Source of the DNA: Macrostomum lignano
Lineage: Eukaryota
Direction of reading: 5' to 3'
Length of the DNA stretch: 64,000 nucleotides
Assembly (NCBI GenBank): GCA_002269645.1
Contig: NIVC01000020.1
Coordinates: forward strand, 434,001 to 498,000
Position 1 is the stretch's first letter. Each line of letters begins with the position of its first letter. This document shows, one piece after another, positions 1-64,000 of the stretch. The notes under the pieces were generated by a model. That model did no database searches, was not told where the DNA came from, and was given only the letters and a program-made list of their open reading frames with translations. The position numbers and the translations under genes are program-made.

Positions 1-470
1 TGTACAGCCGTTATGTGCCAATAGAGCGCCGCGGGCCCCACCACCTGCAGTGGGTCCCTGGACACTGCGGGCTTCAGGGAAATGGGCTGGCTGACGCCCT
101 GGCAAACGAGGCTGCCGCTGCGGGGATCGCCCCCCCCCCAGCCGCTCCCGGTCACCTTCAACTGTGCCAGGACGTTCATCAGCCGCTGTAGTCTGAATAT
201 GGCTATTGCCTATTTCGATCACTCGGAAGAACGAGAGCGACGCGAGTTTCCTGTCGCCGGGACGCCGTCCTCCTCATCGCCCGCATCAGAGATAGCGGGC
301 CACTGCAGCGCCCTCCGCCCATACAGCCAGGTTTGTCAACCCAGCTGAGGACCCCACATGCAAACGTTGCGGGGAGGCGCCCGAAACTGGGGAGCACTGG
401 CTGGCGGAATGCTCAGCACTGCACGCTGTCCGTGCGGCTGTTTGAGACGTGGGTGTCTCAGAGTAAAGTG
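1..470 (+). mobile_element. 3' remnant of a non-LTR retrotransposon (LINE) ORF2: RNase H C-terminus plus CCHC domain, degenerate
   Basis: From nt 42 the frame reads HLQWVPGHCGLQGNGLADALANEAA, the RNase H motif of RNH-containing LINEs (consensus WVPxHxGIxGNExADxLA). Downstream, across frameshifts and stops: RRDAVLLIARI..GHC..NPAEDPTCKRCGEAPET..EHWLAEC (C-terminal CCHC). The 5' part lies outside the window. Confidence 0.75.
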
Positions 471-1589
471 TGTTAACCCCACCCCTCCCCCTTGCGCCCT
501 CCTCTCCTCTGCCGCGTGCCAGGGGGGGGGGGGTTTAAACCCTGGCCTTGGCGCTGCGTGCAATTGCTCCGATTTTTACTCCCCTCCACTTTTCCCTTCT
601 CGTCGCCGTTTTGTGCTCGCCGCCATTTTACCCGTCTTTACCTTTCTTCTCTGTTGGTGGGGTTGCGGGTTAACAGTTATAGCTTCGACCAAAGATTAAA
701 GTTTGTGCGACTCTTTTCCATGTTCATTACTGATCCATGTGAGAGCTTAGCTGCTTCATCTCATTATTTCGAAGCCCCATTGTCTTGCAACTTGACGCTA
801 GATAGAACTTTTCCCACCTTCTCTTTCTTATCGCTTTCGATTTTTATTTGAGTGAGTAAAGATCGTTGTTGCTGTTATTGAAAATATATCGTTATTACCG
901 GTTAATCAGAGGTAGTCAGCAGGTGACATTTTAGCGCGAGATTTTATAGTCATATTTATACCCTACTGCGCGATCGCACTGCTGTGCCGGTCCCCAAAAA
1001 ACGATGTCTCCCCAGTGATCCACAACCATGCACCAGCTTCCCGTACAACTGAAATCGGTCTTCAATAGAATTTACAGGATGGACTGAGATCTAAGGAAAG
1101 CGATTGTTGCAGGTAAAACCAAGATATTACTAAATTAGAGAAAGGAATTCGCGAAATTTCTCACACGATTGCTAATACTAACAAAAGGAGAATTTGAGAA
1201 TGCGGTATTACGCAAGGGGGAGGAAGAAACGAGGGGAGCCATGTACGCCAATGATCGCTGATGTACGCTTGTAAAGCATAAAACCAACGCCAATGGGAAT
1301 GGCAGGCGAGTGTTGGGGCGAGAAACAAGCACGGAGCTCTCGAACGTGGTTCCACTCAGCGCCTAAACACGCAGGCTAGCTAAACAAGAAATTAAAATAG
1401 CCTATCCGCGCCGCATAGACGGTGGTTAAAAGGTATAAAGAAAAGTGCAAAATAAGCAATACAGTGAAAATAAACAATTGTATATAGAATTTAGCTATAT
1501 AATTATAAATAAGTTTATTATTCGTTTTATCAAATCTATTATTGAAAATTGATGATACAGTATTCAATCCTTTATGAGGCAAAAATAAG

Positions 1590-4552
1590 AACAAACAATG
1601 AACAGAATCACAGGTCGTAAAATCACAGGTAAGAGCACTGGAAATGATATAGACGAGAGGCGTTTCAAAAGTTCATAGAAAGCGTTACCCTTTCAAAAGA
1701 CAGCACAGCACAGCGCATGTGTACAGCACAGCACATTGAGGCTACTGGCCTCAAGCTGGTGGGTGCTCCTCCATATTCACCTGGCACTCCGCAGTTTCTG
1801 GTTGTTTCCAACAAAATCAATGAATAAGCAGTTGAATTTTCTCAAAAACCCTATTTTACCAGGTGCTTTAAAAGCTGCGTGCAGCGCATCAGGAAGTGCG
1901 GATCGTATTCGATGGGGATTACATTTGAGAGACTGGATTGAAGTGCTGATATCTAAGGCACTGCCCACTTTTATCTGCTTACTTTCTAACACTTTCTACA
2001 AACGTTAAAAAATACCACTCGGACTGCATGTGTAAGTAATAGTCATTTTAACAACTACGCAACAATCAGTATAAAATATTTTAACCCGACTTTATTTTTT
2101 TATTATTGGAATGGATAATATCTAAAGACAGAACACACAATCACGAAGCCAAATACGAATCAGGCAGTTTAGTCGTATGAAGTTAAATTTAAAATTCAAA
2201 GGGGGGGGGGCTGCAACAGGAAAGTGCGTGGACGTGTGTGATCGGAGTAAGAGGCACAAAGCAGTGGTCTCCCTGTCTAATTACTCGTAGTTTGTGAGAA
2301 TGGCGCAATTTTTCCAGCATGCGCTGCGGAGCTATGGAAAATCAATAATTGAATGGCAGCTGGGTTATGATTTTTAGCAGACATGCGAGTGTTACAAAAA
2401 TAAAGAGAGTTTTGTTTTAAATTTCGACTGAATATACATATGAACTTGAAATTTAGTAAAAAATGTCACACACATGCCTAGACAACAAACTTAATTCTGA
2501 GCTTTATCAATGCAACTGTGTTATCTTAATATGAAAGTCCAGGACTTCAGACCTTGAGATTAAAAATTACGATTTTTGTCTAAACTTATTAAAAGTTCTT
2601 GAAAAAATCTAATATTTCTAATCTTACTCCGCTAAGAACACTTAACTACTTCTGATAAAAGCTCCTCTTTCTGCTTTCTACGAGATATGGGCTAAATTTC
2701 CTGGAAATAATTTTGCAGTTTTGAGCTGACAGAGAATTGGCTGAAGTTTCTTTTGACTGAGACTATGGAACGTCCGAAAAGTCGTTCAGAGGTTTGGATC
2801 GAAGGAGGGCAACGGCATTTATCGCTGATCTATTTCAACTTGAAAAGAAACCGTGCGATATTGCTCGGGACCTGAATCAGGTATTTGGAGAATAGGCGCT
2901 ATCGCAAGCGCGGGTTCATGCTCACTGCAAGGCATATCGCGATGTCATGGTCGCCCTCGCATGTCAGCAGACGAAAACAGAAAACGTTGTCTGTGACTGT
3001 CTCAGCGCCAATCTTTCTGCCACAGTGCGTGAAGTTGAGGAGGTCTGCGGCATCTGCATTGCTTCTGCGAGTCGCATCCTCAAGGTGATAAACTGGTCAA
3101 GAGTCTAACGACGACTTAAACGACTTCTAATCAGCATGGATGACACCACTGAGGATGTTTAACCCATTGACCAAGCAGCAGTCATGCGGTGCAGCGGAGG
3201 CTCAGATTCCGTCAGCCGTACACGAAGCCAATGAAGTCGGCGTGGACATGCAACACCATGTGCACTGATTGGTTTGACGCCTTCGGGGTACTGATGGCCG
3301 ACTACCTGACAGAAAGGCCACCATCAATGCCACCTGGTAGAGTTTGTAAGGTAGAGTTTGTCCTCAAGAAGCGCTGCATCATACGGCCAAGCCATCATTT
3401 TGTGGGACAACGCTCGCCTTCACGCTGCTTCGGCCCACCACAAGAAAAGTGCAAGGGCTCAGCTTTCGGCTGCTTTATCACCCACATCATTCACCAGACC
3501 TCGCCATTGCTGATTTTCATTCAGTTTTGAGGACAAAGAAGCCTGCAAGGTCTCGTCTTTACCATCGGGAGGAAGTCATTGCAGCGGCCATATCTCTCGA
3601 TGTGCTCGATCTGCCTTGGAGTTTTTGAGAGGAGAGAATCAAAAACTGCTGCATCGCTTTGGAGAGCGCGCTGAAATCGCTGAAGAAATGGACGAGGGCG
3701 CTGCTTTTGACATGAGGAACAAGACAAGCTTGGTTACTTTCGCCACAGACAAAATCTTTATTTTTAATCTCATAAGTTAAAAGTTTATTCAGTGAAAAGT
3801 GGTCGTCATTGAGACTTCAGAGGCTAGCAACATCAATCAAAGACCGAACGCTATCCCAGCCGTGAGGCAATCATGCGACCCAAACGACCTCAAGCCTACC
3901 GCTGTACTGGAAAAGGATGGCGTCCGACTTAGTTTCTTCATTTAGTGGACTATAGACTAACGTGGAGTATTAAAGGAACTCATCTGGTCACATGCAGCCA
4001 TTGCACACGCTATGTATACGTGACATATCGGTTGTACTTTTAATGCCATGTTCATAAGTTTCACTTTGTACTTTTCAAGTTTAATCGCAAAAAAATACAA
4101 AAAAATCTTGCGTTACAAACGTTAACGCTTATGCCATAGACAAAATCTGCGGGCAACACACTGACGATTCCTTAGGCCGTCTTGCCCGCGAAATCGTGAG
4201 ACAACAAAATTCTCACTATACTTTTGAAACATGCCTACTTAATGCTTCGTACATGATGTGGGGAATAGACTCAATTCATGGTATATTATTGTACCATAAC
4301 GTACAGTATGAACTTTGGGCGCCGCAATATTTCATATGCCTCTAGATGTCAACAGCAGCAACAGTGGCAGGGGCAGCAATGAAATCGTCAAGCCACAGCT
4401 CAAGGCGGCAGCCGGCAGCCAAGTTGACATCACCAAAGCCATGACTATCTGAACAAGGAATGACATGGCCTATCCGCGCCCAGACCGTGGTTACAACAAT
4501 TACGAGGAAAAGTGCAAATAAGCAAAAAGTGCGAAAATTAAATTATAAATTT
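1590..4552. repeat. Segmental duplication unit, part X (paralog of ~30900-33430)
   Basis: Colinear similarity by eye along the whole block, e.g. 1740 gaggctactggcctcaagctggtgggtgctc vs 31063 gaggcttctggcatcaagtcggtgggtgctc, and 4350 gatgtcaacagcagcaacag vs 33226. This copy has an extra ~400 bp at ~3800-4200. Confidence 0.85.
2553..3776 (+). mobile_element. Degenerate mariner (Tc1/mariner) transposon
   Basis: From 2765 reads MERPKSRSEVWIEGGQRHFIADLFQLEKKPCDIARDLNQVFGE*ALSQARVHAHCK (mariner HTH). Later frames give WFDAFGVLMADYL, WDNARLH and HPHHSPDLAIADF (mariner HDNARPH and HPPYSPDLAPSD motifs). Inverted repeats at 2553-2580 and 3748-3776. Confidence 0.85.
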
Positions 4553-5335
4553 TGTTGTGTCCCGAGACGGACCAGCCAGCTACGTCTGGCGCTCTGTACG
4601 AGCAGGAAAACGCAGCCCCAGTCCTGCTGCTTGCCAACCCACTGTCGCACAAACGCGCAGGCAGTAGGCCAGCAACCAGGGTCGCAGCGAACGCACAGGC
4701 CCCGGTGACAAAGTCCTAGAGGCACTTGACCCCGAAATAACAGGAACAGAACGATACTTACTGTGGCGCGGATACTTGGCGCGCTGGGCGTCTATGTTGA
4801 AGACGATTGTTGGCACGCTTGTTTTTGGTTTATTGTCATATACTATTTGCGGCGAAGGAGTCAGAGGAGAAGCGGTCGCATGGGGGGGGGAGAGGACAGG
4901 AGCGCACGCCAATAAATATCTGCCAGCACAACATGGGGTGGGGCAAAAGCTGCAGGGTAAGCTGTAGAGAAAAGGCGGGGTGCGTAGAGAGAGTGAGCGG
5001 GGATTGGCTGCAGCCACACAAAACGCGACTGGGGGGTAGAAAACCAGAATTACAGAAAACAGCGACAGCCAATGAGAGAGCACGGAGGGGGAGGGATAAT
5101 AATAATCAGGGGTGAGAAAGTTGCAGACATAGGCTGGACAAATAAACAACTACAATAATAGTTCATCAATTGATTGGGTCTAGTGCAGTGGCACCAAAAA
5201 ATAAATAAAATACTCTAAGAAAATAGCTCACAACAAGTTGCAAGCATGGAAGGGGTGGGGAAGGTTGGCAGAGGGAGAGAGAGAGATAGAGAGACTACAG
5301 TAAGGGCAAATACATTGAGTTACGAATTCACAACA
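4553..5335 (-). repeat. 3' LTR (783 bp)
   Basis: TGTTGTG...CACAACA termini; near-identical to 15510-17299 once the nested insertion is removed; AATAAA on the minus strand at 4829-4834. Confidence 0.95.
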
Positions 5336-5348
5336 TTCTCCCCTTCTT
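5336..5348 (-). other. Polypurine tract (PPT)
   Basis: Minus strand AAGAAGGGGAGAA immediately precedes the 3' LTR TG. Confidence 0.9.
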
Positions 5349-6060
5349 GACGAAGTCACACAAAAAATGTTTGTACGGTACGGTATTTGAGACAATTCGG
5401 CTTGTACAAGTATCAGCGGGGCCTTTGCATGCGATGAACGAGATGAGCGAAAAAATTCCCTTCACCAGTGATTGAGAGCGAGCCGGCTGGCAATGGCATG
5501 AAGAGTGATGGATGACGCAAAAACATGAAAGGATGAAAGGGAGAACATAACATGGAAAATTCAACGTTGGCATGGAATACGGAACATGAACATTGAGCAT
5601 TGAACAGAAAATTGGCCAACAGGGCAAAAAGATGACAATTAACGTTGTATTAACTTGGTTATGCAAAAAACAATTATTAAGAATTAGCATCACGCCAGCA
5701 ATTAAGGCATCTCAGACGCAGCCAGGCTTGCAGCACGATCTCAAAACCAGCAACAAAATTGAAACTCCTGAGAATCAACAACAGCGCAAGGAATAAGCAA
5801 TCTTCGAAAATTTTACAGTAGTCAAAACTGACTTTTAAAACTCAGGTGCACTCAGCTAAGGCGGTCAAATGTAGGGCTGGTGTGCGGTAGGTCAGGTGTG
5901 GGGCTGGCGCGCTGTAGGTCAGGTGTAGGGCAGGTACATTGTAGGTCACTCGCGACAAGACTTTTCGATGAAACGCTTGCATCGCCTCCGCGGCAGTTGC
6001 TAAGGCTGAACCCGGGCCCGGGTCCTTTACATTCTGTCGCTACGATCCGTCGTTCGACGC

Positions 6061-6912
6061 TCACAGTTTCAACGAGTTCATGCCGCCACTCGTCGCTTCC
6101 TCGCCCAGGTCATCCAGGTCCTCTTCCTCGGCGTCCAGCACCAGGACATCCGCGTCCGCAGCAGGGCTGGAACGGCTGGGTTCCCCCGTCCCGGGTGCCA
6201 TTGGTGCCCGCCTAAAAACCTTATTGACCAGGAAGGGCCTAAAGCGACGCACTGACGCTACTAACACTCCTACACAGCGGAACTCTAGCGACTGAGCAGC
6301 TTCCCGCACCGCTCTTGATGTCGATTTGTACTCGTCGACGCTCATGACAATCTTCGAGCGGCCGATCTTTTTCGTCGCTAGATCTTTTAACCCATTCAGT
6401 AACGCTCTCTTGACCTCAGCTACCGCCTGACACGCCGAATATAAGTGCCGGATTTCCGCCATCAACCTCGCAATTTCCGATGCGTTCCCACGTAAACAAG
6501 CGCGCTTCAATTTGTTGCGGACCGCTGTATTCACCGGCTCATCTTCGCTTCCCACACTCGGCTTCCCGATCAAATGCAGTCGACTTTCCTGCTCATCCTC
6601 GGTGTCATCCTCAGATTCTGACGATATTTCCACCTGCTCAAAGTACTCAGTCGGTATTGCCATCCCAGCTGGCAGTCTCAGTCGTGACAGAAACATTTTC
6701 GGCGCCTGCGCACCCTCGGGACCAAACTGTTCGTACACGATTCGCAGAAACGGATCACTCAATACTCGATACGCTTCATTTATTTCTTGTGCCTGCCGCC
6801 GAGCGCCTGGCCCCACCTTGTCTGGATGTGCGTGACGTATGCGCTGGTAGTAAGCCTTCTTAACCTGCTGCGTGGTCGCATCAGATGCGACACCCAGGAC
6901 TTCGTAGTACAT
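6061..6912 (-). CDS. J-domain (DnaJ/Hsp40-type) protein, 283 aa, carried inside the retrotransposon between integrase and 3' LTR
   Basis: N-terminus YYEVLGVASDATTQQVKKAYYQRIRHAHPDKVG...QEINEAYRVLSDPFLRIVYEQFG matches the J-domain consensus with an intact HPD. Acidic tracts and a helical region of unknown type follow. Same strand as gag-pol. Confidence 0.9.
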   Translation of the reverse strand: MYYEVLGVASDATTQQVKKAYYQRIRHAHPDKVGPGARRQAQEINEAYRVLSDPFLRIVYEQFGPEGAQAPKMFLSRLRLPAGMAIPTEYFEQVEISSESEDDTEDEQESRLHLIGKPSVGSEDEPVNTAVRNKLKRACLRGNASEIARLMAEIRHLYSACQAVAEVKRALLNGLKDLATKKIGRSKIVMSVDEYKSTSRAVREAAQSLEFRCVGVLVASVRRFRPFLVNKVFRRAPMAPGTGEPSRSSPAADADVLVLDAEEEDLDDLGEEATSGGMNSLKL

Positions 6913-7013
6913 ACTTAAAATGAAACGGCAATTGACTTGCTAGAAGGTAGACGACTATTTAAATTCATGCACTTTTCTGCCTCCTTCATCCTGTGCGTTC
7001 GCTCCATGACTGG

Positions 7014-10000
7014 TCAGTGACGCACGGGATTACCAAAAAACTGCGTAGGGACCCGGTTTCTAACCGGGTTACGACGCTCTGGCGTGGGTGGCCTACCCGG
7101 ACTGCCAGGGACTCCGAAATCTACTGCTTCGGGTTGAGGCAGCTGCACCCAATCACTCTCGCCGTCTTCATCATCATCCTCCTCCTCGTTGTGCTCATCG
7201 AATTCCCGTTGCTCAGGACCGGTACACGTTGCCCATCTTGCTCGCTCCGTTCAGCGCGACGGTAAAGGTGCAAGTTGTTAAAGTGCACGGTTTTCCTCTT
7301 CCGGTTGTTCGTCGGGTGCCCTACCCTGTATCGAGTCGCACTTTCTCGCTTGAACACTTTCACCGGTCCAGTCCAGTACACATGGAACTTCTTTGCTTCG
7401 CCGGTCTCCAGACAAGGCTGATACACGTAGACCAGATCTCCTTCGTTGAATCCCGAACCACGAGCTCCCGTGTCGTACTGATCCTTTTGCTGTCTCTGAT
7501 ACGTTGACAGGTTGGTCCGCACGGTGTCGCCAGCTGCTTGCATCTTGCGACGTAGTTCAGCAACATATACCGTTGTTTCACTCGGCTGCACTTGAGGCGG
7601 CTTGTTCATCAGGTCAACAGGCAGTCGCATCTCCTCACCGTACACCAGGTAGTGCGGTGTGTAGCCGGTTCCTCGATGTACACTGGACCGATACGCCATT
7701 AGCACCGCCGGTATAAATTCTTCCCAACTTGACTGCGCTGCTCCATTTTCGACCATCAGGCTTCTCAAGCTGGTGCCGAGCGTACGATTAAGCTTTCCAC
7801 TTGACCGTTCCCCATTGGGTGGTACGGTGTCGTTCTTGTCTTCTTGATGCCTAGCAACGAGCACGGTTCCGTAGTTAATCTTAACTCGAAATTTCGGCCT
7901 TGATCCGAGTGCAGGAACTGTGGACATCCGTGTTGACTGATCCAGCGTTCGACAAACACCTTTGCACAGCTTGCCGCCTTCTGGTTTCGAAGCGGGTACG
8001 CATCCGGCCATTTGGTGAAAGCATCTTGAATCGTCAGGACGTACATGTTTCCTTTCCTTGTTCGTGGAAGCGGTCCGACAATGTCAACCATGACACGTTC
8101 AAATGGAGCACCAGTTTGAATCGGCTCGAGGGGTGCTCGGCCTCGCTGCTTCGTCTTTGATTTTCCGCAGGTTTTTTTTTTTCCCGAATGAACTCTTCTA
8201 CCAGTCTGCCAAGGCCCGGAAACCAAAATCGCGAGGTCACTTTTTTCTTCGTCTTGAAAAATCCGCTGTGCGCTCCACTGGCTCCACTGTGTAATTCTGA
8301 GATGACCAAATTCGTCGTTTCTGCCGTCAGAACAACTTTGAAATTCTTCTCTGTCCTGATGCACAGCAGGTCATTGACCATGCACAGTTCATCTTTTCTG
8401 GCCATCAGCGCCTTCCAGTAGGGCGTTCCTGGTCCCGGGTGCCCAGTTCCAAGCGACTCTAGTCGCCCTGTCTGCACTGCCTGTCTTAGCGGACGTAGTT
8501 CAGGATGCTTGAGCTGCGCTTCATGGACGCGTTGTTGGAGTCCCGACTCGAATGTTACTGCACCGACCTCAGGCTGCTCCTTGCAGGACGGGCACGTGGT
8601 TGCTCCAAAGCGGCTTCTCGGCCTACGTGATAACCCGTCGGCATTCCCATGGTCCCGGCCTGCTCGATGTATGATCGTGTAGTCAAAGCAGGCTAGCTGC
8701 TCCAGCCATCTCGCAGCTTGACCTTCAATATTCTTGAATGAATGCAGCCAGCGCAGACTGCTGTGGTCGGTTCGAAGAATGAAGTGCTTCCCGAGCAGAA
8801 AGTACTTGAATTGGCGAATAAAGGTGACTGCAGTGAGGAGCTCAACGCGGGTCGTGCAGTTATTCCGCTCTGCAGATGACAGGGTGCGTGATCCGTACGC
8901 AATGACTTTCTCCGACCCGTCCGGTTGCAGCTGAGATAGGACGCCTCCGATTCCCACTGACGAACTGCCATCTGTATCCAAGATGAACGGCGGTGCATCT
9001 GGAGCGAAGTTCGGGTACGCCATGACCTGTTCTCCGGTCAGCGCCTCTTTCAGCCGCTGGAAGGCTTCTTCTTGGGCCGGTCCCCACTGGAACGGTGATG
9101 TAGATCTCGTCAGTTCCGTCAACGGTTCAGCTGTGTGCGAAAAATCTTGAATAAAACGCCTGTAGTAGCCAACAGTGCCGAGAAACGCTTGCACATCCTT
9201 GAAAGTGCATGGTGTCGGCCACTCGCAAATGCTCGGACCTTCTCTGGGTCAGTTCCGATGCCGTCCGCCGAGACTCGATGACCCAGAAAGCTCACTTCGG
9301 AACTGAGCAGCTCGCACTTCTTCGGATTCAGCTTTAGATTTGCACTTCTCAGCCGCTGAAAAATTTCACTCAACCTGGCCAGATGATCTTCCACGGTGTT
9401 GGAAAAAACTAAAATGTCGTCCAGATACACGAGGCATATCTTCCAGGCCAATGGGTGCAGCACAGTTTGCATGATGCGGCTGAACGTTGCTGGGCCGTTG
9501 GTGACACCAAACGGCATCACTAGCCATCGGAATTGCCCGCGGTGCGGCACAGCAAATGCGGTCTTGTCTCGGTCTTCTGCAGCCACCGGAACTTGATGGT
9601 AGCCAGATCGCAGATCTAGGAAACTGTACACGGCTGTTCCATGTAGCGCTTCTAGGGCTTCATCGACGCGAGGTAGCGGAATGGCGTCCTTAACGGTCAC
9701 GTCGTTGACCCGACGATTGTCCACGCACATTCGAAGCGAATTGTCTTTCTTTCGCACACAGACCACTGGCGAGCTCCATGGGGACATTGCTCTTCGATTT
9801 TTCCTTGCGCCAGAAGCTCATCAAGTTGCTCGTCTACTTCTGCTCGAAGATGTGGCGGCAGTCGTCGTGGAGCCTGTTTGATAGGTCTTGCCGTCCCCGT
9901 GTCGATTCGGTGCTCACTGACATTCGTTACCGTGGCCTCGGCAAGTTCGGTTGCAAATACGTCTCTGTTGCACTGGATTAGCGCTTTGAACTTCGCCTCT

Positions 10001-10050
10001 TGCTCTGCCGACAAACCACAACTTCCCCAATTCTTCAGACCTGCTAGGAG
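7014..10050 (-). pseudogene. Duplicated pol segment (RT, RNase H, integrase), frameshifted, lacking gag and PR
   Basis: ORFs 9119-9787 (RT), 8034-9194 (RH), 7765-8364 and 7121-8011 (IN) mirror 10354-13388; the HHCC cysteines are lost at a poly-T substitution. Confidence 0.9.
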
Positions 10051-10252
10051 CACCCTCGGGACCAAACTGTTCGTACACGATTCGCAGAAACGGATCACTC
10101 AATACTCGATACGCTTCATTTATTTCTTGTGCCTGCCGCCGAGCGCCTGGCCCCACCTTGTCTGGATGTGCGTGACGTATGCGCTGGTAGTAAGCCTTCT
10201 TAACCTGCTGCGTGGTCGCATCAGATGCGACACCCAGGACTTCGTAGTACAT
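9914..10252 (-). pseudogene. Truncated second J-domain ORF fused out of frame to the pol linker
   Basis: Identical to the first ~68 aa of 6061-6912, then switches at the duplication junction. Confidence 0.85.
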
Positions 10253-10353
10253 ACTTAAAATGAAACGGCAATTGACTTGCTAGAAGGTAGACGACTATTT
10301 AAATTCATGCACTTTTCTGCCTCCTTCATCCTGTGCGTTCGCTCCATGACTGG

Positions 10354-13300
10354 TCAGTGACGCACGGGATTACCAAAAAACTGCGTAGGGACCCGGTTTC
10401 TAACCGGGTTACGACGCTCTGGCGTGGGTGGCCTACCCGGACTGCCAGGGACTCCGAAATCTACTGCTTCGGGTTGAGGCAGCTGCACCCAATCACTCTC
10501 GCCGTCTTCATCATCATCCTCCTCCTCGTTGTGCTCATCGAATTCCCGTTGCTCAGGACCGGTACACGTTGCCCATCTTGCTCGCTCCGTTCAGCGCGAC
10601 GGTAAAGGTGCAAGTTGTTAAAGTGCACGGTTTTCCTCTTCCGGTTGTTCGTCGGGTGCCCTACCCTGTATCGAGTCGCACTTTCTCGCTTGAACACTTT
10701 CACCGGTCCAGTCCAGTACACATGGAACTTCTTTGCTTCGCCGGTCTCCAGACAAGGCTGATACACGTAGACCAGATCTCCTTCGTTGAATCCCGAACCA
10801 CGAGCTCCCGTGTCGTACTGATCCTTTTGCTGTCTCTGATACGTTGACAGGTTGGTCCGCACGGTGTCGCCAGCTGCTTGCATCTTGCGACGTAGTTCAG
10901 CAACATATACCGTTGTTTCACTCGGCTGCACTTGAGGCGGCTTGTTCATCAGGTCAACAGGCAGTCGCATCTCCTCACCGTACACCAGGTAGTGCGGTGT
11001 GTAGCCGGTTCCTCGATGTACACTGGACCGATACGCCATTAGCACCGCCGGTATAAATTCTTCCCAACTTGACTGCGCTGCTCCATTTTCGACCATCAGG
11101 CTTCTCAAGCTGGTGCCGAGCGTACGATTAAGCTTTCCACTTGACCGTTCCCCATTGGGTGGTACGGTGTCGTTCTTGTCTTCTTGATGCCTAGCAACGA
11201 GCACGGTTCCGTAGTTAATCTTAACTCGAAATTTCGGCCTTGATCCGAGTGCAGGAACTGTGGACATCCGTGTTGACTGATCCAGCGTTCGACAAACACC
11301 TTTGCACAGCTTGCCGCCTTCTGGTTTCGAAGCGGGTACGCATCCGGCCATTTGGTGAAAGCATCTTGAATCGTCAGGACGTACATGTTTCCTTTCCTTG
11401 TTCGTGGAAGCGGTCCGACAATGTCAACCATGACACGTTCAAATGGAGCACCAGTTTGAATCGGCTCGAGGGGTGCTCGGCCTCGCTGCTTCGTCTTTGA
11501 TTTTCCGCAGGTTACACAGCATCGAATGAACTCTTCTACCAGTCTGCCAAGGCCCGGAAACCAAAATCGCGAGGTCACTTTTTTCTTCGTCTTGAAAAAT
11601 CCGCTGTGCGCTCCACTGGCTCCACTGTGTAATTCTGAGATGACCAAATTCGTCGTTTCTGCCGTCAGAACAACTTTGAAATTCTTCTCTGTCCTGATGC
11701 ACAGCAGGTCATTGACCATGCACAGTTCATCTTTTCTGGCCATCAGCGCCTTCCAGTAGGGCGTTCCTGGTCCCGGGTGCCCAGTTCCAAGCGACTCTAG
11801 TCGCCCTGTCTGCACTGCCTGTCTTAGCGGACGTAGTTCAGGATGCTTGAGCTGCGCTTCATGGACGCGTTGTTGGAGTCCCGACTCGAATGTTACTGCA
11901 CCGACCTCAGGCTGCTCCTTGCAGGACGGGCACGTGGTTGCTCCAAAGCGGCTTCTCGGCCTACGTGATAACCCGTCGGCATTCCCATGGTCCCGGCCTG
12001 CTCGATGTATGATCGTGTAGTCAAAGCAGGCTAGCTGCTCCAGCCATCTCGCAGCTTGACCTTCAATATTCTTGAATGAATGCAGCCAGCGCAGACTGCT
12101 GTGGTCGGTTCGAAGAATGAAGTGCTTCCCGAGCAGAAAGTACTTGAATTGGCGAATAAAGGTGACTGCAGCGAGGAGCTCAACGCGGGTCGTGCAGTTA
12201 TTCCGCTCTGCAGATGACAGGGTGCGTGATCCGTACGCAATGACTTTCTCCGACCCGTCCGGTTGCAGCTGAGATAGGACGCCTCCGATTCCCACTGACG
12301 AACTGCCATCTGTATCCAAGATGAACGGCGGTGCATCTGGAGCGAAGTTCGGGTACGCCATGACCTGTTCTCCGGTCAGCGCCTCTTTCAGCCGCTGGAA
12401 GGCTTCTTCTTGGGCCGGTCCCCACTGGAACGGTGATGTAGATCTCGTCAGTTCCGTCAACGGTTCAGCTGTGTGCGAAAAATCTTGAATAAAACGCCTG
12501 TAGTAGCCAACAGTGCCGAGAAACGCTTGCACATCCTTGAAAGTGCATGGTGTCGGCCACTCGCAAATGCTCGGACCTTCTCTGGGTCAGTTCCGATGCC
12601 GTCCGCCGAGACTCGATGACCCAGAAAGCTCACTTCGGAACTGAGCAGCTCGCACTTCTTCGGATTCAGCTTTAGATTTGCACTTCTCAGCCGCTGAAAA
12701 ATTTCACTCAACCTGGCCAGATGATCTTCCACGGTGTTGGAAAAAACTAAAATGTCGTCCAGATACACGAGGCATATCTTCCAGGCCAATGGGTGCAGCA
12801 CAGTTTGCATGATGCGGCTGAACGTTGCTGGGCCGTTGGTGACACCAAACGGCATCACTAGCCATCGGAATTGCCCGCGGTGCGGCACAGCAAATGCGGT
12901 CTTGTCTCGGTCTTCTGCAGCCACCGGAACTTGATGGTAGCCAGATCGCAGATCTAGGGAACTGTACACGGCTGTTCCATGTAGCGCTTCTAGGGCTTCA
13001 TCGACGCGAGGTAGCGGAATGGCGTCCTTAACGGTCACGTCGTTGACCCGACGATTGTCCACGCACATTCGAAGCGAATTGTCTTTCTTTCGCACACAGA
13101 CCACTGGCGAGCTCCATGGGGACATTGCTCTTCGATTTTTCCTTGCGCCAGAAGCTCATCAAGTTGCTCGTCTACTTCTGCTCGAAGATGTGGCGGCAGT
13201 CGTCGTGGAGCCTGTTTGATAGGTCTTGCCGTCCCCGTGTCGATTCGGTGCTCACTGACATTCGTTACCGTGGCCTCGGCAAGTTCGGTTGCAAATACGT

Positions 13301-14273
13301 CTCTGTTGCACTGGATTAGCGCTTTGAACTTCGCCTCTTGCTCTGCCGACAAACCACAACTTCCCCAATTCTTCAGACCTGCTAGGAGCTCCTCGGCCGC
13401 CTCACTCTCTTCTTGGCGAGGCTTTTCCAGTGTCGGAGCTGCATCCTTGGCTTCACTCAACGTTGCTAGCGCGATGAGCTGCAGCAGATCGAGCGGATGG
13501 TACCACGCAACTGTCTCGCCCTTGCGGATGGTGACAGGAACCTCCGAGAAGTTTGCCAGCCGTACGGGGACTCGAGCGTCTTCCGTGGGCATCACTAAGG
13601 ACCTCGCTAACACCGCGGAACCTGCGCGCTTCCGGTCTTGACTTTCCTCAATTACTCCTGGGCTTCTCGTGCATCGTCCTCTTCCACCCTTCATTAAGAA
13701 TCGACCAGATGCTATCTTCTCTGCTCCAGGCGGAACCACAATTCGCTCCGACGCTAGAATGCGACACACAGTCGCAGGCCGTTGGTGAAAACGTAGCGGA
13801 ACGCTGGCATCTGCTAGGTGAAGTACACCATCTTGAAAATCGATGCGGCAGTTGTGCTTAAGCAGAAAGTCGGCTCCCATTAACAGCTCGTAGGAAACCG
13901 ACGAGGATACTAGAGCTGTTATACTCAATTCGCTCTCGCCTATCATTAACGGAAGTTGGCAGATCGCACTGATGTTGATTGGGCTGCCGTTGGCAGCATG
14001 GATTGTTGATTTATGAGGCTGAATACTCGGTGGCGATTTTGTCCAAGTCTTTCTCACTCTCTGAAGCAAAGCTTCATTTATGATCGTCACAGCAGCGCCC
14101 GAGTCGACACATGCAGAGACCACCTGACCACCGATTTGACAGGACACGTACACACTGGTGGGATGCATCATCAGACTTGGTGTGTCGACCGGCTGCTGAC
14201 TGGACGGGGGAGGCTTGGCTGACTGGATTAGAGGCCCTGGCTCCCCTTCCCAGGACCTCTGTTGAAGTTTCCC
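10354..14273 (-). CDS. pol: Gypsy Pol (protease, RT, RNase H, integrase) with several single-base frameshifts
   Basis: VDSGAAVTII (PR); SPWSSPVV, LDLRSGYHQV and YLDDILV (RT); ILDTDGS and ILRTDH (RH); H..H..C..C, VDIVG, HSDQG, NGQVE and WTGPVKV (IN). Frame breaks near 13125, 12535, 11150 and 10540; the tail RRNPVRNRVP...PVRH ends in a stop at 10354. Confidence 0.9.
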
Positions 14274-15333
14274 GACCGACAATTCTTGGCCAGATGACCC
14301 GGCTGGTTGCACGCGTAGCAACGCCTCGGACCGCCGGTCCTCGCCGCTGGGTTTGACTGCGGTTGCTGCATCATTCCGGAGCGACTCGGGCACTCGCGCG
14401 CTAGGTGGCCGATGTTTCCACACTGAAAGCAAGCACCGGCCTGCCTCTGCTGCTGCCCTGCCAGATGACTAGGGGTCGCGCCATACACGCAGGCCCCTCT
14501 GCCACCTTGCAACCCAGGCCCCGGGCCGCGCGAACGCGCAGACCCAGAAGACAAGGGTGCAGCAGACTGTTGAGGAGGCGGTGCCTGATTCAGCCGCTTC
14601 AACTGCCCTTCCAGGTCTCGAATCCGTTGTTGAAGTTCTTCTAATCCGTCTGAACTGGTGCCTCCGGTATTCACCGCACCAACGGTCGAAGCAATTTTCC
14701 GGTAAGCCTGTTCTGAACCTGTCGGCTTGGCGGCTCGACCGGCGGCCTCCTTTCGTCGCACGCAACGAACCGCATCCGTAAGGGTGGCGGGTTGCTGCAG
14801 CATAACGTACTCTTTGACATGTTCCGGTGCTCGAATGCCCTTCTTGAAGCGGTCTCTGGCAAAGCTGTTGATGATTCCGACTGGCATGTCTTCATCTGGG
14901 TACGCGTTCCTTGCTAACTCTAACAGCACATCCGCATAAGTCTCATACGTCTCGCCCTCTTTTTGGACTCGCGACTCCAGCTCCAGCTTGAAATCCTCGG
15001 CCGTGCGGTGCTGCTGGAACCTTTCTAGGAGTGCATCGGTGAAATCATCATACGTGGCACCCTCCTCCAGCTGAATATTCTCCACTGCCGCGAAAGCCGT
15101 ATTTAGATCCAAGAAGCTGAGGAGATGAGGCCGGCGATCGTCTTCCACTATCTGCGATGCTTCACAATAGGCATTGAACCTCTGCAACCATAGCCTGAAA
15201 TTATCTCCAATGAGTACTTCGGGGGCTTCGCTGGCCGCTGTACATTCTGTGCCACGTTGATGTCCTGCTGCAACGCCCGACGAACTGACGCCGACATTAA
15301 CTCCACCAGTCTATTCACACCTTCGTCTCCCAT
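14228..15333 (-). CDS. gag: Gypsy Gag with two CCHC zinc knuckles (one frameshift near 15215)
   Basis: MGDEGVNRL... joins ...LQRFNAYCEASQI; CFQCGNIGHLAREC and CYACNQPGHLAKNC. Confidence 0.88.
14267..14273 (-). promoter_or_regulatory. -1 ribosomal frameshift slippery heptamer G GGA AAC (gag to pol)
   Basis: Gag frame TCG GGA AAC (S-G-N) and pol frame GGG AAA CTT (G-K-L), just after the second zinc knuckle; canonical X XXY YYZ phasing. Confidence 0.8.
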
Positions 15334-15490
15334 CACGACAGCGCAATCGTATGCTCGACACCGACAGAAAAACAACGACGTAAAAACGACACTAACAAAT
15401 CGGAAGCAATCCCTCCTCCAAACAGATCCCTAGCAGCACTAATCTAAACTATTCTAACACGAGCTCATAAACACCCTCAAGCACAATACG

Positions 15491-15508
15491 ATCCTGGTCA
15501 CGGCACCA
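15491..15508 (-). other. Primer binding site complementary to the tRNA-His 3' end
   Basis: Minus strand TGGTGCCGTGACCAGGAT one base after the 5' LTR; its complement ATCCTGGTCACGGCA-CCA is the 3' end of invertebrate tRNA-His(GUG) as I recall it. Confidence 0.8.
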
Positions 15509-15509
15509 A

Positions 15510-17299
15510 TGTTGTGTCCCGAGACGGACCAGCCAGCTACGTCTGGCGCTCTGTACGAGCAGGAAAACGCAGCCCCAGTCCTGCTGCTTGCCAACCCACT
15601 GTCGCACAAACGCGCAGGCAGTAGGCCAGCAACCAGGGTCGCAGCGAACGCACAGGCCCCGGTGACAAAGTCCTAGAGGCACTTGACCCCGAAATAACAG
15701 GAACAGAACGATACTTACTGTGGCGCGGATACTTGGCGCGCTGGGCGTCTTTGTTGAAGACGATTGTTGGCACGCTTGTTTTTGGTTTATTGTCATATAC
15801 TATTTGCGGCGAAGGAGTCAGAGGAGAAGCGGTCGCATGGGGGGGAGAGGACAGGAGCGCACGCCAATAAATATCTGCCAGCACAACATGGGGTGGGGCA
15901 AAAGCTGCAGGGTAAGAGAAAAGGCGGGGTGCGTAGAGAGAGCGAGCGGGGATTGGCTGCAGCCACACAAAACGCGACTGGGGGGTAGAAAACCAGAATT
16001 ACAGAAAACAGCGACAGCCATGAGAGAGCACGGAGGGGGAGGGATAATAATAATCAGGGGTGAGAAAGTTGCAGACATAGGCTGGACAAATAAACAACTA
16101 CAATAATATTCCTTTTTACGTTCTATCTGACAAAAACTGCAACCAATTTGGCCACGGCTCAGCCTGACGCAGCCGCAGCAATTTTCCATAGACAGCCACC
16201 GCTAGCGGCAACCAATCTGGCAAAAACTGCGAGCTATTCCGCCAGCTTGAAGATAGCAGCTCAATAGCATAACAATAACGATAAAGAATGTTAACAATAC
16301 ATGCACGAAGTCAGAACATTATGTCCTCAGCATTCAAGCACCGATTGAAGTACGTCTGGGAATGGTTGATCCAGCGCAGGCACTTGAGAGGCGTGATGCA
16401 GTTCAGTGCTTGCTGCACTTCTCTCTTCAGAATGCGCATCCTGTGCTGATGCAGTGTCGCACCTGCTGCAGCAGCCAGTCCAGTATCTGCCACCTCGCGC
16501 TGAATGGCAGGTGATTGCAATTGCGTTTTCAGCTTGGCCTTCAGCGCTGAGCCTGCGTACTCCGCCGGGTTGATGAACGGCGAGTATGGAGGCAGGAATC
16601 GGTGAGCATGACCTTCAGACATCCCAGGGACACCTAGGTGAGCGCGAGCCCCATCGGACAGTAGCACAAACTCCTCTTCCATCAGAACATCGATCTCAGA
16701 GAGGAATTCCATGAAGTGCTCGTTCGAATTGAACAATGGTGTCCACCATAGCCTCCGTCAGCGCCATCCTCTTCACTCCTCCTTTTGGCAGAGTGCCAAC
16801 TCTACCAGTTCGTTCATACGTGGTCACGATGTTCCTCACTGTCGGTTTCTTCATCCCCATCATTCTGCCAAGCTCTCCCCAGTCGTCACCACTCCTGTAC
16901 GCTCTCACGATTCGCTCTCGATCCAGCTGACTTATCTTTTGGTACGGCCCACGATTCGCCATCAGAGCAGCTGCTATCTTCAAGCCGGCAAAACAGCTCG
17001 CAGTTTTCACCAAATTGGCTGCCGCCAGCGGTGGCTGTCTATGGAAAATTCTATGTCTATGGTCAGGCTGAGCCGTGGCCAAATTGGTTGCAGCTTTCAT
17101 CAAATAGAACGTAAAAAGGTATAGTTCATCAATTGATTGGGTCTAGTGCAGTGGCACCAAAAAAATAAATAAAATACTCTAAGAAAATAGCTCACAACAA
17201 GTTGCAAGCATGGAAGGGGTGGGGAAGGTTGGCAGAGGGAGAGAGAGAGATAGAGAGACTACAGTAAGGGCAAATACATTGAGTTACGAATTCACAACA
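15510..17299 (-). repeat. 5' LTR, interrupted by a 1013-bp DNA transposon
   Basis: 15510-16108 plus 17122-17299 match the 3' LTR. Confidence 0.95.
16109..17121 (-). mobile_element. Internally deleted Tc1/IS630-like (DDE_3) transposon nested in the 5' LTR
   Basis: TA duplication (16107-08 and 17122-23); ~150 bp imperfect TIRs (TTCCTTTTTACG.../...CGTAAAAAGGTA); HTH MANRGPYQKISQLDRERIVRAY...; C-terminal LLSDGARAH...LPPYSPFINPAE; the central catalytic region is missing. Confidence 0.92.
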
Positions 17300-18015
17300 A
17301 TTTATAAATTTATCAACTTGATCCAATTCATTATTAAAAATTGACAACAGTATTCAATCCTAAAGGGCAAAAAAATTAACATGCATTAGCATAAATATGG
17401 AATCAAATATACGACTACGAACTACATATTATAAAAGTATAAATTGCCTAAAAGTCTAACTAAAAAATCACAGATAAGAGCTCTGGAAATGGCATATACA
17501 AGCTATAGGCATTTCAAGACCTCGTAGCAAGCGTCCCCTCCAAAAAGACAGCACAGCACAGCACACGTGCGAAGCACATTGAGCCTTCTGGCATCAAAGC
17601 TGAACAAAACCATCAACAAAATAAATTAATGAGCAGCTGAATTTGCTCTAAAAAGGCCAGTTTATCTGGTGCTTCAAAAGCTGTGTGCAGCGCATCAGGA
17701 AGTGCATCGAAGTGGATGGGGATTACATTGAGAGACTGGATTGAGATGCTGGTGTCTGAGGCACTGCCCACTTTGAATATCTGCTTGGGTTTCATCATCA
17801 TCTACCTACATGTGTAATACGTAATAAATCATTTTAAAAACTACGCAAAAATCAATATTGTTTTTAACCATTTCAATTGATAACATCTAAAGACAGAAAA
17901 TACCGCCACAAAGTCAAAAAATTAATCAGGCAGTTTATTGAGTTCACATTAAACTTCACCTTACTGTCCGTTATAGGTTATACCAGATCACAGCACAAAA
18001 TAGCATTGGTGCTTC

Positions 18016-18516
18016 TCAAACTGTGCTCTCGAGGCTAACAATTTCATACCTGTCACCACTGTGGCACTCCTCAGTGATTCCAACACTGTATATGCCACAG
18101 AGTGCTGCAATGGCGGCTCCAGTGCCAGCAGCCGCTGTTCCTGACAGTCCAGCTGCTCCAATGCTCTGGCGAACAGTCACAACAAATGGGGTGATGCCTC
18201 CTCCGAAAGCAATTCCACCTGGTTGAAATCCAAGCAGACCAGCAGCCCAAGGTGCAGCAAAAAAGGATCCAACAGCAGCTGCTCCTCCAGCAGCAAGGCA
18301 TGCTCCTGCTTTCCAACCATTGTAACCTGAGTGAGCAACAACAATGCAGAAGGCCAAATGTAAAGCCATGCGAAGATAGCCTTGTTGCAGGCAAGTGCAA
18401 AGATTTATTGAAAAGGTGGACTTACATATTTTTACTTTTTTGTTGTCAGCTAAACATGGTGCAAGTTGGATAGAAACCAGTAAAGCCAAAACTAGAAGCA
18501 CTTTAGCTGACTGCAT
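18016..18516 (-). CDS. IFI27/IFI6 (ISG12 family)-like protein copy A, exons 18426-18516 and 18016-18326, 133 aa
   Basis: Hydrophobic signal-like N-terminus MQSAKVLLVLALLVSIQLAPCLA; GTAAGT...CAG 99-nt intron, phase 1; Gly/Ala-rich LLGFQPGGIA-FGGG...QSIGAAGLS; AATAAA ~75 nt after the stop. Confidence 0.8.
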   Translation of the reverse strand: MQSAKVLLVLALLVSIQLAPCLADNKKVKICKSTFSINLCTCLQQGYLRMALHLAFCIVVAHSGYNGWKAGACLAAGGAAAVGSFFAAPWAAGLLGFQPGGIAFGGGITPFVVTVRQSIGAAGLSGTAAAGTGAAIAALCGIYSVGITEECHSGDRYEIVSLESTV

Positions 18517-19305
18517 TTTTGTTAACTCTAAAAGTTTTTGAAAAATATAATATATAGTTATATATTAATATTTAACAAATGAAAATCAGCCAAGCACAAA
18601 TACTGCATGATTTAATATAACCTTATAATAATGTTCAGATGCATACTTGATATATTCTAGTTAAAAACTTATTTGAGAATGTTTTCTAAATTATTTTTTA
18701 TTTAGGCATCGAAAACTAAGAACACCGAAAAGTGGGATATCAAAATACCTAGAGTAGAACTGAAAAATATGGCCATAGATACCAAAAAAGTTTGAATTGT
18801 ATTCTTTCAGAAATGTTTATTTATTCAGGAGCACAGACAATTATTTGAATGCATATTTTAATTCATCATACTTTCAATTACAGTTCAACAGTAAAGTAAA
18901 TAGTGATTCATATGAGTGAATTTTTAATGTTATTTTTCACACTTTAACTATCCTTTTTTCCTTCTGTATAAAAAACGATCATTTAGCTAGTTCTTTTTTC
19001 TTTCGACTATCCAACTATTTAGCTATTCATCCATTTTGTAATTCAAGTGTATACGCAGAATAGGCCAATGTTTGAACTTCTGTTCATTGCAATTATTGGA
19101 TAAAAAGCTCGTAAATTCATATTCTTTTTTGAATTAAAAACCAGCGCAATATGAAACTTACACTGAATGCGGTGATTAATGATGAAATGAATTTTTAGTG
19201 AAGGTAAAAACCTACTAAATAAAATCGAACGAACGAACCTCTGAATATACACTGTACGTCCTGCACGTTCGTGGACCTCTCACGTGGTTTAAAATATCGA
19301 GCTTC

Positions 19306-19345
19306 TGAATTGAAAGCGAAAATTCTTGAAAGTGAAAACCGAAAA
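19306..19345. promoter_or_regulatory. Cluster of IRF-E/ISRE-like GAAANNGAAA motifs upstream of IFI27-like copy A
   Basis: gaattGAAAGCGAAAattcttGAAAGTGAAAaccGAAA; nearly identical at 35531-35569 while adjacent sequence diverges. Confidence 0.5.
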
Positions 19346-22300
19346 TTCTTTATTGCAATTATTATTAACAGCAATGACGTTACTAGTGAATCAGCTCTTG
19401 CTTTTGAATATTTTTGCAAAAATCATTTATTTAGGACTAAACTGCCATTATTTTTTGTTATACCGAAAGGCAGTGTTCTTTGCTATAAATCCGAGCATTT
19501 TAAACCCTTGATGGGTCGTTCTCAAATTCTGGGAGGAGCGAAAATTTTAACAATTTTCGGAACATTTACTATTGTTACTGCCGTATTGAAAATAATAGGA
19601 CACTTTCATCTGTGAATAAAGATAATTTTTGGGTTGAAATTTATGTTGCAAAAGTGTTTTAAGTTGTCTTGCGGTATTAGGCGATATTAGGTGATGAAAA
19701 AATTCAAATTCAATCACTTCACCGATGTCCTAATTTTTGACACTATGATGTCTGTAGCTAAAAAAAGTTGTTGTTGTGTTGAAAACTTGCTATATTACAT
19801 TTAAAATGAAAGCTTATATAAATTTAATTTAAGATTTTTTTAAAGCTTAATAAACTGTACTATAAATGATTTTATAGACGCTTAACTGTACGCCTAGCAT
19901 TTCCGGTGGGATAGCCTCTTTGCGTCTCACAAATTGTATTTTTCAGCTGACGTCTAGAATGTGCGCTTAAAATGATACTTTTTGATGCAGATAATTAGAA
20001 AAACATGTCTTATTATCTTTTTGTAAAAAATTGTTATGAAATAGAGCACTATTGTTGATAAAAATAATTAAAAGCAACCATGCATCGCAATAAACTCCTA
20101 CTTTGAAGCACAAAATAAATATCCTGTAACCACACTAGCATTCTCCATGGAGCACCTTTTGAGCTGAAATTTTACACAGATATCCAGTAAAGTAAACTGA
20201 GCAAATGATTTTTTTTGTTTTTGAAAATACTTCAATTTGGCTATGTATCAGTTAGTTCATTGGACATATTTATTATATTTTTATTAGAATCCTTGTAACC
20301 AAGCTACAGAGAAACATGTGCAAAACTGGACCTTGAAATTTGACCTGAATGATCAGCAAATGTGTATCTCGAAATGATTTTTTTTGTTTTCATCAAGTCA
20401 TTCTATGCTAATTTTTTCTGAAGGGAAAGATACCATGTATTTAGAGTCAATAGGGGAAGCATTTAGACTTATTCAATAGTCATTAAAATTGCAACTATAT
20501 TATTATAATATAGTAATAATATTATACATGTATTATATAGTAATATTAACTTCTAAGATGCCCTTATAAATTTAAGTAAAGACAACAGGCCTTAATTAAT
20601 TAATCAGCATTTTGAAGAAACTGACCTTATACAGATGGGCCCCAAGCTAAGAAATGAATGTAGAGCTTATTTCGTGTAAGGTATAAAAATCAATTTATTA
20701 TAATATTAAATACTCCTAATAAATTGGTTAAATTAGTTATTTACCTTGAATTAATTTAATTTTGTTTTTTTGGTCTTTAAATCCTTTATTTTATTTTTAT
20801 TGTTTTTTTCTATTTTTTTTTCTGTTTTTAATAATTAAATATATAAATTTGTTTCACTTCTTACTGCATTTAAATAGAGTACCTTTCTACTATACTATAG
20901 AAGTATAGTAAAAGTATATGATAAAAAAGTATAGTAAAAAATTTTCTTTGGTTTAATCCCAGCTTGCCTCAGTTTTTTAGTCTTAATACGAGCTAGATAG
21001 TAAGTGTTGATTAATTTGCTCCACCACCTTTTGCCACGGAAACAGCACATGTCGGACATGCAACACTCTTCCTGATCCCTGGATTCAAGATGACTGCTTC
21101 TGCTTCTTCAATGCTTGAAAACTGAGCTCATGGAGCTTTAGGTTATGCTGTCAGAGTGCTGCTGCCGGTGCTGTGTGTGTGTATGTGTGTGTCTTCTGCG
21201 GGTAGGTTCCCTGTCCCTCAGTTTAGCCACTGTTGTGGGCTAACTGGAGGAATTGCCGTTGTCGGTGCTGCAGGTGGCACTGCATGGTAGTATTGACGCT
21301 GTCAGTGACGCTGGCAAAGGCTAGGTGCCGTCATTGTCAGGAGGACATGCGTGTGCTGCTTAGAACAATTTCTCACATTCGACTGGACTCGTATCTGGTG
21401 CAGTCTGGTGTATTCACTGAGATTGTGTGGATCTGCCTCCTCGCATCACCTCAACCAGGCTCAATTTCTTTTGTAGAATTTTCGTGCGCTGCTTAACTGC
21501 ATCTTGTGCCTGCTGAGTGATGCCAAGAATTGTGCCACACAATAATTTGGCCCATAAACTACTCGTATATTATACATATGTATGCACAGCACACACACGC
21601 AGTTCATTCACATTAAACGTACTAGTTAATGGAATTCTCATCTCATGAGCTCTAGTCTATGGACAAACCTGAAATTACTAGAATATCTAGACAGATCTAA
21701 ACTTCTTTGAGCAGCGCGCTGCGCTGCGAGCAAATACATGTAGATTCCTTAGCGCAACTAATTAATAGTGTAGTACAGTCTACAGCCTGAAGTAGCCTGT
21801 GTAAGATGCGGAGGGATGATTTTTGCATAGGAAGCCACTACGGTAAGGTTGATGGAACTATGGGGAGGTGAGAGATTCAAAGCGAGGGACGGAAGCCATG
21901 CATAGTTCGATCATAAGTTTGATTATTGCATGAGTCTGGGGATGCATTAACGAGAGGCAGACGAGAGCATAGAAATAAAGCGGGCTAAATATATTAACAC
22001 ACAAAATTACATGTACTAGCTAGTAATTTCAGAATGGTCAGCGACTCCTCCGATTTGTATCCGCGACCGCGTGCCCACAAATCCCCCGGCAGACCCTGTC
22101 GCAGTTGGTGGTTGTGCACAGAATACAATGTTAATTTTCGAGCTTCTCTGCAAAAAAATGTGTGATGCACTCAAGATGCGTGCTATAGTCTACTTCTTTG
22201 ATTGATGGCTGGGTTTTGCCTTTTCGCTTGTGATCATCAAAAGCTTGGGCGTCATTGCTACTGGTGTTTCAGTGTGCGCATTATGTCTGGTTATCATATT

Positions 22301-24226
22301 ATGTGCATGTGCAGTGTCTTTTACCTACATTTTTGTTTGTCTCTGTTTCCTGCATGCTCTTTCGCATTTTTACACCTCGCACATCCTCATTTTTCTCAAT
22401 TAACAAGTGAAATCTTTTCTTAAAGACTAATTGCTATTTTAGTTAAGCTAGTAGGTTTTTGGTAATTAAATAATTCAATTTTGTCTATTTTCCAAAAAGT
22501 TTCAAAAAATGAATGAATTAAAATAAATTTGAATTATTTTAAGTTAATTGGAGTAAAATGTCTAATAAGTAACTATGATTTTTTATTTTAAGTACATGTA
22601 GCTTTGGTATAAGTATTAATGTAATGAGTACTTAAAGTAAAATCAAGCAAGTTATAGTTTTCAGAAATTATGCTACAAATAATCAAATATATACTAGTAT
22701 CTGAATTCCTTTATTAAGGAACATGCAGTCGATATTAAATCCACAATGTGCTTTTTGGTGTTCAAGGATGGTTCCCTGACTTTTTCTATTATTAGTTAGA
22801 TTTTATTATATTTAATGTAAAAATGAACAATTCTATTCAAGGTAAAAATGAAAATTCTTTATTTGTCGAATCATCTTGCCTTTGAAAAGATACATAGTGA
22901 AAACTTGATTTTTAATTCAACCTTTCAAGACTTATTTAGACTTCTCAATTCAGTGATTAGTTAAACTGATCGAAGTTCTTTCGAGTGCATGCTATAATAA
23001 TTTCGCACTTTTTCGCACACGATAATTTTAAATGTCTGGGATTTAGAGCAGAGTAACAAAATGCTGTGCTCAAAAACATTTCCTTTGTCAATTTCTTGTT
23101 CTTTTATTTTTGCAAAAGAAATTTAACTGCATATTTAAAATAAAAATGGAAGAAAATTTTATTTTCTCTTTAATATTTTTGTCGTTTATTTTCCGCAACA
23201 AAGAATAACAAATAGCCTTGATTTCTTCTCAATTTCAAGTTTTCTTGTGGTTTTAGTAGCAGCTTCTTACAGAAATTGTCAAAAGAATTTTTTTTGTACG
23301 ATTATTGGTCGATGTATAAACTTTTTTTGCAATAACAAAAAGTTGTGACCTAGCTTTGAGAACGACCCTGATGTAGTATCCGAATAATAGTATATAGGAT
23401 TAGAGCATTAATGTTGTAATATTATAAATAGAGCTCTTTTCTAACTGAATTCCGATAAGAAATTTTCACAACACATCGAATCGAAACATTTAATTTGTAG
23501 CTTTATCCACTATGACAGCGCAGCACATACATGCAGCAAGTATTGATGCTTAGTTGGAAATTTTCAATTACTAAATTGTGTGATGACAACAAAAGCAACA
23601 CGATGCTTTGGTGCTTAGTTCCCAGAGACCACTACAGAATACCGCTGGTTACTTTCCAAACCATGCACAAATCCAAGTAAGTTTTTGCAAAAGAGCTAAT
23701 TGCTGTGTGAAAGAATGCCTGCACCATCCTGGGTAGTATTTCTCTGTACTAAAAACTGTACTAAAGAAACAGAAAGCTGTGAACATGCAGACAAGGACAA
23801 TTTAAGTAGAAGGACGCAACACTCGAAATGATCTATGGTAAAAGTTTTGAAGGCAACTTTTCACCGAAAAATGAACTACAGAGATAGGAGGTTTTTTTCG
23901 GCACAAAAATTGTTATTGCTTTCGATAGGAGAAAGACCCAATGTTCATCTTTTGATACGTTGTGCCTTTCTTATAGCTCTATTGATATTCAAAAAGCATG
24001 CATTTTGTTCAGAAAATTATTATTATATGTTACATTTTGATTCTACGTACATTTGCATGTCTCCTGTGCCTAAAAAACCATTAAAACTCATTGGTTCAGC
24101 TCATTGGTTTTATGATTCCATTTTGTCATTCTTAGCTGACTGTGTAACAAATATTTGTAACAGAGATGATAAAATAGATTCATAAAACCAAAGATTGGAG
24201 CTGTGCCATGCATTTTTATGATTTTT

Positions 24227-27200
24227 AGGTACAGAAAATCCTGGTTGCAGTCCCGCATCCAGAAGGTCAGCCAGCGTACGCCATCACGCAAGGGACCCAA
24301 GCATGCGGCACTGCAGAGATCCGGCGCAGAGATACGGTGCGTCAACTGCGGGAGGGCCGGGCACGCCGCCCGAGCCTTGGAGTGTCCAGCGAAGGACAAG
24401 ACCTGCTTGCACTGCCACAGGATCGGATACCTTAAAGCTTGCTGCCGACAGCAACGCCAGGTTCGCACCGTAAAGGACGAAGACGACGAGCCATTCGAAG
24501 TGTCTGCAGTAGAATATGAATATGAAGAGTCGCTCCTTAACTTCGCGACGTGCAGCATTGCTGACATTGACGTCAGGCTCCTATTGGACACGGGCTCAAG
24601 AGTCAACATCATCAACGAGAAGACCGTGAAATGCCTGCCGAAGCAACCCGTCATCACGCCGACTCCGAAGCAGCTAGCTGTTCTCATACACAGGCTCTGC
24701 AATTGACGTGCTCGGGACCGCAGAGCTGTGCGTTGTGCACCGCGGCAAGTCCGCCGTCTGCCGCTTCTTCATCGCTCGACGAGGTGCCAACATCCTCGGT
24801 CTGGACGGCATGGACAAGCTGGGATTCTCAATCCGAGTCAACGCAATCAGCAGCATCGATGATATCGCTGGAGAGTTCCCGGTAATCTTCGACGGCATCG
24901 GTATGGCCAAGAAGGTTTGCCATCGACCACAGCTGCGCCAGGATGCAACACCGACAGTTGAGTCGCTGCGCCGGGTGCCGCTGGCACTTCAGGACCGCGT
25001 GAAGGACGAGCTAAGCAAGATGGAGGCTGCAGGTGTCATCGAGAAGATTGATGCCTCTCCCTGGGTGTCCAATCTAGTCGTATCCAAGAAGAAGAATGGC
25101 GACCTGCGACTGTGCGTTGACCTGCGCAACTGCAACCAAGCAATCAACCCGGATAAGTTTCCCATGCCGACCCAGGAGGAGCTGGCCGCAGAGTTTGCAG
25201 GCGCGCAGATCTTCAGCAAGCTGGACCTGAAGCAAAGCTACCTACAGATCCCACTGCACCCCGGCAGTAGGCAGCTGACCGCGTTCATCACTCACTGCGG
25301 GCTCTACCAGTTCACGAGGGTTCCATTTCTGGACCATTCTGGACCATTCTGGACCATTCTGGCCGACATCAAGGGTATCCGGCACTCAGAGGACGACATC
25401 GTCATTCACGGCGTCAACTCGGACGAGCACGACAAGCGGCTTTAGGCAGTACTCGAACGTCTCAGCGAAAACGGGGTGACGCTGAACAAGGAGAAATGCC
25501 AGATCGGCGTCCCGGAGATCGTGTTCTTGGGCTGCAGGATCTCAGCCGATGGAGTTCGACCGTCTAAGTCTAACATCGAAGACGTGCTCCGCATCCCGGC
25601 ACCGACTACAGCACGGGGAGTCTCGTCATTCCTGGCAACCGTCAACTACTTCGCCAAGTTCATATCCGACTTCGCTAAGACAGCGAGACCACTGCGATAG
25701 CTGCTCAAGAAGGACACCGTCTTCCACTGGACGAGCGAGTGCGACGCTGCTTTCGCTGAGCTTAAGCAACAGCTGACGAGTCCGCCAGTGCTAATCCACT
25801 TCGACTGCAACGCTGACACCATCGTCGAGTGCGACGTGTCTGACTTCGCGCTTGGCGCGGTGCTGCTTCAACGCGTAGGCGAGTCAGAGAAGCCGGTGGC
25901 CTACGCCACGCGAGCACTGACGCCAACGGAGTCCAGATACTCAGCTAGCGAGAAAGAGGCTCTGGCGTGCATCTGGGCTCTCGAGCGCTGGCACATCTAT
26001 ACCTACGGCAGACGGCTGACTTTGCGCACTGACCATTTGGCTCTCAAGACACTGCTGTGTACCCACCCAAGGCGCCGGGCACAAGCTGCTGCGCATCCAC
26101 CGATGGAACGACCAGCTCCTGCAGTACAACTTCAGCGTCGAGTATAAGCCTGGAAAGGACAACGTTGTGCCAGCCTTCTTGTCCCGTTTCGAACGACCAC
26201 CTGAGTCGACAGACAGCGGCGATGACGACGACGAGATGGCCGATATCCACCAGGTGCTAGACAGAATTCTATCAGCCGAGCTGCTGAACAAGCACTCGCA
26301 GGCCGATCCGCTCATTCGCAGTGTCTCCGCAAAGCTTCAAGCCAACTGGAAGGGGCCGCCAGCAGATGAGGAGAAAATCTTCTTCAAGCTCCGAGACGAG
26401 ATGTCAACGGTCGGAAGCTTCCTGGTTCGCGGAAACCGCGCGGTTGTGCCCGAGAGTCTGCGCGCCACTGCACTAGCGCTGATCCACCAGGGACATTGCG
26501 GCATCATCATGATGAAGCACCGAGCTCGCGATGCGGTCTGGTGGCCGGGAATCGACGCCCAACTGGAGCATCTGGCCAAGTCCTGCGTCAGCTGCTGCCT
26601 GGCGGAGAAGTGGAAGTGACCCGCTGCTCCATCGCAGACGACCGAGTAACCCAAAGAGCCATGCACACGATTTAGCTGGACTTTTTCGGCGAGATCCACG
26701 AAGCGCCGGCCAGCAGCCGATTTGCAATCGTTGCCATTGACCTGTACTTCAAGTGGCCAGAGATTCGGACTACGGCTTCAGTGACGGCCGAGGTCATCGC
26801 CGACTTTCTCAAGGACCTGTTCGCTCGATGGGGACTGCCAGGCAAGATCGTGACCGACAACGGGCGGCAGTTAACCAGCCACGCCTTCGATGAGTTTCTA
26901 GTCAGCCACGGTGTGCAGCGCGCGAGGACCTTGCTGTACCATCCACGGTCAAACTCGAACGTCGAGCGCCTCAACCGCACCCTGAAGGAGTCGCTGAAGC
27001 CTGAAGGCGCACCTTAAGGACGGCATCAGCTTCAAGGAGGCAATCTGCGAGTTCCTGCAATGCTACCGGTCGACAGCGAATGCAACCACGGGCCTGACGC
27101 CGGCTGAGCTGATGGTCGGTCGGCCGTTTCGAGGACCTCTGAGCCAGTGGAGCCGAGGCATCCGCCCCCTGAGTCAAACGGTGCCATCGGGGACCGAGCG

Positions 27201-27870
27201 TCGAGTCCAGGCCAACAAGGAGAAGGCCAGGCTGGCCACCGACCGGCGCCGAGCAGCCCGACCTTCGCGACTGTGGGTTGGCGACTCCGTGCGCGTCCGC
27301 AGGCCATAGACGGCTCACAAGCTAGCGACAAGGCTCGGCGAGACTCGAAGGATCACCCGGCGGCTGGGCCGAGTCCTGGCTGCTAAACGACGGCACGCGA
27401 TGGCACTCTGACAACCTGGTTCGTGTTCCGAGTACAGCGTCAGTGGACAGCGACACGACCGATGCCGGACTCGGTGCTCTGATAGCGCCAACACCAGCGC
27501 CAGCGCTAGCGCCGCCGGCAAGGGCGCCTGCCAACGAGACGCCGCCGACTCCGCCGAGACGAAGCGGCCGAACAAGAAGAGCTCCCATCCGGTTCAGCCG
27601 GAGTTGATCCGCGAACTGAATGATTTTTTACTGTGCGCACTCTATGGACTGTTGTGTTCCCCATGTGTTGCTTCTCGTTGCTTTTCGAGGGGGGGGGATT
27701 TAAAAAAGAAAAATCAAAGCATTGACGAAGGTAGTTCGTCGGGGGTGATGTTGTGCATGCGACTTGTACGCCGTTTAGTGTTCTTGCTTTCTGATTGGCT
27801 GGGGGGTTTGTCTGTCTGCCCAAAACGGCCTAGGGGTTGATGTTTGCTGAGTCATGCTGGTTAGTAGTTT
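24227..27870 (+). mobile_element. Degenerate, 5'-truncated Ty3/gypsy (Mag-like) retrotransposon
   Basis: Gag knuckles CVNCGRAGH..C and CLHCHRIGY..C; PR LLDTGS; RT SPWVSNLVV and FSKLDLKQSYLQIPL; RH VECDVSDFALGAVL; IN GHCG...CVSC, DNGRQL and VERLNRTLKE. In-frame stops and frameshifts. A probable PPT/LTR start GGGGGTGA|TGTTGTG at 27749; no 5' LTR in the window. Confidence 0.9.
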
Positions 27871-28251
27871 AACTATAATATAAGTGCGCCCAGGCCTTTC
27901 AAGCCTTTGTGACTTTTTCTACCCTGCAATCGCTTCTCGCATCTTATTCATTTGGCCACGCTGCCTCAAAGTACAATAGGTCTGCCTCCTATCAAAAGCA
28001 ATAACAATTTTTGTGTTGAAAAATTAAAACTTCCCATCTCCGTAGTGTATAGTTCGGCGAAAAGTTGTCTTCAAAACATTTACCATAGATTTCGAGCGTA
28101 GCGTCCTATATATATGTTACTTGAGTATTCCTTGCATGCAGATATTTATAGATACATGTACATGCATGACAACATTAAGTGATGCAGCAGGGGTCCGAGC
28201 CACATTAAATTTTATTTCTGTTTTTGGTCCCAATCCGGAAATCCAAAAGTC

Positions 28252-28978
28252 CCTCCTCCTATGACTAATCGGATGACTCAGGCCTACTAACACTCCACTC
28301 CTCCTCCTATGACTAATCGAATGACTCAGGCCTACTAACACCCCACTCCTCCTCCTATGACTAATCGAATGACTCAGGCCTACTAACACTCCACTCCTCC
28401 TCCTATGACTAATCGGATGACTCAGGCCTACTAACACCCCACTCCTCCTCCTATGACTAATCGGATGACTCAGGCCTACTAACACCCCACTCCTCCTCCT
28501 ATGACTAATCGGATGACTCAGGCCTACTAACACCCCACTCCTCCTCCTATGACTAATCGGATGACTCAGGCCTACTAACACCCCACTCCTCCTCCTATGA
28601 CTAATCGGATGACTCAGGCCTACTAACACCCCACTCCTCCTCCTATGACTAATCGGATGACTCAGGCCTACTAACACTCCACTCCTCCTCCTATGACTAA
28701 TCGGATGACTCAGGCCTACTAACACCCCACTCCTCCTCCTATGACTAATCGGATGACTCAGGCCTACTAACACCCCACTCCTCCTCCTATGACTAATCGG
28801 ATGACTCAGGCCTACTAACACCCCACTCCTCCTCCTATGACTAATCGGATGACTCAGGCCTACTAACACCCCACTCCTCCTCCTATGACTAATCGGATGA
28901 CTCAGGCCTACTAACACCCCACTCCTCCTCCTATGACTAATCGGATGACTCAGGCCTACTAACACCCCACTCCTCCTC
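28252..28978. repeat. 48-bp minisatellite, ~15 copies
   Basis: Unit ctcctcctcctatgactaatcggatgactcaggcctactaacacccca. Confidence 0.95.
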
Positions 28979-31859
28979 AGTGCTATTTTTTGTCATTCAA
29001 GACGGTACGGCGAAATTTTTTATTTCTAAAACTTTCTGCAACTAATTTATTCTGTCATGCGATTCTTGCGCAACCCTGAAAATATGTACTTATATAACAA
29101 CTACTTGTCCAATACAATTGTCACAGCGATTGAAAAAGAGTGCATTAGAGACTGGTTGCTCTTGGATCAGTCAGTCAAGCAGTGACTTCAACCTTAGCAG
29201 AGAGGACGGCATGACTGCAATAATCATAACAGCTGCGAGCCGAGGTTGTGAAGCCATTGTGAGAGAGCTGCTGACGCGGTGAGAGGGCGCACTGCATCAG
29301 CGCTTGCAACAGAAACTGCGCTCATCGTCTCGGCTAGGCCGGGCTACAGCAAGGATGAGGAGCGATGCTGGAGCAGACAGACTACATGCCCATGAGTATA
29401 CAGGGCTTTCCGCCGCTCTCATTTCCTCGGCTGTGAGGGGCACTTTAAAATCATGTAGAATTTGTGTGCAGCAGGTGATTTAAGAAAATATGGATAGATG
29501 AAAAGCAGCAGCACAATTAAACACTGCCGCTCTGCAGACACAACAGAATTGCAAGTTGATGGCAGTTTTTACCGAGTGCCGCAGATGGACGGGGCAGCAG
29601 CTTGCGCTGACTGAACGGAAGTTTGGCCTCGAGCTCAGACGTTGACATGAGCCTGCTAAGAAACAATGCTGTCCATATTATGGGTTCATGCCAGGCAGAG
29701 AGGCAGCTGAGCAGCAGGCACAGGCGATGGAGCTCGCCAGCCGGCCCCAATCTGCAATCGATGCTGTTGGACGGGTCGCGCTGAATGCGGCATTTCCGGA
29801 GGCAAATCCCGCTAGAAATGTTGCAAGATCGGCCACTGGGATGCGTTTGTATGACGTACCTATTCAAAAAGGGCTCGAATAATAATGGCCAAGATCTCAG
29901 AAGCCACATGGAAGATTCTCATGAGATTTTCCACGAACTCACGATTGGAGACAAGTATCCAAATATATTCCCCATTTATACCAGTGCTAAGGCCCCATAA
30001 ATGCTTAAGTGACCAGCCTAAACGTGACACAAAGCATTTTTTCCATAGGCACTTGTTTAAAGGGGGAATACGAGCTATCTGATGTATCCATCAAGAATTC
30101 TATTTATTTGCACGCAGATAAATGAAATAAACAATTAAACCATAGTATACTGTAAATGCAACTGGGGGATACGTGGTCCGATTTCGACCCATCCGACTGA
30201 AACGGAGAGTGACGAATATCTTCACCATCTTGACCGTGAATGCAATAGCCAGAGCAATTGCAGCAGCAGCTACAGCCATTCCGCTGACGGGCGACCTCAA
30301 TCTGCCGCATTTCTGACCTCCAACAAAATAAATTTGCTGGACGTAAAAAATTGAAGGTTTTTCACACAACTTTTCAATGAAATGACCAAAATAAACGCCA
30401 CCAAATTCATTGGAAAGAAGAGATGTGCCGCTTTAAAATGACACCAAATTTGTTCTTTAGATGCTACTGTTTTCGCTCTGGGATTAAAAGCGTCAGAACT
30501 TTCCGGACACCCCTCGTAAGTTGCAAAATGGGCTAGTTTTTTTATTATTAGTAACTTATTTAGTATTTATTTACTTTGATAGCATACATGAAGATACAAT
30601 CAAACAATCTAGCTCGTTTATCTCGTTTATCGTGGATAAAGCGTGGATACCGTAATGCTCGTAATTACTATGAGGGCTGTGAGCACCCCCCGGCTCAACG
30701 CTTTCGGCTGCATGTAACCAACTAGCTAACTTTTGAAATGGGTATCAGCGCACAGGCACAGAATAAATTGCAAGAAACAACAATGTGAAAAATATAAAAA
30801 CGAATAAATATTACTATATTTAAATTTGTTATTAAGTTGATTAATTTTCTTATTAGGAATGGACACACTATTTAATCTATAAAAAGACAAAAAAAACAAA
30901 ATAAGCTCGAATAAGGACCAATGTACGACTACAAATTATTACACACAAATTTTTATAAATCGCAGGTAAGAGTGAGGGAAATGGCAAATACGAGAGTTGT
31001 TTCAAAAGTTCGCAGAAAGCGTCCCCTCCCAAAAGACAGCACAGCACACGTGTGCAGCACATTGAGGCTTCTGGCATCAAGTCGGTGGGTGCTCTTCCAT
31101 ATTCACCTGGTACTGTGCAATTTCCGGCAAAATCAATAAATGAGCAGCTGAATTTGTTAAGAAAGCTAATTTTACCAGGTGCTTCAATAGCTGCGTGCAG
31201 CGCATCAGGAAGTGCATCATCGTATTCGATGGGGATTACATTGAGAGACTGGATTGAAGTGCTGATGTCTGAGGCACTGCTCACTTATTAATATCTGCTT
31301 ACTTTCTACCACTTTCTAAAAACGTTAAAAAACCCTCGGAATGCATTTGTAATTAATCATCTTGGCTCGCAAAAATCAATATATTTGGAATGTATTAATA
31401 TCTAAAGACAGAAAACACTATCACGAAGCCAAATACGAATCAGCAGTTTATTAAGTTCATTTAAAGTTCAAAGGGGGGCTGCAACAGGAAAGTGTGGGAA
31501 CTGTACGTGTGTGATCGGAGTAAGAGGAGAATACAAAGCAGTGGTCTCCCTATCTAGCTAGTTTGTGAGTCATGGCGCTGAAGCAGCTGCACGAGCCAAA
31601 AGCAATTTTTCCAGCATGTGCTGTGGAGCTATGGAAAATCAATAATTGAATGGCAGCTGGGTTATGATTTTTTCTAGCAGACATACGAGAGTGTTATAGC
31701 AAAAATAACGAGAATTTTGTTTTAAATTTTGACTGAATATACGTTTGAAGTCGACATTTAGGAACAAAAAATGTTACACATAGGCCTAGACAACAAAATT
31801 AATTCTGAGCTTTATCAATGCAACTGTGTTATCTTAATATGAAAGGTCCAGGACTCCAC

Positions 31860-33040
31860 CTTCAGATTAAAAACCACGATTTTTGTCTAAACTTCTACGA
31901 GTAAAAAGTTAAAAACTTGAAGAATTCTAAAAATGTCTACTGCTTACTCCGCTAGGAACACTTAACCTCTTCTGATAAGAGCTCCTCTTTCTGCTTTCTA
32001 CGAGCAATGGGCGAAATTTCCTGGAAATATTTTTTCAGTTTGAGCTGACAGACAGTTAGCTAAAATTTCTGTCGATTGAGACTATGGAACGTCCAAAAAG
32101 TCGTTCTGAGGTTTGGATCTAAGGAGGGCAACAGCATTTTATCGCCGGTCTGGTTCGACTAGGAAAGAAGCCGTGAGACATTGCTCGGGACCTGAATCAG
32201 GCATTTAAAGAACAGGCGCTATCGCAAGCGCGGGTTCATGCTCACTGCAAGGCATATTGCGAGGTCATGTCGCCCTCGCACGTCAGCAGACGACAACAGC
32301 AAACGTTGTCTGTGACTGTCTCTGCGCCAATCTTTCTGCCACAGTGCGTGAAGTTGAGGAGGTCTGCGGCATTTTCATTGCTCCTGCGAGTCGCATCCTC
32401 AAGGTGATAAACTGGTCAAGAGTCTAACGACGACTTAAACGACTTCTAATCAGCATGGATGACACCACTGACAATGTTTAACCAATGACTAAGCAGCAGT
32501 CATGCAGTACAGCGGAGGCCTGGGGCCGTCAGCCACACACAAAGCCAATGAAGGCGGCGTGGATATGCAACAACAGGTACACTGTGTGGTTTGACGCCTT
32601 CGGGGTTCTGATGGCCGACTATCTACCTGCCAGAAAAGGCCACCATCAATGCCGCCTACGTGCAAGATCGAGTTGTTCGTCCGCGCGAGGTTGTCCTCAA
32701 GAAGCGCTGCATCATACGGCCAAGCCTTTTTTTTGTGGGACAACTCTCGCCCTCACGCTGCCTCGGCCACCACAAGAAAAGTGCAAGGGCTCGGCTTTCG
32801 GCAGCTTAGTCACCCACCTCATTTACCAGACCTCGCCATCACTGATTTTAATTCGTTTGGAGCGATGAAGAAGCCTGCGAGGTCGCGTCTTTACCATTGT
32901 GAAGAAGTCATTGCGGCAGCCAACGAATCTCTCGATGCGCTATAAAATCGATGAAGAAATAGGCGCTGATTTTGACATGACGAACGCGTCTAGCTTGGTT
33001 ACTTTCGCCAAAGACAAAATCGTAATTTTAATCTCATAAG
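31860..33040 (+). mobile_element. Degenerate mariner transposon (paralog of 2553-3776)
   Basis: TVWFDAFGVLMADYL, WDNSRPH and HPPHLPDLAITDF motifs; inverted repeats at 31860-31888 and 33013-33040. Confidence 0.85.
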
Positions 33041-34097
33041 TTAAAAGTTTATTCAGTGAAAGTGATAAAAAATTCTCGTTATTTTTTAAGCATCCCTACT
33101 TAATGCTTCGTACATTGTAAATGTGGGGAATCGGAATAGACTCAATTAATGGTATAGGATTGAGCCTGTGTAAAACGTAACGTACAGTATGAACTTTTGG
33201 CGCCACAATATTTTATCCGCCTCTAGATGTCAACAGCAGCAACAGCGGCAGGGGCAGCAATGAAATCGTCAAGCCACAGCTCGCGGGCTCGGCGGCAGCA
33301 ACGTTGACATCACCAAAGCCATGGCCTGTCTGAACAAGGAATGAACTGGCCTATCCACGCCCAGACCGGGGTTACAACAATTACAACGAAAAGTGCACAT
33401 AAGCAAAAAGTGCGGATATTAAAATGATAAATTATTAATTTATTAACTAGATCAAATTCATTATTAAAAAATGATAACAGTATTCAATCTTTCAGGGCAA
33501 AAAAACATGCACACATTATAAAGTACAAAATCGAATAAATCACAGGTAAGAGCACTGGAAATGGCATATGCAAGCTAGGAGTTTCAAAAGTTTGTAGAAA
33601 GCGTTCCTCTCCCAAAAGACAGCACGGCACACGAGCGCAGCACATTGAGGCTTCTGGCATCAAAGCCGGTGAGTTTCTGGTTACTTTCACCAAAATCAAT
33701 TAATGAGCAGCTAAATTTGCTCAAAGAAGCCAATTTTACCTGGTGCTTCAAAAGCTGTGTGCAGCGCATGAGGAAGTGCATCGAAGTCAATGGGGATTGC
33801 ATTGAGAGACTGGATTGAGGTGCTGGTGTCTGAGGCAATGCCCACTTTGAATATCTGCTTAATTTTCATCGTCTTCTACAAACGTTTAAAACACCGTCAT
33901 ACTACATGTGTAATAAATCACTTTAAAAACTACGCAAAAATCAATGTTGTTTTTAACCATTGCAATTGATTATATCTAAAGACAGAAAACACTACCACAA
34001 AGCCAAAAATTAATCAGGCAGTTTATTAAGTTAAACTTCACCTTACTGTCCGTTATAGGTTATACCATATCACAGCACAAAATAGCATTGGTGCTTC

Positions 34098-34621
34098 TTA
34101 AACTGTGCTCTTGAGGCTAACAATTTCATAGCTGTCGCCACTGTGGCACTGCTCTGTGATTCCAACATTGTATATGCCACAGTATGCTGCAATGGCGGCT
34201 CCAGTGCCAGCAGCCGCTGTTCCTGACAGTCCAGCTGCTCCAATGCTTTGGCCGAGAGACACAATGAATGGGGTGATGCCTCCTCCGAAAGCTTGCATCC
34301 AGGCTGCAATTGAGCCAGCGGCAATTCCACCTGCTTTAAATCCAAGCAGACCAACAGCCCATGGTGCGACAACAAAGGACCCAGCAGCAGCTGCTCCTCC
34401 AATAGCAAGGCATGTTCCTACTTTCCAGTAGTTATAACCTGAGTGAGTAACAAGCATGTAGAATGTAAAGCCATGCAAGGAGAGCCTTGTTGCAGGCAAG
34501 TGCAAATATTTAGTTAAAAAGTAGACTTACAAGTTTTCACTTTTTTGTTGTCAGCTAAACATGGTGCAAGTTGGATAGAAACCAGAAGAGCCAAGACTAG
34601 AAGCACTTTAGCTGACTGCAT
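34098..34621 (-). CDS. IFI27/IFI6 (ISG12 family)-like protein copy B, exons 34531-34621 and 34098-34438, 143 aa
   Basis: Same signal exon; 92-nt GTAAGT...CAG phase-1 intron; full ISG12 motif LLGFKAGGIAAGSIAAWMQAFGGG...GQSIGAAG. Confidence 0.85.
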
Positions 34622-34942
34622 TCTTGTCAATACTGAAAGTTATTGAAAAATCAATAAATAGTTATATATTTAACAAATGAACATCAGCCAAGCATAGACA
34701 CTAATTGCACTTGATTTACTATAATGTTCAGAAGCATACTTGATATACTCTATTTACAAAACTGATATACTTTATTAAAGCTTATTATAAATTTCTATCA
34801 TTTCTTCATTTCATTTGCACATGTCTCTATTTAGCTTGTACTCTGTTTTCTCTTGGGCCTCTATATCCAGTTCAATCTTTGGATTCTTGTCTTTTCCCCT
34901 TGCTGCCTTCTGGTTGGTTGTTTAATCTAAAATCTTGCCTCT

Positions 34943-35014
34943 TTAGGCTAAACATGGTCCAAGTCGGATATAAACCAGAAGAGTTAAAATGAGAAACACT
35001 TTAGCTGACTGCAT
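34943..35014 (-). pseudogene. Third, truncated copy of the IFI27-like signal-peptide exon
   Basis: MQSAKVFLILTLLVYIRLGPCLA followed by a TAA stop; the upstream acceptor context is shared. Confidence 0.7.
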
Positions 35015-35530
35015 TTTTGTCAATTCTAAAAGTTATTTTAAAATATAGAAAATACATTTATAAGTTATATTTTAATAACAAATATAAAGAGTAGCTTTCT
35101 AAATATATATACAAACAAAATTTAATTTGAGTCAAGAAGAGAGTTAGGACAATTGATAAAATGGTGTGTAGTATATGGAGAAGGAAAGGCAGGAGGCATA
35201 GGCCTACTTGATATATTCTAGTGGGAAAAACTCTAATATAGGCCTATTCATTTAATTTTTATTCCCATTCTGTTATTCATCTTTATTATCTGCAGCAAAA
35301 GACATACAAAAAAAACATATAAAAAACTAAATTTCAAACATTCTGGACAAGTAAATTCTGTTAATTCAAAGTAAAGTCATAGCACAACATTAAACTTACA
35401 CTGGGTGCGGTAAGTACTGATATTTTTAACGAAGGTAAAACCTTGAAATAAAAACGAACGAGTATATGCAAAGAGTACGTCTCGCAGATAGCGGTCTTGT
35501 CTTGCCTCGTGAGCCCGCTCTATATATATC

Positions 35531-35569
35531 GAATTGAAATCGAAAATGCTTGAAAGTGAAAACCGAAAA
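35531..35569. promoter_or_regulatory. Cluster of IRF-E/ISRE-like motifs upstream of IFI27-like copy B
   Basis: gaattGAAATCGAAAatgcttGAAAGTGAAAaccGAAA. Confidence 0.5.
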
Positions 35570-37835
35570 ATCACTCATTAAAATTATTTTTCAAAAAATG
35601 TAAAGAAACTAAATAATCAGCACTTTATTGTTGATAGATTTTCCGAATTCAGAAATTGAGACTAAAATATCATTCGTTTTTGCTTTATTAAAAGGCAGAG
35701 TTACTTCGCTATAAATCCGGGCATTCCAAACCCTTGTGTTAATATCGTCAAATTTATAGAATAATACAGCATATTGCCCGTATAATTACAGCATAATGTT
35801 ATAATATAATAACGCAAAGCTATTAAAATTATCGAGCATCAGGTCTTATGAAAGAAGAGAAGCAAACCTCGTCCAAAGCTTCGATGAAGCGTCAGGCGAT
35901 GATACAGCAGGAAGCCGGGTGACCCAAGCAATTAAGGCTGTCATTACTTTTGTCATTACGACGAGTATGCATGATCAAAATAGAATATATAGTTGTGGCT
36001 TTAATCACTTTGGCAGCATCCAAAGTAACTAACTACATATGTATTTAACTAAACTGAAGAGTCTGTGCTTCCAAATCTGCCTTTCTCAACCGCGTACTCT
36101 TCCGCTTATTGTCCTGGAGAATTTCTCGAAACTAACCTAGCTTACTGATTGACTCCACTAGAAATCCCCACATAGAAGTGATAGTCTTGGGGATCTCAAA
36201 TGTATGGCCCATCCCTTTGAATGGAGAGCCGGGAGCGACTCACTCTGCGATCTCAGTGTTGCAAATGCTACGATCCTGTTCCCCGATCCCGCGTCACCGG
36301 CCGCTCCTCTCTTTCATTGCTGGTGTCAGCCTGGGGCTTTGCAGACTCAACGGGAACTAAAACCCACAGTCCCTCAGCATGCGCGGCCGCAGCAATGCCG
36401 GATGTCCTCTGCGTGGCAGCTGTGACAACAATGACTTGGCCAAGTCAGGGGTATGGAACTCAGAAATCAATTTTGAGATTTTGCTGACCGACTTCTTCTG
36501 CAATCTTCTTCTCCTATGGCTCGGCATCCCCGGCTGTGATTGACGCGGCTTATTGCGGAAGCGGGAGAGCAGCAGCAGCATTGAGTGGCTGGCCGCCCAC
36601 TGCTCAGCGGAGCTCTCAGCCCGTGTTGACCCGCAGCACGGGAGGGAAATTGCGGCCTGAAGTGCCGCCGGACAGCCCTTGAATGCCAGCTGCTGGCTGC
36701 CGCCTTCTGCTTTGCTCTGACGGTGCGGCAACTGTTGACAGCTCAGATCAGTTTGATTGAGACCTGAGCTCAACTCTGCTCACGCTGAACTGAATAATTT
36801 CAACTTTATTTCTGTACTTTATGGCGTGCTGTATCTGTGATGCCGAAAGAACAGATATCTAGCTGGTCTGGCAGCCACAGTCACTCATATATCCAGCTGA
36901 TCCAGTCTCCACAATCTTACACGCCCAATATAGTAAGCATTTCCAGGTGCAAAAATTCCTATACATGTATGTGAAACTACGGAAGCACAGGTGGAATTTG
37001 AGCAGTGCAACACCAGACGCCATTATCTTGAGGCGTCTCAAGAAAATCAAACACGGGAGCCTCGGCCTCGGCGGGAGGCTGCAGCCAGCGGCAGTCCCGG
37101 AGCCCCAAAATCAATGGGCGGCAGGGCTGCAATTTTCAGCTGGCGGCAGAGCGCAGCTTTCGAGTGCCAAAGGGGGGGAGGCGGGAGTGTTGGGCCCGGC
37201 GGGAGCGGCTCTCGATCCCCGCCCTCCTGTCAGTCCTCACTGGGAGCGGTGCGGCTCCTCCCAGCCCCCCCCCCCGTCACTCAATTGTCTCGCTGGCCCA
37301 GCCTGCACTTTCTCCTCAAATCCCCAGCCACCCCCAGCAGCAGTTTGAGCAGGATTTTGAGTCGGACAGGAGGGCTTGGCAGCGCCTCTACCACAGCGTC
37401 TCCGGTCCCACCTGGAATTGTGAATTCTGCCCCCCCCGTCTCTTATCCCAGTGTGAGCCTCGCCTTGCTCAGCCATGCAAGGCAGCAGTGGGCCTTCATA
37501 GGCCTCAGGCCTCCCCCTTTTCACTAGCAGAACACGCAAATTAAAGCCCCCACCCCCCAACCCACTGCTGTGCCAGCCACTCTCTGTTGAAAATCAATGG
37601 AATCGCTCTGTTAAACTCGGGTCCAATTACTCATTTAGATTGATTCACTGCTCATCGCGAACCGCTGTGCCGATGCGGGCGGGCCAGCCTGATGGAACTG
37701 GGCCACTCGTACTAAATGGGATATCGACCAGTAGCTCTTGCGCTGTCCCTGCACTTCGCAAATCACAAATAAATTGCAATATCTCGACTTCTCAACTTCA
37801 AAGCTGTTCTCGTTGAAACATTTTGTAGGTTTTCA

Positions 37836-38597
37836 TGTGCTTAGCTCTGCATTAACTATATGGAACGGGGTTTTGCCATAGACTTGTGCTTAGCTCTGCA
37901 TTAACTATATGGAACGGGGTTTTGCCATAGACTTGTGCTTAGCTCTGCATTAACTATATGGAACGGGGTTTTGCCATAGACTTGTGCTTAGCTCTGCATT
38001 AACTATATGGAACGGGGTTTTGCCATAGACTTGTGCTTAGCTCTGCATTAACTATATGGAACGGGGTTTTGCCATAGACTTGTGCTTAGCTCTGCATTAA
38101 CTATATGGAACGGGGTTTTGCCATAGACTTGTGCTGAGCTGCATTAACTATATGGAACGGGGTTTTGCCACAGACTTGTGCTGAGCTGCATTAACTATAT
38201 GGAACGGGGATTTGCCATAGACTTGTGCTGAGCTGCATTAACTATATGGAACGGGGTTTTGCCATAGACTTGTGCTTAGCTCCGCATTAACTATATGGAA
38301 CGGGGTTTTGCCATAGACTTGTGCTGAGCTGCATTAACTATATGGAACGGGGTTTTGCCATAGACTTGTGCTTAGCTCCGCATTAACTATATGGAACGGG
38401 GTTTTGCCATAGACTTGTGCTTAGCTCTGTACTATATGGAACGGGGTTTTGCCATAGACTTGTGCTTAGCTCTGTACTATATGGAACGGGGTTTTGCCAT
38501 AGACTTGTGCTGAGCTGCATTAACTATATGGAACGGGGTTTTGCCATAGACTTGTGCTGAGCTGCATTAACTATATAGAACGGTGTTTTACCATAGA
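37836..38597. repeat. 49-bp minisatellite, ~15 copies
   Basis: Unit gcttagctctgcattaactatatggaacggggttttgccatagacttgt. Confidence 0.95.
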
Positions 38598-39569
38598 CAA
38601 ACTCGGTCAAGATAAAGCTGTCTAGAAAATGCAACAGAAACAGCAGATATTTCGTTGGAACTTCATCACTGACTTGCTTGTTTCTTGTTGCTTTTTTCTC
38701 CAGCAAAATCGGAACAATTTTCAAGTGCAGCAACCTTCTCAGTCGAGTTGTCCATGAGCTCATGTCCCATTTACAGCAGGCTGATTGACCGAGTGGCATC
38801 GGCTGCTCAAAGCGGAGCAGCTCGCGGTCCCGAAATTCGAAATTCGCCAGCAAGTGGCGGCGGTGAAGCAGCGGTCCGGAAGAGACGTCAGTTGCTGGGC
38901 TCGGGAGGACACTCCTGCTGGGCAGCGGGCTGGAATGATTGGCGAATTAATTAGGCCTCCCCCTGGATCGTATTTGTCCTTCACAAAGAGCTCCTCTCGC
39001 CGCTCTTCCTCATTATCGGTGAGCAGAACCGGATTTACTCCAAGCGGCTCCGGTCATTTTCGATCGGCGCCTCATCTTCTGGCTCGAGATCGGCCCGTGT
39101 CCGGAATTCGCACTTTTCCAGTTATCGCGGGCCCCGCTGTCCGCCCTGGCTGACTGACTGGCGCGGGGCTCTGGCAGCTGTGCCGCAATCAGTCATGTTC
39201 CCGCCGCGGGCCGTGCCGATCTGGAATCCAAAATCAGAGCCAGCCAGCCAGCCAGGGTAGGGCGGTACGGCCGGCCTCCCCACCGCGCAACTTCGAGTTT
39301 CTGTTTTGCTCATCGAGTGTGGACACCCGGCCCGGTGTGTTTCGCAGTTGGCCGAGTTTACCAATCAGTCCGCCAATCTGCAGGCTGGGCGCTGCCGCCT
39401 CCCGCTGCATTTCTGCTGCCCTTATTGGCTGGAAATCACAGTGCTGGCATTTTCCACTGACGCAGCGTTTTTGTGGGGGCTCAAGGATGTTGATGCGCCA
39501 ATAAGGATGTTTGTTGAACAGCGATGATGTTGTTTTCACTAAAAAGATGATGGTTTTGCGATGAGGATG

Positions 39570-41770
39570 CGGAGTTAACTATGAGGATTTTGATTGCACT
39601 GTGAGAATGTTTATTGCACTGTGAGGGTGTTGATTGCACTGTGAGGATGTTGATTGCACTGTGAGGGTGTTGATTGCACGATTAGAGTGTTAATTGCACT
39701 ATGAGGATTTTGATTGCACTGTAAGAATGTTGATTGCACTAGGAGGGTGTTGATTGCACTATGAGGATGTTGATTGCACTATGAGGATGTTGATTGCACT
39801 ATGAGGATGTTGATTGCACTGTGAGGATGTTGATTGCACTGTGAGGATGTTGATTGCACTGTGAGAGTGTTGATTGCACTATGAGGATGTTGATTGCACT
39901 GTAAGAATGTTGATTGCACTGTGAGGATGTTGATTGCACTATGAGGATGTTGATTGCATTGTGAGGATGTTGATTGCACTATGAGGGTGTTGATTGCACG
40001 ATTAGAGTGTTAATTGCACTATGAGGATGTTGATTGCACTGTGAGGATGTTGATTGCACTATGAGGATGTTGATTGCACTGTGAGGATGTTGATTGCACT
40101 ATGAGGATGTTGATTGCACTGTGAGGATGTTGATTGCACTGTGAGGATGTTGATTGCACTGTGAGAGTGTTGATTGCACTATGAGGATGTTGATTGCACT
40201 GTGAGGATGTTGATTGCACTATGAGGATGTTGATTGCACTGTGAGGATGTTGATTGCACTATGAGGATGTTGATTGCACTGTGAGGATGTTGATTGCACT
40301 TTGAGGATGTTGATTGCACTGTGAGAGTGTTAATTGCACTATGAGGGTGTTGATTGCACGATTAGAGTGTTAATTGCACCATGAGGGTGTTGATTGCACT
40401 ATGAGGATGTTGATTGCACTTTGAGGATGTTGATTGCACTATGAGGATATTGATTGCACTTTGAGGATGTTGATTGCACTTTGAGGATGTTGATTGCACT
40501 ATGAGGATGTTGATTGCACTGTGAGGATGTTGATTGCACTGTGAGGATGTTGATTGCACTTTGAGGATGTTGATTGCACTGTGAGAGTGTTAATTGCACT
40601 GTGAGGGTGTTGATTGCACGATTAGAGTGTTAATTGCACTATGAGGATTTTGATTGCACTGTAAGAATGTTGATTGCACTAGGAGGGTGTTGATTGCACT
40701 ATGAGGATGTTGATTGCACTGTGAGGATGTTGATTGCACTGTGAGGATGTTGATTGCACTATGAGGATGTTGATTGCATTGTGAGGATGTTGATTGCACT
40801 ATGAGGGTGTTGATTGCACGATTAGAGTGTTAATTGCACTATGAGGATGTTGATTGCACTGTGAGAGTGTTGATTGCACTATGAGGATGTTGATTGCACT
40901 GTGAGGATGTTGATTGCACTATGAGGATGTTGATTGCACTGTGAGGATGTTGATTGTCTTGTGAGGATGTTGATTGCACTGTGAGAGTGTTGATTGCACT
41001 ATGAGGATGTTGATTGCACTGTGAGGATGTTGATTGCACTATGAGGATGTTGATTGCACTGTGAGGATGTTGATTGCACTATGAGGATGTTGATTGCACT
41101 GTGAGGATGTTGATTGCACTTTGAGGATGTTGATTGCACTGTGAGAGTGTTAATTGCACTATGAGGGTGTTGATTGCACGATTAGAGTGTTAATTGCACC
41201 ATGAGGGTGTTGATTGCACTATGAGGATGTTGATTGCACTTTGAGGATGTTGATTGCACTATGAGGATGTTGATTGCACTGTGAGGGTGTTGATTGCACT
41301 GTGAGGATGTTGATTGCACTGTGAGGATGTTGATTGCACTGTGAGGATGTTGATTGCACTATGAGGATGTTGATTGCACTATGAGGGTGTTGATTGCACG
41401 ATTAGAGTGTTAATTGCACTATGAGGGTGTTGATTGCACTATGAGGATGTTGATTGCACTTTGAGGGTGTTGATTGCACTTTGAGGATGTTGATTGCACT
41501 TTGAGGATGTTGATTGCACTTTGAGGGTGTTGATTGCACTTTGAGGATGTTGATTGCACGGTGAGGGTGTTGATTGCACTTTGAGGATGTTGATTGCACT
41601 ATGAGGATGTTGATTGCACTGTGAGGGTGTTGATTGCACTATGAGGATGTTGATTGCACTGTGAGGGTGTTGATTGCACTGTGAGGATGTTGATTGCACT
41701 ATGAGAATGCTGGTTGCACTATGCAGATATTGATTGCACTGTGATGGTGCTGATTGCACTAGGAGGATGT
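39570..41770. repeat. 20-bp satellite, ~110 copies, with higher-order structure
   Basis: Unit gaggatgttgattgcact(g/a/t)t. Confidence 0.97.
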
Positions 41771-44239
41771 TTATAGTCCAATGAATGTTTCAGTCACTCA
41801 GTGAGGTCAACAGTTTCCCAGTATATTAACCAGCCGGCAAATGACCAATTTGCACTTTTACAACCGATGGCAGACATCAGACTAATGAGGCCAGTTGGCT
41901 TTCCCAGCTCGGTCTGTTATCAAATCGACCGAGACCCGGGCAGCCGATCGTGAGCAGATACTCAAGAACCGCAGCCTCAGCTCTGCGGGGGGGGGGCGTG
42001 CTCACCCAGTCAGACTGCGGCTTGAAGACCCTCTCCTCCGCCCTCCGCTCGTGTTGCCGCACAAGAAGCGCCAAAATTCAATTGAGGCCGGGCGGAAGAC
42101 AGAAGCCAGGGGCGGAGAGGAAGAGGGGAAGGCTGAAGGCCTCGGCGGCAGGAGTGGAGCGGAGCGGAAGTCAGTCCTCGGGGGGGGGGCTGCTGGAGGT
42201 TGTTGGGCCGGCCGTGTCGGTGGAAATTCTTTTGAAGTTGCTGATTTCGGGGGCCTCCCCAATTCGCGGCCAAGGCTGAGGATTTGGGAGCGCCGGAGGC
42301 CAATGAGAGGCGGCAGGATCTGGGAGTGGGGGGGGGGGCTCGCGGGAGGGAGTTAAGGGAGGCCGGGCGCAGGAGGAAGGAGCCGAGGCGGACCGTGACT
42401 GCTTGGAGAGCTGAGCAGCGGACGCTACTCAGCTGATTCCCACAGGACTCGAGCTCAGGACTTGGTACTAAAAAATTCTGGTGAGAACCTGTTCGTACTC
42501 GGGGCGGGGGAAATGCGGAGTACTTTGCCGCGACTTTGCCTTCCCCTCTTCTTGCCGGCTTTGCAGCTGCAGTCAGGGAGCATCAGCTGGCAAATGGGAT
42601 TGCCGGGCCTGGGGCAGACAGTCAAACGGTTTAAAAATGCTTTTTGCGGGAGACTCAGAATGAATGGCCGGTGCTGGCTTTGTCTCCCAGTCTGAGCAGC
42701 GCGTGCAGCTGCCCCAGCAGCGCGCCCAGTGATTTTTTTCGAGCCATTCAAGCGCTCAGGCTGCTCAGTTCCGATGCGAAATTCGGGCTGCAGCTGTGGC
42801 CCACAGTGGCATAAAACATGAGGCCTGTGAGCTCAGCTTCGTCAGCGCCATCTGCCTTAATGGCTCAGGTATCCTCTGCAGCGTTTTATCTGAATAAAAA
42901 CTGATAGAAAAAAGGAGGTGAGGCATCGCCGCTGCAGGCTGAGTGCACCGGAGCATTTAGCCCTGCCGACTCTGCCCCTGGGGGTCAGGCGCGATCAACA
43001 CGGATTAAAAATCCCATTGTGGCCGCTGGCGAGCGGGATTTACAAGCTTGAGCGGCGGGCGTCACGGGGCGCATAGCAACACGAACCGGAGTTGGCGGGG
43101 ATACGGCACCCCCTGCTACGGAGTGAATCAGTGCGGACTGAGATTTAAAAGTCAGAGCGCTGCTGCAGTTGGGAAATTAAAATTAGCGACTTCAAGCCCC
43201 CCCCATTGTCAGCTGCAGGGTTCCTCAGGGAGGGACGGAAAACAGCTTCTTTGGCTTCCTTCTTAGCACGCCTTTGCCGCCTATTTCGGCAAGTTGCTGT
43301 TGGTCCCACAGCTACAGTCCCACTGCTCTAGCCTCTGAGTCTGAGGAGTCTCTGACGGTGTGTAACTGTGCTACAGGGTTAATACTGCAGGTCCCGAGCG
43401 TGTTCTGAGCCCTGGGCTGGCTGGCACTGCAGGTCCCGAGTGCATCTCCGTGTGTCCTCAAACAGTACTCCAAACAGTCTCCAAGCTGCCGCTTGAACTT
43501 GTTTCAGCTGTCTTGAACTCCTCCTAGAAGAGAGTCCGTCTTCCGCGCGCCCGGCCGCTCGTTAGCGACTGCCCCATCTCGCAAATTTGTTGCCGAAAGA
43601 TAGTGAAATCCGGAGGCCCGCTTGGGGGCCTGGTTGGTTGGTTTGGGGCAGGCCAGCTGCCTGATCGATTCCTGCAGTGCAGCAGCAGGCCGCGATTCCC
43701 ATGCAGCTCCTGCAGCCCGCCGCGGTCTCCCAGCCTCCCCCTGGCAGCCGCAGGAATCAATCGGTCTAACGAATCGGCCATCGATTTCCCGCTCGGACGG
43801 CCGAGAGCCGCCCGTCGCCGGCTCCCGCAGTGCATGGAGCTTGCCGAAACTCGATTGCTGCGTTGCTATCATTCTTCTACTAGAAGAAACCCTTCCAAAG
43901 GGCCCTCCCGGCCATTCAATCGTCACTCTCTTCAATTCGCTGACATTTCAGCGTCACTTGCTGACAGCCGGTCACTTGAAGTGCCTCGCCTGTCAGCCCC
44001 AGCTCTGTTCCTCTTCCTAGGGACACACCAGGCGTCTGCTGTGTTGTCTGGAAGATGGGGCTGGGGAAGCTGGAGTTGCTGCTTTTGATGAGATAAATAT
44101 AGCTTGCTTGCTTGCTTCTGCGGAGAACTGAAACGTTGCTTCTCCGCATGCTGCCCCCGTCAGCAGTTGGAACCCCCTGTTTGCGGGGCGTTGAACAGGA
44201 AACGGTCTCTGAACTGAGTGCTTCAGGGGGAAGGCTCAG

Positions 44240-45645
44240 GGCAGAAGTGTCAGGTAGTGAAATCTCAGGACAGAAGTGTCAGGTAGTGAAATCTCAGGAC
44301 AGAAGTGTCAGGTAGTGAAGGCTCAAACATAAAGTGTCAGGTGGGGGATGGCTCAAACATAAAGTGTCAGGTGGGGGGTGGCTCAAACATAAAGTGTCAG
44401 GTAGTGAAGGCTCAGGCAGAAAGTGTCAGGTGGGGAATGCTCAAACAGAAAGTGTCAGGTGGGGAATGCTCAAACAGAAAGTGTCAGGTAGTGAAGGCTC
44501 AGACAGAAAGTGTCAGGTGGGGAATGCTCAAACAGAAAGTGACAGGTAGTGAAGGCTCAGACAGAAAGTGTCAGGTGGGGAAGGCTCAGACAGAAAGTGT
44601 CAGGTGGGGAAGGCTCAGACAGAAAGTGTCAGGTGGGGAATGCTCAAACAGAAAGTGACAGGTAGTGAAGGCTCAGACAGAAAGTGTCAGGTGGGGAATG
44701 CTCAAACAGAAAGTGTCAGGTAGTGAAGGCTCAGACAGAAAGTGTCAGGTGGGGAAGGCTCAGACAGAAAGTGTCAGGTGGGGAAGGCTCAAACAGAAAG
44801 TGACAGGTAGTGAAGGCTCAGACAGAAAGTGTCAGGTGGGGAAGGCTCAAACAGAAAGTGTCAGGTAGTGAAGGCTCAGACAGAAAGTGTCAGGTGGGGA
44901 AGGCTCAAACAGAAAGTGTCAGGTGGGGAAGGCTCAAACAGAAAGTGTCAGGTAGTGAAGGCTCAGACAGAAAGTGTCAGGTGGGGAAGGCTCAAACAGA
45001 AAGTGTCAGGTGGGGAATGCTCAAACAGAAAGTGTCAGGTGGGGAAGGCTCAAACAGAAAGTGTCAGGTAGTGAAGGCTCAGACAGAAAGTGTCAGGTGG
45101 GGAATGCTCAAACAGAAAGTGTCAGGTAGTGAAGGCTCAAACATAAAGTGTCAGGTGGGGATGGCTCAAACATAAAGTGTCAGGTAGTGAAGGCTCAGGC
45201 AGAAAGTGTCAGGTGGGGAATGCTCAAACAGAAAGTGTCAGGTGGGGAATGCTCAAACAGAAAGTGTCAGGTAGTGAAGGCTCAGACAGAAAGTGTCAGG
45301 TGGGGAATGCTCAAACAGAAAGTGACAGGTAGTGAAGGCTCAGACAGAAAGTGTCAGGTGGGGAAGGCTCAAACAGAAAGTGTCAGCTAGTGAAGGCTCA
45401 GACAGAAAGTGTCAGGTGGGGAAGGCTCAAACAGAAAGTGTCAGGTGGGGAATGCTCAAACAGAAAGTGTCAGGTAGTGAAGGCTCAGGCAGAAAGTGTC
45501 AGGTGGGGAATGCTCAAACAGAAAGTGTCAGGTAGTGAAGGCTCAAACAGAAAGTGTCAGGTGGGGAAGGCTCAAACAGAAAGTGTCAGCTAGTGAAGGC
45601 TCAGACAGAAAGTGTCAGGTGGGGAAGGCTCAAACAGAAAGTGCC
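44240..45645. repeat. 29-bp minisatellite, ~48 copies
   Basis: Unit aaagtgtcaggtggggaaggctcagacag with variants. Confidence 0.95.
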
Positions 45646-46198
45646 AGTGTCAGCTGGAGCAAGACACTGTCAGCAGCAGCTGGTTTCTGCCAGGTGTCAC
45701 AAAGTTTGCCCAGCCCAGCACCCCAGCCTCTTCCGCTGCATCGCGAGCTGCGGCAGGCAGGCGGAGCAGCGTGCCGTGTTTGCCTGCGGCCCCCTTCCCG
45801 CTGTTTGCAGCCTGTGGCAGCTTTGAAAACGGGGCTGCCAGAAAAACAAAGAACTCGTTTCAAACTACAGACGAGCCTCAAGGCCTTCGTGCCGCTCGCC
45901 CAGCTTCTGATATAAAAACTCCACCACGGAAAGTCACTGTAACACTGCACTACTGCCAGTAGCATGAGTGGCTTCTGATGTCTCAATCCGCAGCACGCAT
46001 TGAATCGCATGCATCTTAAAGCCTTAAGAAACTGTGAAACCGTGATTGGAAGCGAGAGTGCTTCGCGAGTAACCTCGGAGGGTGCGCCACCGAGAGCCAT
46101 CGCTAACAAGCCGCCCGCCAAGCTATCAGAACCGGACGATTAAAGGGATGCCAAAAATGAAGATCTGCTGCCTCTGGTTAGTCAGAGTGGGGAGCGGA

Positions 46199-46572
46199 AC
46201 AGCTCAGGCTCAGGGACAGCTCAGGCTCAGGGATAGCTCAGGCTCAGGGACAGCTCAGGCTCAGGGACAGCTCAGGCTCAGGGACAGCTCAGGCTCAGGG
46301 ACAGCTCAGGCTCAGGGACAGCTCAGGCTCAGGGATAGCTCAGGCTCAGGGACAGCTCAGGCTCAGGGACAGCTCAGGCTCAGGGACAGCTCAGGCTCAG
46401 GGACAGCTCAGGCTCAGGGACAGCTCAGGCTCAGGGACAGCTCAGGCTCAGGGACAGCTCAGGCTCAGGGATAGCTCAGGCTCAGGGACAGCTCAGGCTC
46501 AGGGACAGCTCAGGCTCAGGGATAGCTCAGGCTCAGGGACAGCTCAGGGACAGCTCAGACTAAGGGACAGCT
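46199..46572. repeat. 17-bp minisatellite, ~22 copies
   Basis: Unit cagctcaggctcaggga. Confidence 0.95.
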
Positions 46573-47136
46573 CCCGCAACCAGAGATACCAACGGATCGA
46601 TGAAGTGGCCGGGCGGAAAGGCGGCAAGGAGAGCCCATGTTGACTTTCCGAGGTCAGGAGGGAATCAGAGGCCCGGTTTGCTCAGGCGGCACGGGAAGTT
46701 TCGATTCCAAAAACAAGCAGCCGGGGGCAGCGCACGAACATTCTTCTCTACGAGAGCCACCCTGCCGGCTCTCATTGTTGGCGGGGCTCCGGTCCGCTGC
46801 TCTGCCTCCTGGCGTGCCGGGGGCCGGGCAAATTAGATTGAGCTCGGGGCTTTTTGCCGGTCCGGGCTGAGTGCTCACCGCCCCCTGAACTCAGCGGGCC
46901 GGCCGAGCGGGCAAAACTGGCCGATAATCAGGCCTGATACAAAAATGCAATTTTCGGCTTCTCTCTTCTCTGCATTTCGCTGAATTCTTACCGCCGCCCG
47001 CCCTTGCAGCCGGCAGGGATTGCTGGAGGAATTCGCGGCCCGCAGCCCCCCTATGGCCGGAGCCCGCAGCAACGGCAGCAGCCAATAGCAGCGCGCCAAT
47101 CGCGATAGGGCGAGCCGGGCAGAGAAAAGCGTCGGC

Positions 47137-48645
47137 ATGCTGTACGTGCCCTCCTACATGAGCCCCAGCTCCTATGGAGGCGGCGGGAGCCACTCCAGGG
47201 AGGACCTGAGCATGATCACCTACCAGACCCAGTCACACATCGAGCGGAGCAGCTACAAGTCGCACAACAAGCTAGTTAGATTCGAGCCCAGGACCTCGCA
47301 CCTGCATTTGTACCAGCGGCAATCGAGCCGCGGCTCCGACGACTCGGAAGGGTCAGCAGACGAGGCCGAGCCCGAGCGGCAGCCGCAGCAGCAGCCGCGC
47401 AACCAGCGGCCCCGCTCCCGCTTGGAGGACTCGCCGCAGTCCTCGTCTGCGCAGCCCTCGCCGAGGCAGTTCCGAGCGCAGCCACCGGCAGTTGCGGGCG
47501 CCTTCCACGACTGTCACTTCCTCGGCTGCGAGCGCGTCCGCCTGAACGTGTCCGGAATGCACTTCGAGACCCGCCTGGGCGTCCTGAATCAGCACCCGCG
47601 CACCCTGCTGGGCAACCCGCAGAAGCGGGCCAAGTACTTCGACAGGCGGCACCACGAGTACTTCTTCGACCGGCACCGGCCCACCTTCGAGGCCATCTTC
47701 AACTACTATCAGTACGGCGGCAAGCTGAAGCGCCCGCCGAACGTCACGGACGACATCTTCCTGTCCGAGCTGGAGTTCTACGAGATCGAGCGGGAGGTCA
47801 TCGACGCCTACAAGAAGGACGAGGGCTACATCTCGGAGACTGTGGTGCTGCCCGAGCACCCGGTCAAGCGCAAGATCTGGATGCTGTTCGAGTACCCGGA
47901 GACCAGCACGCCCGCCTTCCTGGTGGCCATCATATCCGTGCTGTTCACCGTCATCTCCATCATCCTGTTCTGCGTGGAGACGCTCAAGGAGTTCAAGGAT
48001 TCGCACTGCGTGGCCCACGAGCTGCCCAACTTCCTCGACCCGTTTTTCATAATCGAGTCCGCCTGCACCGCCTGGTTCACCCTGGAGCTCGTCATCCGCT
48101 TCGCAGTCTGCCCGTCCAAGAAGGCCTTCATCAAGGACATCAAGAACGCCGTGGACTTCTCGGCCATCGTGCCGTATTACGTGACGCTCACCAACGTGCT
48201 CATCACCATGAGCTGCGAGGGCGCCAAGTCCAGCGCCTCGCTCGCCTTCCTCCGCGTGGTCCGCCTCATCCGGGTGTTCAAGCTCACCAAGCACTTCGAC
48301 GGCCTCCAGGTGCTGGTGCTGACCTTCAGAGCGAGCATCGAGGGCCTCGGCCTCTTCCTGGTGGCGCTGATCGTCTGCATTTTGCTGTTCTCCTCCACCA
48401 TCTACTATGTGGAGGCCGAGGTGAAGGGCTCGCAGATCGAGAGCATCCCGGACGCATTCTGGTGGGCGGTGATCACCATGTGCACCGTGGGCTACGGCGA
48501 CAAGGTGCCGAAGGGCCCGCTGGGCATGGTGGTGGGCTCCGTGTGCGCGATCGCGGGAGTGCTGACCCTGGCCATCCCGGTGCCCATCATCACCGAGAAC
48601 TTCAACAAGTTCTACACTCACAAGACGGGCCGTGGCAGGCACTGA
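47137..48645 (+). CDS. Voltage-gated potassium channel, Shaker/Kv1 family, intronless, 502 aa
   Basis: T1 domain ERVRLNVSGMHFET...EYFFDRHRPTFEAI; S1-S6; S4 LRVVRLIRVFKLTKH; pore FWWAVITMCTVGYGD; S6 AGVLTLAIPVP. Strong GC3 codon bias and an uninterrupted ORF. Confidence 0.96.
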   Translation: MLYVPSYMSPSSYGGGGSHSREDLSMITYQTQSHIERSSYKSHNKLVRFEPRTSHLHLYQRQSSRGSDDSEGSADEAEPERQPQQQPRNQRPRSRLEDSPQSSSAQPSPRQFRAQPPAVAGAFHDCHFLGCERVRLNVSGMHFETRLGVLNQHPRTLLGNPQKRAKYFDRRHHEYFFDRHRPTFEAIFNYYQYGGKLKRPPNVTDDIFLSELEFYEIEREVIDAYKKDEGYISETVVLPEHPVKRKIWMLFEYPETSTPAFLVAIISVLFTVISIILFCVETLKEFKDSHCVAHELPNFLDPFFIIESACTAWFTLELVIRFAVCPSKKAFIKDIKNAVDFSAIVPYYVTLTNVLITMSCEGAKSSASLAFLRVVRLIRVFKLTKHFDGLQVLVLTFRASIEGLGLFLVALIVCILLFSSTIYYVEAEVKGSQIESIPDAFWWAVITMCTVGYGDKVPKGPLGMVVGSVCAIAGVLTLAIPVPIITENFNKFYTHKTGRGRH

Positions 48646-48818
48646 GGCCTGCGGCGCCCGAGGCTGGGAGATGCGCTGGCGGAAGCTGGACGGTTGAACA
48701 GGATTTGGGACCATCCGCTGCTTTGTGCAGCCCCCAGAAGGGTCGTGGATCGGAGCCGGAACTTCTCAGCATTTTATAAATTTGATTAATAAAGCTAGCA
48801 ACATCAAAAGTGCACGCT

Positions 48819-49158
48819 GAGCTGATGGGGTCAGAGCCAGCAGCACCAGAATCCCAGAGCTGATGGGGTCAGAGCCAGCAGCACCAGAATCCCAGAGCTG
48901 ATGGGGTCAGTGCCAGCAGCACCAGAATCCCAGAGCTGATGGGGTCAGAGCCAGCAGCACCAGAATCCCAGAGCTGATGGGGTCAGAGCCAGCAGCACCA
49001 GAATCCCAGAGCTGATGGGGTCAGAGCCAGCAGCACCAGAATCCCACAGCTGATGGGATCAGAGCCAGCAGCACCAGAATCCCACAGCTGATGGGATCAG
49101 AGCCAGCAGCACCAGAATCCCACAGCTGATGGGGTCAGAGCCAGCAGCACCAGAATCT
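48819..49158. repeat. 38-bp minisatellite, ~9 copies, downstream of the Kv gene
   Basis: Unit gagctgatggggtcagagccagcagcaccagaatccca. Confidence 0.95.
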
Positions 49159-50119
49159 CAAGTACCTTGACAACCGAATGGCTCTACTTCGCCTCCAGTC
49201 TCCCAGCCTCATCAAAGCCAGCCGTGATCCCCAAAGTGAATCGCTCAGCACTGCTCAGGCTCCCAACGCATTCAAAGCTGACCGTCGTGATGTCCAGATC
49301 GCAACCCCAAGCGTCACGTCACCCCCTGTCGCCCAGGTGCCAACCTCGCATGCCGCCTGACGCCCCTCCCCAAGCCTCCCCAGTCCTCGCAGGCCAGCTT
49401 CATTTCTTCAGAGATTCAATGCATCGACCAGTTCGCAACTGTAAATAAACCTGTGCGGAGGCAGACTCCGCTGGCGCACTTCAGTGCGTCTGCCCGCTGG
49501 GCACTTTTGGCCTTCATTTCAACCTCCTGTGTTTCTCGGCTGCTGGCCGCCGCCTTCCATCTTGCCGGCACCTTCTGCTGCCCCCACGGGCCCCCCAGCT
49601 AAAAATAGCGGAGCCGAACTGCAGCTCCGGGATGCCGCCGCAGCTGCCAGCGGGGAAAAGCGAAATGCACCCGGGAAACACGCCGTGATGGGGGGGTGAG
49701 GCTGGCTGGCGCCTCCTGGGAGGCTGGGCCTCGCCTGTCTTCATCTGCCCAGCGCTGCGGAATACGATAAGCATCTGGCCTAATAAGCTGTTTGGCTCGC
49801 GGCGCGGCAGCCCCTCCGCAGGCTGAGCGGAGCCGCCGGGTCTCCAAGGATCCGCAGGCGGCTGGAAGTGGCCCCCTCTTATTTTCTCCGGCGGGTTCCG
49901 GCGGCAGATAGCGGTGTCCTCGGCTCTCGGCGCTCCCGAACTTATCTGCCCAGGGCTGCGGAGATATTGCAGCTGCCTTTTAATCTCTGCACTCTTCCCC
50001 AGCCCTAGGCATGACTGATTCCCCTGTCTGCCCCCTGCCAAGTACCGCTTTGCTTAATTTTTCCTTCTACATGCAATCTTATCTCTCCCTGCTTGATTCA
50101 TTGCAACACTGCTGCTCTC

Positions 50120-50884
50120 CACTCTCTCCCCTTCTCTCCCTGCTCCCCTTCTTTCCCTGCTGCCCTTCTCTCCCATTCTCTCCCTGCTCCCCTTCTCTCC
50201 CTGCTCCCCTTCTTTCCCTGCTGCCCTTCTCTCCCATTCTCTCCCTGCTCCCCTTCTTTCCCTGCTCCCCTTCTCTCCCTGCTCCCCTTCTCTCCCTGCT
50301 CCCCTTCTTTCCCTGCTGCCCTTCTCTCCCATTCTCTCCCTGCTCCCCTTCTTTCCCTGCTCCCCTTCTCTCCCTGCTCCCCTTCTCTCCCTGCTGCCCT
50401 TCTCTCCCATTCTCTCCCTGCTCCCCTTCTCTCCCTGCTCCCCTTCTTTCCCTGCTGCCCTTCTCTCCCATTCTCTCCCTGCTCCCCTTCTTTCCCTGCT
50501 CCCCTTCTCTCCCTGCTCCCCTTCTCTCCCTGCTGCCCTTCTCTCCCTGCTGCCCTTCTCTCCCTGCTCCCCTTCTCTCCCTGCTCCCCTTCTCTCCCTG
50601 CTCCCCTTCTCTCCCTGCTGCCCTTCTCTCCCTGCTCCCCTTCTCTCCCCTTCTCTCCCTGCTCCCCTTCTCTCCCTGCTCCCCTTCTCTCCCTGCTCCC
50701 CTTCTCTCCCTGCTCCCCTTCTCTCCCTGCTCCCCTTCTCTCCCTGCTCCCCTTCTCTCCCTGCTCCCCTTCTCTCCCTGCTCCCCTTCTCTCCCTGCTC
50801 CCCTTCTCTCCCTGCTTCCCTTCTCTCCCTGCTCCCCTTCTCTCCCTGCTCCCCTTCTCTCCCTGCTCCCCTTCTCTCCCTGCT
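50120..50884. repeat. 17-bp pyrimidine-rich minisatellite
   Basis: Unit ctccccttctctccctg. Confidence 0.93.
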
Positions 50885-51429
50885 CGGCCCTTTCTCTGGC
50901 TTCTTCCATTTTCACCTTTTAATCCACCTTCTCCCGGTCGCTCACTGCTCTGCTCGTTCCTTTCTCCTCAGCCCCATTTACTCACGGGCCGCCCTCCCCA
51001 ATCCGCCCCCAATTAAATCGGGGTCTCACACTCACACCTCCACTCTCAGCTCAGGTCTCAGTCCCGGCCAAATCCTGCCAAATGCAGCAGCTCCCAATGC
51101 CCACTTAAAAACCCGATTGTATCAGCTGCTCGCTACAGCAGACTGCCTGCTGTGGCAGAGACGGGGCACTGGAGCAGACAGGAACTCAAGCAGGCGGAAA
51201 TCGGCAGCTGAGCAGCTTGTGAGCCGCTGCTACAGACAGCTTGGGAGAAAAGGATCTTTGACAGCTCCAGAATGGCTTGAAAACCTGAGTATAATTCTGC
51301 AAATAATGGCGGTGGAAAGAGGCAGCGCATAGTAGAGTCTATAGTCTGTACATGTAGACAGAAAGACAGCAGAGTCTGTAGTCTGTAGATACGAGGCGTA
51401 GATAGACAGATAAAAATGCATATTTTTAG

Positions 51430-52178
51430 CCTGTAGATAGACAGTTACAGCAGAGCCTGTAGTCTGTAGATAGACAGTTACAGCAAAGCCTGTAGTCTGT
51501 AGATAGACAGTTACAGCAGAGCCTGTAGTCTGTAGATAGACAGTTACAGCAGAGCCTGTAGTCTGTAGATAGACAGTTACAGCAGAGCCTGTAGTCTGTA
51601 GATAGACAGTTACAGCAGAGCCTGTAGTCTGTAGATAGACAGTTACAGCAGAGCCTGTAGTCTGTAGATAGACAGTTACAGCAGAGCCTGTAGTCTGTAG
51701 ATAGACAGTTACAGCAGAGCCTGTAGTCTGTAGATAGACAGTTACAGCAGAGCATGTAGTCTGTAGATAGACAGACACAGCAGAGCCTGTAGTCTGTTGA
51801 ATGTAGTCTGCAGACAGACAGACACAGCAAAGCCTGTAGTCTGTTGAATGTAGTCTGCAGACAGACAGACACAGCAAAGCATGTAGTCTGTTGAATGTAG
51901 TCTGTAGACAGACAGACACAGCAAAGCATGTAGTCTGTTGAATGTAGTCTGTAGACAGACAGACACAGCAAAGCCTGTAGTCTGTTGAATGTAGTCAGTA
52001 GACAGACAGACACAGCAGAGCCTGTAGTCTGTTGAATGTAGTCTGCAGACAGACAGACAGACACAGCAAAGCCTGTAGTCTGTTGAATGTAGTCTGTAGA
52101 CAGACAGACACAGCAGAGCCTGTAGTCTGTTGAATGTAGTCTGTAGACAGACACAGCAAAGCCTGTAGCCTGTAGACA
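51430..52178. repeat. Composite 33-bp / ~47-51-bp minisatellite
   Basis: Unit tagatagacagttacagcagagcctgtagtctg, changing at ~51770 to a longer unit with a tgttgaatgtagtc insertion. Confidence 0.9.
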
Positions 52179-53039
52179 GCAACTCAGCGCCACTGTCAGC
52201 ACCAGCTGGGAGGTTCACAAAAATTCTGAAAAAGGAAACTCAATCTCGCAATGCTGCCGCAGCATCCGATGATGAAGTTCCAACTTGGGGGCGAATTCGA
52301 GGCAGTTTTGCATCTTTCATTTTATCACTCTTCAATTTCGATCCGGCATTTATGACTGAAAAGTGCGGCTTGCGGATCTGCAACCCCCGGCATCCCGCAG
52401 AAGCTGGAACAGACGGCAAAGAGGGGCAGAGATTCTTCTTTCGGGCAGGGGGGGGGGAGAGTTGCTGCAAGCGGCCAGCGGCCTGAATGACAGGCAGAAA
52501 GCAGAGTGCGTGGGAGAAAGTGGGACGGGGGGTCAGCAGCTGCGGCCGATAAGGCGGCAAAAGCTGCACCCTCTTATCGCTGCGGCTGGCAGGGCTGGGC
52601 AGCGGGCTGGTGAGGCTGTCAGGCGGCTGCCCTGCTCAGGGCTGACTGCGCACCCGTGCTTGACTGATTGAGGAAACATATCGGCAGTAATGAAGTCGCA
52701 TCGCGTGTGCAATACCGGGAGGCTTTGTGAGGCATTGACTTCCCGGCTCCCTCAGATCCCATTATCCCACTTGTTCTTCATCTCTTCGGCTTCTTGTAGG
52801 ATTCTGGCGGTCGGGGAGCCAGCAGGAGCAGCTGACGGCCGGTCAACACGGCAGCCTCGGACTGAAGTCCTTCGAGGCAGCGGATTGGCGAACTTTGCCG
52901 CTCCACTGCCTTCTGGTGCTCCGGTTTGCATCGGCCTGCTCTCCTCCCCAGTCTCCTTCCCTCATCATCGTGTCAATATTTTTCCACTTATAATCCCCTG
53001 ATGTCAGCTTCCCCCATCTCCGGCACCATAACCCTCTAC

Positions 53040-54085
53040 AAACCATCTCCCCCTCCAAATATCCCCCATTATCTCCATCAACTTCCCCCCCTCCAAATCT
53101 CCCTCATTATCTCCATCAACCTCTCCCCCAATCTCCCTCATTATCCTCATCATCCTCTCCCCAATCTCCCTCATTATCTCCATCATCCTCTCCCCCAATG
53201 TCCCTCATTATCACCATCATCCTCTCCCCAATATCCCTCATTATCCCCATCATCCTCTCCCCAATCTCCCTCATTATCTCCATCATCCTCTCCCCAATCT
53301 CCCTCATTATCTCCATCATCCTCTCCCCAATCTCCTCCTTATCTCCATCATCCTCTCCCTTCCAAATCTCCCTTCTTATCTCCATCAAATCTCCCTCATT
53401 ATCTCCATCAACCTCTCCCCTCCCAATCTCCCTCATTATCTCCATCAACCTCTCCCCTCCAAATCTCCCTCATTATCTCCATCAACCTCTCCCCCTCCAA
53501 ATCTCCCTCATTATCTCCATCAACCTCTCCCCCTCCAAATCTCCCTCATTATCTCCATCAACCTCTCCCCCTCCAAATCTCCCTCATTATCTCCATCATC
53601 CTCTCCCCCAATCTCCTTCATTATCTCCATCAACCTCTCCCCCAATCTCCCTCATTATCTCCATCATCCTCTCCCCAATGTCCCTCATTATCACCATCAT
53701 CCTCTCCCCAATGTCCCTCATTATCACCATCATCCTCTCCCCAATGTCCCTCATTATCTCCATCATCCTCTCCCCCAATGTCCCTCATTATCTCCATCAA
53801 CCTCTCCCCCAATCTCCCTCATTATCTCCATCATCCTCTCCCCCAATCTCCCCTATTATCTCCATCATCCTCTCCCCAATCTCCCTCATTATCTCCATCA
53901 TCCTCTCCCCCAATTTCTCTCATTATCTTCATCATCCTCTCCCCAATCTCCTTCATTATCTCCATCATCCTCTCCCCCAATCTCCCCCATTATCTCCATC
54001 ATCCTCTCCCCAATCTCCTTCATTATCACCATCATCCTCTCCCCAATCTCCCTCATTATCTCCATCATCCTCTCCCAATCTCCCT
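53040..54085. repeat. 33-bp pyrimidine-rich minisatellite
   Basis: Unit caatctccctcattatctccatcatcctctccc. Confidence 0.93.
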
Positions 54086-55196
54086 CATCATTCGATCCTA
54101 ATTTCTCCCAATCTCCCTTTCGGCACCATCGGCCCCTCCCAGTCCTTCGCATTTCACCCAAGCGAAAGGTTTAAATTTCCACAAGTTGCGCCACCCTCGC
54201 CAAAAAGCCTCACCCTGCTGCCGCCCCAGCCTCCAGGACCGGCGTCTCTCTCGCCGCCATTTAACGACCACGCTCGTAAAGCAATCGCCGTGCCACCCCT
54301 CCCCCTTTCCAGACCTCGTAAAGGGAGGCCTATGAGACGGCAAGCAAAGGCTTGGTATGTTGACGCAGGGAAGACGGATCAGGGGTCTGGGGTGGGCAGG
54401 TCAATAAACAGTTTGGCCCGGCACCAGCCCCCCCCCACTTCAGTCAAGCCGCCACCCAGGCTGCGGGCTGCACAGGCGCGGGCAATTCGGGCAGATTTTT
54501 GAAGGGCGCCGATTCTTTCTAGGAAATGCAATGCCTGATTATTCATTTCTGCACTTTTCGTTCCTTCAATCATAATTTATTGCTGCACTTTTTCTTGGAT
54601 GGTCATTATCACTACAATTTGTTTTGGATAATTAATTTTTATTGCTGATTTTAAGTTTAGATAACCATTATTGCACTTTAGTGTGGCTAGTCTTACTTAC
54701 ACAATTACGATCACAACTCATAATTATTTAGAATTTCAGAGGCCAACAGCTCATTCTAACAACATTGGAAACTCAAAAGTCAAAGAAATGCCACTGGCTG
54801 AAACATTTTGGCTGTGACGGAAGGAATTTTTTGTTTTCTTATAAAAATCGATAAAACAGTAACTGAAGAATCATTTATTTCCAATCAGCTGTTCGACTCG
54901 GGTTTCAAGAGATCAAAAAGAGCAGCGCGCACTTTGGTGCCGCGCCGAAGTCAAAGGTGAAAGAATCAAAGTTAGCGCAAAACGGGTTTAAAATATTCGA
55001 AAATCTGTTTTTGAGTTCTGGGCCGGTGATGCAGGAGAGGAAGAAAGGGGGATTCTGAGGTGCAGCTGCATTCCGGGCGGTGAAGGAAGCTGAGCATAAA
55101 TAGTCAGCAGTAAAGTCGGCATCATCAGCCAGAGAGAATTAACAACCCGGCAGCGAATGTTAAAAAAGTAGAAGCGCAAAAATAAACACAGGAATC

Positions 55197-55444
55197 AGAC
55201 AATAAACACAAAACTCATTAACACACATTAAACACAAGCTAACAGACAATAAACACAAAACTCATTAACACACATTAAACACAAGCTAACAGACAATAAA
55301 CACAAAACTCATTAACACACATTAAACACAAGCTAACAGACAATAAACACAAAACTCATTAACACACATTAAACACAAGCTAACAGACAATAAACACAAA
55401 ACTCATTAACACACATTAAACACAAGCTAACAGACAATAAACAC
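55197..55444. repeat. 47-bp minisatellite, ~5 copies
   Basis: Unit aataaacacaaaactcattaacacacattaaacacaagctaacagac. Confidence 0.93.
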
Positions 55445-56048
55445 AGCCAGAGGTGATTAAACCCACAAAAATCTGAAATCAGCAGCACAATAAACACAAA
55501 CCAGCACAATAGAACCAGAGTTAAACACAAGGCTAAACACAACTGCCAGCCGAAAAGCAGGAAATGAACGCAAGACAAATCTCAGAAAAGTTAGCGGTGG
55601 GTGCTGGCGGTGTCGCAGCGGCACATGCACTGCTGCAGTGACGGCCGAACCCCCGTTGTATCTTATTCGGGCTTCCAAGTTCCCAAGCAAATTTTTACGT
55701 TGCTTTTAGCGTGGAAATGAAAATGAATTCCAGCAGGTGGGAGGCCGGCGGCAGGCTGCGAGCTGCCGCCTCTCGCTTTTCGAGTGAAAATGACCCCCTC
55801 AGGGGGTCTCGCCGCTGATGCAGGGGAGAGTCTGGCCTCCCGCTCTGCGGGTTCGGTCTAGCCAAGTCTAGGCTTCGGCACGGCGGAAGAGCTGAGAAAG
55901 CGGGGAGGCAGAGAGATGAACGCTAAGCTACTACGGGTAAGCAAAGCAGGTCGACTGTTCGGGGCGAAAGCAAGCAATTCTACGTGTCTGGGGGGGGGTT
56001 CAACAGTGGTACGTCCTGGGTGCATTGTTGTGACCGTCAGCCGGTTCC

Positions 56049-56379
56049 TCAGTCTCGCTTGACGGCCGAGCCCGAGCGCCGCCTTCGCTGAGAGGCGCCT
56101 CCGCCGCTGCCACCCCCGCCGCCCCCGCCAGAGGCGGACGCGGAGCTCGGCCGGCCGCTGTAGGGCCGCGTGCTGATGCTGATCTTGGCCGGCGACTGCT
56201 TGGACGGCCTGCGGGATTGGGGAAGTACAGTGGCGATATTAAAATCCCAGCTCAGCTTCTACATAATCCCCACTGCTCAGCTCCAACTCACTTCTTCGAG
56301 CCCGCGGTGCCAGCAAACGAATTGGCGGGGTGCAGCGCCACATTCGAGTCGTCGTAGGCTCGCTTCGCGTGCGAGTGGT
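56049..56379 (-). CDS. FN3-Trx gene terminal exons 56292-56379 and 56049-56208 (low-complexity tail)
   Basis: DHSHAKRAYDDSNVALHP...KK|PSKQSPAKISISTRPYSGRP...KRD*; canonical splice sites in phase. Confidence 0.7.
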
Positions 56380-59300
56380 CTGCGGGAACGGGAAAAGTGG
56401 GCGTGTACTTTTGCCTGTGTACTTTTATCTGCGTACTTTTGCCCGCGTACTTTTATTTGTGTACTTTTCCCGCTTCCATGCTTGTAATTCTAAATGTGTA
56501 CTTTTGTTTGTGTACTTTTGTGACTCATTTTACTTGCCTTCTTTATGTATGCAATTGTAAATGCATGATTTGGTTTATGCGCTTAATTTTAATCCTGCAC
56601 TTTTGCTTGTGTCTGAACTTTTGCCCTGTTTTACTTTAACACTCATTCACTAGCCGGGGAGCCCGAACTCACCCACAGCCGGCTGCCCGTTCTCCACACT
56701 CAGCTGATCGTCAAGTCGGGTTTTGTCCTTCACAGAGCGCAGCACCTGGCTCATCTCCTCCTCGAAGCTGCTGTAGTCCAGGGCGCAGTACCGGCCGCGC
56801 CAGGCGATGTAGCCTGCGGAGCAGGAGGGGCATCGAGAGAGCGTCAGTTGCCATGGCAACGGCTGAATAAAAATTGAATCCGTATTAATTAATAATTTAC
56901 CTTCGGAGTGGACAGCCACAAAGAATGGCACGCCAACAATGTGGAAGGCCTCGGCGGTGGACATCGGCTCATCGTCTGCGGGCGCCAAGGGTGAAGGACA
57001 TTGCAGTCTGGTAGCTTTGGGCGCCAAGGGTGAAGGACATTGCAGTCTGGTAGCTTTGGGCGCCAAGGGTGAAGGACATTGCAGTCTGGTAGCTCTGGGC
57101 GCCAAGGGTGAAGGACATTGCAGTCTGGTAGCTCAGGGCGCCAAGGGTGAAGGACATTGCAGTCTGGTAGCTCAGGGCGCCAAGGGTGCAGGACATTGCA
57201 GTCTGGTAGCTCTGGGCGCCAAGGGTGAAGGACACTGCAGTCTGGTAGCTCTGGGCGCCAAGGGTGAAGGACATTGCAGTCTGGTACTGGTAGCTTTGGG
57301 CGCCAAGGGTGAAGGACATTGCAGTCTGGTACTGGTAGCTTTGGGCGCCAAGGGTGAAGGACATTGCAGTCTGGTACTGGTAGCTCTGGGCGCCAAGGGT
57401 GAAGGATATTGCAGTCTGGTAGCTTTGGGCGCCAAGGGTGCAGGACATTGCAGTCTGGTAGCTTTGGGCGCCAAGGGTGAAGGACATTGCAGTCTGGTAG
57501 CTCTGGGCTCGCACTACAGGAAAGAGACTGGCACAGCACTTTTGAGCTTGCGTCAAAATTTTACAGTAGAGCCTGTGAAATCGATCAGATCGCAGCCCTA
57601 TTCAAAGACTCCTGGCTGAGCGCGTTTGCACAACAAATATTCACGCCATAAATGCGGGGTAATGAAAAGTGAGATTCTTCATCTGAGTTCAATAAGCAGC
57701 TGCAGAAGCAGTCAGGCACGACAAGAGCCGACTGCTGAGTAGAGCTAAATTACACCGAGCACAACACCGATGTGTGACGACTTTTCAAAGCCCGAACTCA
57801 CCAGCTCGAGAGCGGCCTTTTTTCGGCACTGGAAAATGGGGTGCCACATTTTGCAAACTTGGGTCAGCATGGGGTTGCAGTGGCACTTTTTGGCTCAGCC
57901 ACCTGAATGACTCACTTGACCTGCTGACTCCTTGGATTGCCCTGCCCGATGACTCACTTGACCCACCGCTCTGCCCGATGACGCACTTGACCCACCATCC
58001 TGCCCGATGGCTCACTTGACCCACCGCTCTGCCCGATGGCTCACTTGACCCACCCCCTACCCGATAATTCACTCTGTCCGATAACTCACTTGACCCACCC
58101 ACTGCCCAATGACTCACTTGACCCACCCACTGCCCGATGAATCACTTGACCCACCCACTGCCCGATGACTCACTTGACCCACCCACTGCCCAATGACTCA
58201 CTTGACCCACCCACTGCCCGATGACTCACTTGACCCACCCACTGCCCAATGACTCACTTGACCCACCCACTGCCCGATAACTCACTTGACCCACTTCTCT
58301 GCCCAATGACTCACTTAAGCCCCCCTGCCCGATGACTCACTTAAGCCCCCCTGCCCGATGACTCACTTGACCCTTTGACCCGGTCAACAGCATAGACGTG
58401 GGTGAGTCCGTCAGTCTCCAGCGCCAGCTCCTTGATGCAGTGCTGCAGGGCGCTCCGCTCGTGCGCATTGTCGAACCGCTGCGTTGCTATGGCAACGAAG
58501 TCGAATTGCCTACGCAGTTCGGCGGCCAGGCGGACGAAGAACTTGACGTAGCGGATGGAGGCCACGCACCAGCGGGTCCAGAAGCAGAGCAGCGTGACGC
58601 TCTTCGGGCCGCCTGGCGGGAACAGCCGCTGCCGCTCCCCGCCCGGCAGCTGCTGCACGTGGGCGGCCGGGGCCGGCACGAACTGGTTGAGGAAGCCCGG
58701 GTTGTAGTAGTTCAGGAAGTTGCGGCGCTCCACCGCCAGCGTCTCCTGGTACAGGCAGCAGCCCTTCTTGGGCCACCTGCGACAGCGGGGGGTGCGGAGC
58801 CTTGGATAGACAGTGCTCAGACTTCTGCCGTTTCATCCCACCTCTCTCCATCACTTGTATCTAATCTCTCCACCTCTGTCCCTCTCTCTATCTTTTCATA
58901 TGTATCTAATCTTCATCTAATCTGTCTCCCTCTATCCCTCTCTTCTCTCTCCCCGTCTCCCATCAGCCTCAGCCGCATTCCAGATTCCACAGTGCCCAGC
59001 GCATTAGAAGCAGTTCAGCCCAACAAGCAGCGCTGATCAATCTGGTTCAGTTCAGCGCCCACCGCTATTCAAACTGAAAAGGCTTCACAAGAATGACACA
59101 AAAATGAATGCCAGGCGCCTCGCACGAATTCCTTCCTTCCGCCAAAGCCACCTGAATGACGCAGCAAAATGCGCGCTTCCTCTGACGGCCTCCGCCAAAA
59201 ATGGCATCGCGGACGAGGCGACATTCCCCCCCCCCGACACTGCCGCCTGCCCGTTCCGCCATCTTCCTGTCGTAATTCGCGCTTCTCTGGGACTCCCGGC

Positions 59301-62300
59301 TGCCAGTTCCCCAAGCCCCAATTTGCGTATCCCACATCCCATTGTGCTGCAGCCAGCTCAGGCACTCAAAGCAAATTTGGGATTTCCTACAGCCTCAGAG
59401 GGTGGGACGCTGCGGGGTGCGGCGCTAATGCGAGTTGACTGCGGGAGGCCCCCAGGGGCGGCCGCTGCCTGACAGGAATTCCTTGCAGGGGATCGGGGAG
59501 ACAAGACAGGCAGAGAGCCTCGGAGAGCAGGGGGATATCTTCCCCATTCAGAGCCATTGTGACTATGGGATCATTCACAGCCGGCTGTGGCGGCGCCAGC
59601 TGGCGGCGAAGGAGCTGCTTTTCCTAGAAAGCTGGACAGCCGCTGATCGCGAAGCGACCCTGCCGCCTTCTTCGCCATTGTTCCTACAGGGGGATTTGCT
59701 AGCTCAGCCCTCCCGTAATCCCTGATTTCCCTGATTGCCCAGGCCGCAGCATTCGGCAAAAAATAAACAGAAGTCACCCGAGTTAACTTCTCACTTCGTT
59801 TCGGCTGAACTTCAGTGCGCAAAGGGGCCTGACTTGGCGAACTCTGGCCCGACTCAGCAGCTAGACTCAGCAACTAGACTCAGCAACTAGACTCAGCAAC
59901 TAGACTCAGCAACTAGACTCAGCGACTAGACTCAGCAACTAGACTCAGCAACTAGACTCAGCAACTAGATTCAGCAACTAGACTCAGCAACTAGACTCAG
60001 CAACTAGACTCAGCAACTAGACTCAGCGACTAGACTTAGCAACTAGACTCAGCAACTAGACTCAGCGACTAGACTCAGCAACTAGACTCAGCAACTAGAC
60101 CCAGCAACTAGACTCAGAAAATAGACTCAGCAACTAGATTCAGCAACTAGACTCAGCGACTAGACTCAGCAACTAGACTCAGCAACTAGACTCAGCAACT
60201 AGACTCAGCAACTAGACTCAGCAACTAGACTCAGCAACTAGATTCAGCAACTAGACTCAGCAACTAGACTCAGCGACTAGACTCAGCAACTAGACTCATC
60301 GACTAGACTCAGTAACTAGACTCAGCAACTAGACTCAGCGACTAGACTCAGCGACTAGACTCAGCGACTAGACTCAGTAACTAGACTCAGCGACTAGACT
60401 CAGCGACTAGACTCAGTAACTAGACTCGGCAACTAGACTCAGCAATTAGACTCAGCAACTAGACTCAGCGACTCGACTCAGCGACTAGACTCAGTAACTA
60501 GACTCGGCAACTAGACTCAGCAATTAGACTCAGCAACTAGACTCAGCGACTAGACTCAGCGACTCGACTCAGCAACTCGACTCAGCAACTAGACTCGGCA
60601 ACTAGACTCAGCAATTAGACTCAGCAACTAGACTCAGCGACTAGACTCAGCGACTCGACTCAGCAACTCGACTCAGCAACTAGACTCAGCAACTAGACTC
60701 AGCAACTAGACTCAGCAACTAGACTCAGCAACTCGACTTCTCAGTAACAGGACTCACTTCTCTCCGCAGTGAACCTCGTGAATGCAGTAGAAGGCCATGG
60801 GCTGGAACGGGTCTGTCAGCACCTCGACCATGTTGCTCTCCGGTGACTGTGTGCCCTGGGACTCGCACAGCGCCACCATGCTGACTGCGTGGCTGGGCCG
60901 GTCTGTGCTCAGCTTGATCCGCACGCTGGACATGCCCTGATGCAGCGCCGAGCCGTACTGCCGGCCGTCCACCAGCACCCGGTAGCCCGACAGCGGCACC
61001 TCCTGGTTGGACTGCGGGCAGGCCCAGGACACCTGCAGCACGAACTCGCCAGTGTAGGCCTCCAGCGACTTGAAGCAGTCCTCCAGGGAGTCCATGATCT
61101 GCGCGGGTGGCGGCGGGGTCATTCAGTGCACAGTTGAAGGGCAACTCGCATCAGCTGAGCGCGCATGCCGAGGCAGCTGCCACAGCAAACAGATTACTGA
61201 AATCCCCAGCTGCCTCAGATGAACTGGCGCTCCCACCTGCTGCAGGGATTGAAGCTGTGCTCAGCGGGGCGCGCCAAGCACTCAGCCAGCTCGCTTCCCG
61301 GCCGAAAAAGTGCAGCAAAATGAATTATGCAGATTCATCGCTTGCTGTGCAGCCTCCAGACAGATGAGGGGGTGAGGATTCTCGGGGCGGGGCTTCCAGC
61401 CCACCCGACTGCAGCCTCCCCACTTGCTAATGATTTCGGGACTAAAAAGCAATCCGCCTCTTTCTTAGCTTCATCTGCTTCTGCTCGAGCGTGTCTTACG
61501 TGAAGAAATTTCAATTAAAAAATTAATGAGGCCGCTAATAGAGACAGGGATTTATTTCCCAGTGTAAGAAACTCTTCAAAGCGATGAGTCAATCACAATT
61601 ACTTCATGGTGAAAACCGGCAAGAAGCGTCTGCTAAGAAAATAACGTCAATCTAAACCTCGATTATGAAATCTCTAACTGCTAGATGAAGATGCGGGAAG
61701 ACTTTCTAAGAAATCGAAGGCTCCTCCTGCGGACAGTTCAGTGGGAGTTCTGCAGATGGTTGGCTTCATTTTAACAGTTCGTTAAAGCATCATTTGAAAA
61801 CACAAACATTCCCCAGAGATCTATTCTTGACAAAGGAAGCTCGGTTAATGGCAGGAAAACCGGCACGAGAATTTCATGCTCTCGCGCAAATAGAATTTAA
61901 ATTTAGGCACTGCCCGCTCAGCAACTGAGTCTGGCGATTAATTGAATTGATTAATTTTGGATTTCGACTCCAGCGTGACGAAGGCCTGAGTTGATTCGCG
62001 AACTATTTATTTATTTCAGGATGATTTCAGAAATTTGAAAATCGCTTTTCATTGTTTCATTCAGTCGGGGAGTCGCTGCAAGCACAGGATATTCGAGCTC
62101 TTGTTCATTTTAATGCACACGGATCTCCTGCCTACTAATCCTGAGCCTAAGCCTACATATCGTATGAGTATGTCGGATGAGGATGTCGGATGAGGATGTC
62201 GGATGAGGATGTCGGATGAGGATGTCGGATGAGGATGTCGGATGAGGATGTCGGATGAGGATGTCGATGAGTGTGTCGGATGAGGATGTCGATGAGTGTG

Positions 62301-64000
62301 TCGATGAGTGTATCGGATGAGGATGTCGATGAGGATGTCTATGAGTATGTCGGATGAGGATGTCGGATGAGGATGTCGGATGAGGATGTCGGATGAGGAT
62401 GTCGATGAGTGTGTCGGATGAGGGTGTCGGATGAGGATGTCGATGAGGATGTCGATGAGTGTGTCGGATGAGGATGTCGATGAGGATGTCGGATGAGGAT
62501 GTCGATGAGTGTGTCGGATGAGGATGTCGATGAGTGTGTCGGATGAGGATGTCGATGAGGATGTCAGATGAGGGTGTCGGATGAGGATGTCGATGAGGAT
62601 GTCGATGAGTGTGTCGGATGAGGATGTCGATGAGGATGTCGATGAGGATGTCGATGAGTGTGTCGGATGAGGATGTCGGATGAGGATGTCGATGAGTATG
62701 TCGATGAGTGTGTCAGATGAGGATGTCGATGAGGATGTCGATGAGTGTATCGGATGAGGATGTTGATGAGGATGTCGATGAGTGTGTCGGATGAGGATGT
62801 CGATGAGTATGTCGATGAGTGTGTCGGATGAGGATGTCGATGAGGATGTCTATGAGGATGTCGGATGAGGATGTCGATGATGATGTCAATGAGGGTGTGG
62901 ATGAGGGTGTCGATGAGGGTGTTGATGAGGGTGTTGCTGTTATCAGCAGCCCTCTCTCACCTGGTTGTAAGTCTCCGTGTACTTCGCCAGCAGCTGCGTC
63001 TCCTCCAGCGTCTTTGTCGGCAGCATGTGGATGTTGTGGATCCGCCGCACGTGGCGGTCCCGCCGATTCACCAGCCGGCAGACAGCGGCCTCGAGTTGCC
63101 GGCGCTGCTCCAGGCCGACCACCGACACTGTGACCGTCGGCGGGTCCGGGGTCAGAGTCGGCTGCACTGTCAGGGCCGCGGACAGCACAGCCATCTGGGT
63201 GCCGTGCAGCTGCACCTCCAGCTGCAGGTGGTAGGTGCCCGAGCGCAGCCCCGTCACCTCCGCCTCCCGAGTCTCCGGGTGCAGCGGGCCGACTACGCGG
63301 ATCACCTGGCCCGTGTCGGCCAGCTTGCAGATAAGGCGGAACTGCTTCAGCTTGACGCCCTCCGTCAGGAACGGCGCCGGCCAGGCGACCCGGGCGGCGC
63401 CGCTGACGGAGCCGGCGAGGGGCCGCAGCTCGCCGGGCAGGCAGCCGGGCCACGTGACGAGCAGGCTGTCGCTGGGCTTGCTGTTGAAGCGGGGGTCATT
63501 GCTGATGGCCTGCACCTGTAGGGGGTGTCGGGGCGGGGTTTTGAGGAGTCAGTTGTTTGCCAGTTACTGTCAAATGTGCTTGTTTCGTGATGTACAATGG
63601 GGTGTGTCAGTGATGTGTCAGCGATGTGTCGGTCATGTGTCAGAGATGTGCCGGTAATGTGTCAGCGATGTGTCGGTAATGTGTCAGAGGTGTGTTAGTG
63701 ATGTGTCAGAGATGTGCCGGTAATGTGTCAGTTGGGTCTCTGCTAAAAAACAAGCGGGAGCCACTGTCGCACCTGGAAGCTGTAGTCCTGGCACCAGCGG
63801 CCCTTGCAGTAGGTGTAGCTGGTCTCCCCGGCGCCCAGCGTCTCCTCCACCACCCCGTTGATGAAGACCTTGTAGCCGGCCACGGCAGCATCTCCGTAGT
63901 GCCGCGGCTCCGTCCAGTGCACGGCGATGTAGGAGAAGTTGCAGGCGCGGAGGCGCAGCAGGGGGGTGTCGATCGGGGCGCAGGTCTGCGCGCGCAGGGC
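56049..64000 (-). CDS. 3' part (8 exons, 665 aa, 5'-incomplete) of an uncharacterised multi-FN3 plus thioredoxin-like protein
   Basis: Exons 63773-64000, 62961-63515, 60758-61098, 58367-58776, 56901-56975, 56673-56813, 56292-56379 and 56049-56208. All have GT/AG borders and matching phases (0,0,2,1,1,1,2) and sum to 1998 nt ending in TGA. Confidence 0.8.
56673..56975 (-). CDS. FN3-Trx gene exons 56901-56975 and 56673-56813 (thioredoxin C-half)
   Basis: AEAFHIVGVPFFVAVHSEG|YIAWRGRY: the cis-Pro loop and beta-hairpin of the Trx fold; 87-nt intron. Confidence 0.8.
56980..57507. repeat. 39-bp (45-bp variant) minisatellite at an intron 3' end
   Basis: Unit gggcgccaagggtgaaggacattgcagtctggtagcttt. 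Confidence 0.95.
57905..58372. repeat. 28-bp minisatellite at an intron 5' end
   Basis: Unit atgactcacttgacccacccactgcccg. Confidence 0.93.
58367..58776 (-). CDS. FN3-Trx gene exon (thioredoxin/redoxin-like N-half)
   Basis: KSVTLLCFWTRWCVASIRYVKFFVRLAAELRRQFDFVAI. Confidence 0.85.
59862..60736. repeat. 13-bp intronic minisatellite, ~65 copies
   Basis: Unit agactcagcaact. Confidence 0.95.
60758..61098 (-). CDS. FN3-Trx gene exon (remainder of the FN3 domain)
   Basis: CAG|IMDSLE...LQVSW...SGYRVLVDG...SPESN...|GTGAGT. Confidence 0.85.
62163..62935. repeat. 12/13-bp intronic minisatellite
   Basis: Units ggatgaggatgtc / gatgagtgtgtc. Confidence 0.93.
62961..63515 (-). CDS. FN3-Trx gene exon (FN3 domain plus start of a split FN3)
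   Basis: CAG|VQAISNDPRFNSKPS...ARVAW...VTGLRSGTYHLQLEV...PDPPTVTV...YNQ|GTGAGA. Confidence 0.85.
63600..63731. repeat. 11-bp degenerate intronic repeat
   Basis: Unit atgtgtcagcg. Confidence 0.8.
63773..64000 (-). CDS. FN3-Trx gene exon (FN3 domain)
   Basis: PIDTPLLRLRACNFSYIAVHWTEPRHYGDAAVAGYKVFING...YSFQ|GT. Confidence 0.85.

Follow-up and report, generated by a model that had tools for sequence, protein, structure and literature searches.

What is a J-domain protein, a co-chaperone of Hsp70, doing in a gypsy LTR retrotransposon at the position that env occupies in errantiviruses? The window analysed here is a stretch of 64,000 nucleotides from the flatworm Macrostomum lignano (contig NIVC01000020.1, positions 434,001 to 498,000 of the forward strand). 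A preliminary description of it had proposed that one of its elements carries a third open reading frame, ORF3, that encodes such a protein, is expressed from a spliced subgenomic RNA and redirects host Hsp70. The element has gag, a protease-RT-RNase H-integrase region, LTRs, a primer-binding site (PBS), a polypurine tract (PPT) and a target duplication, and is thus of the Ty3/gypsy type. Its parts are as follows.

4553-5335, minus strand: 3' LTR (TGTTG...CAACA), followed by the target duplication AAAT
5336-5348, minus strand: polypurine tract, recognised from the sequence
7014-14468, minus strand: pol region with protease, RT, RNase H and integrase in that order, frameshifted and partly duplicated in the window copy
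14228-15333, minus strand: gag, with a capsid-like region and two CCHC zinc knuckles
15491-15508, minus strand: primer-binding site, recognised from the sequence and common to the related lineages E, H and K
15510-17299, minus strand: 5' LTR, interrupted by a Tc1-like DNA transposon at 16107-17123, with the AAAT duplication upstream
6710-13396: internal tandem duplication of 3.35 kb (6710-10059 and 10050-13396, 99.6% alike)
10252-10050, minus strand: second, truncated ORF3 start within the tandem duplication, repeating the first ~67 codons

The two LTRs are 98-99% alike with AAAT at both flanks, and pol ends at 7014, both as first described. The primer-binding site is presumably of the tRNA-His type. 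The window element is a damaged copy, with frameshifts in pol, the duplication and the split 5' LTR, in which ORF3 is intact. The 3.35-kb tandem duplication may be real or may be an assembly artefact; the peptide at its junction is also present in database protein P0007, and no matching joint is listed for the four sequencing runs aligned to the element. Integrase follows RNase H in the ORF3-carrying elements, an order from which Gmr1 proper differs in the position of its integrase, and by Pfam the window element has no chromodomain at the integrase end of the kind that marks chromoviruses.

Several other features of the window are noted in passing. The transposon within the 5' LTR is Tc1/mariner-like, with inverted ends of ~155 bp and helix-turn-helix and DDE_3 pieces in two frames. 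Inverted ends of ~115 bp flank a 4-kb GC-rich block at 23831-28090, likely another DNA transposon, and a tandem array with a 20-bp period and more than 100 copies occupies 39380-42000. A 182-codon frame on the minus strand at 18016-18564 has a hydrophobic N-terminus, a Gly/Ala-rich stretch and no Pfam match, and sits in a repeat that is seen again at 33500-35100.

ORF3 itself is organized as follows.

6061-6912, minus strand: ORF3, 283 aa, with its ATG at 6912 and open throughout; J-domain, acidic linker, basic five-helix domain and disordered tail
6733-6909, minus strand: J-domain, residues 2-60 (PF00226, E 6.8e-17), with fold matches to solved J-domains
6820-6828, minus strand: HPD motif, residues 29-31
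6541-6636, minus strand: acidic linker, residues 93-124, predicted to be disordered (pLDDT under 50)
6217-6552, minus strand: conserved basic helical domain with five predicted helices and a net charge of +11, defined by profile score and model

The frame is uninterrupted over 283 codons as had been proposed; its start had been placed at 6942, which is an in-frame stop upstream of the ATG. The presence of a J-domain with its HPD is borne out by the Pfam match and by an AlphaFold model of the window protein, in which the J fold (pLDDT 81-95, rmsd about 1-2 Å to most solved J-domains) has four helices with HPD between helices II and III. The DnaJ family is the only one that Pfam finds in the window protein, and the G/F region, zinc finger and DnaJ C-terminal domain of class A and B proteins are absent by Pfam both from it and from four further full-length ORF3s, in agreement with the first reading for G/F and zinc finger. 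The ORF3 profile matches solved J-proteins over positions 1-74 only. The acidic tract and unrecognised helical region described after the J-domain are both present (the linker of sister copy L031 has a net charge of -11 in 30 residues), and the helical domain matches no known family, nor any fold above background.

The position after pol, and the spliced expression that we predict below, are shared with env (ORF3) of errantiviruses such as Drosophila gypsy. Unlike errantivirus env, ORF3 of the window's clade has no signal peptide, no transmembrane segment and no env family match. No 19-residue window exceeds a hydropathy of 1.1 in sister copy L031, consistent with the lack of signal peptide and membrane span reported earlier; a hydropathy scan of eight ORF3 proteins detects no transmembrane segment (highest 19-residue values 1.0-1.5), and Pfam returns no env family for ORF3. 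An env identity is rejected on these grounds.

The frame is not peculiar to this copy. A search of the M. lignano genome with the window protein gives at least 127 matches, of which 40 were sampled as 10-kb stretches; 13 of these are host DnaJ genes and 27 are element-type J reading frames, of which 22 immediately follow RT or integrase in the same orientation. Searches of the same genome with C-terminal parts of ORF3 added a lineage with a degenerate J-domain. The expectation that many copies would have the frame at the same position holds: at least seven lineages carry ORF3 after pol, namely A (that of the window, with three further ORF3 copies), B, C/D, E, F, G and H, and the RT of the other carriers is 55-64% identical to that of lineage A. 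Paired LTRs with a 4-bp target duplication are found in 34 of 76 copies, at 33 distinct sites, the copies being drawn from 10-kb stretches such that many without paired ends exceed the stretch or are truncated elements. ORF3 is open from start to end in 12/13 copies of B, 13/16 of C, 15/18 of G, 10/12 of H, 3/6 of F/F2 and one of the three non-window copies of A, counts that are biased to intact copies as the loci were found through ORF3. Copy number, clade structure and the dN/dS values given below speak against both a single capture and neutral cargo, and the two are rejected.

A tree of RT-RNase H (22 rows, four short rows dropped, midpoint-rooted and with a small outgroup sample) places all ORF3 carriers in one clade, with support of 98/98, against four outgroup rows. 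The ORF3 tree has the same deep split, E and H versus the rest, and its branches to A and H are long. No trace of ORF3 is found in any of five outgroup loci, nor in any of four loci of lineage K, the sister of H and otherwise, by its Gag and RT, a typical member of the clade. As judged from these sequences, there is one origin of ORF3 in the clade, with later losses. The losses are of several kinds: L132 and L136 have lost nearly all of ORF3, L143 and L144 retain only half of a C-terminal part described below (TatD), and L134 has a decayed J remnant. The LTRs of deletion copies L132, L143 and L144 are 99.5-99.9% alike, and recently inserted copies without ORF3 have LTRs that are 98.7-100% alike. 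Insertion therefore does not require ORF3 in cis.

The history is also one of exchange. The pol genes of subfamilies G and G2 are 92% alike and their ORF3s 69% alike, a mismatch that points to module exchange and limits the congruence of the trees to deep levels. Patchwork identity of 64-99% along the element in L143, L042, L047, L070, L083, L040 and L127 reflects recombination among families of the clade.

Two unusual loci deserve mention. In L033 (G000:C506), a member of family A, a 1775-bp deletion fuses RNase H in frame to the J-domain; the resulting 1099-codon frame is annotated as P0012, and the joint is present in three of four runs. L059 (G000:C575) has an intronless reading frame of more than 1400 codons with a J-domain at its start and no pol nearby, and there are four or five near-identical genome copies of this type.

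Is ORF3 maintained by selection? By the Nei-Gojobori method dN/dS lies between 0.15 and 0.34, which fits purifying selection and not neutral drift, the ratios being rough as several dS values are near saturation. Seven subfamily pairs give 0.15-0.32 with upper bounds of 0.22-0.52; among the values are 0.24 for F/F2 (bootstrap 0.12-0.43), 0.20 for F/F3, 0.23 for C/D, 0.15 for G/G2, 0.24 for B/B2 and 0.32 for two lineage H pairs (upper bounds 0.49-0.52). For E1/E2 the N-terminal part is saturated and the TatD part gives 0.13. Within the window's own family the estimates are 0.22 (0.04-0.79), 0.34 (0.12-0.92) and 0.32 (0.04-1.66), and pol, as a control, gives 0.07-0.51. All 12 J sequences drawn from six lineages (A-G) retain HPD, encoded by differing codons, as do all five related database proteins. 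These comparisons all point to purifying selection acting on J-domain and helical domain alike.

This bears on one alternative, that ORF3 is a piece of a host DnaJ gene, captured and retained without any function. Repeated loss or deletion of ORF3 and the lack of a transcript junction in four runs would suit such a passenger, as would the third reading frames of rotifer elements, which in the available part of their description show no clear departure from neutrality (PMC5408684). We give the passenger reading next to no credence, however, since dN/dS is well under 1 in every subfamily pair, with synonymous sites near saturation, and since a helical domain that has no match among host genes is kept in all lineages.

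The layout common to all lineages is a J-domain, short helices, an acidic linker and a C-terminal domain of ~115 aa. The window's copy of this last domain is the most diverged, scoring 19.0 bits against a leave-one-out profile, a value reached by none of 1000 shuffles. The AlphaFold model of the lineage G domain has five helices (pLDDT 90, pTM 0.83), and the model of window ORF3 has five that match them. A Foldseek search with the domain gives a best E of 0.27, not above background; a VIA search gives a best Z of 8.1 (rmsd 2.1 over 79 residues), in the range common for helical bundles; and a feature search and a comparison with M. lignano genes return, respectively, no match above background and no host gene. 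Its net charge is +6 to +17 in 14 of 14 rows, next to a strongly acidic linker.

In a profile search covering 1.84 billion representatives, the full ORF3 layout is confined to M. lignano records and five database proteins (P0008-P0011 and P0013, with cluster member P0155) whose helical domains share 19-57% identity with that of lineage G; two scans of metagenome data and one of viral data found no match that would give the genomic context of these proteins. Word-based protein searches return only generic J-proteins and M. lignano's own copies. A tree built on 76 columns from 15 J-domains of element type and 12 of the host is without resolution, and no donor of the J-domain is named from it. 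NCBI lists a 328-aa protein of lineage C, with an identical start, as a hypothetical 'J domain-containing protein', and many gene models of that name in M. lignano are transposon cargo rather than host chaperones.

Further modules are added in some lineages; the window protein has neither of them. In lineage C/D a chromodomain (PF00385, E 1.4e-12), with Swi6 and Chp1 as its closest solved relatives, is inserted in ORF3, after the pol stop. Lineages E and H have a TatD fold appended to ORF3, matched to PF01026 in E. All three element sequences have substitutions at three metal-binding His/Glu/Asp positions that the host TatD exons conserve, and the Glu of the GE motif is kept; the fold does not have the make-up of an active TatD nuclease. 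A role in the nucleus, on nucleic acid or chromatin, is suggested by the chromodomain, the dead TatD fold and the basic helical domain; the basic charge of the last also fits contact with RNA in a cytoplasmic capsid or nucleocapsid.

A Swi6-like chromodomain, together with a basic domain and a dead TatD fold that could bind DNA, also suits a factor of the pre-integration complex, by which ORF3 would tether cDNA and integrase to chromatin, as chromodomains do in chromoviruses, and Hsp70 would dismantle the complex after strand transfer. We regard this as distinctly improbable: the chromodomain is found in only one of seven lineages, and copies that lack ORF3 have inserted recently, as their LTRs attest.

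Lineage H (L071-L082) is an observation in its own right. Its 558-aa ORF3 combines the helical domain and the TatD-like fold with a J-like region that lacks HPD, yet its insertions are young, with LTRs 99.2-100% alike and, as noted, ORF3 mostly open. The spread of lineage H without HPD makes the helical domain, not the J-domain, the constant core of ORF3, and the lineage is a natural test of an ORF3 protein without Hsp70 recruitment. Its loss of HPD and the recent insertions without ORF3 speak against an essential role of ORF3.

How might ORF3 be expressed? Four sites are relevant in the window copy.

6914-6925, minus strand: putative splice acceptor, recognised from the sequence, its AG one base before the ATG and its position kept across lineages
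ending at 6940, minus strand: second candidate acceptor AG
15712-15718, minus strand: putative splice donor in the 5' LTR, ~208 nt before the LTR end
4755-4761, minus strand: copy of the putative donor in the 3' LTR

The AG sites upstream of the ATG end at 6940 and 6914, where they had been placed. The motif YTNCAG is found within 20 nt before the ORF3 start at 8 of 12 loci, versus 80 of 1743 background windows; in lineage B it lies just outside the 20 nt, and in A, D and F an AG stands 0-1 nt before the ATG. Lineage E has no ATG at ORF3 and has TG after the acceptor, and four E donors end in A; a start codon would then be formed at the splice junction, a parallel to env of Drosophila gypsy, in which it is formed in this way. 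In subfamilies B and B2 an in-frame ATG precedes the LTR donor by 8 and 7 codons, the donor phase fits the acceptor, and B2, from which B differs to near saturation at synonymous sites, has no ATG at the J-domain. YTNCAG, CAG and GTRAG are splice motifs of M. lignano itself, according to the available text of PMC8629364. The candidate LTR donors were picked by eye, and GTRAG, which chance alone yields about once per 500 nt, is equally common on the antisense strand of the same LTRs.

The proposal of a spliced subgenomic RNA thus stands in part: conserved acceptors and fitting donor phases speak for it, and on the other side no splice joint into ORF3 appears in contigs of four runs aligned to an intact A copy, a weak test, as the runs are presumed to be RNA, depth is 5-15, the family is of low copy number and contigs drop rare forms. 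The contigs of these runs pass straight from pol into ORF3, and the only joint shared across runs is a deletion that is also present in a likely DNA run.

Trans-splicing is a second route to consider, and the spliced leader of M. lignano ends in ATG, as stated in the available text of PMC8629364. The leader ATG would be in frame only where AG directly precedes the ATG (C, D, F and G); in A, B, E and H translation from it would run in the wrong frame. Trans-splicing is therefore rejected as a general route, and we infer that cis-splicing is to be preferred.

A plausible scenario, which we favour tentatively and with slightly less than even confidence, is that ORF3 is a nuclear factor that is made from a spliced RNA and recruits Hsp70 to the RNA or chromatin of the element. 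Splicing would join the LTR donor to the acceptor before ORF3, and the protein is predicted to be located in the nucleus. There the basic helical domain would attach the protein to RNA or chromatin of its own element, and the J-domain, if its conserved HPD is a guide, would recruit or stimulate host Hsp70, which would remodel the complexes that silence the element or retain its full-length RNA. ORF3 would act in trans, like HIV Rev or CERV of the Cer1 element. Action in trans would explain the continued spread of the deletion copies, and a gene that is dispensable in cis yet conserved has the profile of a trans-acting regulator.

A related proposal, possible but on balance doubtful, is that the clade has built a modular Hsp70-targeting machine, in which a new helical core and a captured J effector are joined by swappable readers (chromodomain or dead nuclease) that aim Hsp70 at silenced chromatin or retained RNA. 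If true, this would be the first case of a transposon that encodes its own co-chaperone and uses it against silencing or for export.

Other targets of Hsp70 have to be weighed against the nuclear factor. Viral J-domains are established, as is the use of Hsp70 in capsid assembly and in hepadnavirus priming, and ORF3 might likewise be a cytoplasmic particle chaperone, gripping Gag or packaged RNA while Hsp70 assembles or opens the virus-like particle or activates RT. A J-domain conserved under selection agrees with this, as does a basic domain that could hold packaged RNA, and a chaperone role has been suggested for plant third reading frames in the available part of PMC7264820. We nevertheless consider a particle chaperone unlikely: a chromodomain is of no use in a cytoplasmic particle, and HPD is gone in the spreading lineage H and the whole frame in K, which has Gag and RT typical of the clade. 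Gag assembly and RT activation, which had been put forward as the tasks of the recruited Hsp70, find no support in the present data.

Trans action, dispensability in cis, swapping among families (G/G2) and module gain also resemble the habits of counter-defence genes, and ORF3 could be a decoy that diverts Hsp70 from the loading of small RNAs into PIWI/Argonaute proteins or from a restriction factor bound by the helical domain. In the available text of PMC8616336, host J-proteins of plants take part in transposon silencing, in keeping with this. The dN/dS values show steady purifying selection and no fast adaptive change in the tested pairs, and we see only a slim chance for the decoy.

LTR retrotransposons borrow host chaperones; this clade encodes the chaperone adaptor itself, kept under selection across at least seven diverged lineages. 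ORF3 is a defined protein with a new folded domain in which Hsp70 redirection by a transposon can be tested, in a host where transgenesis and RNAi are possible and for which a comparison series is at hand: J with HPD, J with chromodomain, J with dead TatD, HPD lost and ORF lost.

A different tie to heat shock has been reported in the same host, where LTR retrotransposons have heat-shock promoter elements, as set out in the available text of PMC12801592; their link is through the promoter, unlike that of the ORF3 clade. A three-unit heat-shock element, with up to one mismatch allowed, is found in none of 13 clade LTRs and in one of three outgroup LTRs, and a heat-shock promoter link is rejected for the ORF3 clade. 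The outgroup case, L146:986-1325 (oriented), is a gypsy family whose 340-bp LTR has a perfect three-unit element; it probably belongs to the heat-induced families already published. The heat-regulated transcripts of PMC12801592 include six DnaJ rows, for which a tie to ORF3 could not be made, and no chromodomain accession or TatD rows; its main text has no occurrence of DnaJ, J-domain or ORF.

A described gypsy family with a J-domain ORF3, of which the preliminary description knew none, is likewise not found in the literature searched; Repbase, Dfam, GyDB, bioRxiv supplements and an earlier classification paper to which PMC12801592 refers lie beyond that scope and may list the domain. Literature on Macrostomum, retrotransposons and DnaJ together yielded nothing, term searches of a survey of metazoan env elements (PMC13524379) and of a review of large transposons (PMC6431247) give no J-domain ORF3, and PMC8616336 and PMC12924346, in the parts available, concern host J-proteins. 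Non-env third reading frames are known as a kind: rotifer Juno and Vesta have DEDDy exonuclease and GDSL esterase ORF3s (PMC5408684), and sense additional reading frames occur in plant gypsy elements (PMC7264820), in both cases as given in the available text. The J-domain form is the one without a prior description in the literature searched. As far as the available text of these two sources goes, the likeness lies in a sense-strand frame between pol and the 3' LTR, a host-type domain and family-specific gains and losses; the M. lignano ORF3 differs in joining a J-domain to an unmatched helical domain and in its clear selection. 'DnaJ' and 'TatD' have no occurrence in the available text of the rotifer paper, nor has 'DnaJ' in that of the plant review.

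Among proteins, the polyomavirus T antigens, which are viral J-domain proteins, and class C host J-proteins resemble ORF3 in having an N-terminal J-domain with HPD and a client-binding domain, without G/F region or zinc finger, and differ in that ORF3 is borne by a retrotransposon.

The nearest described case appears to be CERV of the C. elegans element Cer1, a spliced, nuclear LTR-retrotransposon protein needed for export of the genomic RNA (PMC10309623), the two being compared by description, from the available part of that paper, and not by sequence. No J-domain is described for CERV in that text, its exons are shared with gag, and it is essential for RNA export, whereas ORF3 has been lost in some lineages. 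Both are accessory proteins of gypsy-type elements, made from a spliced RNA (predicted for ORF3), with unmatched helical domains and the catalytically dead fold of a host enzyme.

What the first reader, a model, noticed from the sequence alone, without database searches (positions are those of the whole stretch)
18016..19345. Invertebrate ISG12/IFI27-like genes with a conserved ISRE/IRF-E-like motif cluster: a possible interferon-like module
Seen: both IFI27-like paralogs have, 800-950 bp upstream of the ATG, a ~38-bp block with three tandem GAAA-N2/3-GAAA motifs, including GAAAGTGAAA. The block differs at only 2 positions between copies (19306-19345 vs 35531-35569), while sequence just to its left is poorly alignable. 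A splice acceptor 11 nt before each ATG implies the transcription start lies further upstream, nearer the motifs. Established: vertebrate IFI27/IFI6 are induced through ISREs (TTTCNNTTTC) bound by IRF/ISGF3, and IRFs exist in several invertebrate phyla that lack interferon. Inference: an IRF-to-ISG12 antiviral or nucleic-acid-sensing circuit conserved in this animal, sitting in a TE-dense locus.
Basis: partly seen in the sequence, partly recalled or inferred. Interest (0 to 1): 0.7.

Follow-up and report, generated by a model that had tools for sequence, protein, structure and literature searches.

The report
ISRE-like promoter of flatworm IFI6-like genes
Two duplicated flatworm (Macrostomum) genes of the IFI6/IFI27 family share a short, unusually well-kept promoter block that looks like the DNA switch mammals use to turn these genes on during virus infection, but whether it works that way is untested and a similar IRF-to-IFI6 link is already published for shrimp.

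Summary
The window is Macrostomum flatworm DNA, about 90% identical to and syntenic with M. lignano contigs. It carries two minus-strand paralogs of the Ifi-6-16 (IFI6/IFI27) family. Each has a 42-bp block (19307-19348; 35531-35572; 39/42 identical) made of two tandem 16-bp units with GAAA-N2-GAAA cores plus a third GAAA-N3-GAAA.

The block is the best-conserved stretch of a promoter region that is otherwise 64% identical (permutation P about 6e-4). A cluster like this is rare in the local AT-rich background (about 1e-4 per kb). It sits directly upstream of a TATA box, an ATG-free predicted non-coding exon and a conserved GTAAGT donor, so it is a proximal promoter element, not a distant one.

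- I could not test whether Macrostomum has an IRF. Schistosoma and planarians do, according to the literature.
- Four further M. lignano paralogs lack the block.
- The gene family also occurs in nematodes and fungi, which lack IRFs.
- Between close copies the block evolves no more slowly than its flanks.
- I could not check induction, the transcription start, SL trans-splicing or genome-wide copy number.

An IRF/STAT-dependent IFI6-16 gene is already known in shrimp, so this is a candidate new member of a known kind.

The parts
19307..19348 (-). Copy 1 ISRE/IRF-E-like block. It consists of two tandem 16-bp units (TTGAAAGCGAAAATTC, TTGAAAGTGAAAACCG) plus a third half-site pair, GAAAACCGAAAA, read on the + strand. 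It also contains a perfect 3-unit heat-shock element, GAAaaTTCttGAA, at 19318-19330.
   Evidence: (D16)
35531..35572 (-). Copy 2 ISRE/IRF-E-like block (GAAATCGAAA, GAAAGTGAAA, GAAAACCGAAA), 39/42 identical to copy 1. The heat-shock-element centre is TGC here, not TTC.
35520..35529 (-). Copy 2 TATA box (ATATATATAG on the gene strand), 1 nt from the block. Also present in M. lignano L001 as ATATATATGG.
   Evidence: read directly from the sequence
19289..19298 (-). Copy 1 weaker TATA-like element (GATATTTTAA on the gene strand), about 9 nt from the block.
   Evidence: read directly from the sequence
19162..19266 (-). Copy 1 predicted non-coding exon 1. The 5' end is inferred as about 30 nt after the TATA-like element. 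The 3' end is the conserved donor CAGT|GTAAGT (intron starts at 19161). It contains no ATG.
   Evidence: This is inference; no RNA data were available.
35400..35498 (-). Copy 2 predicted non-coding exon 1 (donor GTAAGT at 35399-35394). It contains no ATG.
   Evidence: inference
18528..19161 (-). Copy 1 predicted intron 1 (634 nt). It is largely unalignable with copy 2 and ends at ttttag.
34633..35399 (-). Copy 2 predicted intron 1 (767 nt). It contains a decayed extra copy of the ATG exon at 34931-35014 with an in-frame stop.
   Evidence: (D3)
18426..18527 (-). Copy 1 exon 2: an 11-nt leader, the ATG at 18516 and the signal-peptide-like N-terminus.
18016..18326 (-). Copy 1 exon 3: Ifi-6-16 domain with an in-frame 10-aa deletion. 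The stop codon is at 18018-18016 and AATAAA at 17939-17934.
34531..34632 (-). Copy 2 exon 2 (ATG at 34621).
34098..34438 (-). Copy 2 exon 3: complete Ifi-6-16 domain. AATAAA is at 34027-34022.
19466..19509 (-). Copy 1 distal conserved island, 74-80% identical to copy 2 at 35691-35735. It contains TATAAAT on the + strand (19484-19490). Its function is unknown, and the paralogous homology ends just beyond it.
35691..35735 (-). Copy 2 distal conserved island (TATAAAT on the + strand at 35710-35716).

Best explanation
The window comes from a Macrostomum flatworm: M. lignano, a homeologous region of it, or a sibling species. Two tandemly duplicated three-exon genes encode small proteins of the IFI6/IFI27 (Ifi-6-16) family. 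Each protein has a signal-peptide-like N-terminus followed by glycine-rich membrane helices.

Both genes keep, directly upstream of a TATA box and a predicted non-coding first exon, a 42-bp element built from two tandem 16-bp units. Each unit has the IRF core GAAA-N2-GAAA.

The most likely working is a proximal promoter element bound by an IRF-family factor (flatworms have an IRF4-like gene). This would make transcription of these effector genes inducible by infection or nucleic-acid sensing, as in vertebrate IFI6/IFI27 and in shrimp LvIFI6-16.

Shown here: the gene family, the motif cluster, its rarity, its position next to the TATA box and donor, and its better conservation than the flanks between the old paralogs.

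Inferred: the transcription start, cis-splicing of exon 1, IRF binding, and inducibility.
For: Species and synteny.

Gene family:
- Pfam Ifi-6-16 scores 29.1 bits for copy 2.
- All 26 profile hits carry PF06140.

Motif cluster:
- 4 of the 5 GAAANNGAAA in 64 kb lie in the two blocks.
- The cluster has P about 1e-4 per kb in the local background.

Footprint:
- The block is the best 42-bp window of the copy 1/copy 2 promoter alignment: 39/42 against 64% overall, permutation P = 6e-4.
- Intron 1 and the core promoter are nearly unalignable between the two copies.
- All four GAAA cores of the two 12-mers are invariant in copy 1, copy 2 and M. lignano L001.
- The six substitutions fall in spacers, the linker and the third half-site.

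Proximal position:
- The TATA box abuts the block.
- The following roughly 100 nt have no ATG in either copy, against about 2 per 100 nt elsewhere.
- That stretch ends in a conserved GTAAGT donor matching the M. lignano donor motif GT[G/A]AG.

Context from papers:
- Shrimp LvIFI6-16 is virus-induced and depends on LvIRF and LvSTAT (PMC9144789).
- An IRF4-like gene was cloned from Schistosoma mansoni and has a planarian homolog (PMC2194728).
- M. lignano keeps RIG-I-like receptors and six Mx genes.
Against: - I did not show that Macrostomum has an IRF. The IRF profile search listed only vertebrate proteins. A planarian study found only a 'diverged' IRF3/4-like gene, and it had no effect in their assay.
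- All block copies descend from one ancestral promoter, so the sample size is effectively one.
- Four other M. lignano paralogs (L003) have no block and no ISRE-like cluster upstream.
- Between copy 2 and L001 (94% identical) the block has 3 substitutions in 42 nt, no fewer than its flanks. One of them destroys the third half-site.
- The zero-of-six substitutions in the cores is only P about 0.06.
- The 3' flank is AAAAY, not the ACT of the canonical ISRE.
- The cluster could have arisen by a neutral 16-bp microduplication of a single motif.
- Coding regions show gene conversion (dS 0.16; mosaic 100% tracts), so a short conversion tract could mimic a footprint.
- About 30-39% of M. lignano genes are SL trans-spliced. 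The acceptor 11 nt before the ATG could be a trans-splice site.
- The family occurs in IRF-less nematodes and fungi.
Confidence: 0.4

Rival explanations
1. The block is a functional proximal promoter element, but it is read by a factor other than an IRF. Candidates are heat-shock factor (copy 1 has a perfect GAAaaTTCttGAA), a PRDM1/Blimp-1-like zinc-finger protein (AGTGAAA), or a lineage-specific factor. The genes would then respond to stress or be tissue-specific rather than antiviral.
For: - Copy 1 carries a perfect 3-unit heat-shock element at 19318-19330.
- Heat-shock factor is universal in eukaryotes (textbook knowledge), whereas an IRF in Macrostomum is unshown.
- Conservation and position argue for function but do not identify the factor.
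Against: - The central TTC of the heat-shock element is TGC in copy 2 and in M. lignano L001, so that element is not what is conserved.
- What is invariant in all three promoters is the four GAAA cores at N2 spacing, which is the IRF pattern.
- The PRDM1-type AGTGAAAG is AGTGAAAA here, and AGCGAAAA in L001.
Confidence: 0.2
2. The block has no regulatory function. A single chance GAAAGYGAAAA in AT-rich DNA was copied by a 16-bp microduplication. It survived in the paralogs by descent and by short gene-conversion tracts.
For: - The two units are an obvious tandem duplicate.
- The window-wide motif count is not above chance.
- The block is no better conserved than its flanks between copy 2 and L001, and one half-site was lost.
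- Gene conversion is active at this locus.
- The L003 paralogs do without the block.
Against: - Between the old paralogs the block stands out, with P = 6e-4.
- Substitutions avoid the four cores.
- It lies exactly where a proximal activator site is expected, abutting the TATA box.
Confidence: 0.22
3. The block is not in the promoter of the coding exons as modelled. One possibility is that transcription starts further upstream, near the conserved distal TATAAAT island, so the block is 5'-UTR RNA. The other is that the ATG exon receives the spliced leader in trans and is driven from elsewhere, possibly as part of an operon.
For: - 30-39% of M. lignano transcripts are SL trans-spliced.
- The acceptor 11 nt before the ATG is conserved in all paralogs, including the L003 copies. 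Their homology starts only about 36 nt before the ATG.
- A perfectly conserved TATAAAT-containing island lies 135 nt beyond the block.
Against: - A conserved canonical donor lies upstream in cis. According to the trans-splicing paper, that favours cis-splicing.
- The stretch between the distal island and the block has 3 ATGs in each copy, while the predicted exon 1 has none.
- The distal TATAAAT is on the opposite strand.
Confidence: 0.13
4. The block belongs to a dispersed repeat or transposable-element fragment that happened to land upstream of the ancestral gene. It might or might not have been co-opted, as ISRE-bearing endogenous retroviruses were in mammals.
For: The locus is rich in transposable elements and minisatellites. 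Only about 130 kb of Macrostomum DNA could be searched.
Against: - No other copy exists in the 64-kb window or in loci L001-L003, only the homologous promoter positions.
- No terminal inverted repeats flank the unit.
Confidence: 0.05

Closest known systems
Shrimp LvIFI6-16 (Litopenaeus vannamei), an invertebrate IFI6-16 gene under IRF and JAK/STAT control (PMC9144789)
   Same: - A small protein with an N-terminal signal peptide plus an Ifi-6-16 domain (136 aa, against 133-143 aa here).
- An invertebrate without interferon.
- The published model is IRF/STAT -> IFI6-16 -> antiviral effect.
   Different: - In shrimp the dependence on IRF and STAT and the induction by virus were measured, but no promoter element was described. 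The word ISRE does not occur in that paper.
- Here only a candidate cis-element is seen, with no expression data.
- The phylum is different: Platyhelminthes, not Arthropoda.
Vertebrate ISRE-driven IFI6 (6-16) and IFI27 (ISG12) promoters, bound by ISGF3/IRF9-STAT1-STAT2 and IRF1 (established knowledge, recalled from memory)
   Same: - The same gene family.
- GAAA-N2-GAAA cores in tandem copies within about 100 bp of the transcription start.
- From memory, the human 6-16 promoter also carries its ISRE in a tandem repeat.
   Different: - Flatworms have no known interferon, STAT2 or IRF9.
- The 3' flank is AAAAY rather than ACT.
- Nothing has been shown about binding or induction.
- The resemblance may be convergent, because the family also exists in IRF-less nematodes and fungi.
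IRF-E / PRDI sites bound by IRF1, IRF2, IRF4 and IRF8 homodimers (consensus GAAA[G/C][T/C]GAAA[G/C][T/C], recalled from memory)
   Same: GAAAGCGAAA and GAAAGTGAAA match the 10-nt core exactly. The only flatworm IRF characterised so far is IRF4-like.
   Different: Position 11 is A rather than G/C. Copy 2 unit 1 has T at spacer position 1. Flatworm IRF binding specificity is unknown.
Heat-shock element (nGAAnnTTCnnGAAn) bound by HSF
   Same: Copy 1 has a perfect three-unit element at the junction of the two 16-bp units.
   Different: The middle unit is TGC in copy 2 and in M. lignano L001, so the element is not conserved.

Membership tests
Ifi-6-16 protein family (Pfam PF06140; IFI6, IFI27/ISG12) | Significant match to the Ifi-6-16 domain profile | tested here: met
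   - Copy 2 scores 29.1 bits, equal to the gathering cut-off, E = 9e-7.
- The M. lignano homologs P0001 and P0002 carry precomputed PF06140.
- All 26 hits of the Macrostomum profile carry PF06140.
- Copy 1 alone is below the cut-off (10 bits) because of a 10-aa in-frame deletion.
Ifi-6-16 protein family (Pfam PF06140; IFI6, IFI27/ISG12) | Small protein (about 100-150 aa) with glycine/alanine-rich membrane helices. The IFI6 type has an N-terminal signal peptide. | tested here: met
   The proteins are 133 and 143 aa. Copy 2 aligns collinearly with human IFI6 from the signal peptide through the GG/GF/GGG motifs. The signal peptide was judged by eye, not with a predictor.
ISRE / IRF-E cis-element | Sequence: tandem GAAA half-sites at 2-nt spacing (GAAANNGAAA). 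The canonical ISRE adds a 3' CT. | tested here: inconclusive
   The core is met twice per promoter and is invariant in three promoters. The 3' flank is AAAAT/AAAAC, not ACT, and the third pair has N3 spacing.
ISRE / IRF-E cis-element | The host encodes an IRF-family DNA-binding protein | tested here: inconclusive
   The IRF profile search returned 1190 hits, but only the top 120 are listed and all are vertebrate. The literature reports an IRF4-like gene in Schistosoma with a planarian homolog, and only a 'diverged' one in Schmidtea. Macrostomum itself was not examined.
ISRE / IRF-E cis-element | Bound by IRF/ISGF3 and required for induction by virus, dsRNA or cytokine | not testable with these tools
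   This needs gel-shift (EMSA) or DAP-seq assays, qPCR after challenge, IRF RNAi, and a reporter with mutated cores.
ISRE / IRF-E cis-element | Located in the promoter or enhancer of the regulated gene | tested here: inconclusive
   The block abuts a TATA box. It is followed by an ATG-free stretch of about 100 nt and a conserved donor. No RNA 5'-end data were available, and SL trans-splicing remains an open alternative.
Heat-shock element | At least three contiguous inverted nGAAn units | tested here: not met
   Met only in copy 1 (GAAaaTTCttGAA). Copy 2 and L001 have GAAaaTGCttGAA.
Dispersed repeat / transposable-element-borne motif | Many copies at unrelated genomic sites | tested here: inconclusive
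   No extra copy was found in the window or in L001-L003, about 130 kb in total. No whole Macrostomum genome was searchable with these tools.

The most novel reading that the evidence does not exclude
An early-branching flatworm retains an ancestral bilaterian circuit: an IRF binding a tandem ISRE-like element that drives an IFI6/IFI27 effector. On this reading the ISRE-to-ISG wiring seen in vertebrates, and implied in shrimp, predates interferon and can be read directly in the promoter sequence. Macrostomum lignano already has transgenesis, so it would be a tractable model for dissecting this.
Probability: 0.25. Interest if true: 0.6.

Novelty: new member of a known kind. Interest (0 to 1): 0.4.

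Why it matters
If the block is a working IRF site, it would be the first defined cis-element linking an IRF to an IFI6/IFI27-type effector in Spiralia. It would extend the 'interferon-like response without interferon' picture, known from shrimp, oysters and cnidarians, to flatworms. In flatworms antiviral transcription factors are poorly known: a recent planarian study could not name the factor acting downstream of TBK1.

M. lignano has stable transgenesis with promoters of 1-2.5 kb, so the 370-bp unit could be tested directly. It could also serve as an infection- or dsRNA-responsive reporter.

If the block is not functional, the finding is an ordinary paralog footprint.

Tried and rejected
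- First gene model: an acceptor at caacaag|G put copy 2 out of frame. I replaced it with the annotated M. lignano splice sites.
- Literature: there was nothing on IFI6/IFI27 or IRF in M. lignano. The Nehyba 2009 paper on IRF evolution is not held. The planarian paper has no supplements held.
- L003 paralogs: I searched them for the block, for exon 1 and for any ISRE cluster, and found none.
- A transposable-element origin for the promoter unit: there are no flanking inverted repeats and no Rfam family in the region.
- STAT (GAS, TTCNNNGAA) reading: the spacing in TTCttGAA is 2, not 3-4, so I rejected it by inspection.
- An AP-1-like TGAGTGA lies next to the block in copy 2 and L001 but is absent in copy 1, so I did not pursue it.
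- A conserved divergent + strand gene driven by the distal TATAAAT: homology ends at the predicted start and no conserved ORF follows, so I rejected it.
Full report
**What the window is.** The two putative proteins find only two close relatives among 5.8 billion sequences, both from the flatworm Macrostomum lignano. The contigs that encode them (L001/L002 = NIVC01000693/694; L003 = NIVC01000064) were fetched. The window is collinear with L001/L002 over tens of kilobases at about 88-90% nucleotide identity. It is therefore Macrostomum DNA: a homeologous region of M. lignano or a sibling species. The locus is rich in transposable elements and repeats. A Gypsy-type LTR retrotransposon with protease, RNase H and integrase pieces lies at about 6-16 kb. 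A reverse-transcriptase fragment lies at 24.7-25.4 kb. There are many minisatellites.

**The genes.** Both genes are on the minus strand. My first splice model put copy 2 out of frame. The annotated M. lignano proteins show the true junction...KVK(T/I) T|gtaagt ... ctcactcag|GTTAY = Cys-Tyr-Asn. With it, both copies are intact:
- Copy 1: ATG 18516, exon 18527-18426, intron 18425-18327, exon 18326-18016, 133 aa.
- Copy 2: ATG 34621, exon 34632-34531, intron 34530-34439, exon 34438-34098, 143 aa.

The evidence for family membership is as follows:
- Copy 2 matches Pfam Ifi-6-16 at 29.1 bits, exactly the curated cut-off.
- Copy 1 falls below the cut-off because it lacks ten residues (AAGSIAAWMQ) in the core of the domain.
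- A profile of the four Macrostomum proteins retrieves 26 proteins, every one carrying PF06140. They come from vertebrates (named IFI27-like), a sponge, a mussel and a spider. They also come from the nematode Steinernema and from glomeromycete fungi.

The family assignment is sound. However, the family is far older and wider than the IRF system, so membership alone says nothing about regulation.

**The block.** On the + strand, 19307-19348 reads GAATTGAAAGCGAAAATTCTTGAAAGTGAAAACCGAAAATTC. It is a tandem duplicate of a 16-bp unit, TTGAAAGYGAAAAYYS, followed by a further CGAAAA. This gives two GAAA-N2-GAAA and one GAAA-N3-GAAA.

Only five GAAANNGAAA occur on both strands of the 64-kb window, which is no more than shuffles give (3.2 expected). 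Four of the five are in these two blocks. Under first- and third-order Markov models trained on the neighbouring AT-rich DNA, a cluster of three within 45 bp occurs in about 1 in 10,000 one-kilobase sequences. The two blocks are homologous by descent, so this is one event, and a 16-bp microduplication of a single chance motif could have produced it.

**Where the block sits.** Copy 1, copy 2 and L001 were aligned on the gene strand. In that alignment the block is followed at once by ATATATATAG in copy 2, ATATATATGG in L001 and a weaker GATATTTTAA in copy 1. About 100 nt follow, ending in a conserved ACCGCAnnCAGT|GTAAGT. This matches the M. lignano cis-donor motif GT[G/A]AG reported in PMC8629364. 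The 100 nt contain no ATG in either copy. The introns and the stretch beyond the block carry about two ATGs per 100 nt.

The acceptor 11 nt before the ATG is conserved in every paralog. The simplest model is a three-exon gene whose non-coding exon 1 starts about 30 nt after the TATA box. That places the block at roughly -35 to -80.

M. lignano trans-splices 30-39% of its transcripts. The same paper notes that an upstream donor in cis disfavours trans-splicing, which supports the cis model. Only 5'-end data can settle the question.

**Conservation.** The duplicated unit runs from about 17300 to 19510 (33430 to 35745 in copy 2). Its parts have diverged very unevenly:
- Coding exons, intron 2 and the 3' flank are 80-100% identical. 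They contain mosaic tracts in which copy 1 is identical to L001. Synonymous divergence is only 0.16. This indicates gene conversion.
- Intron 1 and the core promoter are almost unalignable.
- In the 384 aligned promoter columns, copy 1 and copy 2 are 64% identical. The best 42-column window is exactly the block, at 39/42. Only 3 of 5000 column shuffles reach that value.
- A second island with TATAAAT on the opposite strand (19466-19509) and the donor region are the other conservation peaks.

Across copy 1, copy 2 and L001 the four GAAA cores of the two 12-mers never change. The six substitutions fall in the N2 spacers, the linker, the 3' flank and the third half-site. That is the pattern expected for IRF-type sites, but it is only marginal statistically (about 0.06).

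Three observations count against a strong claim:
- Between the close pair copy 2 and L001 (94% identical) the block has three changes, no fewer than its flanks.
- In that same comparison L001 has lost the third half-site.
- A short conversion tract could mimic a footprint.

**Is the linkage general?** No. L003 carries four further tandem paralogs. Their mutual homology begins only about 36 nt before the ATG. Neither the block, nor exon 1, nor any ISRE-like cluster is found anywhere in that 26.8-kb locus. The association is confined to one promoter lineage.

**Which factor binds?**
- The cores GAAAGCGAAA and GAAAGTGAAA match the IRF-E core exactly. The canonical ISRE 3' CT is absent.
- Copy 1 also contains a perfect heat-shock element, GAAaaTTCttGAA. 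Its central TTC is TGC in copy 2 and L001, so that is not the conserved feature.
- A STAT site is excluded by its spacing.

I could not show whether Macrostomum has an IRF. The profile search showed only vertebrate rows, and no searchable collection here holds the Macrostomum genome.

The literature helps on this point:
- An IRF4-like gene with a DNA-binding domain and an association domain was cloned from Schistosoma mansoni and is flagged as having a planarian homolog (PMC2194728).
- A 2026 planarian study found only a diverged IRF3/4-like gene that had no effect in its assay (PMC13563047).
- M. lignano, an early-branching flatworm, keeps RIG-I-like receptors and six Mx genes.

An IRF in Macrostomum is therefore likely, but it has not been demonstrated.

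**Comparison with what is known.** The idea itself is not new. In the shrimp Litopenaeus vannamei, LvIFI6-16 has the same signal peptide plus domain architecture and is 136 aa long. It is strongly induced by white spot syndrome virus, and its expression falls on RNAi of LvIRF or LvSTAT (PMC9144789). That paper describes no promoter element. The present finding would add a candidate cis-element and a new phylum.

**Verdict.**
- The best reading is a proximal, probably functional, IRF-type promoter element of one IFI6-like gene lineage (confidence about 0.4).
- The rivals are another transcription factor, a neutral relic, a wrong promoter model, or a dispersed repeat.
- Novelty: a new member of a known kind.
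- Interest is moderate, mainly because it can be tested directly in a transgenic flatworm model.

Noticed in passing
window 47137-48645 (+), Rfam hit at 48487-48600: An intronless-looking Shaker/Kv-type potassium channel ORF of 502 aa (BTB_2 + Ion_trans). It carries a match to Rfam RF00485, the potassium channel RNA editing signal, at 53 bits (gathering score 51). This is a possible A-to-I editing hairpin in a flatworm Kv gene.
   Followed up: no
window 34931-35014 (-); L001 9619-9678: A decayed extra copy of the ATG/signal-peptide exon, with its own ttttag acceptor and an in-frame stop. It sits inside the predicted intron 1 of copy 2 and of the M. lignano ortholog, but not of copy 1.
   Followed up: partly
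window 18207-18216 versus 34300-34330: Copy 1 has an in-frame 30-nt deletion that removes AAGSIAAWMQ from the core of the Ifi-6-16 domain. The reading frame is otherwise intact (dN/dS about 0.5 against copy 2). The copy may be a functionally altered or decaying paralog.
   Followed up: partly
window 17300-17930, 30950-31443, 33430-34017 (-): A segment just downstream of each IFI6-like gene is present in three copies in the window. It starts about 100-150 nt after the AATAAA signal and includes an acceptor-like tgtag and an ATG-initiated short ORF. The ORF tested, that of the 30877-31284 copy, has no Pfam match. The spacing would fit an M. lignano-style operon partner.
   Followed up: partly
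window 18260-18376 and 17400-17830 versus L001: Identity is mosaic. Parts of copy 1 are 93-100% identical to the M. lignano L001 gene, which is otherwise the counterpart of copy 2. This indicates gene conversion among paralogs.
   Followed up: partly
L003 (NIVC01000064) 4430-5011, 10001-10550, 16244-16824, 25020-25589: Four tandem IFI6-like paralogs whose shared homology starts only about 36 nt before the ATG. The annotated gene P0002 spans two of them (10001-16825), which looks like a fused gene model.
   Followed up: partly
window ~6000-16200 (-): A Gypsy-type LTR retrotransposon (zinc-knuckle gag, aspartyl protease, RNase H, integrase). It has an internal tandem duplication: near-identical RNase H/integrase ORFs at 8034-9194 and 11105-12532, and 296-aa ORFs at 7121-8011 and 10461-11351. 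It was not assembled or examined further.
   Followed up: no
window 28117-28965 (-): This ORF's Pfam 'Autotransporter' hit (30.6 bits, with no single matching stretch) lies on a 48-bp x 15 minisatellite (28252-28978). It is almost certainly a repeat artefact.
   Followed up: no
window 39578-41771, 44227-45647, 53058-54118, 59851-60738, 62160-62934: Long minisatellite arrays with 20-, 29-, 33-, 13- and 25-bp units, up to 110 copies. They account for the strong GC- and AT-skew swings in the right half of the window.
   Followed up: no
window 35573-35585; L001 ~9044-9056: An AP-1-like TGAGTGA directly abuts the distal end of the block in copy 2 and L001, an arrangement like an IRF-AP-1 composite site. 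It is absent in copy 1.
   Followed up: no
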